Shown here one piece after another: positions 1-64,000 of a DNA stretch of 64,000 nucleotides. Under the pieces are notes generated by a model that had not been told where the DNA came from, did not search any database, and saw nothing but the letters and a program-made list of their open reading frames with translations. Position numbers and translations under genes: made by a program. How positions within the stretch are numbered: position 1 is the first letter of the stretch; every line of letters begins with the position of its first letter. The DNA comes from Lytechinus pictus (taxonomy: Eukaryota), in NCBI RefSeq assembly GCF_037042905.1, contig NC_087252.1:3102001-3166000 (forward strand). The letters run 5' to 3'.

Positions 1-868
1 CGCGTCGCTCGTTATATTTTTACTTTCGAATTTCCAGCAACTTTTGAGACCAACATTGCGACCCCGGGTACGCGGTTCCGAAATTACACAACATTTCGTA
101 TTGAATCCAAATAGTGTTGTAGCCAAACTATATGAATGTACCAGTACTTTTCCTTTTGCATATTAAAATCAATATTTCAACCTGTTTATGGTCAACATAG
201 AGTCCTCGACAATTTCCATTAAAAAATACGGTCGGAAGGAAAAGTAAGTAATTTCGAAAACAATAAAACAAATGAAAAAAGACATAAATATGATGTTGAT
301 TTTTTTTTAAATACATTGGATCGGATTTTTATAAAGAATCTGTGAATCTGATTGATTGATTGAATTTATTCTTCTTCATTTCAAACAAATTAACAAAGTA
401 AGTAAGAACTAATCAATATATGAATAAAATAAATGAAAAAAAAAGGAACTGACTGGAAAGCATCGTTTGTTTATGTGAGTCCCCTGAGATAAATAGCTGA
501 GTAAAATTTATCAAATACAAATACAAATTATCAATGTTCGATAGAATAATTGAAAAATACCAATGGGGTCAATGTCAAGCTTTGTAAGTTTATGTACTAT
601 AAAAAAGTTAATACAATCATGACAAGAAAATCATACCCCTGTTATACCCCTAAAATATACAAAACAACGATTCAGATAGTGTTTATAAAATACATTAGAC
701 AAGTGTCACGTGGGAGTGACTTTTTTTAATCATTTACCTACTGCTACCTGATACTAAATAAGGAATACTTAAAACTGATAAATACAAATATTAAAAATTT
801 AATCAAATCTTTTCAATCATTCTGTTATTTTCTTTGATTTATTTTACAATGATTGTACATGAAAATAG

Positions 869-1226
869 AATAATAATAATAATAATAGTCCGCATTTATA
901 TAGCGCTTAATATATCGGAACGACGTCTCTAAGCGCTTTACAGACATACTATTACCCCGGTCATCGGATCCTTGCATGCCCGCATACAATGCATGCACAT
1001 TCTCCACTCCCTGGGGAGCATTCCAACAAGAGTTCAGAGACTCAATTGCTAGGCATACTACATATAGGCTTTCACATCCTACCGGGTACCCATTTAACAC
1101 ATGGGTGAAGAGTGGCAAAGTGTGGATTAACGCCTTGCCAAAGGACGCCAGGCCATGGTTTGATTCGAACATACGACCCTCTGATATACAAGGCGATAGT
1201 CAGAACCGCTACACCACGACGCTTCC
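869..1226 (-). mobile_element. tRNA-derived SINE, full length
   Basis: Minus strand starts GGAAGCGTCGTGGTGTAGCGG (A box) ... GTTCGAATC (B box) and ends in a (TTA)n tail at 869-886. Shares a central ...AAATGGGTACC... core with the SINE at 50695. Confidence 0.85.
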
Positions 1227-2221
1227 AACTATACATGGATATTGATGACAAAATATAACTTAACTTAAACAATAATAGTTGACTCGAGCCCCCATCATCT
1301 CATCTGGCCTGACATGCCTCACTCGACCATGATGGTGGGTCCAGTTCCTGACCTCCGCAGCTTGCGACGTCTCTTCCACTCGGACTCCGCAGACAGTGTT
1401 GTCCCTTGATGAGTAGCCCCCAGATCAGAGAGATGTGGCTTCAACGAATTAATGGACGAGATCGAACCCCCAATGATGACATGAATTTTGACCAGTCATG
1501 TCGATGGAGAACCGGCCGCAGCTGGGGTCGTTATCTTGTTACCGACGTAGTCCCTCAGTTTTAACTTCGACTGCCTATACTAACATCTGTGGTCTATTAT
1601 AGCTTAGGTGGTTCTCGCTGAACTGAAATTAAGCTCCTAATATACCCTAGCGTTACTAGGACTAACTGTAAAATTTCTAGAAAGTAATTCAAAGAATTTC
1701 AATAACAGATTAGTGCATAAAGAAACGCATTCTTATTAATAAAAGAGACTTCCTGTGTATCTGTACACCTACATTCATCAATGCTAGAGCATTGTATTGG
1801 CTTTTTATGACACCTGTATGAAAATGCTTCACTTAATAGGAAATATTTCTAACGCCTGTGCAAAATACGACATAAACCTGGTACACTTGTACTCTAAGGG
1901 GAGGGGGGGGGGATCAAACGTTTCCAACGCTTGCTTTTAAAATATTCAGAACATGTACATGCTTGTCTAAAAGCCTACCCTAACCTTAACCAAGTAAATA
2001 TGTTTACACATGTTTAAACTTTAACTGAAACAGATCTATAATTAAATCTCTTTCCTGACAACAAGACAAGACGGAATATTAACAGAAAAACAGACAGTAT
2101 ACAAAGGAAGTAAAGACAAAACAAAACAGGAAAGAGAAAAAAAAAAAACAAACACACACACACACACACAAAACACTACAGAAAACAATCCGAAATACCA
2201 GAACATCTTATAATATTGTAA

Positions 2222-2357
2222 ATCATGCCAAGGGTAACGCGCGTGGTAATTTTCGTAGAGATTGCGGGATCTAGGACCGAGGGCTGAATCAGCCCCCCCC
2301 CCCCGTCTTCTTAGGCCTCAAAGTCAAACTTAAGAAGCCCAGTCTATTTAGGGTTAA
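2222..2357. mobile_element. Right terminus of a piggyBac-type MITE (left part probably includes 1-130 and runs off the window)
   Basis: Ends ...TTTAGGG|TTAA, the CCC...GGG plus TTAA signature, with a GGGCTGAATCAGCCC palindrome. The left terminus is not visible. Confidence 0.45.
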
Positions 2358-3399
2358 AATGAACTACTCTCGTAGTTAGAGGTTTCTTCTTTTCATAATT
2401 AAAAACAATGCATTTGTTGCTCCCATTTTATTTTTTTCCTGGCAACTTATTCCTTGTCTTTATGTGATGATATTTCATATCAATTTCCGAAAGGTCGATA
2501 TTACACAAAATACTGGAACAAATAACGGAAATGGCCTTATAAAATATATGTAATGTATTTTACCTCTGACAAACTTGGATTATTAGTCCGGCAGCCAGCA
2601 GCATCTGCCTAGCTGAAAGGTTTACCAATTTACATCTTCAAATCAATATTGTATGTAAGTAATAAAACGCGCGTCTGGCTGGCCGTTTGTGTAGCCAGGA
2701 GGGTTATGAAAAGGACCCCCCCAACCGGCTAGCCTAGCTGGAAAGATTGCCACATGAGATATGTGGAATATTGTCTTGCTTTGTGCCAGGGTAATTGGAA
2801 AAAAAATACAAATATTTTGGTAATGGGGAGTAGCCGCCAGACCGAAGTAAGGATTTATGAATCTCAAGGTGTCTGACTTTGTATACTAGCGTAATGCAAA
2901 AGTAAATGCAAATAAAAAATCGGCTCCGGCTTCGCATTCTGTTTATTGGGATACACAGCCCGTCCAATTACAAGTGCAGGATCCGAGTTCTATAAAATAT
3001 CAACAACAACAACAAAAGATAATTTCGCGCTTCGCGTTTGCACCATAATGCCCAAATATAAGTGTCTATCTAAAAAAATAAATTATAACACCTTCTCGCG
3101 CTTCGCGCTTGTAGAATTACAATGTAAGATCCACATCCTCTCTAAAAAAAAATTCCATGTTGGACAGTGCTTAAAATGGTCCCTTTCGGGTCAGCAAATT
3201 AAGTGGCTGTTCTCATACGCGACCAGCTTCCCTTACCGTAATCGCTTTGAACGATAACGTATAGTACACTCTCCGAGGTCGAAATTCTTAAGTTCACGAC
3301 ATGACATCAGGTCGGGTGACTTTAGGTGTCCTAACTTGAGGTAAACTCTCATGTGTGCATTTCCGTTGCTGCGTATATATATATATATATATATATATA

Positions 3400-3516
3400 G
3401 TAAAGAAATGGATGAAGAGAACAATGGTAGGCGTAGCTTAAATCAAGGTTCCCCAGAGCTATCTACCCTTTGGAAAAATTGGTGATGCCGAAAAAATGTC
3501 TCTGCCGGGAATCGAA
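3400..3516 (-). repeat. Truncated copy of the tRNA-like cassette, between (TA)n tracts
   Basis: Nearly identical to 51417-51445 plus 52724-52813. Retains only the 3' 20 nt of the tRNA-like module. Confidence 0.8.
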
Positions 3517-3542
3517 TATATATACATACATACATGTATATA

Positions 3543-3580
<38 letters not shown>

Positions 3581-3607
3581 TAGGCCTATATATATATATA
3601 TATATAT

Positions 3608-3690
3608 CCCTTTGCGTGCGACGGGCTTCCACAGAAGCCCAGCTAGTCGTTCACTTAGCTACGACGGGCTTCTACAGAAGCCGAAATTTT
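3608..3690 (+). mobile_element. Helitron/Helentron-like 3' end
   Basis: GC-rich hairpin GGGCTTC-caca-GAAGCCC followed by AGCTAG|T. The motif recurs about 45 bp downstream. Confidence 0.4.
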
Positions 3691-4149
3691 TTTGGTTTAA
3701 TTCGATGAATTTTTTTTTAGCTTTTTCGTAATTGCTATGTACTAAAACCTCTGCCACTATTTCCTTTATAAACCTATTTCGATATCAATATTAAAAAAAT
3801 ATACAGCTACGTGGGGAAAAATCCCGAAAATAGGAAATCATTTCAACTTTACCCGATTTTTTCGTTGGAGTCAGACGGGGAAGAATAAATTTGGTGACGA
3901 GCACGTACGCGCGCGCAAAAGGCCTGATCACGTGATTTGATCCATATCGTACACTAACATTCTTTCTGCAAGATCGTCACGTAATAAGCTACGCGTTTAT
4001 TCACCATTTTCGTCTTATAATTTGTTTCATCAAGGAGATTTCACTCTAGAATGATAACTCCTCTGTTTCATCGATCGATTGTATTTTCAGAAAAACAAAA
4101 AAGCTTGTACGAGAGTAATGTCTTAGTACTTTGCACTTTTGAACTTTTT

Positions 4150-6970
4150 CCCTCCCCATAATATAATCATCTCTCTTCTTCTCATTATTTTTGTCTACTA
4201 TTCTGTAAAAAAAGGAGAGAAAAGAAAGCAGTTTAGCGCACCATTCATCTTACGCTCTTTTCAAAAGGGAAACGTCCATGTATTTCATGATATCCGCACT
4301 ACCCGAACAAAATAATGTCAGGGCGGCCACTCAAACAAATTCCTTCCGAAAAGAGCAGGATACAGATGGTCAACGACCCGAACAAAAGGAAGATTAGTGT
4401 TTATCGAGAGGATGACTTATTGAAAGCTTTTCGTACTTAGCAATACAAAAAGCTTTTATGAATATTTTTTTTTATTTCGACCAACATACCGGAACTAAAA
4501 ACAACAAACTTTGTCTCATTTACCAACAACACGTAGGTGCTTATGACATCCGTCAGTGATTCATATTAATTGCATAAAAGCGCTTCCCCTTGGTGATGAT
4601 GCATAGAAGGATGAAAGAAGAACCATTTAGGGAAATTATAGAAAAAAATGTTCAGATGTCACGGAGAACTAGAGAGAATGAGAAACAGAGATAAAAGGGT
4701 TAATAGACAAGTGCGCTTTTGCTAAAATGAATATCTACTTAAACAAATAACATCATGACTTAATTTTTTGTTATAGATTACTAAAAAAAAAAATCCCACA
4801 ACGTTTGTTTGTCGCAACTCGGTCCTCAGACCCTTGTCAAACTGACGACTTTTTATTATTATTCTTGTTTGACCTACCCCCCCCCCCCTGCAGATCTGCA
4901 GATAGAAATGTTCTGACCTGCACTCTAATATTCCTTGTTTGTCTCCTCTCTCCGATTTTCTGTTGTTGTTTTTTTTCGCTAACTTCTTCTTTTTTTTAAC
5001 CGGCGAATAGTGTGTTAGAAAAGATTCATTTAGAAAAAAAAATCCGACCCAACCCATTTTTGTTCCCGTTACTGCAAACAAACATTTGGGTCGCTTACCC
5101 TGGTTAGCATCAAAACCAAAATATCTGATTTCTTACATAAAAAACAGGGGCCGCTGACCTTTTTTTTTTTATAATGGAGGGGTCGAGCTGATAGTTCGAG
5201 GGAGTGGACCGGCCAAAAGACAAATTACAAATTTATATAGACTTCGGATTTTTTGCACATGTTTGCTGAAGGGGTGAGGACTGAAACTTCCTACCAACTC
5301 CGCCGCCTCTGTACTATTAGATTCAACGATTAAAACGATAGAGGCAAAAATGAATTCTAACTATTATGATTTGTTTTATTGATTTATTTATTACCATGAT
5401 TACTTCATGTATTTTTGGTTGTGAAATCAAAGAGACAAATAAAAAATAGAACAAAACGAAATAACAAATAAAAAAACACTTTTAATTGCGGATGTTATAA
5501 TTTATTCAAGAAAAGATAATTTCTTTTACTTTTAGTAGTTGCTAGCATGGCTCTTTTTAAGGGAAAAGTAAGATAAAGAAATAAACGTAGAAAGTGACAA
5601 GGAGATCCGGAGGTATGATTTCAGACTTAAAATTTCAGTCACTCTTACTCGTGTAACTCTTTGAAATAATTTCAGGATATTACAAATCGAATACTGGTGC
5701 GCAAACTTCAGGAAGAAAATTATTTTACTATTACAGTAGCTGCGTGGCAAATCGAATTAAATGAGACATATAATTTGCAAAAAAATCTAAAAAATTACTT
5801 TTAGTGAAAGATTGAGGCCTCTGTCTTGCCATAACCCTAAGCCCCAAGTTCACAAAAAATAATTTAGTCGTGCATTTTTATACGATGATCATTATCATCA
5901 TATTTTCTTTTGCGATAAATATCTACCCACGTTATTGAAAATGGAAGATGATATAGAATTTATTGTGAAATGACAGTTACAATAGTAGTTTTAAAAGGTT
6001 TTTCGGGACTTAATTTGAGAATCTGGGGAAAACCCCCCTAAATTTTCGACATGATGGCCACGATGCAATATATAGGATGAGAGGCTCACAAATGCAACAA
6101 TCTCCGATCAATACAAGTTGGCAAAATCGAGTCATACTCTCGGAACGATTTCCGAAGAAGAGAGAGAGAGAGGGGGGGGGGGGGTAGATGAAATGTAAAA
6201 TGACAGGTACTGAGAAGAAAAAAAATCTGAGAGAATGGATAGAGGGGGATGGGGCGGGTATATACCTCGTAATCCAAATCGGGGAGAAGAAAGACGATAC
6301 AGATATTATTTAAATGCGAAGAACTAAGAGGGAAAAAAAGTGTAGACGGGAGGGGATATAGAAATGCTATAGATATAGGAAAGTTAATGAAAGCAGTAGA
6401 TAATACATTCAGTTACAGGTTAGAAACCAGGGAAAGGGAAAACGAAAACAAAAATCCCTTGGTACCGTTTTTAAATACATGTAGCCTACACTTTATATTG
6501 ACAAAATGTGCAATAACAAAAAAAATACCATCCGCCAGTCACATAGAATGATTTTAGTAGCTTTCCAGTGTTATTGAAAATTTTTAAACAAATTTTCTAT
6601 AAGACGGGCCCCTGGTGCACTTTGAAACCCTTCCCCCTGCGTTCTTTCATTCTCTCATCATATTGCTATTATTTTTGTCTTCTTTATATTTCAAAAGAAA
6701 TAAACATAAAATAAAGCAATTTAGAACACCGTTTATCCTCTGCTCTTTCGAAAATGAAAACGTCCTTGTAGTTCTTGATCTCGGCACTCCCCAAACAAAA
6801 GAAAGTCATGGCGGACGCTCAAACAAATCCCTTATAAAAAGAGCAGAGAGCAAATAGCCAACGCCCTGAATAAAATGAAGATTAGTGATGTCGTCAGGAT
6901 AACCTACTGCTTTACGTATTTAGCAGTACAAAAAGCTTTTAGGAATACTGCTTTTCATATTACGACAGTA
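4150..6970. repeat. Diverged direct repeat pair (~4150-4480 and ~6640-6970)
   Basis: Colinear similarity, e.g. ctcaaacaaat(t/c)cctt...aaaagagcag...gaagattagtg...tacaaaaagctttta in both. Confidence 0.75.
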
Positions 6971-7249
6971 ACATTTAAACAATGTAAATGTCTACTCATT
7001 TATTGACAAACATGCAGGCGCTTAAGAAATGGCAAGAATGTTTTCTTCTTGAGCATGACAGCACTTTATCCAAAAAAAAAAATACTTCGAGTTTTTTTAA
7101 ACGTTTTCTGAAGGGGGAGGGGGGTGTGGGGGGGGGGGTGGACTGTCGCCTCCTACCGACCCCAACACCTCTGTACTGTTTTAATTTTAATCGTAAACAA
7201 AGACCCACGATCCTCTTTATATTGAAAACATGGAAATATAGCGTAGTCT

Positions 7250-9500
7250 GTCCTCCAGACCCAGTTATAAAAGTCATTTAAAACACAACAACAACAAAAC
7301 AAAGACCCTGCAATCTTACCATCATTGAATAACATGGAAATATGGTGTAGTCTTTCCTCCAGACCCAATTATTTCAAAATAATCAAAATCATTAGAAAAG
7401 AATAACAGAATCTAAGGCCCAACTATCCTTCAAACTAAGAACCTTCAATAAATAAAAGTTTAGAGAGTTTTCTTTATTCCAGACCTTGTCATTTAAAAAA
7501 TAAGATAAATGAAATCCTCATGACTAAGACTCAATCCTATTCTTGTGCCTGTTCAACATGAATAAGATGATTGGGGGAGTATTTCATCAACATTTATGTC
7601 CGACAAGTTGTCAGATCTGACAACTGTTCTTGATGTTGATTGGCTAAGAAGCAGTGCTACCAGTGTCGGATAAAACGTCAGACAAATCCTTTCATGAAAT
7701 GCTCCCCGGGCTCTCAGTTTTGATGTTGCTTTTTTATTATAAATTTCTTTGCCTGAAAGAAAAAATGAATGTTTCATTGCATCATTTATTATAGGATGTT
7801 AGGCTGGAAGAGGGTTAATTATTTTTTTGTTCTGTTTTTTTTTTTATAAACTGGTCTGGTCAAATTAAGTATGCGTTATCACAAGGGTTTTATAGTTTGG
7901 AATATGCTGGGGTCTAAGTTTTAAGATTAATGTTTTGTTTAATTTGTATATTAAAGAGAACTGGGTGAGGGGTAAAGACAACACTCTAAGCCCAAGCATT
8001 TTAAGTTGGTTTAATTTTGAAGATTGGTCTTAGCTGTGATTTTTTTTCCAATATTTTGATTATCTTTTAAATAACCGGGTCTAGACGAAAGATTAAGCAT
8101 AATACTCGTGTTATTCCACAAGAATAAGAATATGACAAAGTCATATTCTTATTCTATTTTAAGATTGTTTAAATCATTTTTAAATTACTGGGTCTGGAAT
8201 AAAGACAACGCTCTAAACATGTGCTTTTCTACATGCATGGTCTTAATTTGGAGGATTGTTGGTTCTAAGATTCGTTTTGGGGGTTGGGTTTTATTGATTT
8301 TTTATTTCTTGAAATAATTGTGTCTGGAGGAAAGTCGATCTTCGACAATCGGTCTTCATGTTATATCACAGTAATTAGATTATTGGGTATTCGTTTTAGA
8401 ATATTTGTAAAAACTACTTTATTTTTTCAAATAACAACCAAGTCTGGAGAAAGGATGTTTGCTTTACCCATGCATTATTACAATGTTTTGTAGGGGTCGT
8501 AGTATTATTTTTTTTTAAATGGGTGTGGGGTAAAGACATATTTTTTTTACTGGGTGAAACTTTGGAAAATTGGTCTTAGATTTGAAGTTTTTTAATTCAT
8601 TTTTTAATAGCCGGGTCTGGAGGAAAGACTTTGGACTTATATTGTAATTGTTTAATTATCCGGGTCTGAAAAAAAGACTTTGCACTTTGGTGCTATATGA
8701 ACGAATTGCTATAGGGTTTATTTTTTAGTTTTAAGTAACCGGGTCTGGAGAAAAGACTACGCTTGATTCTCAATTTACTCTTAGTGCATATATTCACAAT
8801 ATACGCCGTATAAGTTGAAACAACAACAAAGACATTAATTCCGCCAGTTTTAATTAACTGGGTCTGGATAAAAGACTAAGCTCGATTCTCTTTCTTTCTT
8901 CCACTGAAATATCATTATCGTATCTTAGTTTTGACTTATATTATAATTTTTGAAATAACCGGGTCTGGAAAAAGACTTTGGACTCATATCAACATTTTTT
9001 AAACAACCAGGTCTGGAAAAAAGACTTTGGGCTTATATTATAATTTGTGAAATAACCGGGTCTGGAAAAAGACTTTGGACTTATATTATAATTTTTTAAA
9101 CAACCGGGTCTGAAAAAAAGACTTTGAACTTGCATTATAATTTTTGAATTAACCAGGTCTGGAAAAAAGACTTTGGGCTTGCATTATGATTTTTAAATCA
9201 ACCGGGTCTGGAAAAAAGACTTTGGACGTATATTATTATTTTTGAAACAACCGGGTCTGAAAAAAAGACTTTGGACTTGCATTATAATTTTTGAATCAAC
9301 CGGGTCTGGAAAAAAGACTTTGGACTTATATTATAATTTTTTTAACAACCGGGTCTGAAAAAAAGACTTTGGACTTGCATTATAATTTTTGAATTAACCG
9401 GGTCTGGAAAAAAGACTTTGGACGTATATTATAATTTTGAAACAACCGGGTCTGGAAAAAGACTTTGGACTTGGACTATGATGTTTAATTAACGTCTGGT
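7250..9500. repeat. ~55-bp minisatellite (homogeneous 8955-9480) with degenerate upstream units and inverted units at 7250-7540
   Basis: Unit aaccgggtctggaaaaaagactttggactt(a/g)(t/c)attataattttt repeated about 10 times. Reverse-complement cores (tccagaccc) at 7250-7500. Confidence 0.85.
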
Positions 9501-9585
9501 AAAAACACTTTGCACTTTTGTGCTATATGAACGCATTACTATAGGATTTTAGTTTAGAACGGATTCGCCAAAAATCCCTTCAAAT

Positions 9586-9786
9586 TTATTACATTTGTGG
9601 GTAAAGTCATTATTACATTTGTGGGCGATCAAAAATTATTACATTTGTGGGTAAAGTGCATTATTACATTTGTGGGTGAAATTATTACATTTGTGGGTAA
9701 AGTGTTATTACATTTGTGGGCGTTATTACATTTGTGGGTAAAGTGTTATTACATTTGTGGGCGTTATTACATTTGTGGGTGCAACA
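9586..9786. repeat. 18-24-bp tandem repeat (ttattacatttgtggg core), ending ...GGGTGCAACA
   Basis: Nine copies of attacatttgtggg. Likely a subterminal repeat array of a DNA transposon end. Confidence 0.85.
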
Positions 9787-10291
9787 GGGACTCAGTATAT
9801 AATGCATAGTGGGTATGTGCCGCGGAGGGGACCCCCATTTTTACACTCAAATTTCCGTTCCGAGGCATAGCATTTTTGTCTTATTGAGAAAAAGAACAAA
9901 GAAAGCCGCTCAAGAGCATAGCATTTTCTTCTTATCGAGAAAAAAAAAAAGAAATCCGCTCCAAAGCTTCGCATATTTTCCGTTACGCCGTTCCGGTCGC
10001 AATTTTGGTGAAAAGCGGCCGCAGCTCGCTGTCCGACCATCACCCCTGCGCTAGCGCGCCCGTCAGTCGTGCCGCTGGGCTAGCTGCATGTACGTTCCAT
10101 AGGGATGCATACGCACTCGCACGCAGGAGACCCGTTCCAAGGACCCCCGTTTTCACAAACATTTGTAGTTCCGAAGCCCGTTCCGCGGACCCTCCTTTTT
10201 ACAATGAGCCCGCTCCAAGGCCCCCTGTTTTTTGTCCCGCCCGCGGCACACCCCTACCACTTTTTTGGTCGAGTGCCCCCCCCCCCCCCGG
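9787..10291. mobile_element. GC-rich MITE-like repeat, ending gagtg-poly(C)-ggg; truncates the adjacent Gypsy pol
   Basis: Termini gggactc... and ...gagtgccc. Its poly-C tract supplies the spurious GGGG C-terminus of the 735-aa ORF. Confidence 0.5.
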
Positions 10292-12461
10292 GCTCCTGCT
10301 GTGCCAAGAATGCATGATCCCGGCGGACGACCAGTAAGCCATCACGAGCGATGGTGGCAACCTGGATATATCGCTTCACATCACAGATGCCTGTTAACTT
10401 CTTCGACGGGCGAGTAACCTGAGTAAGGTTGGCATGGGCACGGCGGAGGGCCGGACAATCAGACTGAATCCTACCCCACGCGTGAAGAGATGTGAAAGGG
10501 AGGCGTTTCTTCCATGAGAGGACGTCAGCAACAGAAATAAGATGGACAACAGAGTCTTCCATCCGTGAAATGAAAGTACAGATCTGGCATCGAACATCAT
10601 GGCATGGGGGAGCATTCCTACTCGGAAAGTCAGCTGGGGCATTAGCGGAGCCCGCCAGGTGACGTAAGGAAACCCGGTATCTGCTAATGGTTGCCAAAAA
10701 GGTAGAAACCCGTGGACTGGCAGAAAGCTCACCACGACACAATTTCTCATAAGCCTTAACACAAGGTTTGCTGTCAGTAAGAATGCAGACAGGGTGGTGA
10801 GACTGGATGATGTATGGGCTGAAATGATTGGTGGCAGCAGCGGTGGACAGTGCTTCTACTTCACAAGGTAACCATGTGATTTGACGACCACGGAGCTTTG
10901 CGCTGAAGAAACCTGCGACGAAAGGCGTCCGGTCTCTTGTGACGTACATGGTAGCGCCGAGACAATGGTTCTTCACGGATCCATCAGTGACAATCCATAG
11001 CTGATCAGATGGCCATGGTAGAGTAACCGTACGAGTATACTTGATGCCGGACTGGGCTTTGTTGAAGGCATAATGAAGCTCATCCGTCCAGCAGATGCGG
11101 TCTTGAGATTTCATACCTGCAATCGATTCATCCAGGGGACCCAGATAGGATGCGCAATTTGGGAGAACGCGAGCAAGCATCTTATATGCTCCAATGAAAG
11201 ACCGCATCCCCTTCACGGTTGAAGGGCATGAGCACGTTGACAAAGTTTTTATCATGTGAGGACTTGCTTTGAGGTTCCCTTCAGACCAAACCCACCCTAA
11301 AATCGTGGTGGTTTTTGGACAGACGGTAGTCTTAAATGGAGAAAGGTAAATACCTTTGGAGGCTAGTGCATGTAACACCCTGGACCAGTTATGCAAAAGG
11401 GCCTGCCAGGTGTCAGCACCACAGTACAAGTCGTCTGCAAGCTTGACAACAACACCTTCAAACAATAGATCTCCCAGCACTTGACTCATCAACTCCTCCA
11501 ATGCCGTCTCTGATCCTGGCATACCCATAGCACAACGGGTGTAAACTCTGATGCTGCGGAAAGGGGTAGCAACGCCACAATACTTCATTGAATCACGAGA
11601 GAGAGGTATTTGATAAAAGGCACTTGCAAGGTCAGATGCAATAATGTACTTCCACTGACCTATCTTTCTCAGAGTGGAATCAACATCAGACAAAACTGAG
11701 GGCTGTGGCTTAGAGTAGCGCCCAACATCAGCGAATGCTGTGACAAGACGAGAGCCGCCATTCAGCTTCTTCACAAGAAAGGACGGGTTGACAAATTCAA
11801 CCGTAACACCAATATCCTCAGGGCGTGCAAAGACGCCGTGTTTCTCAAGGTCATCAAACTTTCCCTGCAATTCAACAAGCTTTTCTTGGGAATACAAGAG
11901 AAGGCGACCCTTGCGTTGTGGGGGCTGCACAGGACCCATGTTCACAACGGCCTTGAATGGACCAGATGCACCATTGCAGCCCTTGAACGAAGGGATAAAC
12001 ATACAATCATGTTCTGCATGAAGAGACTGAAAATCGTCCCTTGCCTGGGGAGGGGGGGGGGGGATATTATCAGGATCCACAATAACATACTGAGAAGGCT
12101 GTGGTAAGGTCGGCCCTCCCTGCACCACAGAGGGAAGGGCAGTCTGACTAGGAGGAATTTGCGCAAGCTGATCGTTATCTGAGACAACCACTGGACAAAC
12201 CTGACAAAGATGTTCATTGCGACGGTTAACACAAGGACCGCGAGAGAGGTTTGGGATGCAGATCCTACCAGCAACACTTGAGACAACACCTGGAGCCGGA
12301 AAGAATACTGTGATCATTGGTGAAGGAGGGGAATACGAGCGAGGCTCCAAGACAAGTGTCTTATCAGCAGAAAACTCAGGAGGTAGGGAAAACTCATTGA
12401 ATTCACCTGGCCAAATGGTGGTAGTTTGTGAAGGGGCACGAAGGACAAATGCGCGACGCAC
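10292..12461 (-). pseudogene. Gypsy pol fragment: reverse transcriptase + RNase H
   Basis: Motifs NPSFLVKK, DLASAFYQIPL, MGMPGS, KLADD, LGW, RSFIGAY; RNase H VTDGS, CEVEAL, LTDSKP, ADFPSR. Confidence 0.9.
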
Positions 12462-13032
12462 TGCATGACCAGCCTTAGGCTTACTTCAGGAACCATAACT
12501 AAACGCAGTACCTTCAGCCAAGGAAATCTCCCCCCTTGCTGGCCTTTCCATAAATGGAGTACCAGCCAAAACGTCAACATTAAGGTTCTCAATGACCAAT
12601 CCTTCAAAGTGGAACTCATTACTGCCACGACAAACGGTGAAACGAGTTTCACCACATACCTGCAGCACCGCTGTCGAGGGTGATACGACCAGCATGCTGA
12701 TTATAAAATGCGTCGAAATAAGGAGACTGGCGAACTTGGACACGCAGTGTGGAAGAGGTAACTCCACGGCCAGGGTCTGGTGACAAACAAGCCTCGTCAC
12801 ATGACTCCTGGGGGTCAACAACAACGTCAAAATCATCAGAACCACCATCATCAAAAACCTTGGCAACCTGCCTGGCCTTTGCCATGTACTGCCGATGAGA
12901 GTCTGGAAGGTAAGGACAGACACTCAAAAAATGGTCACTAGGAAAGCCAGCCTGAACACAGAGTGGACAAGATTTGGAAGGCCTGGGACGGAACTTCGCC
13001 GGGGTTCGAGACTGAGTACGCTGGGGAGCAGT

Positions 13033-14181
13033 CTAACTACGACCACGATGCCGAAAAGCCGCTGTACGCATTGCCCTGGAACATTCAACTGACTCCAAAA
13101 GACAAGTAAGGGCCTGAGAAATTTCAGGTTTGAGGGATGCAAGTGTGCGTGAACGGAGTTCTGTGCCGTACCTCTGCTTCACCACCTGGGGAAGGTCAGG
13201 GTGCAAAAGGCGAAGCCACTGCAGAACAATAAAATTCTCAATCGTAGGCGAAAGTTCTTCATCATCCAGGATAGGATCACCGTGATGGGTAATACCACCA
13301 CCAGCCGTCAACAAATTTTCCTGGTCGCTCATCAGATTCCAGCTTTTTTTTGCAAATATAAAAAAAACAAATGGGCACCTGTTGCCTGGAAGCCATAGTG
13401 AAGTCTAATAGTGGCTAAAATGTCATTCAAAGAAGTGGAATTGCGAACAATAGAATTTGTAGCAATGACGGGACAAAAATTAGAAATCTGACCGAGCATA
13501 AGATCAAGGAGGTTCGCTTTCTGTTGAGCAGTCTTGCGTAGATCTGAAGGAACAGAGGGTTGTCATCTATGAAACCCCTTGTGGAAGGTCAGGGTGCAAA
13601 AGGCGGAGCCACTGCAGAACGATGAAATTCTCATTTGTAAGCGAAAGTTCTTCATCATCCAGGATGGGATCACCGTGATGGGTAATACCACCACCAGCCG
13701 TCAACAAATTGTCCTCGACAAAGGCAAGTAATCTCTGACATAAATCTTCTGGTCGCTCATCAGATTCCAGCTTTATCTCGCAAAAATCCAAAAAATGGGC
13801 ACCTGTTGCCTGGAAGCCATAGTGAAGTCTAGTAGTGGCCCAAATGTCATTCAAAGAAGTGGAATTGCGAACAATAGAATTTCTAGCAATGACGGGACAA
13901 AAATTAGCAATCTGACCGAGCATAAGATGAAGGAGGTTCGCTTTTTGTTGAGCAGTGTTGCGTAGCTCTGAAGGAAGAGAGGAATTGTCATCTATGAAAC
14001 CCCTTGTGGGGTTAGCTTTTGTTTTCTTACCCCATGTTACCGACTCAGAAAGGAAGAATGCAAAGTTAGGGTCAATATTCAAGGTGTACAAAGGATTATG
14101 TCTCCATCCTTCAAAGGATGTAATTGATTCGACTTTACCCAAGCACCATTGCTTTGGTACTTTCGGCATACTGCACGCCAT
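13033..14181 (-). pseudogene. Gypsy gag with internal ~400-bp tandem duplication
   Basis: ORF 13567-14181. Peptide [23 protein letters not shown]...LHPDLPQ occurs twice (ORFs 13567 and 13033). Confidence 0.8.
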
Positions 14182-14333
14182 TGTAAGGCTGTGGGACCAA
14201 CACTAATTACGGCTAGATCTAACCAACTACTCGTTCACGGTAAACTTACATTAACGGTGCAACCGGCAAAGTCCAGCAAAGTCTCAGCAAAGTCCTTCAA
14301 ATGTGGCCTAAGAAAGATATTCAGGCGAGAGTG

Positions 14334-14353
14334 AATCCCAATAGCGGCCACCA
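14334..14353 (-). promoter_or_regulatory. Primer binding site of the Gypsy element (tRNA-Leu-like)
   Basis: TGGTGGCCGCTATTGGGATT immediately after the LTR end ...TGTCA. It resembles the complement of a tRNA-Leu 3' end, with mismatches. Confidence 0.6.
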
Positions 14354-14613
14354 TGACAATAAATTAGGACACGGAAGCAACTTTGTAGTTAGGATTAATA
14401 TTTGATTAACCGTAATCAAGTCTAGAGTCGGACAAACGTGTTTCCGTATAACTGACACAGATGGCACTATACCATTAGATACAAATCAACTGGCGCTGAG
14501 GCATGGCGGCTTGTCAATGTTCAGAACCCACCTTCACCCGACAAAGGAAATTATTATTGGTATAGTGTCTATCTGACGGTCAATTGGATCGGGGTCGCCC
14601 TAGCCACTAACCC

Positions 14614-14685
14614 GTCTCTGTGGTCTAGTGGTTAAGGCACCGGCGTTCAAAGCTGGAGGCCCGGGTTCGAATCCCGGCAGAGACA
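14614..14685 (+). tRNA. tRNA-like gene with complete cloverleaf and UCA anticodon (tRNA-Glu-related, repeat-borne; function unproven)
   Basis: GTCTCTG/CAGAGAC acceptor stem; GTCT/AGGC D stem; CCGGC-GTTCAAA-GCTGG anticodon arm (TCA at 14647-14649); CCGGG-TTCGAAT-CCCGG T arm; discriminator A; TTTTT terminator at 14686-14690. Confidence 0.6.
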
Positions 14686-15465
14686 TTTTTCAGCATCACC
14701 ACTTGGTCTAATAGCCACTTGGTCTAATACCAAATTGGTCTAATGACCGCTTAGTCTTAAAACCACTTGGTCTAATGCCCAGTTGGGCTAATCGTCATTT
14801 GGTCTAATTGCCATTTCGTCTAATGTATTTTATTGTCACTTGGTCTAATTGCATTTGGTCTAATATTAGTTCGTCTAATAGTCGGATGGTCTAATACTAA
14901 TTGGTCTGATACCAGTTGGTCTAATCCTCACTTGGTCCATTATTCATTTGGTCTATATTGCCGTTGGTCTAATCCTCATTTGGTCCATTATTCAGTTAGT
15001 CTAATGTGCAATTGGTCTAATTTCCATTTCGGTCAATCTCCACTTGGTCTAATTTTCAGATAGTCTAACATTCATTTCGTCTACATGCCATCTGGTCTAA
15101 TTTGTAAAGTCTGCATGGTGACTTGCTTTCAATTTTCTGGTGAAATTTGTAAAGTTACTTTCCGTGCGCCGGCTTCGAATCTTCACACGCGCGCCCCTCG
15201 ATAATGTAATACAGTTACAGTGACGTATATTTCGGCCCCAACTGAATTTTGAAAACATGGGGATTTTGGAAAGCCTGTGGGGGACGAAAAAAATATGGGG
15301 GTTAAACAAACATTGGGGATTTTTGAAGGTTTCGGTGAAAAACAATCAAATTTGCTCTTTTTCTGTAAAATAACGCTAATATAGAGGTGGAAAAAATTTG
15401 ATATTTATTTATCCACCTCTATGTATACGATCTACTGTAGATACATGTAGTTAACGCTGGCTTAA

Positions 15466-16037
15466 AGTGATCATTTCACTTTGTTCTGATTTAAAAAATT
15501 CTCCTTTTGGTTCCTGAAAATGGGCTAAACATTAGGCTTACAGTGTAAAAATACCATCCCAAAAGTTTCAAAGTATTATATTTACAGGATCAATTTTAAA
15601 CCTTGGAGATGTAAACCAAAGTTTGAAATAATTGGGAGTTGGTTTCAATGACTATGTGTATACAGGGAATCTGTGCACCACAACACATTAATTCTAGATG
15701 AACACAGCATGACCTACATATACAGTGTGTACAAGATATACACTGAATGTACAGTGCAGCTAATAGTGTGTGTATAGGAGATACACACGACAGAAGGCAG
15801 TCAAAATACCCAACGGACTTTTTGAATTGGAGAAAACTGGTCATAAGCTGAACCCGTCTACTAGACGGTTCTCAAAATCAGGCTAATAAATTGCTACTTG
15901 TATCTAAATTACAGTTTTTCATCCTATATTGTGGTCTGTTTCAGGGTTTTTGAGAACAAATACAGGCACCCATACGCACGTTTCAACTCAGTTTGATAAT
16001 TTTTTTAATCTGCTGCTCACAAAGTTAAACGATCCCT
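15466..16037. mobile_element. Kolobok-like MITE (TTAA TSD)
   Basis: TTAA|AGTGATC...GATCCCT|TTAA with imperfect TIRs. Confidence 0.7.
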
Positions 16038-16047
16038 TTAACCCAAT

Positions 16048-16463
16048 CATGGTTCCCAACTTTTCAAGAAACAAAAATCCCGGATTTTTCTCTGATGAAG
16101 TTAAAAAAACTTCCCGAGTTATTTAAACCCATTCCCAGTTTATCATGTTTTCTAAGTTGTTGCAGTGAATTACATGTATTATTGTTTTTTCAGCTATGCA
16201 TGTATAATGTACCAGTAGGCCTATACTTGTGTTGTAGTAAAATAGGCTAAAAAAACCCCACCATAACATGTCATTCAATGAATGCTGTTTTAATATACAA
16301 CAAAATATAACAGAGTCTGAATGACTATCGTGCTTTCGACTTTTGGGCCGATCAAAATTCCCTGATCTTGCCCTATTGAGGCATTTTCCCCGGATTTGAG
16401 GCAATCCCTGACTGGAGAAACGTTTTAAAAATCTCTGATTTCCCTGATGGAGTGGGAACCTTG
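16048..16463. mobile_element. MITE, TIR CA(T/A)GGTTCCCA, apparent CCAAT duplication
   Basis: ccaat|CATGGTTCCCA ... TGGGAACCTTG|ccaat. Confidence 0.6.
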
Positions 16464-16907
16464 CCAATCCATTTTAAGGAGGTGGCGAAGAAGTAGAACA
16501 AAAACAGATTGAGAAGATGAATAAGATGAATGACTACTGTGGTGATAACTAATAAAGGTCTGCAAGCGTAGACTATACTGTGTTATTACCATAGAGTTAA
16601 ATACGTGTTTAGGTTCATATAACTCTATGGTCTACGTCATAATGATTTGGCTGCTACCAAGATGGACGCAGTGATGTTGTTGCAGCTAACCCGATAGACC
16701 TGTATAGTGTTATCAAACTAACTGGTCAGTTATTTGCCTCCAAACAAACTATTGAATTAACTAAACAAAATATTCATAACAAAATTATATGATCTAATTC
16801 TAATGGCTTTGTAGTTTTGGAATCCCCCAAAATGCATAACTAGGCCATCAAGTTATAGTATCGTCCGTAATGTAATGGTGCATCACAATGATTTAAAACA
16901 GGCATAA

Positions 16908-19150
16908 TAGTCGGGTAGATATGATCAGAATTATTGCATGACCGTCAAGTTGGGTATATATACAATTTTTTTTTGATGAAAGTTGTAGTATAGGGTGTCT
17001 ACTTCAAGAATCCGACGGGTGCCACTTGGGTACCCTTGGGCATTTTTTTTATTGACGTCATAGGCCACGCCCACTTTTTTTTTTACATACCTCATAAATA
17101 TGACTTTCATATTTTACGTTAATAACATGTCATGCTTGGTATGAAAGCTAATGACAAATCAAATGCAAATATATGGATCACTGGGCATTTAGATCACAAT
17201 AATGTCAGTAAAAGGTCATTTAAGGTCATAAAAGGTCAAATTGCATTACAAATGTAAGTAATACATAGAAGGCGAAAAATATAATGTTTTGAATACAAAT
17301 AAGTTAGGTATCATATGCATTTTGTACAGAAAGTTAAGTTAAGGGTGCGCATATTAAGAATCCAATGGATGCGACCTTGGCATCTTGAGGAATTTTACTT
17401 TTCTGACGTCATAAACCACACAAACTTTCTTACATTCCTCTAAATTACTACTTTTCTATTGAGCGGAATAAACATATCATGTGTGATATCAATAAGTACA
17501 AATGCAAAATCAAATTCACATATTTGAATCACAAGGCATTTAGAATGCATTCAGGGCAATTAAAGGTCATTTAAGGTCATGAAAGGTCAAATTAGGTCAC
17601 AAACTTAAGCATTGCAACATATAATGCGGACTATCTCATGAATTGAATACAAACAAGTTGAGTATCATACATATTTTGGGCTTTAGGTTATGTTGAGGAT
17701 CTGTATTTTCAGAATCTGACAGGGGCTACTTTGGTAGCCTTGGGGCAACGTCATTTTCTGACGTAATAAACCACACCATTCTTTTCACATAGGACAACCT
17801 CTTAATTATGACTTATCTATGATCTATTGTATGGAATAAACACATCATGTTTGGTATCAAATGAAAGTTTGTGGAAAATGGAATGTACATTTATACAAAA
17901 ATAAAACACACTGTGTCATAAACAAGTGCGGGCAGGCCTAATGTCTTGTTACACGTACTATCAGTTATCTTCTGAAGATGTCATGGGAGTAGAAGCATAT
18001 ATAATTGTTCTCTGACGACACTGATTTTTCTGTTCTACCAGACTGTTATGCTTTTAGGATTTACAAGCCTTTTGCATTCTGATGGAAAGGTAATCGACAT
18101 GTATGGTATTGAAACTAGGAGAAAAAAGCTGGCTGTGCACAATTCCTTTCATTAGGTTGGGATACCATGTTGTGTTAATTTGGCGAGGGAAATACTTTCA
18201 CTCTGAACTTACTGCTTACTCTACAGAGCCTGATGTAGAAGAAGTGGACAGGAATCAGGATCAATTAAAGCTGTAGTATTCAAACTTTATCTCCTTCTTA
18301 ACTAATAATAAATGTAAAGATTAAGAGCCTACCCCAACTGAAAAGTCAGCAAAAAAAGCGTGTCAAATGTGCTCTTCTCCAGGATCTTCAGCCGGAGAAA
18401 ATCTTTTCCGGAAGACTCCCCCTGCAACTAATCTTTCATGTATGATGGGAAGTATATTAAGTTAGGAGGGCATTCCTGTACCTGTTCATAGCACAGTAGA
18501 TACTTCCATCATGGAATTGTCAGAACTTATTCCATGTGGATTAATATCGGGGCCACCATGCATATTCTAGGGCTAGCGTTTGTCACTTTGGTGTATCGTA
18601 TTGTGCCATTCTAAACACAATTACAAATTAACATGCAATCGAGATTGAAGAGGGGCAAATCAGTCTGGAAGAGGATTAAGCAAGTTCAGAGTGGAAGTCT
18701 TTTCCTTGCCAGATTGACACAATATGTTATCCCAACCTAAAATATTGTCTGTGCACAGCCAGATTTTTTTGCTTAGTTATAATACCATAACTTTAATATC
18801 GATCACTTTTTCATCAGTATGCTTGTAAACCCTAAAATGAGAACAGTCTGGTAGAACACAAATGTCAGTGTTGTCAGAGAAAATTATTTAAATTATGCTC
18901 ACTCCCATGACATCTTCGGAAGATAACTGATACAACGTGGAACAGGGCATTAGACCTACCTGAGTACATGGAACAGGACATTAGACCTCCCCGTACTTGT
19001 TCATGATACAGTGGTTGGTACCTTTGCAGATGTAAGTCAGTGTCACCATGTTCTATGAGGCTTAATGCAGTTGCTGCCCAGCCGTCAAATCATGTATTTC
19101 ATAATTCATACTGCAAGTGTGAAACGAACATGACAAAGTATACAGCTAAG
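16908..19150. mobile_element. Truncated TAG-terminal element, same family as 43703-46517
   Basis: taa|TAGTCGGGTAGATATGATC is the reverse complement of the 46499-46517 end. Has ~350-bp subterminal repeats and an internal inverted repeat (~17900-18250 vs ~18640-19010). Right TIR absent. Confidence 0.8.
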
Positions 19151-19994
19151 GCACAGACATGCGGTCGAGATTGTTGAGGAATTTACACTTGATTACATTT
19201 TCAACATCATCTTATAATCGATATCCAGGTCTAATCATAAGAATTATTTAATGAGCGACTATCTCATCATCGATAGTCCTTCACGGTGAGGTTTTGCGCC
19301 CACCAGCCCCACCCCGGCTCTACCCCTCCGGATCCTGGCGATATGTATATATTAACTAATGCATGTCATTTATCCATTACGTACCATATTTGCTAAATCT
19401 AGATATAATAGATAATCATAAGTGATACTATATTAGAATGGACATTAGACCAAGTGACGATTAGCCCAACTGGTCATTAGAACAATTGGCGATTAGACCA
19501 AGTGGTCACTAGACCATTTGGTTATTAGACCAAGTGGTCATTAGACCAATTAGATAGTAGACCAAGTGGAAATTAGACTAAATGGAAATTAGACCAAGTG
19601 GAAATTAGACCGAATGGTCATTATACCATGTGGCAATTAGACAAAATGATAATTAGATCAAGTGGAAAATAGCCGAAGTGGAAATTAGACTAAGTGGTGT
19701 TAGACCAACTGGAAATTAGACTAAATGGTTTTAGCCCAACTGCTCGTTAGACGAATTGGATATTAGACCAAGTGGGGATTAGACGAATTGGATATTAGAC
19801 CAAGTGGAAATAGCCCAACTGGTTATTAGCCCAAATGGAAATTAGACGAATTGGATATTAGACCAAGTGAGAATTAGACGAATAGGATAATAGACGAACT
19901 GGTTGTAGACGAAATGAGTTTAGACTATGTGAAGTTAGACAAACTGATAAGTAGACCATGTGGAATTAGACCATCCGATAATTCACCATCTTAC

Positions 19995-20096
19995 CTGCCA
20001 TAAATTTGCTTTTCCTGGCCTCCCTTTATCATGTTTATACAGTGACATTTCAAGAAAGTCTAAGTCGTTCCAATCCATATAAGAAAGGGTTGTCAG
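19995..20096 (-). other. Candidate isolated coding exon (LTTLSYMDWNDLDFLEMSLYKHDKGRPGKANLWQ)
   Basis: 102-nt open phase 0-0 segment between acceptor ttgttacag and strong donor CAG|GTAAGA. No family recognised. Confidence 0.3.
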
Positions 20097-20189
20097 CTGT
20101 AACAAACTGCACACCAATTCAAATACCATGCTTTGTTATTGCCAATCCCATCATTTTGTCAGACTAACAATGCGGCTTAGGAAGCGAAG

Positions 20190-20850
20190 AACATACTTCC
20201 AGTATTTTTCCTTGAATATTAATATTAGGATTTGAATGCTTAGTGATAGCAACATATTAATTTGAAGAAAAAAAAAACTGAAATGTTTTCACTGCAGTCA
20301 ATGTGATAAAAATCAAAATTTCTTGACATTTTCCATATAAGGATACTTATTTGCATAATATGCAAATAAGTCAGATTTGCTAGCTTTTTTAATTAAAGAC
20401 ATTGAACTTATTTATTCATCATGAACTTTTGTTCGAAATTACTTGCTGTGGACATTTAATTTGTAATCTTTGGATTAATTTCCTCATTTTCTATTTTCTT
20501 AAATTGCTAATTTGCATAATATGCAAATTGATTTTCAGGCATTGGGATGAATTATCATGCTTAGTAATATAGTTGCATATTAATGTTAACATTAATGGAA
20601 TGCTTTTAAGCAGTCTATATGAGAAAAATCACAATATCTTGACATTTTTTCCATAAGGATGCTTATTTGCATAATATGCAAATGAGGTGAAATTTTTTTG
20701 CACTTTTGATTAAAAACATTGAATTCAGTTATTTATCATGAATTTCCATTCAAATTAAATTGTTTTGGACATTTGATTTGTAATCTTTGGATTATTTCCC
20801 TTCTTTTTCTATTTTTTTTTTCATGGCTAATTTGCATAATATGCAAATTC
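20190..20850. repeat. ~320-bp tandem duplication carrying four ATTTGCATAATATGCAAAT palindromes
   Basis: Exact 19-mer at 20349, 20510, 20665 and 20830. Confidence 0.8.
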
Positions 20851-21686
20851 AAGTTCAAGTTCAAGTTCAATTTTATTTTCTCAACAATATATATATAAAA
20901 AACAGTATACAATATGTACAAGAATGAAAATTACATCAGAGAAAAACAGAAGCTACTGAAAAGTTCATAAGAACTTGTGAGTTGTAGCTCCCAAAATAAA
21001 TTCCCACTGTTTGGATTCCTCGGGACTTTTAGTATATGGTTTAGGGTACATTCCTGTAAAGCATTTCAGTGGAATATCTCGTGTTGCAATTAGTGGTGGG
21101 TTACCCCCCCCCCCCCCTATTCTGGCTAGATTGACTGGACTAATACAGCATACTTGCGAAAACACACCTACGCACACACAGCGTCGCATTCCATATAGCC
21201 TCCCACGCCTAAGCACACGCCCTAACATGCACACCCACGACCCTTGCACATCCACACACATCCTTTTATCTCATCATTCACCTCAGTTTTCATTTGCGTT
21301 GGCATAGTTGGTGTGTGTGCAAGCGAGTTGTGCTCAGCTATACAGGCGGGAAATTTAATCTACATAGTAAGAATTTACTATGTCGATAAAAAATTCTTAT
21401 AATCTGGTCACATAAGCATCGGCAATTGTTTATTGTTTATAATAAACAGACATTTATTGCATTGATAATTATGCCGAAAGAAACAGTCTACGTTACATTT
21501 AAAAGAAAAAATAATTTGCACCTGGATACATTATCATACATAAACATTTAAAATTCGAAACTATACTCGGTATAGGCCTATTGTGGCAATTTGCGGAGAC
21601 GCCTTTTCCATTTATTATGTACTTTATCATCACGTGTTTTATTTCTATTTTTATTTATTCATTTAAGTGTTCGTATGTACCATTAA

Positions 21687-24600
21687 TAGTCCGGTCTGTT
21701 AGCGTCAAAAACACCCTACTTGTGGACACAGTGGACAAAAGCATGATTTTTTCTCCAGACCTTTGTTTATGTATAAGAATTAAAAATGGGGTATGCTCCA
21801 AAAAATCTGGCTGCAGGAACAGTGAAAAAATGGGTGAAAATGTCAGAATTTATGAGTTTAGATTGGTCTGATATATAGACTAGCGCTAGTGCAAAACTCA
21901 ATAGCAGTGCATTATTTTGCATTGGTTTAGTTCTTGAATTCAGACCCTTTTTGAACAGATATTTTGTTTGTCCTCACATCTCAATACACTAAATATCTGA
22001 ATGCAGATGCTAAACAAGCCGAAGGGTGGCGGTGGAGGGGGTTGAATGTTGGTGTGTATGTACATATTTAGGTCTTGGTGTAAAGATGTGCAAGACACAT
22101 TTTTTGCATGTGTTGCCATGGTAACAGTGTATTATGGCAAAATAAGGTTACAAATCTTGCAGTTAGAACTACTTCCTCTGTTTTCATCCGATTCTCATGA
22201 AATTTGGCACACACATTGGTCTTGAGGTGAAGATGTCTAAGACACATTTTGTGTGTCTTTCTGAAATTTTGTTGCCATGGTAACAACGTAACATTTGGTG
22301 AAAATTGGGGGGAAAACCTTACAATTCAAACTGATTTATCAGTTTTAAATCAATTCTCATGAAATTTGGCACACACATTGGTATTAAAGTAAAGATGTAC
22401 AAGGCACTTTTTGTGATTGTTTCAGAAATTGTGTTGCCATGGTAACAACATATTATATGGCAAAATTTAGGTAAAAACCTTGCAATTTGAACTACTTCAT
22501 CAGTTTCAAACCAATTCTCATGCATGATATGGCTCACACATTGGCCTTGAGATAAAGATGTGCAAGAACCTTTTTTTTTTCATTTGTCAGAGAGTGCATT
22601 GCCTTGATAACCACATATAGCCAGAAATGCAGGGAAAACTCATCAATTGTGGATCAATCTACTTCTCAGTTTTCAGCCTGTGCTCAGAAAAGTTTACACA
22701 AATATTCATTTTGGGTAAAGATTCACATTCAGTGTTAAAGGGGAATCCAGCCTTGGTCATAAAATGTTGTGTGGAAAAGGAGAAAAATAAGAATGGTGAA
22801 AGTTTTAAAACAATCGGACAAGCAAAATAAAGTTATGGCTGCTTTAAAATTAAGATCCCTAAGGCTACTAGTATGTAGATTTCAAATTGATAATGGGTAA
22901 GTAAATTATGACAAGGGGTGAGGCCGCAAGGACAACTTTCCCATTGGCCTTGTACTTTGATTTTTGGTTTTCTCCTAAATTTCATTGGGGCCGTAATATA
23001 AACCTGTTAGTATAATGCTTTATGTCCTCATGAAAGAAAGATACAATTTGAAGTAAAACTTTTGAAAAAGACATTTTAGTCAATTAATTATTTCTGTACA
23101 TGGAAGAGTGGTCCTTCCCTTACATCATTATGACATCACATGTGCGGCCAATTTGAAGTCTTCATGGGTATATAGTGATTACCAATGTTTACAACTTTTA
23201 TATATTCACAACTTTCTTATGGTTTGTCCGATATTGTTCAAACTTTGACCTATTGTCTGATTTTTTCTTTTCCTCATAAAAACAAGTTTATTTGCTTTGG
23301 ATTCCCCTTTAACATCATAAAATAGCGCAGGGTATTCATGGTATTAATCACCTTCAATAATATTTATAGGTTCTTTTTTTGGGGGGGCGGAGGAGGTCCT
23401 TAAAAACTGACAACATAAAAATATAGAAGGTTAAAGGACATGGCCATTAGGAACTTAAACACTCTTAAAGAAAGCACCCCTTCCATTTTTTTTTTTTTTT
23501 TGGTTTTTTTTGGGGGGGGGCCTTTAGAAAATTGCCACATAAAGAGTAAAGGAAATAATTACAACTAGGAACTGACCCCCCCCCCCAAAAAAAAAGGGGG
23601 GGGGTAAGAAAAATCCTTTACACTTCAGCGTATTAATTTAAAGCCTAAAACATTCTGGTTTGATAAAAGATAATTTCCGGTGCCCAATTAATCAACGTTT
23701 TATTTATCTCCGGATTTTCTTACATCACTTTTTGCACTTTAGAGCTTTACCATACCTTCTTGTTTTGTTTCCTCCCCCCCCTCTTTTTCTCCCTCTCTAA
23801 GTACATTTCTTTTTTGCTATTTTAATTCATTATTATCTAGCAACAATTATTCCATTTTGAATGCTTACACCTACACTGAAATATAATACCATGACATTTA
23901 TTCTTTTCTTCATAATCTTCTAAACTCTATTTTGGCTACACTCTGTCCTAAATAATACTATTAGCTATATTTAATGTCTAGTTTAAAGAATTGAAGAAAT
24001 GGCTGTCATGATATTATATTTCGGTAAAGGTGCATCAAATTCATAGTTGCAGCATTCAGAATGGAATAACTGTTGCTTGAAAAAAAATGGATTAAGTTGT
24101 TTTCCGAAAATCCTCTGTGAAAATTTTAGTTATATCACTGAGTTTTCCCATTCCTGCAGTTACCACCATCTGAAAGGGATATGACTAGAATATATGTAGA
24201 GAAATAAAAGTCATCATTTGCTCAATGAACAGTGAATACGTTCGTCCTTACTCCAATGCAAAATTATTTGCATTTTTTGTGACAGTCAGATCTTGCATCC
24301 AACAATTTTGCTACTGAAACATAATATTCATTTTTTGACAATTATACTGAAAAAATTAAATGAAATAAAATTGAAGGCAAAAAATTATTGTGCACATATG
24401 CATATTTTTGATATGGTATGCTATTGAGTCATGGATTTGCAAGTGAATTTCTAAAACAAGTGCAGAGATTTTTGTATATATATATATATATTTCTATAAT
24501 TAGTTGCATGATTAAAGGTTCACTTTATAATATGTCAGAAAAAATATACTTGGAGAGAAGAGAGGGTAAAAAAAGGAGAGAGGAAACATAAGATGGTATG

Positions 24601-26399
24601 GTGAAGCTCAAAATCAAGAGTGATGTGATATAGTTAAAAAGAAAGAGTAGGAATGGAATATGAATAAAAAAATAAAAGTATGAGAATATAAATAAACAAT
24701 GATTAATTGGCTACTGTATACAATTTTTTACCAAAGCAGAATGCATTAAACATCAAATGAATGGTCTGAACTCTGAAGTGCAAATGAATCTTCTTACCTT
24801 TTAATGGGGGGGGGGGGGCATTTTTCTGCTCAAAAAATATATCAGCCCCATTTGTTTGCGGGGGGGGGGGGTTAAGTTCTTAGTCATAATCCTTTACCTT
24901 TTACTTTTATGAGGTCATTTTCTAAAGACCCCCCCCCCCCAAAAAAAAGGGAGTAATGTCTCGCTTTAAAATACAAAGACCCCTGAGGGGCAAAGGCGTA
25001 GACTGGTTGAGCATAGGGAGATAGAAGTGGTATGGGGAGGGGTGCACATCTTAATGGGAAGGTGGAACTAAGGTTTGGAAAATCAGCCGTTGAAAGTAGA
25101 AGGGGTACACATTTTGTTTTGCTTGCCAGTGTTGGAACTCCTTTGCCAGAGCGGAAGGTTTCACATTCACCCAGTGTACCCCCAGCATATGCCCTCGAGG
25201 GGATGCTTATTTCAAGAGTGTTAATGGACACCGCCTTTAACCTTTATTTTGAGGTCAGATTTTAAGGACCAATCCCGCTCCTCCCCCAAAACCTAGAAAT
25301 ATTACTGAAGGTGATTAATACCCCCACACTCATATATTTTAATGCAGTTTAGAATTTAATATGAATCTTTACCCAAAGATGAATATTTCTTCCAACTTTT
25401 ATGAGCACTGACTAAAAAAAGGGGAAGTTGTTTGATCCACAATGAGTTTTCCTGCATTTCTGGCTATCATATGTGGTTACCATGGCAATATACTCTGACA
25501 AATGCACACATAAAATGGTTCTTGCACATCTTTACCTCAAAGCAAATGTATGAGCCAAATTTCATGAGAAATGGTTCAAAACTGATGAAGTTGTTCAAAT
25601 TGCAAGGTTTTTACCTAAATTTTGCCATATAATATGTTGTTACCATGGCAACACAATTTATGAAACACATACAAAAAGTGCCTTGTACATCTTTACTCTA
25701 ATACCAATGTGTGTGTCAAATTTCATGAGAATTGATTTAAAACTGATGAAGCAGTTTGAATTGTAATTTTTTCCCCAATTTTCACCAAATAATATGTTGT
25801 TACCATGGTAACAAGATTTTTGAAAGACACACAAAATGTGTCTTAGACATCTTCACCTCAAGACCAATGTGTGTGCCAAATTTCATGAGAATCGGGTGAC
25901 AACAGAGGAAGTAGTTCTAACTGCAAGATTTGTACCTTATTTTTGCCATAATACACTGTTACCATGGCAACACAATTTCCAACACATGCAAAAAAATGTG
26001 TCTTGCACATCTTTACCCCAAGACCAAAATATGTACATACACACCAACATTCAACCCCCTCCATCACCACCCTTCGGCTTGTTTAGCATCTGCATTCAGA
26101 TATTTAGTGCATTGAGATGTGAGGACAAACAGAATATCTGTTCAAAAAGGGTCTGAATTCAAGAACTAAACCAATGCAAAATAATGCACTGCTATTGAGT
26201 TTTGCACTAGCGCTAGTCTATATATCAGACCAATCTAAACTCATAAATTCTGACATTTTCACCCATTTTTTCACTGTTCCTGCAGCCAGATTTTTTGGAG
26301 CATACCCCATTTTTAATTCTCATACATAAACAAAGGTCTGGAGAAAAAATCATGCTTTTGTCCACCGTGTCCACATAATTCCGCTAACAGACCAGACTA
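21687..26399. mobile_element. Non-autonomous TAG...CTA DNA transposon (Academ-like), near-palindromic, TAA TSD
   Basis: taa|TAGTCCGGTCTGTTAGCG ... CGCTAACAGACCAGACTA|taa. The paralogous site (42841-42843) has a single TAA. Arms align inward to ~23830/~24500. Confidence 0.9.
22739..23308. mobile_element. Kolobok-like MITE (TTAA TSD) inserted in the left arm of the 21687 element
   Basis: TTAA|AGGGGAATCC...GGATTCCCCT|TTAA. Absent from the right arm. Confidence 0.85.
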
Positions 26400-29242
26400 T
26401 AATAGAAATGCGTTAATCAAAATAGAGTACAAATACCATAATACATTACATATTTGTCATGTTTGTACGTCATATAATTAGTACTCTTGGTACAAACCTG
26501 TAAAAATGTGTTTATTGGTACTTTGAACAAGTACAGCAGTCCATATACTCTGTATTCAAATGAACACAAGCTATGCGATTAATTTGAAATCTACGTGAGC
26601 CTACATTACGGCGCCCAGTATAGATATTACTTTTTTTGAAATTTTAAAGCGTTTCCCTTTCCTCTAATTACCTTAAAAAAAAGGAAACATATGAGTTGGG
26701 TTTAATTACCATTTTAAAGATCTTGACACAATCAACTTGATGGGATCTGTTTAATATTTGGATCAAACTGATTAGATTAACCTAGCACATTTTTGTTTTA
26801 TCATTATTCCTTTTTGGTTCCCTTTGTTTGGAAGGGATGATGAGATGGGGTTGTCCGGTAACCAGGGGTAAAATTACATCCATATTTGGAAACAAACCAA
26901 TAGTTAAAGGGCATTTGCATCGCTAATCATCCCAATTTTCTTAGAATTCCCAGCTTTTAACAGTAATTTTATTTTTTGAATAATCCTGGTTACTATCAGG
27001 CATCAGATCCTACAACGCATTTCATTGGCCCGATTGTCTGGGGACATCATGGACAATAGCGACCCTATTATACTTGTGCACCGGGCCCATATCGTATTTC
27101 TTTGTCATCCTTGATACTGGATACGATAGTGATCACTATAATGTGAAATGTATTATCCCTGAAACACAAATATAAACTTAATAAAATCGAACAATAAATA
27201 ACTGACGTAAAAATCAAAAGGCCATTGTCAGACTATCTTCTCTAAGTAGGATCCTCCATTTATTTTGCAATGATTAGTGTTAGGCATGAGTGTTAGGCCT
27301 ATATTCCTGGCATATCCCCGGGAACTTTTTGAGAACTTTAGGTAATGGTTGGGAAAGGGTTAAAAACATCAAATTTAATATATGTACAAACTTCAAAACA
27401 TTGAAGGCCAAAAAGAGATTTCTTTTGAAACCATCAATTAATTACTTTCAAGCACCATCTATTTCCAGAAAGAGAATCATATCTCACCCCTTCAACATGT
27501 TCAAGAGGAGTTGTAAGGAGGTCAACCAAGCATTTACTTAAGTGTAGTTTATAATCATGTTTAAGGCGATAATTATCACGAAGGCATATTTTCTGTAAGC
27601 TAGCATGTCATATTTTGTTTCCTGAAAATTAATGTTCATCTCAAAGTTCAAGTATCACTTCCACCCCCTACTTTTCGGGGAAGGGGGGGGGGGAGAGGGG
27701 TGATATTGGAATGCATGTTAAGTGACAGTAATTTTCTCACTAATTTAGGTGCTGTGCATTCTGATATAACGTGAGAACACTCAGGTTCATTACCCCAAAT
27801 CAAGTTTGTGAACTTGTAGTTTCTTGGAAATATGAAAACAGTTTTACGCAAGTAAATATAAACATAAATTATTGACCCCCTAATAGTAGACCGGCCAAAA
27901 CGATTTTTTATACTTTGGACGGCAAAATTTGTTAATGCTTGCTAATGCTTGGCATCCCAGCTAATAGTCTTGCAAAATTACCCAGGAATAGCGTACGGCC
28001 GGATGCCAAGCGCAATTTTGCGTGAAAGTGTCATTTTTAGCGTAAAATCTGAAAGAATGTCGAAAATCACGCATTTTGATATTTTGACGGATTATTTTAA
28101 TATTTTTGATTATCTTTGATATGCAATTATTCTTATTCAGAGTTTCAAATTATAAGTCTCATAAATATACATTTCAAATTTGATTATTGCACACACACAT
28201 AGGCACAGGGAAACATAAAACTGCGATTTCCTCAAAATAAAAGTTTGTGAAAACTATCAATAGTTTAAAGTTTTTTACGCAACTTAAATTCTTCGATTTA
28301 AATGCGTTTCTCAATCGAATGTATAGTAAATGTCCTAATGTCACAAATATTAAAATAATTTTCAAGTAAGATGGAATATATCTCATTTTATGTTATCCGA
28401 AAGGAGACAATGTGCATTTTACCAGGTGCGCATTTTGAAAGAAATATTGAAAATACCGTACATTATGTACATAATTACATGTATAAGTACATACTAAAGC
28501 GAGTTTTTAATTACATGTATAAGTACACACTAAAGCGAGTTTTTAATTGAATAGCACAATTTGTCAATTCTTTGCATCCCAGCTCAAATTCTTGCGGAAA
28601 TACTGAGAAATAACGCACGGGCGGATGCCAAGTGCACTTTTGCGTGAAAGTATCATTTTTAGCGTGAAATCTGAAAGACTGTCGAAAATCACGCATTTTG
28701 ATATTTTGACGGATTATCATCATATTTTTGATTATCTTTGATATGGAATTATTTTTATTCAGAGTTTTAAATTATAAGTCTACTAAATATGCATTTCAAT
28801 GTGGAATATTACACACACATATATGGCAATATGACATAAAAATCGTGATTTACTCAAAATAGAAGTTTGTGAACACTATCAATAGTTCTAAGTTTTTTTA
28901 CAACTTAAATTCTTCGATTTAAATTGGTTCATCTATTGAATATCGATCGTTTCTAATGTCACAAATATTAAAAGAATTTTCAAGTAAGATGGAAGAAATA
29001 TTTTCCGAAAGGGGCATGCAAAATTTAGCGGGGAGGGGGGGGGGGGGGCATTTTGAATGTAAAATTGAAGATACTGTAAATTATTAACATAATTACATGA
29101 ATAAGTACATACTTAAAACGAGTTACAAAATTTCTGGCCGCAACTGCCTCTTCCCCCCCCCCTCCCCCGCTGCCTAAGGTCATGTGTAGTGTCCGAAAGG
29201 ATTACATGGAGCTGAAAGTATCCCGTTTTCAAGATAATAAAC

Positions 29243-29473
29243 CACTAGCGTAAAGGGGGGGGGGCAGACTGCTTCCCCCCAACGAGTCACAACTCATGCA
29301 GGGGACGTACCCCAGGCCTGCCCCCCCCCCCCCTGACGATTTTTTTTTTCTGGTACAAAATCCTTTATTTGTGGTTGAAAACCTTTTTTTTTGCTTGTAA
29401 TTTTTTTTCGCGGACGAAATATCCTCAAAAAAATTGCCCCCCCCCCCTTTGGAAAATCCTGGGTACGCCGCTG
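29243..29473. mobile_element. hAT-like MITE (8-bp TSD, one mismatch)
   Basis: taataaac|CACTAGCG...TACGCCGCTG|taatatac. Same family as 33501-33734. Confidence 0.7.
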
Positions 29474-29705
29474 TAATATACCCAAAGTATTCTGCTCGCG
29501 ATTCAAGTGTATATTTTATTGTGGTGTAGCGAGATAGGCACACGGGATTACAAAAAGATGGCAAATAAATTTTCGACTCGAGCTTCGCGCTGGCATTAAT
29601 ATATGAGATAAACAACTTGCTGTTTAAAAAAAAACCTTGCTTGAAGTGTCAACTTCTCAGAATCCAGTCGCATCCAGTCCATTATCAAATAAATGTGAAT
29701 ACTGT

Positions 29706-31160
29706 CACTGGCGTAAATCCCGGGGGGATGGGGGGATATATCCCCCCCCCCCACTTTTCGAGGAGGGGGGGGGTGGCCTGTACAAACATCCCCCACTTTT
29801 TACGAAAGAAATGAAAAAAAAAATCACAAGAGATAATTGTTTTATTGGTGAAAATTCTTCCAAAAATACCGCTTAACAAATAAAATAATATTATTGAATT
29901 ATAAAATGCAAATAAAGAGCCAGTTCACCATTTCCAAACGAAATACTTATGTCCTTATTATAACATTTAAGGGAAACCCCCGTTTCTTCCAATTCGTCAA
30001 TGTTGGGGTCTTTGGGAAGGGATTAAGATGGAATGTCAAAAATTTGTTGAATGTAATCTCTAATAAAACCATTAAACCATCATGTGGTAAAAAAAATAAT
30101 AATATTGGAGGGGTATTTGCCATATGGACATACAGTGGAGTAACTACGGGGGACATGGGGGGCACATCCCCCCCCCCCCATCGGCTGACCAAAAAAACGG
30201 GGAAAGGGGAAAAGGAGAAAAGAGGGAGAAAGGAAGAGAAACGTAGTGGGAAAGAAGAAAATATTATTCATTAGAATGTTATATTATATTATAACTATGT
30301 TAAGTTACATTACATAAGAAACATTTTTATCATAACTTTATGAAACATAATTTGCCCAGGGCCTACGTCTTCATTGTTCCTGGTGCTCGCATTGTCTGTT
30401 TAACGAGATATATAATCCTGTTGTACTTAAACATCCCGTTTTCAAGTCAATATAAACCAAATATATTTCCTAGCACTTGAGTTATCATTGTTTTATGTAG
30501 TGACATATGCTTCTTTTTCATGACTCAAAAGTGATTGCCCCATGTTAAGGTCTTCGTATATATGAAACATTTCCTGTCCGTGATTACGTTTGCATTAGTG
30601 GATTGGTGAGATATGTCTGCTCTTCATGAATTCCTAAAATCAGTCCTTAAAATGTCCCTTCTTCTGATCTGAATATAAAAAAATTTCAGCTTGCCCTTCG
30701 CGCTCGCACCATTTGGTTAATGAAATACGTATGGTCCTAGTTAATTCCTACAAAGAAACCTTAGAATGCCCCACTTCAGGTCTGAATTTTCTAAGTTTTC
30801 AGCTCGCGCTCGCATTGTTAAGCGAGACAGGTACCTATTATGATTACACAAATTTGATTATAATGTCCCTTTTTAGGTGTGAAAATAAAACAATTTCAGC
30901 TCGCGCTTCGCGCTCGCATTATTTGATCAGTGAGATACATATCCGTTTAATGACATTGTCCTTAAAATTTCTCTATTAGGTCACTCACTCAGTCATTCAA
31001 AAATTTTACTGGTGCCCCCCCCCCCCCTATGCCGTGACCCACGGTCGCCACTGTGGACATATCAATGACAATTCCTTGCATATCTAAAAACATGATTGCA
31101 AAAAAATGCCAAAATATTTCAGTCATCCCCCCCACCCATCAACACGGATTTACGCCAGTG
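29706..31160. mobile_element. MITE with CAC...GTG termini and 5-bp TSD (Transib-like)
   Basis: actgt|CACTGGCGTAAATCC ... GGATTTACGCCAGTG|actgt; perfect 15-bp TIR. Confidence 0.8.
30133..31053. mobile_element. hAT-like MITE nested in the 29706 element
   Basis: tggacata|CAGTGG...CCACTG|tggacata, perfect 8-bp TSD. Confidence 0.85.
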
Positions 31161-31365
31161 ACTGTATGTCCAATCTTTAGCTCTTAGTCTCTCCCAATTT
31201 TAGCTCGCGCTTTTGCGCTAACGTTTTTGTTAAGTAAGATATTCATCTTTTTCTTCATTAAAAACATGTTTAAAATCCTTCGTTTAATTCGACATTTTCA
31301 GTTCACGCTTCGCGCTCGCATCAAATGCTATAATTAAATACTGATCATTGTTCATGATTTCACGA

Positions 31366-31577
31366 TTTTTGTTTTACCTCATTTGCTAAGAAAGCGTGAA
31401 TGCTTCTAAGCAAGCAACCAGATGACCGATGGCTTAAGGTACTCTCCGAGGGACCTATACGATTAAAATGCCTTACTACCATTTAAATGCCTTACTTGGC
31501 ACTAGCGCACCAAGTGGGAATCGAACCCAGGCCACCGGAATCCGAAACCCCCTCACTACCGATTGAGCTATCGCGCC
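31366..31577 (-). mobile_element. Short tRNA-derived SINE
   Basis: Minus strand GGCGCGATAGCTCAATCGGTAG (A box) ... GGTTCGATTCCC (B box), with an A-rich tail. Confidence 0.75.
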
Positions 31578-32199
31578 TTAGAATGTTTCGTTTCTAATAA
31601 AAAAAAAGCCAGCTCGGCTTGTGCTGGATTTTTTTTAAAACAGATACATAACATTCTTTATTTAAAAACGTCATCAAAATGTCCAGTTTACGGATTGGAA
31701 TATAAAAATCAGATTGCGTTTCGCGCTCGCATCAATAGCCTATATATCATTTTTTTAAAATATGTATTAAATGCTCCGTTTCCACGTCAGAATATTAAAA
31801 ATTTCTGAAATTTTTATAAAATTACAATAATGTTCATGATTACACTTACGAATTGTGTAACTTTCTAACTTTGAATCAATCTATTTTGGTACCCCCTGCC
31901 AAATACCAAGCCCCGCCCCCGTGCTCCTCTGCTGACAAAATCCTATATAGCTACGCTGCTGGTGAGTGAGCTGACTGACCAAGTCTTTTAAGCAAAAGCC
32001 TTAATTTAGGGAAGAATTTGTGTTTATTAATAAAAAAAATGTTTAAAATTACAATATTTACATTCAATTGAGGTTATAATAAATAAATAAATATGTATAA
32101 ATATATAAATAAAATAATAAATAAATAAATAACTAACTAAATAACCCCCTCCCCAACAAGCTTTCTATTATTTTGCTTCTGTTGTTTTATGCCTTTTCT

Positions 32200-32238
<39 letters not shown>

Positions 32239-33500
32239 GGGGGGGGGGGGGCAAGTTTCCCCTCCCCCTCACTTCCATGCATCTTCTATCAAAAGGCTTA
32301 TGTCAGTGTCCGTAGCTCATTTTCCAAATTTCAGAATGTAGAAGGCGTTGTTTCATGCAACTGCGGTCTCTTTGATCAGTTAATTGAACAGTTCATTAGA
32401 CCAAAAATTAAAATAGATCGGTCAGTAACCATTTGCATGAGCTAAGAGTTTTCATCTGTGGAGAATGATGTTAGAAATACTAAAAGAGTAGGTTCTTTAA
32501 GTTCACATTTTAATTCTTAAAGCTCATTTCATCACATGTATTGCCATGTTGGGAAATGCAGTCGCACGACCATTATGACAAACAAATCTAAAGGCTAATG
32601 ACCAGCGTCCAGCGCAGATATTGTAATATATAGATTGCATTTCCCAAATTGGCATTGGCAATACATACATGTATGTCCAGGGCTGCCCAGGGTCGGGCTG
32701 TCCGGCCCCCGTCTTAGACTACGATATATAACAGCATGGACCTATGATAATAGCAAACGCGAAAACTGTAATGAAGCAAAATGAATTGAATTAAAATTAT
32801 AACTTGCAATGCAAAAGACCAAATAACATTTATTATTCATATTTTCACATAATAATTATAGCAGCAGAACATTGGAAACAACTGAAACTAATAATTATTC
32901 ACAAAAGCGCCATTCATGTGATAATAAAATAATAAGCTCATCGAACCTAAATGACGTATAACCTTGATCATGTGAACTGAAATTTGTGCAAAATGATCCA
33001 TCATACTTTAATACCCTTATATTCAAGTTTAATCATGAACTGGATCAATAAAATTCAAAAGTTATGATGACATTTAAAAAAAATACCCCCATATATATGG
33101 CCAAAGTTCAGTGACTCTAAATGACCTTTGACCTTAATCATGTGATCTAAAACTTGTGCAAGACGATCAGGAATACCTGAATACTGTTATAAGTGTCATT
33201 ATTTTTTTTTCCTATATACGTTCAAAGTTATAACGAAATTTCGAAAACGTAACCTTGGTTAAGATTTCAAGGTTGATATGACGCTGTTATATCAAAACTA
33301 CCGTCGCCTCCGCCGGAAAAGTGGCTCCTTTAGTCCTGCTCTGCTATGCATGCAGGCGAGACAAAAAATAGGTATTGCCGTGGCAACGGCCATAATTTTT
33401 AAGACTTTGATAATCCAATAATTGAAGTAAAATGTAGATTGACAGAGTAGTTTAAAAATGCTAATTCGATCGTTTTATTCATACATGTATATTTTCTATG

Positions 33501-33734
33501 CACTAGTGTACCTACGGGGGGGGGGGGGGGCAGAGGGGGCAGTCTGCTCCCCCTGACGAGTCCCAACCCATGCAAAAGACGTATCCATGCCCCCCCCCCG
33601 ACGAGCTTGAAGACCCTTTTTGCCCCCCCCCCCCTGACGAGCTTGAAGACCTTTTTTTTTTGCTTGTCAAATTTAATTTTTTGGCCGACGGTTTTGACCC
33701 CCCCCCCTTGTGGAAAATCCTAGGTACGCTACTG
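33501..33734. mobile_element. hAT-like MITE
   Basis: tttctatg|CACTAGTGTACC...GGTACGCTACTG|tttctatg, perfect 8-bp TSD. Confidence 0.85.
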
Positions 33735-35506
33735 TTTCTATGATTTTGGATATAGATATTCCTACAAAATAAATGTTACCATGGTAACGGCAAATTAAAT
33801 ATCAGACCTATTTATGAATATCGCCACAGGTAGATTTACGTTCAGCACCAATTAATTCGCGGAAATAGCAAGAAGATCGTACTCTACAAAAGTAAACATA
33901 ATCCGATATAATATCATGACGAGTATCGCACTGATTAATATTAGTATGTGCAATATAGATGTAATATTGTGCGCTGTTTGTATTTTATCAGAAATGCGCA
34001 TCCGATAATTGTACATTGTTATCTTTCGCATATATAACATAAAATGATATATCTTGCATCTTCTTTCAACATTTGTTTTCACTATATGTGCCATGACAAC
34101 AATTATTATGTATTTATTCGGTTAGCGTTAAAATTGACGAAATTGAGATGCAGAACACAAACATTATACTATTGATAGTTTTCACAAACTACTATTTTTA
34201 GTAAATCACGATTTTATATTTCATATTGCCATATATGTGTGTGTAATATTCCAAATTGAAATGCATATTTAGTAGACTTATAATTTAAAACTCTGAATAA
34301 AAATAATTCCATATCAAAGATAACCAAAAATATGATGATAATCCGTCAAAATATCAAAATGCGTGATTTTCAACAGTCTTTCAAATTTTACGCAAAAAAT
34401 GATACTTTCACGCAAAAGTGCACTTGGCATCCGCCCGTACGTTATTCCTCAGGATTTCCGCAAGACTTTTAGCTGGGATGCAAAGAATTGACAAATTGTG
34501 CTATCCAATTAAAAACTCGCTTTAGAATGCACTTATACATGTAATTAAAAACTCGCTTTAGTATGTACTTATTCATGTAATTATGTACATAATGTACGGT
34601 ATTTTCAATTTTTCTTTCAAAACGCGCACCTGGTAGAATGCACATTGTCTCATTTCAGATAACATAAAGTGAGATATCTTCCATCTTACTTGAAAATTCT
34701 TTTAATATTTGTGACATTAGGAAATTTACTATACATTTGATGGATAAACGCAGTTGAATCGAAGAATTTAAGCTGCGTAAAAAAAACTTCAAACTATTGA
34801 TAGTTTTCACAAACTTTTATTTTGAGGAAATCGCGGTTTTATGTTTCTCTGTGCCATATGTGTGTGTGCAATATTCAAATTTGAAATGCATATTTATGAG
34901 ACTTATAATTTGAAACTCTGAATAAAAATAATTTCATATCAAAGATAATCAAAAATATTAAAATAATCCATCAAAATTTCAAAATGCGTGATTTTCGACA
35001 TTCTTTCAGTTTTTACGCTAAAAATGACACTTTCACGCAAAATTGCGCTTGGCATCCGGCCGTACGCTATTCCTGGGTATTTTTGCAAGCCTTTTAGCTG
35101 GGATGCCAAGCATAAACAAATTTTGCCGTCGAATCCTTATCTAGAGCACTTTTTGACTCTTGGCCGGTCTACTATAAATAGAAATTTAAAAAAACAAGAA
35201 AAAATCCAAATAACATCAACATCAACCAACACAAAAGCAGAATTAAAATAACACTTCATACACAGAAATACGATTGATTACATTTTGATTGATTTATAAG
35301 ACTGCAATGTAATTGGTCATCATCAATCATAATATTAGCTGTGTACTATACGCTCTAAAATGTGGAGTGATACCAGTTTGGTTAATATGTGCAAGTCTTA
35401 CAATAACTGACGCCTAAATGTGAAATGAATATACGTCGATATTACAATACATATAATTAATCGTAGATTTTACTAACCCTAGATTTAAACACAGATCAAA
35501 ATAATA

Positions 35507-35940
35507 TGCCGCCCTTTCGTGTTTTGAATGATGACTTCAGTGGAAAATAAGGCTAATCACGAATTTTGAACACATGTGAAACCAAAACTAGAATATGATT
35601 AGAATCACGAACGATAATCACAATCACGAATTCAAATTCTACTCCGAAGGTGAATTCCAGTTAAGTTTCACTCGAATTACGGTACGGATTTTGCGTGTGA
35701 AAGTCTTGACCTTCAAAACATGACCTTTCAAACACTTCCGTAGATAATTCATGCACTCATCGTAGTTAATATTTGCGATGCAGTGCTTTGATTGACAAGT
35801 CGCCAAGGAAACATACCGCCTCCGTTCAGGAATTTGAATTCAAATCAGTTTTAGAGTGGGCGTGTGAAAGGTTTGATGATTCTAAAGACGACTTGCAATC
35901 ATCATTACAATGATTCAAGATTCTCGTGTGAAAAGGCCCA
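35507..35940. mobile_element. Harbinger/Tourist-like MITE specific to copy A
   Basis: Ends ...GTGTGAAAAGGCCC. Absent from the paralogous position (~47900). Left end degenerate. Confidence 0.55.
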
Positions 35941-36511
35941 TAGTCACGCCCGGTCTGTTTACCGATGAAAGTATGTTACGTCTGGTACAGATTAGTGGAT
36001 TGATCTTTTTCTTCCATAGGAACTTTATCAAACCAAGCATTTCTTTTTCCGAAGTATTTCAAAACTATTCCACACAAAACTGTAATTTGTCCCTCGAAAT
36101 GCTCGAATGCAGTGTAAAGTTGTGGAGGATGCATTAATTTATATACATTATTAACGCATAAACGACTTTCAAACTATTTCTATTCAATTTTTTTTCATCT
36201 TGTGACAGTTTTTGGAAGACAAATGGATTTCATGACCAGAAATTAATCTTGATATTTAAAAGGAGAAACAAATATATAATGTTTATTTTGTCAAGTCCAC
36301 GTTGATTATGTTTTAAAATGTAGATTACAAATAGATTGCCAATTATGTTTAATTTGTCTTACGTCATCAGACATATTTCAATGTCTTTAATGTGTGTTCC
36401 CTAACAATACTATTTCACTTTTTTGTGATGTGGTCACATCTTCTCTAAAAGACACTTCTATAAAATAATGGTAACTATTACTAATACCTTGACCAATCAT
36501 ATGGAAGTAAA

Positions 36512-38122
36512 TCATAAATATGTGGTGATCACCGAATCAGGACTTTCCAAAGCAATTCCTTGCTGGGGAAGAAATGTTGTAGGACCTGAACACGATTTGT
36601 ATCCCCCATCACGGGAATTTAGTATAATATCTAAAGTTGAACCCCCTTGCCATGCTTGTAGTGATGAATCACATGCTGCCTGTGTTGGATTCAGAGAAGA
36701 AAAGTTACCAGGTGGACTGGTTTGATGATTGGGTGGAATACCGAGGTGAGCTCTCGGCTTCATCTCCATGTATTCGTGAGAATCCAGGATGGTTTGTTTA
36801 AGAACCACATCACTTCGGGAAACAGCGGGATCTCCACCAACACCAGGTTTTGACTAAAGTTAGTGAAAATGTATTGAAAATTTTACTGAGTAACACCTTT
36901 AATATTTGACCCAGAATTCAAAATAGAAATATCATTTTACCTCAACCATTATTCTCTTGCGAGTAACAATATTAATAGTAATAATAATAACAAAACAATC
37001 AAAATGTTCGCGTGGCTGCAGATAATATAGATCTAATGGCCCATTAACTCAAATGAGTTTCGATTTACATCAATTTAATCGTTGTAGCTACACAATGTAT
37101 ATTTATGGCCATGAGGTGATACGATTTTTAATGTGTTTAAATAATCTGCATTCCGTATTGTTCACACACAATCGTATATCCATTTTTATTTACCTTTGTA
37201 CACTGCATATAATTAATTGTTGCGAACCCTACAACATTATACGATTCGGTATAGGTGGTATTCTAGACTGGATTCTATTCAAGCATACATTCTGTTTTAT
37301 TTAAAATTTCAGTGAAGAAATAAGAGCTTGATCGTTATGATTTAATTAACAATATTACATGGAGTGGTATTACCAATTCTATTTACCATGGCAAAATCAG
37401 CATGAGCGGGTTCTTGGTTCGAGTCCTTCTGTTGTTTGGTGGTGATTGAAACTCCGTCTGTATTCTCTGCAATATAAAGAACAATTTGAAAGTAATATAA
37501 GGAATTATTCGTGAGAGTCATTAATACACAGTCATGATAACTCATATTTAAGATAAAAAGATTGTGTATATTCAGATTTCATTCCGTGTCTATATTTTTT
37601 CAAATAAATAAGTAATCAAAATGAGCGGATGATTGGAAAGGGGAATACTGTACAATTATGACATCATGGTAAATATCTAACAAATAGCGCATTGTGAAAT
37701 ATGAAAATGTTGACCACAGATACGCAGAAAATCTCAAGAAGATTGCAAAACAAAAAAGAAAATCAAAGGTGGGCTTAGGCATCATGGCAGTTGAATATGA
37801 CTTGTTTGATTGAAAAGTATACAACTGTAATCACTAAGCAATTACTTATTTCAAATTGAGTCATCTAGCACATATTAATAAATATATATACATGTATAAT
37901 ATATACATAAAATAATTTTGTTCCCTGAAATATAAAAAACAAACTAAATTTTGTTCCCGGAACAACCCCATTCCAGGTCCACGGGTGGTTTCACGAACGC
38001 ATTGGTCATACAGACAAGCGTCTTGTTTTCCCCTTCCTCAACAATAATTGATCCTCCTTTAGGAATTATTTTATCATACCGGTCGTAGGTATGTTCAACC
38101 AACTTCAACCCTTTAGGTGGAA
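36512..38122 (-). pseudogene. Ig-superfamily receptor gene, copy A remnant (partial C2 exon ~37960-38122, tail exons 37387-37466 and 36512-36853)
   Basis: Clear paralogs of the copy B exons with intact splice sites. The C2 exon is broken after PPVDLEW and the TM exon is absent. Confidence 0.85.
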
Positions 38123-39091
38123 CTAGTACACGGTAAAAAATGAATTGATAGAGAGGGGAACATAGTATAGAGACCAGCAAAATGCTGACCCGTTTTCATA
38201 TTGATTGAGTAAAATCGTTGATGTCAAATTATATTTCTGATTATTATCTTGAGAAAATCACAAAATATTTTGGAATTTGACTCGTTCAGGAACTCATTGC
38301 AAAGTTGTATACTGATGGGCACATAGTAGACAATATTGATTTAAATCTCTCTTACCCAATCCCTTCCCCCAATTATTAGGTGAAAGCATACGTGAGATAG
38401 ACACCTTTCAAATTCTTAAGTATTTTGCTATTTTTCCCAAGATAATAATCAGCAATATTGACGGTTTCATGACATTTGCTCCAGCGACGATACTGATGGA
38501 AAATTTGCAGGTAAAGCCAAATATAAAACCTAACATTCAAAACTAAATAAACCTTATCATTATGTTTGCATTATTCTCAACCAAAAACTGTATTAGAATC
38601 CGTTTTCTCTATCCCTATTAAGACCGGAACAATTATCGCGTCACCCTCTGAACAGTACCAATTGTATTTTACACATATTCACAAATTATAGTGTCTCGTA
38701 AATGTCTGCTTGCAAAAATAATTTGAGCATTACTCTTTCATTTGTCACATGGATTTTAATTTTTGAACATATCATGATTGGATTAAAAAACAGATAAACA
38801 AAACAAAATAAATTGAAAGAAGGAATTTAGGAAACAAAAGAATACACTTTGCAATTCAAATTTAACTTCTTGATAATAGTATCCGCAAGAGGAACAGAAA
38901 AACTAACTTTCAGCGATAGCTCTTATCTTGGATCAATTTCGTTGTGTCATTCATTTGTATGCATTATGTTTAGTAACATTGTAATTGAGACAATATATTG
39001 AACAACAATGATATTTAGCGATAATGGTACGTACAACCCCCTTTGATCCAGATTATTACTTCTGTGTCCACCCATATATCTTCTAGGAACT

Positions 39092-39122
39092 CAATGGCGG
39101 ATCCAGGGGGGCGCCGGCGCCG

Positions 39123-39157
<35 letters not shown>

Positions 39158-39505
39158 GCCGCTTAAAAAAATAAAAATAAAGGAAAGAAAAGGCGCCGCT
39201 TAAAAAAATATACACTGATATAACATTAGCAACAGTAAAGGAAAGACTATCCCCCAGCAAAGCACAATCATATCATCCTCCTTATCTTTTCTTTTAACTA
39301 CCCTTTTCCCAACAACTTCGCCAGTTAAAAAAAAATCAGCAGTGCGCTGCCTGCATATAACTGGCGCCAATCAAGAATAATCAGCGCCATTTGGTTATAA
39401 ATCGGCGCCAGTCAAGAACATCGGCACTTTCAGAGTCTTAACCGGCGCCGATCAAGGATAATCAGCGCCACCTAAATCTAAATCGGCGCCGGACAAGAAT
39501 AATCA
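39092..39505. mobile_element. Left end of a MITE-like repeat (CAATGGCGGATCCAGG...) with ggcgcc subrepeats
   Basis: Terminal motif, poly-A tract and ~21-bp repeats at 39360-39500. No matching right TIR found. Confidence 0.5.
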
Positions 39506-39507
39506 CA

Positions 39508-39870
39508 TCACATGTGGGCAACAGATAGCGGGTGATCAGTCTTTCCCTTTGAGAAGGCCAAATGTCTTTCTTTGACAGACTTAATCTGCTCAGTCGATTG
39601 ATGAAACACAATGAAATTTAACTCCGAGTCGTCAGGATTATCTGCCCGGTGAGCATACGCTTCGCTGACGAGAACCGTCACATTATGACCATGTCTCACG
39701 AGGTATTTTCCAATCGTCTTCCCGACGAAATATTGCGATCCTTCGCCAAGGCTTGTGGTGATTAGGACGTTGCCCGCCAGCAGGCTTGGAGGCAGGGTAA
39801 GAAGCACCACACAAAAACATATTAATGGGACTGCATTCGATCTTCGCAGAAGAAAAGATTGATTCGCCAT
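39508..39870 (-). pseudogene. UDP-glucuronosyltransferase (UGT) N-terminal fragment / orphan first exon
   Basis: MANQSF...signal peptide...AGNVLITTSLGEGSQYFVGKTIGKYLVRHGHNVTVLV is the typical animal UGT N-terminus (GSH...L..RGHxVT.L). No downstream UGT exons recognised in the window. Confidence 0.8.
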
Positions 39871-42800
39871 TGTCTCGCTTTCTCCTTGAGCGGACGGTCT
39901 CCGTGCTCGAGATGGATGTCTCAAACATCAAATAAGGAGTGTAATCATAATATTTGTATCAGCCAACACAGTGCCACCATGGAGACTCTGATAAAAACCG
40001 TGCATAATTATTATAAATCTCATTGAAGTCCGTTGCTTGAAAGCGGATAATGCTTTCCTTCCGTTCGCTCGAGCCCTTGGTAAAAAATAAATATGAACCT
40101 TATACCGCGATTACCGTATATAGCTACGAGATGAGACGAAGCCAATCCTCGTTCTCCCACTGACCAAGTTTGTACTAACCAGCAGTCGTGTTGTCATTGA
40201 AATGATGTGAATTGTCCCTCAATTTTGGAAGGAAGGTCAGTGCTTTATAATAAGTAAGTAGGCCGTTGAAGTGATCAGTTCAGCTTAGTCTGCCTGAACA
40301 GACCCTTATTGGTATTTTTAGCGGTGTTCGCAATTTCAGATCATGGCACACATATGGTAGTCGTGTACTGTACATTTCAAAATTTTAAGTTTGACATATT
40401 TGGTTCGTACTTGGAACTTGCGTATTTCTGTTTGTATGCATCCACATTGGAAAATGACTGTAATTTCAAATTATTTTGACAATTTTAGGTTTGTGCTTGT
40501 CATTGTCCGAACCCATGATCCCGTCTCGCTCGTTTTTCTTTCTCAAACTATAAAGAATAAAAAATATAAATTAAACAGATGCAGCTATTTTGTCGTCTTA
40601 CACGAAATTGACAGTTAATTAATTGACGCACGCTGGAGATTGCCTATACCAGAGAATATATTTATATAGAAAAGGTAAAAGGAGCATTTAAAAGGAGTTC
40701 ACTCGTCTGTGAGAATTTTTAAAACGATGTTTAATTTATATTTTCAAACAGTTCCTATGTTTTTAAGAATTTCATTTAAATGTTAGTCAAATTTCCTCGA
40801 ACGGCCGGGTAAATATAAGCCTTAGTAAATATAAGTATTAATGTAAATCTATATTAAGTTCCTAGTTTCCTTTTGTTCTGACGGCTTTGATCATGGAACA
40901 TCAAAAGCGTCAGAACATGTGTGGTTTATTGCTTGTTCCAGAGCCAAAAGATCATTTTAAAGAGCTAAGATTTGTGTCTATATTCATGTAATGAACTCAT
41001 CACAGCCGTTTCTTCCAGCGTACACTCTTTTTCACCGAGTGGGGGCGTTATAAATCCAAATAGAGCTCTCAGATTGAGTACATGTACTATTTCTGGTTGA
41101 ATACTCTTGCAAATAGAGGGAGAGTAAATGCAAATTAATAGGCCTAAATATGCGTATGATTGGTTTCGATTCCTGGAAATTCTTATATTCCCAATTGTTT
41201 AAAGCATCAACTGAATTAATCGGAATACAGATACATGCTTTTAAAGCGACAACATTCTAACGGGAATAATTTGCATTTCCGAATAGCATTTTTTTATATT
41301 CAGTTCCATGACATACGGGTACTATTGATGGTTGGGATGTATCATGTGCTGGTTAAATCCTGAAACACTTTGTCGATGATACTCACTTCCTAAATTCCTC
41401 CAGAGAGATTCACTTCAACAATGTAAAAAATGGGAACAAGCAGACTACACCATTGATAAAATGAGACACTAAAAACTATTTACCAAAGGTGGCGCTATGA
41501 TATTTTGATGAGGGTGGGGGTGCAAAATTGAGGTGATGTTATTTCTACAAAATAGAATGATATGGTTATTATATATTAACATGGCCCAGATCGATCTCTC
41601 ATTCTTTTTTATAAACTAATCGTTTTACCGTTATCCCTCTGTGTTTGCTAATTAAAAAATCATGTGCTCCGCCCCGTGTAGCGCTGCCACCGATGGCCTC
41701 TTAAAAATAACAGCAATCATCTGTTTTGGAAACATATCCGCCACAAAAATAAATATAAATTTATACTAAACATTAAGAAGATGTATTTCCCGAATTTGTG
41801 AATCTTTTTCTGGCAAACCAGCACAAAACCAACAATAATTCTACAAAAATAAATTTACTCTTCTTCCAGTTTTGAAAATATATCCTAAGCTTTGCAGCTA
41901 CTTTGAAATATTGAGCCCCATCATTTAAAAAAAGGGAAGTCCCTCGTTTATTTTCCAGCTTTAAGATAAATCTGAAAAGGTCTCTTTTCTGTAAATCCTT
42001 TTCCTTGTTATAGTCTTATCTGTGTATTATGTAGATGGTGTTTTAATAAACTGAAAATATACCTTTATTTATTATTTTCTTATTTCACTGAGACCCATGT
42101 AGCAGAATACGCATGAGTTTTGTTCACTTTATCAGAGGTTCCTTTAAATTCTTTCCCGGATTTCACTAGTGTATATTCAGACTTGTAACACTAAAAGTGT
42201 CATCGGTCGTTAGTAAGTTTGACAACCCTTAAAGTTTACATGGAAAACAAAACACACGCACATACCCATACAACATACTTGCGAAAACACACCTACGCAC
42301 ACACAGCGTCGCATGCCATTATAGCCTCCCACGCCCTTGCACACACACTCACACCCACTCCCACGACCCTTGCACACCCACACACATCCTTACAGACAAA
42401 TCTCTCTCTCTATCTCCCTTTGTCTTTTATCTCATTATTCAATTTTTCTAGTCAGTTTTAATATGCGTTGACATAGTTGGTGCATGTGCAAGCGATTGTG
42501 CTGAGCTACAGGCGGGAAATTTAATGTACATAATAATAATTTACTATTCCAATATTAATTCTTATAATCTGGTCGCACAAGCATCGGCAAATTTTATTGT
42601 TTAAAATTAACAAACATAAATATTGCATCGATAATTATGCCGAAGAAACAGTTAACTTTAAATCGTGTTAAAAAAATAGTTTCACCTGAATACTTAAACA
42701 TATGCACAAATCTTAATTACTCGGCATATGCCTATCGTGACATTATGTGGAGACGCCGTTTCCATTGGTTATGTAGTTTATCATCATGTGCTTGTAAAGC

Positions 42801-43281
42801 TGTTTATTTATTCATTCATGTATTTGTTCGTATGTACCATTAATAGAACTGCGTCAATCAAAATATAGTACAAATACCATAATACATTATATATTTGTAC
42901 GTCATAAAATTAGTACTCTTGGTACAAACCTGTAAAAAAATGTTTATTGGTACTTTGAACAATTGCAGCAGTCTATATACTCTGCATTAAAAAAAAAATC
43001 AATGCGATCAGTTTGAAATCTGCTTGAGCCTAAATTACGGCGCCCAGTAAAGATATCACTTTTTTGAAATGTTAAAGAGTTTCCCTTTCCCCTAACTACC
43101 TTTAAAAAAATTAGGAAACATTTGAATTGGGTTTAATTACCATTTTAAAGATCCCAACACAATCAACTCGATGAGATCTGTTGAATATTTGGATCAAACT
43201 GATTAGATCAACCTAGCACATTTTTGGCTTTATCATTATTCTATTTTGTTTCCCTTTGTTTGGAAGTGATGATGAAATGGG

Positions 43282-43420
43282 ATTAATTCCTTGAATGCAC
43301 TGAGCACTGAGAGGCAGCTCGAGCTAAAGCAGGGCTAATAATGATAAACAATGCGCCTCGCAATATATTATTTTTAGATAGATGGCGCTATAAAAATGCC
43401 TATTATTAGTAGTATTATTA
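43282..43420 (+). mobile_element. 5'-truncated SINE tail specific to copy B
   Basis: Ends gcgctataaaaatgcc(tat)n, flanked by atggg on both sides. Absent at ~26846 in copy A. Confidence 0.65.
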
Positions 43421-43702
43421 CCATGGGGTTGTCCGGTAACCAGGGATGAAATTACATCCATATTTGAAAACAAACTCATAGTTAAAAGCCATCTGCATTG
43501 CTCATCATACCGATTTTCCTAGAATTCCCATCTTTTAGCAATGATTTATTTTGTAAATAATCTATGAGGCGCGTCTCCATCATCAGATCCTACAAAGCAT
43601 TTCATGGGTCCAATTGTGTGGGGACATCATGTACAATAGCGAACCTATTATGCTTGTGCATGGGCCCATATATTTCTCTTTCATACTTGATGCTGGATAC
43701 GA

Positions 43703-46517
43703 TAGTCAAGTGGAACCCCAACAGAACCGTCAAGTCGGGTATGACTGCAACTTTTTGCTGGAAATTGTAGTATAGGGTGTCTACTCCAATATTCCGACGG
43801 GTGCCACCTGGGCACACTTGGGCATTTTGTTTTGATTGACGTCATAGGCCACGCCCACTTATCACATACCTTTAAAAGGGCCTAACCACTGACAAATCAT
43901 TAGGAAATAGAGTCAATACGAAATTTGCAAAAGGTCAAATGACTTGCACAATATGATCCGTCCGTCATGAGCGCCCGTCGGACTAATGCGATAAAAGTTC
44001 GGACAGCACAAATTTGACCGAACTCGTGATGGTTATTTACTTCGGATCATCGCAGTTCCAGTTTCCAACAATCCCAATTCCTAGACTCATAGCAGTTCTC
44101 TTGATTGCTTAACCAAAATAAATAATCTCTGTGAAGTTACATGTTTCAAAGTGAAAACACACAGTTTACTTCTGGTTGGTTAGTCTACTAACTATTGCTC
44201 TCCTATAGACCTCCCAGACGTGCCGGCGTATATTACATAACACCCCAGGCATGCAGTCGAGTGAAAGATCTTACATCCCTTCTCCGTTCTGAGATTAGCC
44301 TTGATTTCCCTATGATTTGTCAATGAAAGTTCGCTGTAAATATGATTTTCATATATTACGGAATTAACATGTCATGTTTGGTATCAAATTAAAGCTAATA
44401 AAAACTGAAATGCAAATTTGAGGATACCTACGCATCTAAATCACAAATAAGTCAGTTAACATTCATTTAAGGTCATAAAAGGTCAAATTGCCCTACAAAT
44501 GTAAGTAAGACATATAATGCGGAACAGACCGTGCTTTAAATACAAGCAAGTTATATGCATTTTTTTGCAAAGGTTAAGTTTGAGAGTGTGCATATTAAGA
44601 TGCCAGAGCTGTGTTACTTTGTTTCACACTTGCAGTATGAACTATGAAATATATGATTCGACGGCCGACCAGCAACTGCATTAATCCTTAAAAGTTATAG
44701 AACAGGGTGACGCTGACTTGTATCGACAAGGAAGTTCTTTTAATTCCTTGGTAACAACCACTGTGTCATGAACAAGTAAGGGTAGGCCCAGTGACCTGTT
44801 CCATGTACTATCAGCTATCTTCTGAAGATGTAATGACAGTAGAAGCATATACATTTTTTTCTCCGACGACACTGACATTTCTGTTCTACCAGTTATCTCA
44901 TTTTTGGTTTATAGGTCTTTTGAATGCTGATGGAAAAGTAATTGACATTAAAGGTATTGCATTGAAGTTTGTAGAAAAAAGCTAGCTTTGCACAGACAAT
45001 TCCCTATCAGGTTGTGATACCACATTGTGTCAATTCGGCAAGTTTTCCACTCTAAACTTGCTGTTCGAATAAGATCTTAATCTATAGAGTCCGATGCAGA
45101 AGAAGTGGACTTGATCAATTAAATGTGTAATACTCATACTTTTCATCTTAACTAATATAACAAATTACGGTCTTTCTAAAATTACTTAGCACTACTTCAC
45201 ATTATTTAGCAAGAAGACATATGCTTCAAAGGTCATGAGCCTACCCCCAACTGACAAGTCAGCAAAAGAGCATGATTATCAATGGTGCTCTTCCTCAGGA
45301 GCTTTATCTGGAGAGTAATTGATCCAAATGACTCCCCTGCAACTTGCCTCCCATGTATGGATGGGAAGTATAGGTTGGGAGGGCTCTCCTGTACTCCCAA
45401 GGAATTATCAGAACTTGCTCCATGTGGATTTAAATCGGGATCATGTACCATGCTCTAGGCTAAGCATTTGCCACTTATCATGTATCGAATGTAAAAAGTA
45501 TAATTCTAAATACAAGGAAAACTGAACATGCAGTTGAGACTTCAGAGGAGGAAATCAGTCTGGAAGATGAATGAGAGAACAAAATGTAGTGAAGTTAGGA
45601 TTATGTAAAATGTCAAATTTTTCTAATTGGATACTTTTCTAAGAATGTGAATTGTGTTGTAGAAGTTATTTTTTTAGGTGTATTGGCTTATGTGAAAAGT
45701 GGGCGTGGTTCGTGACGTCAGAAAATGAAAATTGCCACAGGGTGAGGAGGTAGAACCCGTTACATCCTTAATATACACACCCTCAACCAAACATGAGATA
45801 TTCCACATTATGTGTTGCATTAATTACATTTGTTGCACAGTTTGACCTTTTCTAACCTTAAAATGACCTTTAATTGCCCTGGAAAAAAGTTTTAAATGCC
45901 TATAGTAATACATATATGTGGATTTTATTTTGATTTTGATTTGATTCGATATCAAACATGATAAGTTTATTCCGCTAAATATTTAAGAGGAATGTAAGAA
46001 AGCTGGTGTGGTTTATGACGTCACAAAAAATTACTCTAGATGCCAAAGTACCACCGGTCAGATTCTCAATATGCACACCCTCAGCTTAACCTTGGCCAAT
46101 AAATTCATATAATATCCAACTTGTTTGTGTTTAAAACTTGATATGTTCCACATCATATGTATTACTTACATTTGAAAGGAAGTTTGAGCTTTCATGAACT
46201 TAAATGACCTTTAACTGGCCTATGCGTGATTTAAATGTCCATTTATCCAAAAATTTACTTTAGATTTTCTGTTAGCTTTAATTTGATACCAAACATGACA
46301 TGTTTATTCCTTAAAATTTGAAATTCATATTTAAGAGGTATGTGTAAAAGTGGGCGTGGCCTATGACGTCAATAAAAAAGAAATGCCCAAGGGTGCCAAG
46401 GTGGCACCCATCGGACTCTTGAATTAGACATCCCCATACTACAACTTCTAGCAAAGAAATCGCAGTCATACCCAATTTGACGGTCATGCAATAATTTTGA
46501 TCATATCTACCCGACTA
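43703..46517. mobile_element. Non-autonomous TAG...CTA DNA transposon (Academ-like), flanks cga/tga
   Basis: cga|TAGTC...GACTA|tga, with long imperfect TIRs (tgacgtcataggccacgcccactt and its complement at ~46348). Absent from the paralog at 27124-27132. Confidence 0.85.
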
Positions 46518-47413
46518 TGATCACTATAGTGGGAAATGTATTATCCCTCAAACACAAAAATAAACTGAATGAAATAAACAAACTATATATAACTAACGTA
46601 AAAATAAAACAGACCACTGTCAGACTATCTTTTCTCGGGATCCTTTATTTATTTTGCAATGATTTGTGCATTCCTGACATATATTGGGGAACCTTTTGAG
46701 TGACTTTGGGTAAGGAGTGGAAAAAGATTTAACACATCAAATGAAACATTTATACAAACTTCAAAACCTTGAAGGCTATGGAGAGTTTTTGGTTTTGTTT
46801 TTGTTTTTTAATCATTGATACTTTCAAGCTTTATCTATTTCTAGAAAGTGAAACATGTCACCCCTTCAAGAGGAGATGTAAAGAGGTCAACCAAGCACTT
46901 CCTTTAAGTGAAGTGTATATGTTTAAGGCGATAATCGTCACAATGGAACATTTTCTGTAAGCTAACATGTCATATTTTGCTTCAGGGAAAGGAATCCCTG
47001 AAACTTAATGTTCATCTCAAAGTTCAAGTATGACTTCCACCCCCCCCATTTTTCGGGGAAGGGGGGGGGGGTATTCATGGTATTGGAATGCATGTTAAGT
47101 AACATTCATTTTCTCACTTAATTGTGTGCTATGCACTCTGATATAACCTGAGAACACTCAGATTCATTACCTCAAATCAAGTTTGTGAACTTTTTGTGAA
47201 GTATTTATTGGAGTGAGTGTGCCGTATTTTCTTGGAAATGAGAAACAAAATTGTGCATGTAAATATAAACTGAAATTATTGACCCACTAAATAAAAAAAA
47301 TAACAACAACAACAGACACAAAAACAGAATAAAATTAGCACTTCATACGGAGAAATACGATTGATTACATTTTGTTTGCATAAGACTGCATTATAATTGT
47401 TCATCATTACACA

Positions 47414-47712
47414 CACTGTTAAAAAACCCTGATTTTACACAAAAAACTAGATTTTGCGGAAAGCAGTAACACAATCATTCTGTAAATTCATAAAACGTTT
47501 TTTGTTTGTTTCAATTTACCAGAACACGTCTGTTTAAAAAGGGGGAAATGGTGTTTTATTTAAGGAAATTAGTAAGGTTCCATACACCAAATACCAATTT
47601 CCTGTAATTTTACATGATATAATGTAAGATTACGCAATCTGGTAAGATTACAGGAGTTCTCGAGACTGCTGCAGGAACCTCTTTTATTTTAAGGATACAT
47701 TTTCTAACAGTG
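47414..47712. mobile_element. CACTA/EnSpm-like MITE specific to copy B
   Basis: ca|CACTGTTA...TAACAGTG|ca. Absent at ~35327. Confidence 0.75.
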
Positions 47713-48467
47713 CATAATATTAGCTGCGTACTAATGCTCTTATCTGTAGAGTGGTATCAGTTTTGTTAATATGTGTGAGTCTTACAATTATACTGATGCC
47801 TAAGTGTGAAATTGATATACGTTGATGTATTACAATAAATGTATGTGCATTGATCGTGGATTCGACTAGCCCTACATTATATACATACATCACAATATCA
47901 TTGCCACGCCTGGCCCGTTCACCGATGAGAGTTTGTTACATCTGGTACAGATTAGTAGATTAATCTTTCTTTCATAGGAAATATATTAAATCATGCATTT
48001 CTTTTCCGAAGTATCTCAAAACTATTCCACGCTTAAATTGTAAGTTGTCCCTCGAATGCAGTGTAAAGTCTTGGACTATGCAATAATTCATATACATCAT
48101 TAAACGCATTTACTATTTTTTATAGCTTTTTATTCATTTTTTCACTCATCTAGAGAGAGTTTTAGGAAGACAAATGGCTCTCATGACCAGGAGTCAATCT
48201 TGATATCTAAAAAAAAAATGAAAATATATAATATTTATTTTGTCAAGTCAAAGTTGATTATGTAATAAAATCTTGATTACAAAATATATTGCCAAGTTAT
48301 GTTTAATTTGTCTTACGTCATCAGACATATTTTAATGTCTTTTAATGTATGTTCCCTAATAATACTATTTCACTTTTTTTGTGATATGGTCACAGCTTCT
48401 CTAAAAGACATTTCTATAAAATTATGGTAACTATTACAAATACCCTGACCAATCATATGGAAGTAAA

Positions 48468-48806
48468 TCATAAATATGTGGTGATCACCGAATCAGGACT
48501 TTCCAACGCAATTCCTTGCTGGGGAAATGTAGGACCTGAACAGGATATGTATCCCCCGTCACAGGAATCCAACTTTTTTTGAAGTATGGCATCTGAAATT
48601 GAACCCCCTTTCAGCGATGAAGCCCATGCTGATTGGGTCGGATGTAAAGAAGAAGGGTAACCAGGTGGACTGGGTTGATGATTGGGTGGAACACCTGTGT
48701 GAGCTATTGCCTTCATTTCCATGTATTCGTGGGAATCCTGGATGGTTTGCTTAGGAACCACATCACTTCGGGAAACAACGGGATCTCCACCAACACCAGG
48801 TTTGGA
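48468..48806 (-). CDS. IgSF receptor copy B, last exon (cytoplasmic; YMEM motif, C-terminal TTYL)
   Basis: Acceptor ttcctaactgtag, phase 0: SKPGVGGDPVV...DSHEYMEMK...SPDSVITTYL*. Conserved with 36512-36853. Confidence 0.8.
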   Translation of the reverse strand, partial: SKPGVGGDPVVSRSDVVPKQTIQDSHEYMEMKAIAHTGVPPNHQPSPPGYPSSLHPTQSAWASSLKGGSISDAILQKKLDSCDGGYISCSGPTFPQQGIALESPDSVITTYL

Positions 48807-49292
48807 CTACAGTTAGGAAATATGTATGAGATATGAAAATTTACTGATTAACACCTTTAAGAGTTGACCTGGAATTCAAATATAACACAACTAATATGCT
48901 CTTACCAATAATTAAGAAACAATCGAGTTGTTCGCGTGGCTAGAGATAATCTAATGGGCCTCTTATCTCCAATAAGTTTTGATTTACATCAATTTAATCG
49001 TTGTAGATGCACAATGTATAAAATAATGTCATGAAGTGATACGATACTAATATATCTATTTAAAATGTATAATCCGTTACATGTATATTAAAAATGGCAT
49101 AGAAAATTGAGCATGATGATGATCACCATATGTATATATATTTTCATTATAAATGTTGGTTTTTCTCGTCAACAATATCACACGAAATAGTATTCTGGAA
49201 CGGGATCTATTGAAATATATATTTAGTTTTACTTAAAAATTCGGTTTTAAAAAATTGAAAAAGATTGGATTGTTATTGCCACTTATACTTAC

Positions 49293-49384
49293 CATGGTGG
49301 AATTCACATAAAGAGGCTCGTGGTTCGAGTCTTTGTGGTGCATTGCGGTCACTGACACTCCATCTGCCATGTCTGCGTCCCCTG
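49293..49384 (-). CDS. IgSF receptor copy B, cytoplasmic exon (YVN motif)
   Basis: Acceptor ttttgtag(cag), donor ATG|GTAAGT, phase 1-0: AGDADMADGVSVTAMHHKDSNHEPLYVNSTM. Confidence 0.8.
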
Positions 49385-50147
49385 CTACAAAAGCAAATTT
49401 GAAAATGAAAGAAATTTAGGGAGATTTCATATAAAAAACGGATATTGTATTGTCTGTTTTGATTACGTGTACATGTATTGTCTGCGAAGAAATGGGTAAT
49501 CAACACGGGAAAATAATTGGAAAGAGAGGCACTTTTAATATTCTGACATTATGGTTAGATATCGAACACTATAGCGAATCGCTATTAATTATTACTATAA
49601 TTATTTTATTTTGGCAATGAAGGGTGTACTAAATTGGTGCAATTAAACATAAAACATAATGAATAGAGAATGGATTGAGCACCCACTGGACTGCCTGGGT
49701 CAAATAAAGTTAACTGATGTATCAACGAATAGTGAACTAATAAATCTAGATAACGGATACGCTGAGAATCACCAAAAGATCGCCAACAAAGAAAAAAAAT
49801 TAACATTGACAGTTAAAAAAGGGAATCGTTTCATTGGGAGCATGCAATGGCAAATTACTAATTGCTAATTTCAAAGTCATCTGGCGCATATTCTACAAAT
49901 AAAACCAGTTTTATTCCCTTCTAATCTCTCATAGTAAATTGCGTTAAAAGTGCACATGCTGTGCATGTTGAGCTTATCATGCTTATTAACGTTGAATATG
50001 AGTCCAAACTGGCTCAGGTTTGGTTGAATTTGCCAAAAATTCAAATGACATTTGTTGTAAATACATTAATAGAACAGTTGCGATGAATTATATAAATATC
50101 TTGGTTATGGTTATAGCTATAATTATAATAGCCTTGTAATCACCATG

Positions 50148-50332
50148 TACTCTAAAAACACTGAGTAGAATTTTACCCAATATTTGGTATTTAGGGAACA
50201 TGCATGTTTGCTGAGTATGTTTTTTTACCCCACATTTGGCTATTTCAACGCAACATTGCGTAAAATCTTTTTACTCAACCAACATGCATGTTCCCATTTT
50301 ACCCAGTATTGGGTACACCTTTTTTAAGAGTG
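50148..50332. mobile_element. Short palindromic CACTA-like MITE
   Basis: (t)ACTCTAAAAA...TTTTTAAGAGTG with an internal inverted gggaacatgcatgtt/aacatgcatgttccc pair. Confidence 0.5.
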
Positions 50333-50479
50333 TGTTCATATACAATTCACATAGACATATTTTCATAGATATCAGATTTAATTATTCTGTGTCATTGATA
50401 ATCAAACAACTTTAACGAATTTTATGTTATATTGATATTTTTTTTTATTAAGTTATATATTGAACAGAAACAAAATCAC

Positions 50480-50599
50480 CTCTATCTGTGTTATGTTGTA
50501 AGCACTTGTACGAAACTGTTACTGCAACTAGGCCCAGAAACATTGCACCTAATGACCCTCCCAAGATGTATATAACTATATGAAGCAGAGCACAGTTGT
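50480..50599 (-). CDS. IgSF receptor copy B, transmembrane exon
   Basis: Acceptor cttgattctag, donor AG|GTGATT, phase 1-1: DNCALLHIVIYILGGSLGAMFLGLVAVTVSYKCLQHNTDR. Too short for the ORF track. Confidence 0.85.
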
Positions 50600-50694
50600 C
50601 TAGAATCAAGATATAAAATTATATGTTATTTCTTCTGACAATTATGAATATTCTCCAAATTGCAAGCGAGCCAAGCCAAACATATATGTATAGT

Positions 50695-50990
50695 GGAGCG
50701 TCGTGGCCCAGTGGATTAGTCTCCGGACTTTGAAACAGAGGGTCGTGGGTTCAAATCCCAGCTATGGCCTAATTTCCTTCAGCAAGGAATTCATCCACAG
50801 TGTGCTGCACTCGACCCAGGTGAGGTAAATGGGTACCGGCAGGAAGTAATTCCTCAAAAAGCTGTGTGCACCGAGAAGGTAGCCTAGCTTAGCCGGGTAA
50901 TAATAGCAGGGCCCGCTGGGAGAACAGTTTTCGGAACTGAAGTGGCCACCCTTGGTAAATATACCTTTATTATTATTATTATTATTATTA
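50695..50990 (+). mobile_element. tRNA-derived SINE, full length
   Basis: GGAGCGTCGTGGCCCAGTGG (A box), GGTTCAAATCC (B box), (TTA)n tail. Confidence 0.85.
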
Positions 50991-51002
50991 CATATGTCTT
51001 AC

Positions 51003-51101
51003 CATTTCACCTCTTTGAATGGTGATATAGTTCAAACGATGTGACAATACGACCAGAATAGTTAGTGTCAATGTTAATGTTAACTGTATAGGATATTAGC
51101 A
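51003..51101 (-). other. Candidate stalk exon of the IgSF gene with an in-frame TGA
   Basis: Acceptor tttgaatttcag, donor G|GTAAGA, 99 nt, phase 1-1: VLISYTVNINIDTNYSGRIVTSFELYHHSKR*N. Confidence 0.45.
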
Positions 51102-51321
51102 CTGAAATTCAAATTAACAAAACAGATTACTCTTAAGACACATTGCTTATTTGCTTATTACATGTAGGTAGCATTTACGGGAGCATTAATAATAATAATA
51201 ATAATAATAATAGCCAATTTTTATAAAGCGCTTTTCCCAGAGTGGCTCAAAGCGCGTTACAGCATATTATTACCCCGGGCATTCATGTAAATTAAAATCT
51301 ATGAGCCATTCATTAAAGAAT

Positions 51322-51363
<42 letters not shown>

Positions 51364-51445
51364 GTGTGAAGTTGTACATGTACAACAGCTTTTGCAGCTC
51401 TTTTATTTAAATAAAAGGAATGGATGAAGAGAACAATGGTAGGCG

Positions 51446-52723
51446 CAACCGCGTAGCCAGGATTTCATTTTGGAGGGGGCGGTAAATGCACGCAAAGAGT
51501 GCCAACACTTACAGAGCGCGCGAAGCGCGCTCTCCAGGTGGTGGGTGCAGGGAGGGGGAGTTTGCCCCTCCCTTGCGAAGCTTTTCGTTTTTCATAAATT
51601 AAAATGAAAAGGAGCCGTCTCTCTTGTCTCTATTACCTATATCAGCTCCAATTCAGTTGACTATATTGTGATTTTGAACCTTGTTTTCAAAAATGATTGC
51701 GAACCCCATTAAATGATTAAAATAATAACCCCTTAAGCGTTTTATCATTTTTCTTGCCACGAAAAGGGTCCCGAGAAAAGGGTATTCTCAAAGATATATT
51801 GAATACTTCCCTTGAAAAGATCAGATTTGATTACAAACAATTTAGCGACAGTGCATATCTTTAACTCGTAAAACAGAGGAGAAGAAGTGTATATGCCGAG
51901 ATGAAGATATTCCTCCACGCACAGAGCAATGAAACTGAAATTTCAAAGGGCGGACGTTTCATCAAATGCAGATATCTGTCATACCCCATCGGCTCTCATT
52001 CAATTGATTTTCTAAGATTATTGAACTTCATTACAAGGAAAATAGTGCACAAAAAGTTGAAACTTCTGTGATTTATTGAAATTATATAAAAAAGGATGCC
52101 TAATTTCTTTGACTTATCCCGAAGCGCTTCATTTTGAACTATAAAGAAACTTAAGTGTCATTCAAAATTTGAAACAGAGGGCGCAAAACAGGACAGGGGG
52201 TGAATGTGTAGGGAAATGACATGAAGTTTAATAGAATTTGATAAAAAAATATTGTACTTTTTTATTTAATACGACACGAATTTCAAACCTTCCTCTTTTG
52301 AAAATAGGAACCTGTTTGCCCCCAAATTACGGTTGGTTATAGTGATAAGCTGAAAGCGGGAGAAGTTGACTTTATGGCGGTGACGGCCGAAATAGATATA
52401 AATATTTTACCTGCCCGGAGCCGACCCGATCAGAAGTTGCGCAATCAATAAAAAAAGAGATAACTTCATATACTTCGGCCTAACCTTACTTTAATTCCAT
52501 GAACTTTAACTGGCAAGAAACACAGGTGGAAAAACAGGGTTAGAAAAAAACGTAGGGGAAACCATGTGAAGGAGTTTCTCTTTTGAGAGAAAAAAAAAAG
52601 AATAAAAAGAAAAAACAGAAAGCTACCTTCCTTCCCTTTCCTCCCTTCCCTTTTCCTTTTCTCCTCCCTTTTTTCCTTTTTTTTTTGGGGGGGGGGGGCG
52701 ACCGCCACCTGGCTACGCGCCTA
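51446..52723. mobile_element. hAT-like non-autonomous element inserted into the tRNA-like cassette
   Basis: ggtaggcg|CAACCGCGTAGCCAGG...CCTGGCTACGCGCCTA|ggtaggcg. The uninterrupted cassette at 3426 has a single ggtaggcg. Confidence 0.9.
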
Positions 52724-52793
52724 GGTAGGCGTAGCTTAAATTAAGGTTCCCCAGAGCAATCTACCCTTTGGAAAAATTGGTAATGCCGAAAAA

Positions 52794-52866
52794 TGCCTCT
52801 GCCGGGAATCGAACCCGGGCCCCCAGCTTTTGAACGCCGGTGCCTTAACCACTAGACCACAGAGAC
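52794..52866 (-). tRNA. Second copy of the tRNA-like gene (8-nt anticodon loop GTTCAAAA; likely non-functional)
   Basis: Differs from 14614-14685 at only a few positions and shares the ~45-bp 5' flank and the 3' flank. Confidence 0.55.
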
Positions 52867-53695
52867 GGGTTAGTTGCTAGAGAGACCCCGATCCGATTGA
52901 CCGTCAGATAGAACTTCATCTTCCTTTTGAATGCCTGAAAGTATTAAAGGTTATTCTGGGAACGTATTCTTGTATTCATTTCCGAGTACTCTAAACGTGC
53001 AATGTCATTATATGTTTGCTATGGCATATTTCCTTAATCATTATTGATCCGTAAATTAAAATTTTTATCCAAGTAATTAATACATTGCGCACTTTCTTTA
53101 TCAAAATCATTCGAACACCAACTTATAATGTAATAATAACCATTATGAATTAGTTAGGATTATTACAGATATCGTGTTTATAATAGTCAATTGTTTTATT
53201 CTATTAAGATTATGTTGAAATTGTGAATAGAATAGCATTGTCTGATCGCATGTCAAATCTCAGCTAAGATCAAGATATAATCTCATTTATATTAACAGTG
53301 GGGGAAAAAAGGTGTAAAATGCAGGGGCGTAGACAACGGGGGGATGAGGGGGATGCATCCCCCACCTCACAAGGTGGGGGGGGGGGGGATGGCATGTACA
53401 ATCATCCCCCCCAGGTTTTTGGGAATGATATTTGGTTACTTAATAAGTCATAATGATGATAATAATAGTAATAATAATAATGATAACAATTATAATATTA
53501 ATAATAATAATAATTATGATGATGATAATAATAATCCTCATCATTATTGTAATTGTGTTTATTGTTATTAGCCGCATTCACACGGTGAAAGCCAATTCAG
53601 ACGGTAAAAAAAAGAAAATCTTACAAGTATTTTGTGGTTATCTTGTGGTTTGGAAACCACAAGATAACCACAAGTATTATTCAAACAAACATATA

Positions 53696-54686
53696 CAGTG
53701 CGTCCCAAAAAAAATGTCCCTCTTATATGGGGCTAAATTACTTCAAAAAATAAAAATTATTCTCCATGAAATGTATTTAACTAGGAAGCTCATCTCATGT
53801 TCTAACTTCTAAAAAAATTTCATTGGTCTCGCTTCAGTGGTTTTGAATACACAGTCTATTATATAAAAATTGTGCTTTTCAGCCCATTCCAAGTTTGCAT
53901 GCATGCAGCATTACTGTGTGTTCTGCACTTTCTAGCATATCATCCCCCTTTGACCATTCTGACCAAGGAATTCCCTGATCTGACCAGGGAAATCTCCATG
54001 ATCTAACCAGGCTCATCAAATCACAACTTTGAGCATGTTTAGAAGGGCAAAAACAATATTTGACAGCTCATTTCATGTTTGAAAATGGGAGATGCACAAT
54101 GATTAAGACAACGGGTCATGTCTGTTTCATGCCTAATTCATGCTTAATACTGCATTTTTTGTTTTTATTGGTTTTTTTAGTTTAAAAAAAAGTCAAATTT
54201 TTCTCTGGTAAAGTTCCTTTTCCGCAAAGGGTGTTTAACTTGCGGATTCCCCTTTATTTTTGAGCTTATTTTACTCATCCATCATTTACATTTTCTTTCA
54301 AGTTGGTGCACTGATTCCCCTTATCAATCATCAATAAACTTTTTTTTTTTCTTGCCCTTCTGAACATGCCCAAGTTTATAATTTGATGAGCCTGTATATG
54401 ATTAGGGAAATGTCCCTGTTCAGATCCTGGATGTAAAAATGGGGGTTAACATGCCATAGACAATGCAGATATGCATCAATGCTGCAAACTTGGAATGGGC
54501 TAAAATGCACCACTGTTACGTAACAGAGTGTGTATTCAAAACCGCTGAAGCGAGACCAATGAAATTTTCATAGAAGTTAGATCATGAAATGAGCTTTCTA
54601 CTCATGAACATTTATTTGAGAATACTACCACATTTTAGAATTAATTCAGTCCTATGTCAGAGGGACATTTTTTTTGGGACGCGCTG
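53696..54686. mobile_element. Tc1/mariner-like MITE with long TIRs
   Basis: TA|CAGTGCGTCCCAAAAAAAATGTCCC ... GGGACATTTTTTTTGGGACGCGCTG|TA. Arms align for ~350 bp. Confidence 0.9.
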
Positions 54687-55043
54687 TATAATTATGTATA
54701 ATCATGAATTGTTCAACTTCATGCTCCCACTATATGACTATTGTTTAATACACTAATACTGATATCAGGACTGACTGGTATACATTGGTTTGTTGTTAAG
54801 CTTGCAGCAGCTACATCTTTTCTGTATTGTTAACTATTTATTTATTTTTGTTTTATTTAAGATGCACTTTGTTTTGTATTCATTTAAAGTTGGTTGATTG
54901 ATGCATGAAGACATAAGTTTGAAATGTTTAAAGAAGTTTGTTTCATGTAAAGCGCAGTGTGAATTTACCCTGTCTTGAAATGCGAGATAAAAGGAACCTA
55001 TTAGTATTAGCATTATCATTTGTACTAGTATTATTTTTTATTT

Positions 55044-55083
<40 letters not shown>

Positions 55084-55641
55084 TATAAGACTGAGATCAA
55101 ATAGAAGTAAATAATGCCCTAATTTGAAACGATGTAATGCCGTTATGGTTCCGATTTCTTCACAAACTTACAAAGCAGTATTGTTACTCCATGGATCATA
55201 GTGATACTGTTTATGTTTTTTGTATCTGTATGTTAATGAGCCGCCAGCCAATATCCATCTATGGATACTATGCCTGTTTCTTTAAGGTAAAAAGAAGCAT
55301 AGTATGTACGTATTCATTATGCTTTATAATGAACAGACATATTGTTATTTGTTTGTTGTTTATGTGTTCTATTCACAAATGGCCACTGTTTTCATTCATA
55401 ACCACATACCCATATCAAGACAACAAAGACTATACCTGCGTGTACACAGTTGACATTGTTTTTTTTTCTGAAGAGGTGTAACAGCAAAATTCACAGAGAT
55501 AAATAAATACGTAGCGTGGTTCAATATGCAATACTATGTGTCAGTCCATTCTGTATTCGTATGCCACGGTGTGTAGATCTTGTCGATGTATGTCTGTCCA
55601 TTCAAGGCGTAGTATGTGTGTGGTGCGCGCACCCGTGTGTG

Positions 55642-55677
<36 letters not shown>

Positions 55678-57193
55678 CGCGCTTGTGTGTGTTATTTTAC
55701 CTCATTAAGTATGCATCAGATTGCACGATTTCAAGTTCAAAATTGCAAAAGCTCCCTACCTAGATAACTGTTTCCCGGGCCTCTTGGGTTGAGCGCGTAC
55801 AGTCTCCGAGATGGTCACGTCACATGTGACCCTCCGTATGTTTTTGTATTACCATGGTATCACAGCCTGTTTCCCGTACGTTATTGCAATTAATTATTAG
55901 GGACATAGCTTCATATGATTTTATATATATTTTGCATGATTGTTTGTCAAATTGAAGATACGAATTATGGAAAACGTTTTTACATGTTTTCATAATAATG
56001 ATATTGTTATATTGGACTTGAATTGAATATGCCAACTCAAACGGAGTAATACAAGTTGAAAAAACCGTAGTAACAAGCATATCTATTGCATTTCTTATTA
56101 TAGTCTAGGAGATAGGGGGCTTTATTCAGAATTTTTGGTGGGGAAGGTTTGACAAGCTTGTCCGGGGTAAAATTGTGCGCTGATTCCAAAAATGTCACTC
56201 TTACTGACCGTACTCACGCCATTTTGGTCATTTTGGCCAATTTTTTACCAAAAATGACAATTTTGACCACTCTCTGGAAAGTGGTCCCTTAACAGACTGC
56301 TTTTGTAGCCAGATGCAAATAAAATGATCTATCTTACGTAAAAATGCACCCAGATTCAAGATAAAGTGGTTTCATTTGCCAAATCACAATAGAAGTGGTC
56401 ATTTTGGCCATATTTTGGCAAAAAATGACAATTTTCATGATTTTTTTGGTCCGAAATGTGTTACAAATATTGATCAGAGCTACGATTGGATGTCTTTAGA
56501 AATCCACATTTATTTTCAAAATGTGCGCTAGAAAACGATGAATAAAAATATATACCTTCCGACTGTCCACATTTAGCAGTGCTTGAATGACTATACAGAA
56601 GGCTTGTTACATTACTGTTTCCGATAGTTGTGGATTCTAAATAGATAATACACAACACGCGTTAAAATGAAAATACATTCAATACCAGACGAAAGTGTAA
56701 TGTGTAGATGAGATGAATGAATGATTTTTGATAATGAAAACATAAAAAAAATAAATGTGCGAAGAAAGAAGATTACCACAATAACGGTTGTGAAATGGAC
56801 AACAAATTAATCTATGGTTATATATGCCCATTCATAAGTAATTACTGAATAATAAACACTTTTTCTTAATAGTTTTCCTCTTTGTTTTATATAATATTGA
56901 ATCATAAACAACGATATATTCTTCACATTAATTCTCAACTGGACACTGATCAGAGTAAATATATATAAAAAAAATAATGAACAACCCTAGTCCGTGTTTC
57001 GTTTTGGATCTCAAAAAAGCAATAGTCGATATGATAGAATACCAACAAATTTAATTTCCATTCCCGACTACACCATGCCATGCACCAATTAGTTTGACTG
57101 GCATACAAATATATATGGGGGACATTTTATTAGGAAATAGTTTTTAATAGGTCATTTTTAATGCTACATAAAAGAATATGTACACGAACTCAC

Positions 57194-57559
57194 CTTGCTC
57201 ATCTTCCTTTTTTATGATAACGGATGCACTGATGTGGCTTAAAGATGAACTACCAGTGACTCTACAGACAAGCACTATCTCATCATCATCCATATAGGTT
57301 GGTGTGAAGTATATTGTTTGTATAGGAAAAGCAAGTCTTTTATCATTTGAATCATTGAGAAGCTTTGGCATTTGAACGACATACTCCAGCATGTCCTCTG
57401 GAATCACCCACTCCAGGTCCACAGGTGGTTTCACGAACGTATTGGTCTTGCAGACAAGCGTCTTGTTTTCCCCTTCTTGAACAACAATTGATCCTCCTTT
57501 CGGAATTTTATCATCCCGGTCGTATGCATCTTCAACCAACGTCAACCCTTTAGGTAGAA
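57194..57559 (-). CDS. IgSF receptor copy B, C2-like Ig domain exon
   Basis: Acceptor gtgtactag, donor G|GTGAGT, 366 nt, phase 1-1. Pattern TLVC...KPPVDLEW...LVCRV. Confidence 0.85.
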
Positions 57560-58637
57560 CTAGTACACGGTAAAAATGAATTGATAGAGAGGGGGAAATA
57601 GAGACCATTAAAATTCTGACCCGTTTTGATATTGACTTATGAACATCATTGATGTCAAATTCTGCTTCTTATTATTATCTTCTGAAATTCACAAAATTAC
57701 TTTGGAGTTTGACTTCTCTTACCCCTTCCCATTCCCCAATTAGGTGAATGCATACATAAGATAGTCAAATTCTAAAGTATTTTGCTATTTTCCCCCGAAA
57801 TAATAGTCAGAAATATTAACATTCGTTCCAGCGAGAATGCTGATGGAAAATTATCACGTAAAGCCAAACATGAAACCTACCCTTCAAGACTAAATAAACA
57901 ATAATAATTATCTTAGCATAGTTCTCAATCAAGAGCTATAATAAAATCATATTTCTCTAACCCAATGCTCTCCGACATATCATAACCAGAGCAAATTCGT
58001 GTCACCATCTGAAGAGTACAAATAGTATTTTTACAAATACTCTCAAATTATAGTTTTTCTTAAATGTTAGTAAAAAAAATAATTTGAGCATTACTCTCTA
58101 ATTTATCAAATGAATTTTAATTCTTGAACATAACATGATTTGGTTTTATTAAAATTGATCAAACGAAAATAGTAAATAAATTTTGGAAGAAGGAATTTAG
58201 GAGTCAGGGAATACACTTTGCAAATTTAGATTTAACCTCGGATTAATGTTATCAGCAAAAGGAACACGAAAACCTACTTCAAGGGATAGCTTTTATTTTG
58301 GATAAATAACATCAATTTCATCGTTTCATTCAACTTTGTGCATTATGTTTTGGTAACTTTTTAATTTAAACAATGGAATGAACAAGGATGACATTGTGAA
58401 AAGTGAAAAAATGTCAAAGATTTTTTTTTTCAAAAGGAATTAGATCCATTTCAGTTTATGAAATGAACAAGAATACCATTTAATAATGGTAATAAGTACA
58501 AACGCCTTTGCCCCAGATTATTACTACTTTGTCCACCTCTACTTCATCAATGAATTATAAATTATATCTAGAAAATGTGGCGAATGTATCAAATATTTTG
58601 AATGCTATTTTGTTAATCGTATAAAAAGTGATTTTAC

Positions 58638-58925
58638 CATTAACAGTCAACTTGATATCACACGTTTCCCTATCGTTATCACTTGTCCAATCGAATACGT
58701 ATTCACCTTCATGAATCAACGAAACGTTCCGTATTGTTAAATTAGTGGAGGTTAATACCGAAATATTTTTTTCACAGTCAACCGTAAATGGACTGCAGAT
58801 GAAAACTATTGAGCCATTGCTTCGCTTCAACGCTATACCAAGATCGCCAGTTGTGTCGTTTGGGAGGCAGTGTAGACTGACGTTCTTTCCAGCTTGGACT
58901 GTTATATTTACAGCTTGGTCTCCAC
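58638..58925 (-). CDS. IgSF receptor copy B, V-like Ig domain exon
   Basis: Acceptor ttttattttaaag, donor G|GTAAAA, 288 nt, phase 1-1. G.NVSLHC...NLTIRNVSLIHEGEYVF...LTV. Confidence 0.8.
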
Positions 58926-59038
58926 CTTTAAAATAAAAACATTTTACTGTTTTATGTATAACCAAATCATTTACTATCATTTGAAGCACTTATTACTGAC
59001 CTACATGTATTAATATGGATCTTGTATCACTGTGGTAT

Positions 59039-59069
<31 letters not shown>

Positions 59070-59470
59070 TTGATATATTCATATTCCACAATCATCAAAG
59101 TACATTTATAATAAATCATTTTAACACTGAAAAAATACATAACACACAGGATTGAAACGTAGCAATGAAATGAAAAAAGTGGAGGGGCCTACTAAATATC
59201 AATATACTCAAAACTTAAAACCATAATGAAATGGGGAAAATTGTTTTGAAGGTTCTCTCAATTATTTATCACTTAAATAGTACACATATATTATTGTTGA
59301 TATTTACTCATCGTAATTTTAAGTTCATGAATATCTGCAATGTTGCAATAACGAATGTCTTTGTCACAACCGGTGTTGTGAATGCAACACCGGAGGTCAC
59401 TGATATGGATTTGAAGTTTTTTTAACAAAGTAACTTTGTTCACATGAATGCTTTTAACTGTTCTCCTTAC

Positions 59471-59527
59471 GGTGTTGCAACAAAAAAAAATGAGAACGAG
59501 TATGGTAATAACTCTTTCTTTGATCAT
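59471..59527 (-). CDS. IgSF receptor copy B, putative signal-peptide exon
   Basis: MIKERVITILVLIFF... then donor GTAAGG. As written it ends in phase 0 whereas the next exon needs phase 1; a T9 run lies inside. Confidence 0.55.
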
Positions 59528-60329
59528 GTTTCTGTAACTGTTCTCAGTTTTAAGAAAAGGGTATATTAATATGATCACAACTAAGTAGCCTGACATGAGG
59601 ACGATCGATGTTATGAATAAAAAAATAGTCTAGATTTCAACTTAGACTTATATTGATATTAAACATAAATGAAATCAGAGATAAGACGCTCTACAAGAAA
59701 AGTAAATCTACTTGCTGAGTCTAGTCACAATTGATTGTATAATTACCCATATTCTACACACCTAATCATTTTTTTTTTTGGGGGGGGGGCAAATTGCATA
59801 GCGTCATAACTAGTAAGAAACAACGAGAGATATGCTTACCTAAAACGTAACTTATAGATCCAATTATGAAGAAAGATAACTTCCACATGATTAGTTAGGT
59901 TTGTTTCCAGTTTACATGGATCAAAGAATCGTGTAACAAAAGGAAGCGGTAATAGGTTGCAAAAGAAATACTTGTCGTATTATGACAATTCTGATCGGCA
60001 GAATACGACAGATTGTTTGGTGTTGGCGCCCTTTACCTAAAATACCAACATGTTATTATAATCTACAAATTAAACCATGTCATTAATTTCAAAGTCTTAT
60101 CAATAAAATATGATATAGCCAAAATATTTATTGAATGCCATTTCTCAAATGAAACAAAGCCCAATTTCGAGAGTTTTTTATTTTATTTTAAATACAGTAT
60201 GTTGTGTCAAAAAAAATCATCCCCACAGCCGTTACGGATTATGCATATTGCTAATTTCCCAATGCCTCTTTTTAATGCAACGTAAAAGGATAAGTATGGA
60301 AAATCAGGTCAAATGTAATTAAAATACCC

Positions 60330-60780
60330 CGATAAAGTACCCTATCCAAGCTATTTCACTAAACCCATAATGTGAAACACCCGAATATCGCATTCACAAT
60401 ATATATTATTGAAAAGGGAGAAGACCACTCAATACCATTCTTCGACGTTATTGTCACATGTGAACCAAGCAACCTCCTCTCACACCGGGTCTCCTACGAT
60501 CCAACCAAAACAAGCAACGCCACTTTCAGTAATTCCATCGCCCTTTTGTCAACCTGTTTGTCCCCAGAACATTGGTCAAGAGGGCACCATTAATGATGAC
60601 AACCATCATCTAGGAGGGCTTGAACAACTCAAGTCTAATCTCATAACCCTTAACGTTTATTCCCGCACAAGATCAAGACCAAATCTACTCCACCCCGCAG
60701 CAAGGATCCAGCCAATAAGTTATACCCTGTTCAGGCCCTACATCCCACAAAGTTCAGCTTATTTTCAAGTCAGTCAAAAT
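60330..60780 (+). mobile_element. Degenerate Penelope-like retroelement RT fragment
   Basis: KHPNIAFT...HSIPFFDVIV...LSHRVSYDPT matches the PLE RT C-terminal pattern HP.I.FT.E.E...PFLD....VY.KPT. Confidence 0.65.
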
Positions 60781-60954
60781 TGAAGTGGGACGCCCTATAA
60801 TGATACGCCTCGAAGAAATTTTGTCAGCCAAAAATGAAATCAAAATTTTGAGTGGTTAAAAGCAGAATAGTACATCAATACTGCCAAATTTAAATTGCCA
60901 AAGCTTATAGTTGACTTGTTAAGAGCTTGAACGCTGCTTTTTTTTAGTACAAAT

Positions 60955-62797
60955 TTAGGGTCAAATTTCATGTCAGGAATATATCAGCACGTTATGAAGG
61001 AGTTGGGAATAAAGCAGATCAAGTCCTCTGCTTATCACCCACAGTCCCAAGGAGCGTTAGAACGCTATCATCAGACCCTGAAGACCATGATTAGGGCTTA
61101 TTGCGAAGACTATCCCGATGACTGGGATAAAGGGATCTCATTCCTACTGTTTGCAACTAGGGATTCCCCTTATGAGTCCACAGGTTTCAGTCCATTTGAA
61201 TTGGTCTATGGTCATGAGGTTAGGGGCCCCCTAAAGCTGATCAAAGAGGGGTTTATGGTTCAGGATGATGATGTAAACCTTCTAGACTATGTGTCAAAAT
61301 TTAGAGAAAGGCTCTCAAAAGCTTGTGATGTGGCTAAGGAACACTTGAAAGTGTCGCAAGGAAAAATGAAAGCTCAAGCTGACAAAAATGCAAAAGAGCG
61401 AAGTTTCAAGCCTGGAGACAAAGTATTAGTGTTGTTGCCTTTGCAAGGTGAGCCCTTGAAAGCTAGGTTTAGTGGTCCCTACATAGTCAAAAGGAAACTG
61501 AATGATGTTAACTATTTGATCAGTACCCCTGATCGAAGAAAGTCTCAAAGAGTTTGTCATGTAAACATGTTGAAAGAATATTTTGAGCGAGAGGCTAGTC
61601 AGCAAATAGGTACAACACAGGTCAAAGAAGACAAGAAACGTGTAAATGTAGATGAAGAAAAATGCTATGGAAAGACAGCTAATGAATTGTCTTATACAGA
61701 TGTATCTAAGAATGAACCATGTGGTGTAAAGTTGTTTAACTCAGAGATGCTAGGAAATATGGATGAGGCATTAAAACACCTGCCTGAAGATCAGAGAAAT
61801 GATATATCTGGCCTGTTTAGAGAATATGAGAATGTGTGTAAAGACACACCAGGGCGTACACCTTTAACTGTACATGATGTAGACGTAGGTGATGTAAGAC
61901 CTATCAAACAGAATCCTTAAAGGCTCAGTCCAAGCAAGTTGGAAATGGTGAATAAGGAAATACATTTTATGTTAGATAATGTTAGATTCTCCTATTACAA
62001 TGGTTCCAAAGCCAGACGGCTCTCAGAGATTTTGCATTGATTACCGAAAGGTAAATGCAGTAACTAAGACTGACTCGTATCCAATTCCTAGGTTAGAAGA
62101 TTGTATTGATAGGGTTGGAAAATCTGCCTATATCACAAAGATAGACTTGCTTAAAGGATATTGGCAAGTGCCACTGACTGACCGAGCCAAAGAGATATCA
62201 GCCTTTGTTACACCTGAAGGCTTATTTCAATGCAAAGTCGTGCCTTTTGGAATGAAAAATGCACCAGCAACTTTCCAAAGATTAACAAATCAAGTGATTG
62301 CTGGGCTTGACAACTGTGTCGTGTACATAGATGACATCCTAGTGTACAGTGATACTGGGAATGGTCATCTAGTCTCTAGATCATTTAAGAGCACTGTTTG
62401 ACAGGCTGGATATAGCCAACCTAGTAGTGAATCTGATGAAGAGTGAATTTGCCAAGGCAAAGGTCGCCTATCTTGGTCATTTGGTTGGTCAAGGGCAAGT
62501 TCTACCAAGAGAAGCCAAGATACAAGCTATCTTAGACTTCACAATTCCCACAACTAAGAAAGAATTGCTCAGATTCTTAGGTACGAGTGGCTTCTACAGG
62601 AAATTTTTTCCAAATTACAGTACAGTGGATAGCCCTCTGACAAACCTGCTGAAGGCAAAAGTGAAGTATGTTTGGTCTGACGAATGTCAGAGATCATTTG
62701 AGAAATTAAAGGCCATTTTGGTAAATGAGACTGTTTTGGCAGCTCCAAACTTCACAAAACCGTTCAAAGTAGCTATTGATGCATGTAATGTTGGAGT
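60955..62797 (+). mobile_element. Gmr1-like Ty3/Gypsy pol fragment (integrase, then RT, then RNase H), inactivated
   Basis: GSNFMS...AYHPQSQGALER...TGFSPFELVYG...GPY (IN), then PIKQNP, RFCIDYRKVN, PFGMKNAPATFQR, YIDD (RT), then IDAC (start of RH). Stop at 61918-61920 plus frameshifts. Confidence 0.92.
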
Positions 62798-62879
62798 AGG
62801 GCTCGAACCTCGAACCTCTGCATCAATTTGTAACTTCCCAACATAGCTTGGATTACAGGCGCACGCCACAACGCCCAGT
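62798..62879 (-). mobile_element. 7SL/Alu-domain-like SINE head fragment
   Basis: Minus strand ACTGGGCGTTGTGGCGTGCGCCTGTAATCCAAGCTA resembles the 7SL 5' end (GCCGGGCGCGGTGGCGCGTGCCTGTAGTCCCAGCTA), followed by the B-box-like GGTTCGAGCCC. Confidence 0.6.
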
Positions 62880-62881
62880 TA

Positions 62882-64000
62882 AGCTGTGGTCACATCCCGT
62901 CGTACTTGCACGTGCGCGCAGTCTACGTGCGAAAACGTGGGCAAAAATGGGGAAATTCGTACGTCACGCACGTGGTGAGTACCGACTCGGTACGGATTTG
63001 GCAGTGCGCAGACACGACGCAGAACTTTTAGTGCAGGAGGAACTTTCGCTGCGTGCAGGCTACGTTCGAGCTACGGATTTGCCCCACGTGCGCGCACGCA
63101 CGCCCTCGGTACTGCCAAAGTACGCACAACGCACCGACTCCGTGAGACTTTTTAGATATTCGCCGCGGCCACTTCCTGTACCGAAGGTGCACTTAGCAAG
63201 TGCGCGTTGCCGCACGGATAATTGCGTGGCCCGTGCTTACTCGGCACTTTCCCAATCTAATTATTCAAATGAACGTGAAGAACTCACGTGCTCGTGCGGA
63301 GTAAGCATGTGATCAGCACTTACAACGCACGTTGTGCTAAAATATAAACAAGAAAACACAAAGTCATATTCTATTACCATGTTCCACATAATGACCTTAT
63401 TCTTATTTATTCACACACTATATAATACATGAATTTCATGAACTATGTCCAAAATTTATTATCATGAGTGCTTGAAGAGGTTGTAGAATGTAAAAAATGA
63501 AATCGAATCGTGTATCATGAGTTCAAACAAAGACAGTGGGAAACTGTATTAGTCCGCCAAATAAAATAAAAACAAGAATGAAAAAAAATGATTTTTCATA
63601 GATTTCTATGAAATGAAATAATGCTTATTACGAGTTCCTGCGTTCACACAACGAGATCCTGCCATGGTATTCGTCCGCGCGGGGAACTGTAATAGTTCGC
63701 GAAGTAGTTCCTTAGGGGTTTTCCTTCCCTCACGGCCCGTTGGCCGACCATCTGGTCGGGTTCGGTCATCTGTACATCATTCCTCCAGGCCCCGGGGATT
63801 ACCTTGCCATCCGCATCCTCACGATCCACATTCACGTCAGTTTGTCCGGGCCGGTGCTTTCGAAGCAAATTGTGAAGGATGATACAACCCAACAGGACGC
63901 AAATTCCGTTGTTAGGCTCCATCTGCAAGGTAGTCAAGAGACATCGCCATCGATGAGCCAATATCCCGAAACCGTACGACACGACGAGCCCGAGAGGTCC
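62882..64000 (-). mobile_element. PIF/Harbinger transposon, one end plus transposase C-terminus (continues beyond the window)
   Basis: tta|AGCTGTGGTCACA terminus, GC-rich subterminal region 62882-63330, and the transposase fragment below. Confidence 0.8.
63644..64000 (-). pseudogene. Harbinger (HARBI1-type) DDE transposase C-terminal fragment, frameshifted
   Basis: SRARRVV / GFGILAHRWRCL...CIILHNLL...IPWQ. The expected catalytic Glu (VEN) is removed by a small frameshifting deletion near 63975. Confidence 0.85.

Follow-up and report, generated by a model that had tools for sequence, protein, structure and literature searches.

The 64,000-nucleotide stretch of Lytechinus pictus DNA analysed here (the window; NC_087252.1, positions 3,102,001 to 3,166,000) raises the question of what kind of receptor it encodes. 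It carries exons for an immunoglobulin (Ig) superfamily protein, and a preliminary description proposed a receptor with a costimulatory-type tail. The gene is real and intact, and that first model needed two corrections, in the signal exon and the stalk exon. A paired receptor that shares its V exon with an ITIM-type neighbour, G1, proved a better frame than a costimulatory receptor. We put at about one half the probability that this intact seven-exon type I Ig receptor is the predicted activating partner of G1.

Exon structure and transcripts of the receptor gene

The focal gene has seven exons in an open frame of 444 aa, ordered signal, V, second Ig, stalk, transmembrane (TM) and tail (Table 1), and all junctions have AG/GT ends and are in phase. 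Its product has the type I layout of the Ig superfamily: a signal peptide, Ig-fold domains, one TM helix and a cytoplasmic tail. The V, second Ig, TM, YxN and last exons join in frame as first described, but the 81-nt stalk exon had been missed. The stalk exon is identical at 23/26 aa in paralog G9, and the TM exon at 38/39 aa in paralog G8.

The signal exon originally assigned (59471..59527, minus strand) is intron sequence. Both open ATGs before the 59527 donor lead to phase 0 and the other five run into stops; V starts in phase 1, and the exon was therefore rejected. It is also skipped in a contig from run X6, where 59838-59983 is spliced onto the V exon, and the 5' UTR extends to at least about 59983. 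About 1 kb 5' of the ATG there is an LTR-retrotransposon remnant.

Table 1. Features of the focal gene and its surroundings (positions in the window).
Feature	Position	Strand	Properties
Truncated sister copy G7	36512..38122	-	half second-Ig exon; tail exons intact with YMEM and TTYL
Last exon	48468..48806	-	YMEM 48714-48725; GGYIS 48543-48557; TTYL-stop 48468-48482; nine genomic copies
First cytoplasmic exon with YVN (49302-49310)	49293..49384	-	AG/GT ends; in-frame joining
TM exon, uncharged helix	50480..50599	-	hydropathy peak at residues 269-288
Stalk exon, Ser/Thr-rich	56556..56636	-	81 nt; phase 1-1; splice sites; 89% match to annotated paralog P0002
Second Ig exon, C2-like	57194..57559	-	Cys36/Trp50/Cys98; pLDDT 72.8; mostly Ig-fold Foldseek matches
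Bounded 3.4-kb tract	57560..60930	-	97.2% (3090/3180 aligned bases) to 5' part of G1, C8:3394.5-3397.9 kb
V-like Ig exon	58638..58925	-	Pfam V-set E 3.8e-5, below curated cut-off; alignment; atlas V-set clusters 0.94
Signal-peptide exon	59840..59888	-	49 nt; phase 1; identical to first exon of annotated paralog P0005/P0010

A joint of V to the second Ig exon in X1 shows 12 + 20 differences from the focal copy and could derive from G1 or from a sister copy. A contig from X1 runs through the second-Ig exon type, free of gaps, as far as the predicted donor. Contigs over the focal exons differ from them by 4-13%. Among the joints listed (15 of 240; 15 of 60), no contig was assignable to the focal copy and no stalk-TM, TM-YxN or YxN-last joint was seen; these tables were crowded by intron repeats, and the contigs come from poorly described runs. 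Two protein searches with the focal exons did not return the focal copy's protein.

Both ectodomain exons had been described as Ig-like, V-like followed by C2-like. The Ig fold held up, but the class labels are approximate. The V exon keeps Cys19 and Tyr75 and lacks both the F-strand Cys after that Tyr and the C-strand Trp, with Cys88 near the end. The B-F disulfide and C-strand Trp of a canonical V-set are thus absent, and Pfam V-set scored 24.3 bits against a cut-off of 26. The predicted V model (pLDDT 53.7) is too poor for disulfide placement; this low-confidence model gave zero Foldseek matches at E <= 0.001 and weak ones to CRTAM and nectin-2 (E about 3e-3). When the V profile was compared with PDB sequences, the nearest solved structures among the best 60 of 245 matches were the adhesion molecules NCAM1 and IgLONs, and CD28, CTLA4 and ICOS were absent from those 60. 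The second Ig fell in atlas C2-set_2 clusters (0.93-0.94), with only weak Pfam matches to Ig_3, C1-set and Ig_2 and generic Ig folds in Foldseek (TM up to 0.57); its C2 assignment is weak. The V-C2-TM layout of the B7, CTX and nectin families is present, a layout common to many families, and sequence matches to those families were weak and mixed.

Tail motifs across a tandem cluster

The tail is about 150 aa long and contains every motif first reported: EPLYVNS, YMEM, GGYIS and a terminal TTYL. When the 142-aa tail was shuffled 100,000 times, the motifs YxN, YxxM and terminal [ST]x[LVI] coincided in 0.05% of cases and appeared singly in 10%, 17% and 3%, respectively. A scan for Yxx[LIV] found zero sites and no ITAM, and the TM helix has no charged residue. 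The YVN and YMEM motifs are two separate sites 33 aa apart on a two-Ig receptor, so the term costimulatory is unsupported in the CD28 sense.

Nine copies of the last tail exon lie within about 320 kb on one Lytechinus chromosome, and V exons in the cluster are 25-91% identical (mean 39% aa). These results bear out the proposal of a fast-changing family of invertebrate Ig receptors expanded by tandem duplication. Conservation of the tail motifs was uneven: YMEM was found in 9/9 copies and TTYL in frame at the end of 8/9, but YxN in only 4/9, and YxN was rejected as a family hallmark. Exact GGYIS was seen in 5/9. Among the tails that extend that far, YMEM and the final 8 residues do not vary, compared with 44/142 invariant positions overall. 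L. variegatus P0007 retains YxN, YMEM and TTYL, and a distant paralog 35 Mb away retains YxxM. Taken over its full length, the last exon shows only weak constraint (Nd/N 0.131 vs Sd/S 0.162, pooled), suggesting that tail similarity largely reflects recent copying. The genome contains a match to the PI3K p85 iSH2 region.

The second Ig exon is unique to the focal copy, at 70-76% aa identity to its three nearest paralogs, and is under purifying selection (dN 0.15-0.18, dS 0.35-0.42). Copies G3 and G7 are broken; V and TM exons were looked for in G7 and not found, and a search for an ectodomain for G7 and for the orphan tail G1x found none. A separately annotated protein, P0008, carries a tail stretch resembling that of the focal copy. 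A weak match to the second Ig at C8:11.9 Mb had no further match beside it. Word-index protein searches gave Lytechinus proteins only, which is weak evidence on the range of the family.

A 5' tract shared with an ITIM-type neighbour

No gene of the cluster other than G1, which lies 234 kb from the focal gene, has an ITIM-type tail. The two are 97% identical across 57560-60930, and in the second Ig exon this drops to 82%. The 5' flank, the signal exon and the V exon are precisely what this tract takes in; it contains several indels and ends at the second-Ig acceptor on one side and at the LTR-retrotransposon remnant on the other; upstream of it, no G1 match of at least 200 bp resumes. The signal peptides are identical (16/16 aa) and the V domains agree at 86/95 positions (91% aa); the remaining six V exons share 33-39% aa identity with the focal one.

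The G1 tail has no YxN, YxxM or PDZ end. Within its 219 aa are 2 consensus ITIMs plus another 3 Yxx[LV] sites; shuffling gave at least 5 such sites in 0.4% and at least 2 ITIMs in 4%. Taken by itself, the ITIM match is weak. The G1 tail exons had no other match in the genome search.

Exon trees were discordant: V clustered with G1 and the tail with G8, each at 100/99. Constraint tests rejected V with G8 (p 6e-5), the second Ig with G8 (1e-6) and the second Ig with G1 (0.03); the TM constraint, a poorly posed test, gave p 0.052. The groups were picked after pairwise identities had been seen. Four different paralogs are nearest along the one focal gene, which is a mosaic whose TM and tail come from a paralog other than G1. 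Mosaic genes also arise neutrally in any tandem cluster, a point against pairing.

Positive selection on V between the two genes was considered and rejected, as the replacement excess was not significant (Nd 10.5/223 vs Sd 1.5/62; Fisher p 0.47-1). Six of the 9 V changes fall within residues 31-46 (scan p 0.016, with the interval picked afterwards), which is a lead only.

Discussion

Near-identical V domains and opposite tail motifs in neighbouring genes suggest that the focal gene and G1 are likely an on/off receptor pair. Several features that mark paired receptors were found: the genes are linked, their putative binding domain is highly similar, and the bounded tract and discordant trees indicate that V was homogenised by recent non-allelic exchange. 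At the level of motifs, one gene carries consensus ITIMs and the other a candidate activating device, YxN/YxxM. Activating members of receptor pairs usually rely on an ITAM of their own or on a charged TM that couples to an ITAM adaptor, according to the part of PMC13358205 that treats them; the focal gene has neither.

We suggest that the 3.4-kb tract arose by gene conversion or as a short segmental copy. The two genes would then likely share a cell type, given the common 5' flank, and a similar ligand. Ligand binding would lead a Src-type kinase to phosphorylate YMEM and YVN, which would recruit PI3K p85 and Grb2, and TTYL may tether the receptor to a PDZ scaffold. The ITIM-like tyrosines of G1 would instead recruit SHP/SHIP-type phosphatases. 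A microbe or non-self ligand exploiting the inhibitory receptor is the likely driver. Read from the sequence, an immune role and SH2 and PDZ binding of the focal receptor are predictions.

A tentative extension is that urchins evolved a paired system in which one ITIM receptor is set against a shuffled PI3K/Grb2-type panel. The focal gene would be a converted decoy that copied the G1 promoter and V exon, turning a pathogen's pulling of the brake into activation through CD28/DAP10-type motifs rather than ITAMs.

The same V-C2-stalk-TM-PDZ layout could belong to an adhesion or junction receptor in the style of nectin, CADM or CTX, with a PI3K and PDZ tail and a V exon shared through neutral recombination without functional pairing. 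The NCAM1, IgLON, CRTAM and nectin-2 matches favour this account, as do the four nearest paralogs, which indicate frequent shuffling, and the constancy of YMEM and TTYL rather than YxN. We consider it rather unlikely: V diversity and the broken G3 and G7 would fit an arms race more readily than housekeeping adhesion, and the tract takes in just the 5' flank, signal and V exons and derives from the single gene whose motifs are opposite.

Less probable still is the reading that the gene is a recent recombinant, either unexpressed or dispensable, and thus an incipient pseudogene confined to some haplotypes. The retrotransposon remnant near the ATG, the divergent contigs, the broken neighbours and the lack of a public annotation among proteins returned for the focal exons are consistent with it. 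An intact frame with every splice site preserved, purifying selection on the unique second Ig exon and the gap-free X1 contig argue against it. A misjoin of a G1 allele to another gene is very improbable: among the joints listed no contig spans either breakpoint, and 97% identity may presumably fall within the allelic divergence of an outbred urchin, but the tract is short, bounded on both sides and indel-bearing, four donors and a unique second Ig exon would require several misjoins, and P0008 was annotated separately with a similar tail stretch.

Conversion-maintained paired receptors are already known in vertebrates, as are ITIM/ITAM Ig clusters in one cnidarian and one tunicate. Siglec-11/16 (in the sections of PMC5701461 on these genes) and Xenopus CEACAM pairs (in those of PMC5112662) are defined by this genomic signature. 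As far as such accounts describe them, vertebrate paired receptors likewise have linked genes, a conversion-homogenised V exon and an ITIM tail on one partner, but there the activating member signals via an ITAM adaptor, for example DAP12, in contrast to the uncharged TM and long YxN/YxxM/PDZ tail of the focal receptor. The likeness is one of design, without demonstrated sequence homology. CEACAM1/CEACAM3 and Xenopus ceacam pairs share recent binding-domain conversion, signalling through the receptor's own tail and inference of pairs from genomes (PMC5112662); CEACAM3 differs in an ITAM-like motif absent from the focal gene, and here too the likeness is one of features rather than demonstrated homology.

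CD28, ICOS and CD28H also combine YxxM (PI3K) and YxN (Grb2/GADS) docking motifs (PMC11599192, in its treatment of these receptors). CD28 has one V domain and a composite YMN motif, unlike the two Ig domains, separated sites and PDZ-type end seen here (PMC11599192). Membership of the CD28 family, with its single V and composite Y-M-N/D consensus, was rejected on these grounds, and for the purple sea urchin the same account in PMC11599192 reports that no homolog of CD28, CTLA4 or ICOS was convincing. Hydractinia Alr (10.1101/2022.03.04.482883) and Botryllus FcoR (PMC12582321), as described there, are lineage-restricted Ig clusters with opposing tyrosine motifs and atypical V domains or exon shuffling. 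They differ in opposing ITAM/hemITAM to ITIM, and urchins are not colonial; the comparison is by features, not homology. The Botryllus study reports no YxNM on FcoR genes (PMC12582321). Our search of open-access full-text literature on sea urchin, echinoderm, Lytechinus and invertebrates found no echinoderm ITIM/activating pair shaped by gene conversion.

An immune response has long been on record for this laboratory sea urchin (work listed among the references of PMC2248247). If the pair is functional, the same design would have arisen independently, with an activating output through PI3K/Grb2 rather than ITAM/Syk, and the two genes would let inhibitory recognition be tested concretely against activating recognition in an urchin kept in the laboratory.

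Results

The minus-strand gene of the window, G6, is a predicted immunoglobulin (Ig)-superfamily receptor whose seven exons together form 444 stop-free codons. The five exons of the preliminary description running from the V domain to the tail were borne out, with AG/GT ends and in-frame joining on the minus strand. The exon set as a whole did not stand: its signal exon (ATG 59527, donor 59471) was rejected because a phase 0 donor is incompatible with V and no joint is possible, and a stalk exon had been overlooked. Two of the seven ATGs checked upstream of donor 59471 were open, both in phase 0. The motifs YVN, YMEM, GGYIS and terminal TTYL were found in the tail where they had been described. 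A C-terminal T-x-L is a class I PDZ ligand; YxN, YxxM and a PDZ-type end occurred jointly in 0.05% of 100,000 shuffles of the G6 tail.

Features of G6 and its surroundings (window coordinates unless contig C8, NC_087252.1, is given)
Feature	Position	Strand	Remarks
G6 signal exon	59840-59888	-	Exact match to annotated paralog exon; X6 contig joint to V
G6 V exon	58638-58925	-	AG/GT ends, in-frame joint
G6 second Ig (Ig2) exon	57194-57559	-	AG/GT ends, in-frame joint
G6 stalk exon	56556-56636	-	81 nt
G6 TM exon	50480-50599	-	AG/GT ends, in-frame joint
G6 YxN exon	49293-49384	-	AG/GT ends, in-frame joint
G6 last exon	48468-48806	-	AG/GT ends, in-frame joint
Truncated sister copy G7	36512-38122	-	Ig2 exon stops after ~52 codons
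G3 last exon	C8:3292428-3292752	-	Frameshift after ~79 codons; YMEM kept, TTYL end lost
Orphan tail	C8:3371190-3372761	-	TM and short exon, then a last exon bearing YMEM and TTYL
Distant relative	C8:38.093-38.111 Mb	-	Four V-like pieces, of which two contain stops, plus a single second Ig exon and a TM; tail with YxxM, without PDZ-type end
UDP-glucuronosyltransferase first-exon-like piece	39511-39927	-	Immediately upstream of G7; Pfam match weak
LTR-retrotransposon pol remnant	10254-14202	-	RT/RNase H and integrase-end Pfam matches; several broken frames
LTR-retrotransposon pol remnant	60931-62846	+	As preceding
Long inverted repeat pair and short high-copy repeat, G6 stalk-TM intron	53692-54690 and 52775-52912		Pair 74% identical over ~370 bp
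Second copy of short repeat	14568-14704
Tandem array between G3 and G4	C8:3283649-3289286		5.6 kb, period ~42 bases

Contigs from two roughly described sequencing runs were compared with the predicted joints. In X1, taken by guess to be RNA, the expected V-Ig2 joint was present in one contig carrying a V of the G6 type, which showed 12 and 20 differences plus a gap of 3 bases; a second contig ran gap-free over the Ig2 type of G6 up to donor 57194, where it showed 20 differences in 275. X6, which carries the label of another organism, joined the signal exon to V and also V to an Ig2 start unlike that of G6. Among the matches listed (15 of 240 and 15 of 60), no joint between the stalk, TM, YxN and last exons was found. 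These joints support the splicing plan of the family, as predicted from sequence, and not that of the G6 copy itself.

The V domain of G6 is atypical. It matched Pfam V-set at E 3.8e-5, under the curated cut-off, and grouped with V-set clusters in a protein atlas at 0.94; at E <= 0.05, V-set was matched by 7 of 10 aligned V exons and I-set by 9. In this 10-row alignment G6 lacked the Cys after the F-strand Tyr and, in its own copy, the C-strand Trp, and a late Cys was kept in 9 rows. Its predicted structure was poor (pLDDT 53.7). The Ig2 model was an all-beta sandwich (pLDDT 72.8) with mostly Ig folds among its structural matches and C2-set_2 as atlas neighbours. There were no charged residues in the TM helix.

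Nine copies of the last exon were found in the 812-Mb genome, all on the minus strand at C8 3.05-3.37 Mb; 464 kb around the window was read, giving gene models named G1x and G2-G9, of which G6 is the one described here. Protein matches to two G6 exons came from Lytechinus pictus and L. variegatus alone, all named 'uncharacterized'. The paralog conservation on which the preliminary description depended held for YMEM (9/9 tails) and TTYL as frame end (8/9, the exception being frameshifted G3), but not for YxN (4/9); exact GGYIS was present in 5/9. Across the cluster tails and L. variegatus protein P0007, 44 of 142 positions were invariant, among them YMEM and the C-terminal 8 residues (p 8e-5 for this end run, p 0.005 for such a run anywhere in the tail), with G3 left out where its tail is cut. 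Over the last exon, pooled Nd/N was 0.131 vs Sd/S 0.162, and most tail similarity is therefore recent copying. V exons averaged 39% identity (8 copies). The plan of TM, short exon and long exon recurs in a distant relative at C8:38.09 Mb, whose tail retains YxxM and is otherwise hardly alignable (the best local match, E 0.024, has YxxM at its centre).

In G7, V and TM were looked for and not found, and the tail exons are intact. The UDP-glucuronosyltransferase-like piece recurs with 93% identity at C8:3185 kb and C8:3043 kb, and therefore travels with the duplicated unit.

G1, 234 kb away, heads the cluster and is annotated with five isoforms. Its 219-aa tail contains two consensus ITIMs and three further Yxx[LV] sites, and YxN, YxxM and a PDZ end are all absent from it. 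Five such sites occurred in 0.4% of tail shuffles and two ITIMs in 4%; a genome search matched the tail exons at G1 alone. In three of the five G1 isoforms, splicing from an internal donor shortens V by its final 23 aa (P0003-P0005 vs P0009-P0010), a stretch that exists in G6 (window 58707 region). The orphan tail lies 7.6 kb behind G1, is phase-compatible with its stalk and may serve G1 as an alternative, activating 3' end.

G6 is a mosaic. Its signal exon is identical to that of G1 and its V matches in 86/95 aa, with the other six cluster V exons at 33-39%. Across 57560-60930, a stretch that takes in introns and the 5' flank, DNA identity to G1 was 97.2%, falling to 82% within the Ig2 exon; upstream, the match ends without resumption at an LTR-retrotransposon remnant. 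The stalk is closest to G9 (23/26 aa), and the TM (38/39 aa) and last exon (100/112 aa) to G8. Exon trees of 9 rows each grouped G6 V with G1 (100/99) and G6 tail with G8 (100/99). Constraints placing V with G8 (p 6e-5), Ig2 with G8 (p 1e-6) or Ig2 with G1 (p 0.03) were rejected, and a constraint on the TM tree gave p 0.052, the groups having been chosen after the identities were known. Six of the nine differences between the G6 and G1 V domains lie within residues 31-46 (p 0.016, post hoc), but an excess of replacement changes between them was looked for and was not significant.

Discussion

G6 is a real gene, and it and G1 carry opposite motif sets. In CD28, YxxM binds PI3K and YxN binds Grb2/GADS (PMC11599192), and ITIMs recruit SHP phosphatases (PMC13358205). 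A p85 iSH2 match is present in the genome. We put at roughly 0.5 the reading that G6 shares expression and ligand with G1, ligand binding having an activating output via G6 and an inhibitory one via G1.

A doubtful alternative is an adhesion receptor whose shuffling was neutral. That G6 is an incipient pseudogene is unlikely, and an assembly chimera is very improbable.

Paired receptors are encoded by linked genes, with conversion maintaining the similarity of their binding domains (PMC13358205, PMC5701461, PMC5112662). G6 resembles paired activating receptors at the genomic level, but the usual ones have an ITAM or a charged TM and G6 has neither; nor does it belong to the CD28 family. Among invertebrates, Ig clusters whose members bear opposing motifs have been described in Hydractinia (10.1101/2022.03.04.482883) and Botryllus (PMC12582321). 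No echinoderm pair of the G6/G1 kind came up in the open-access literature searched. The window contributes a specific candidate partner bearing the V domain of G1.
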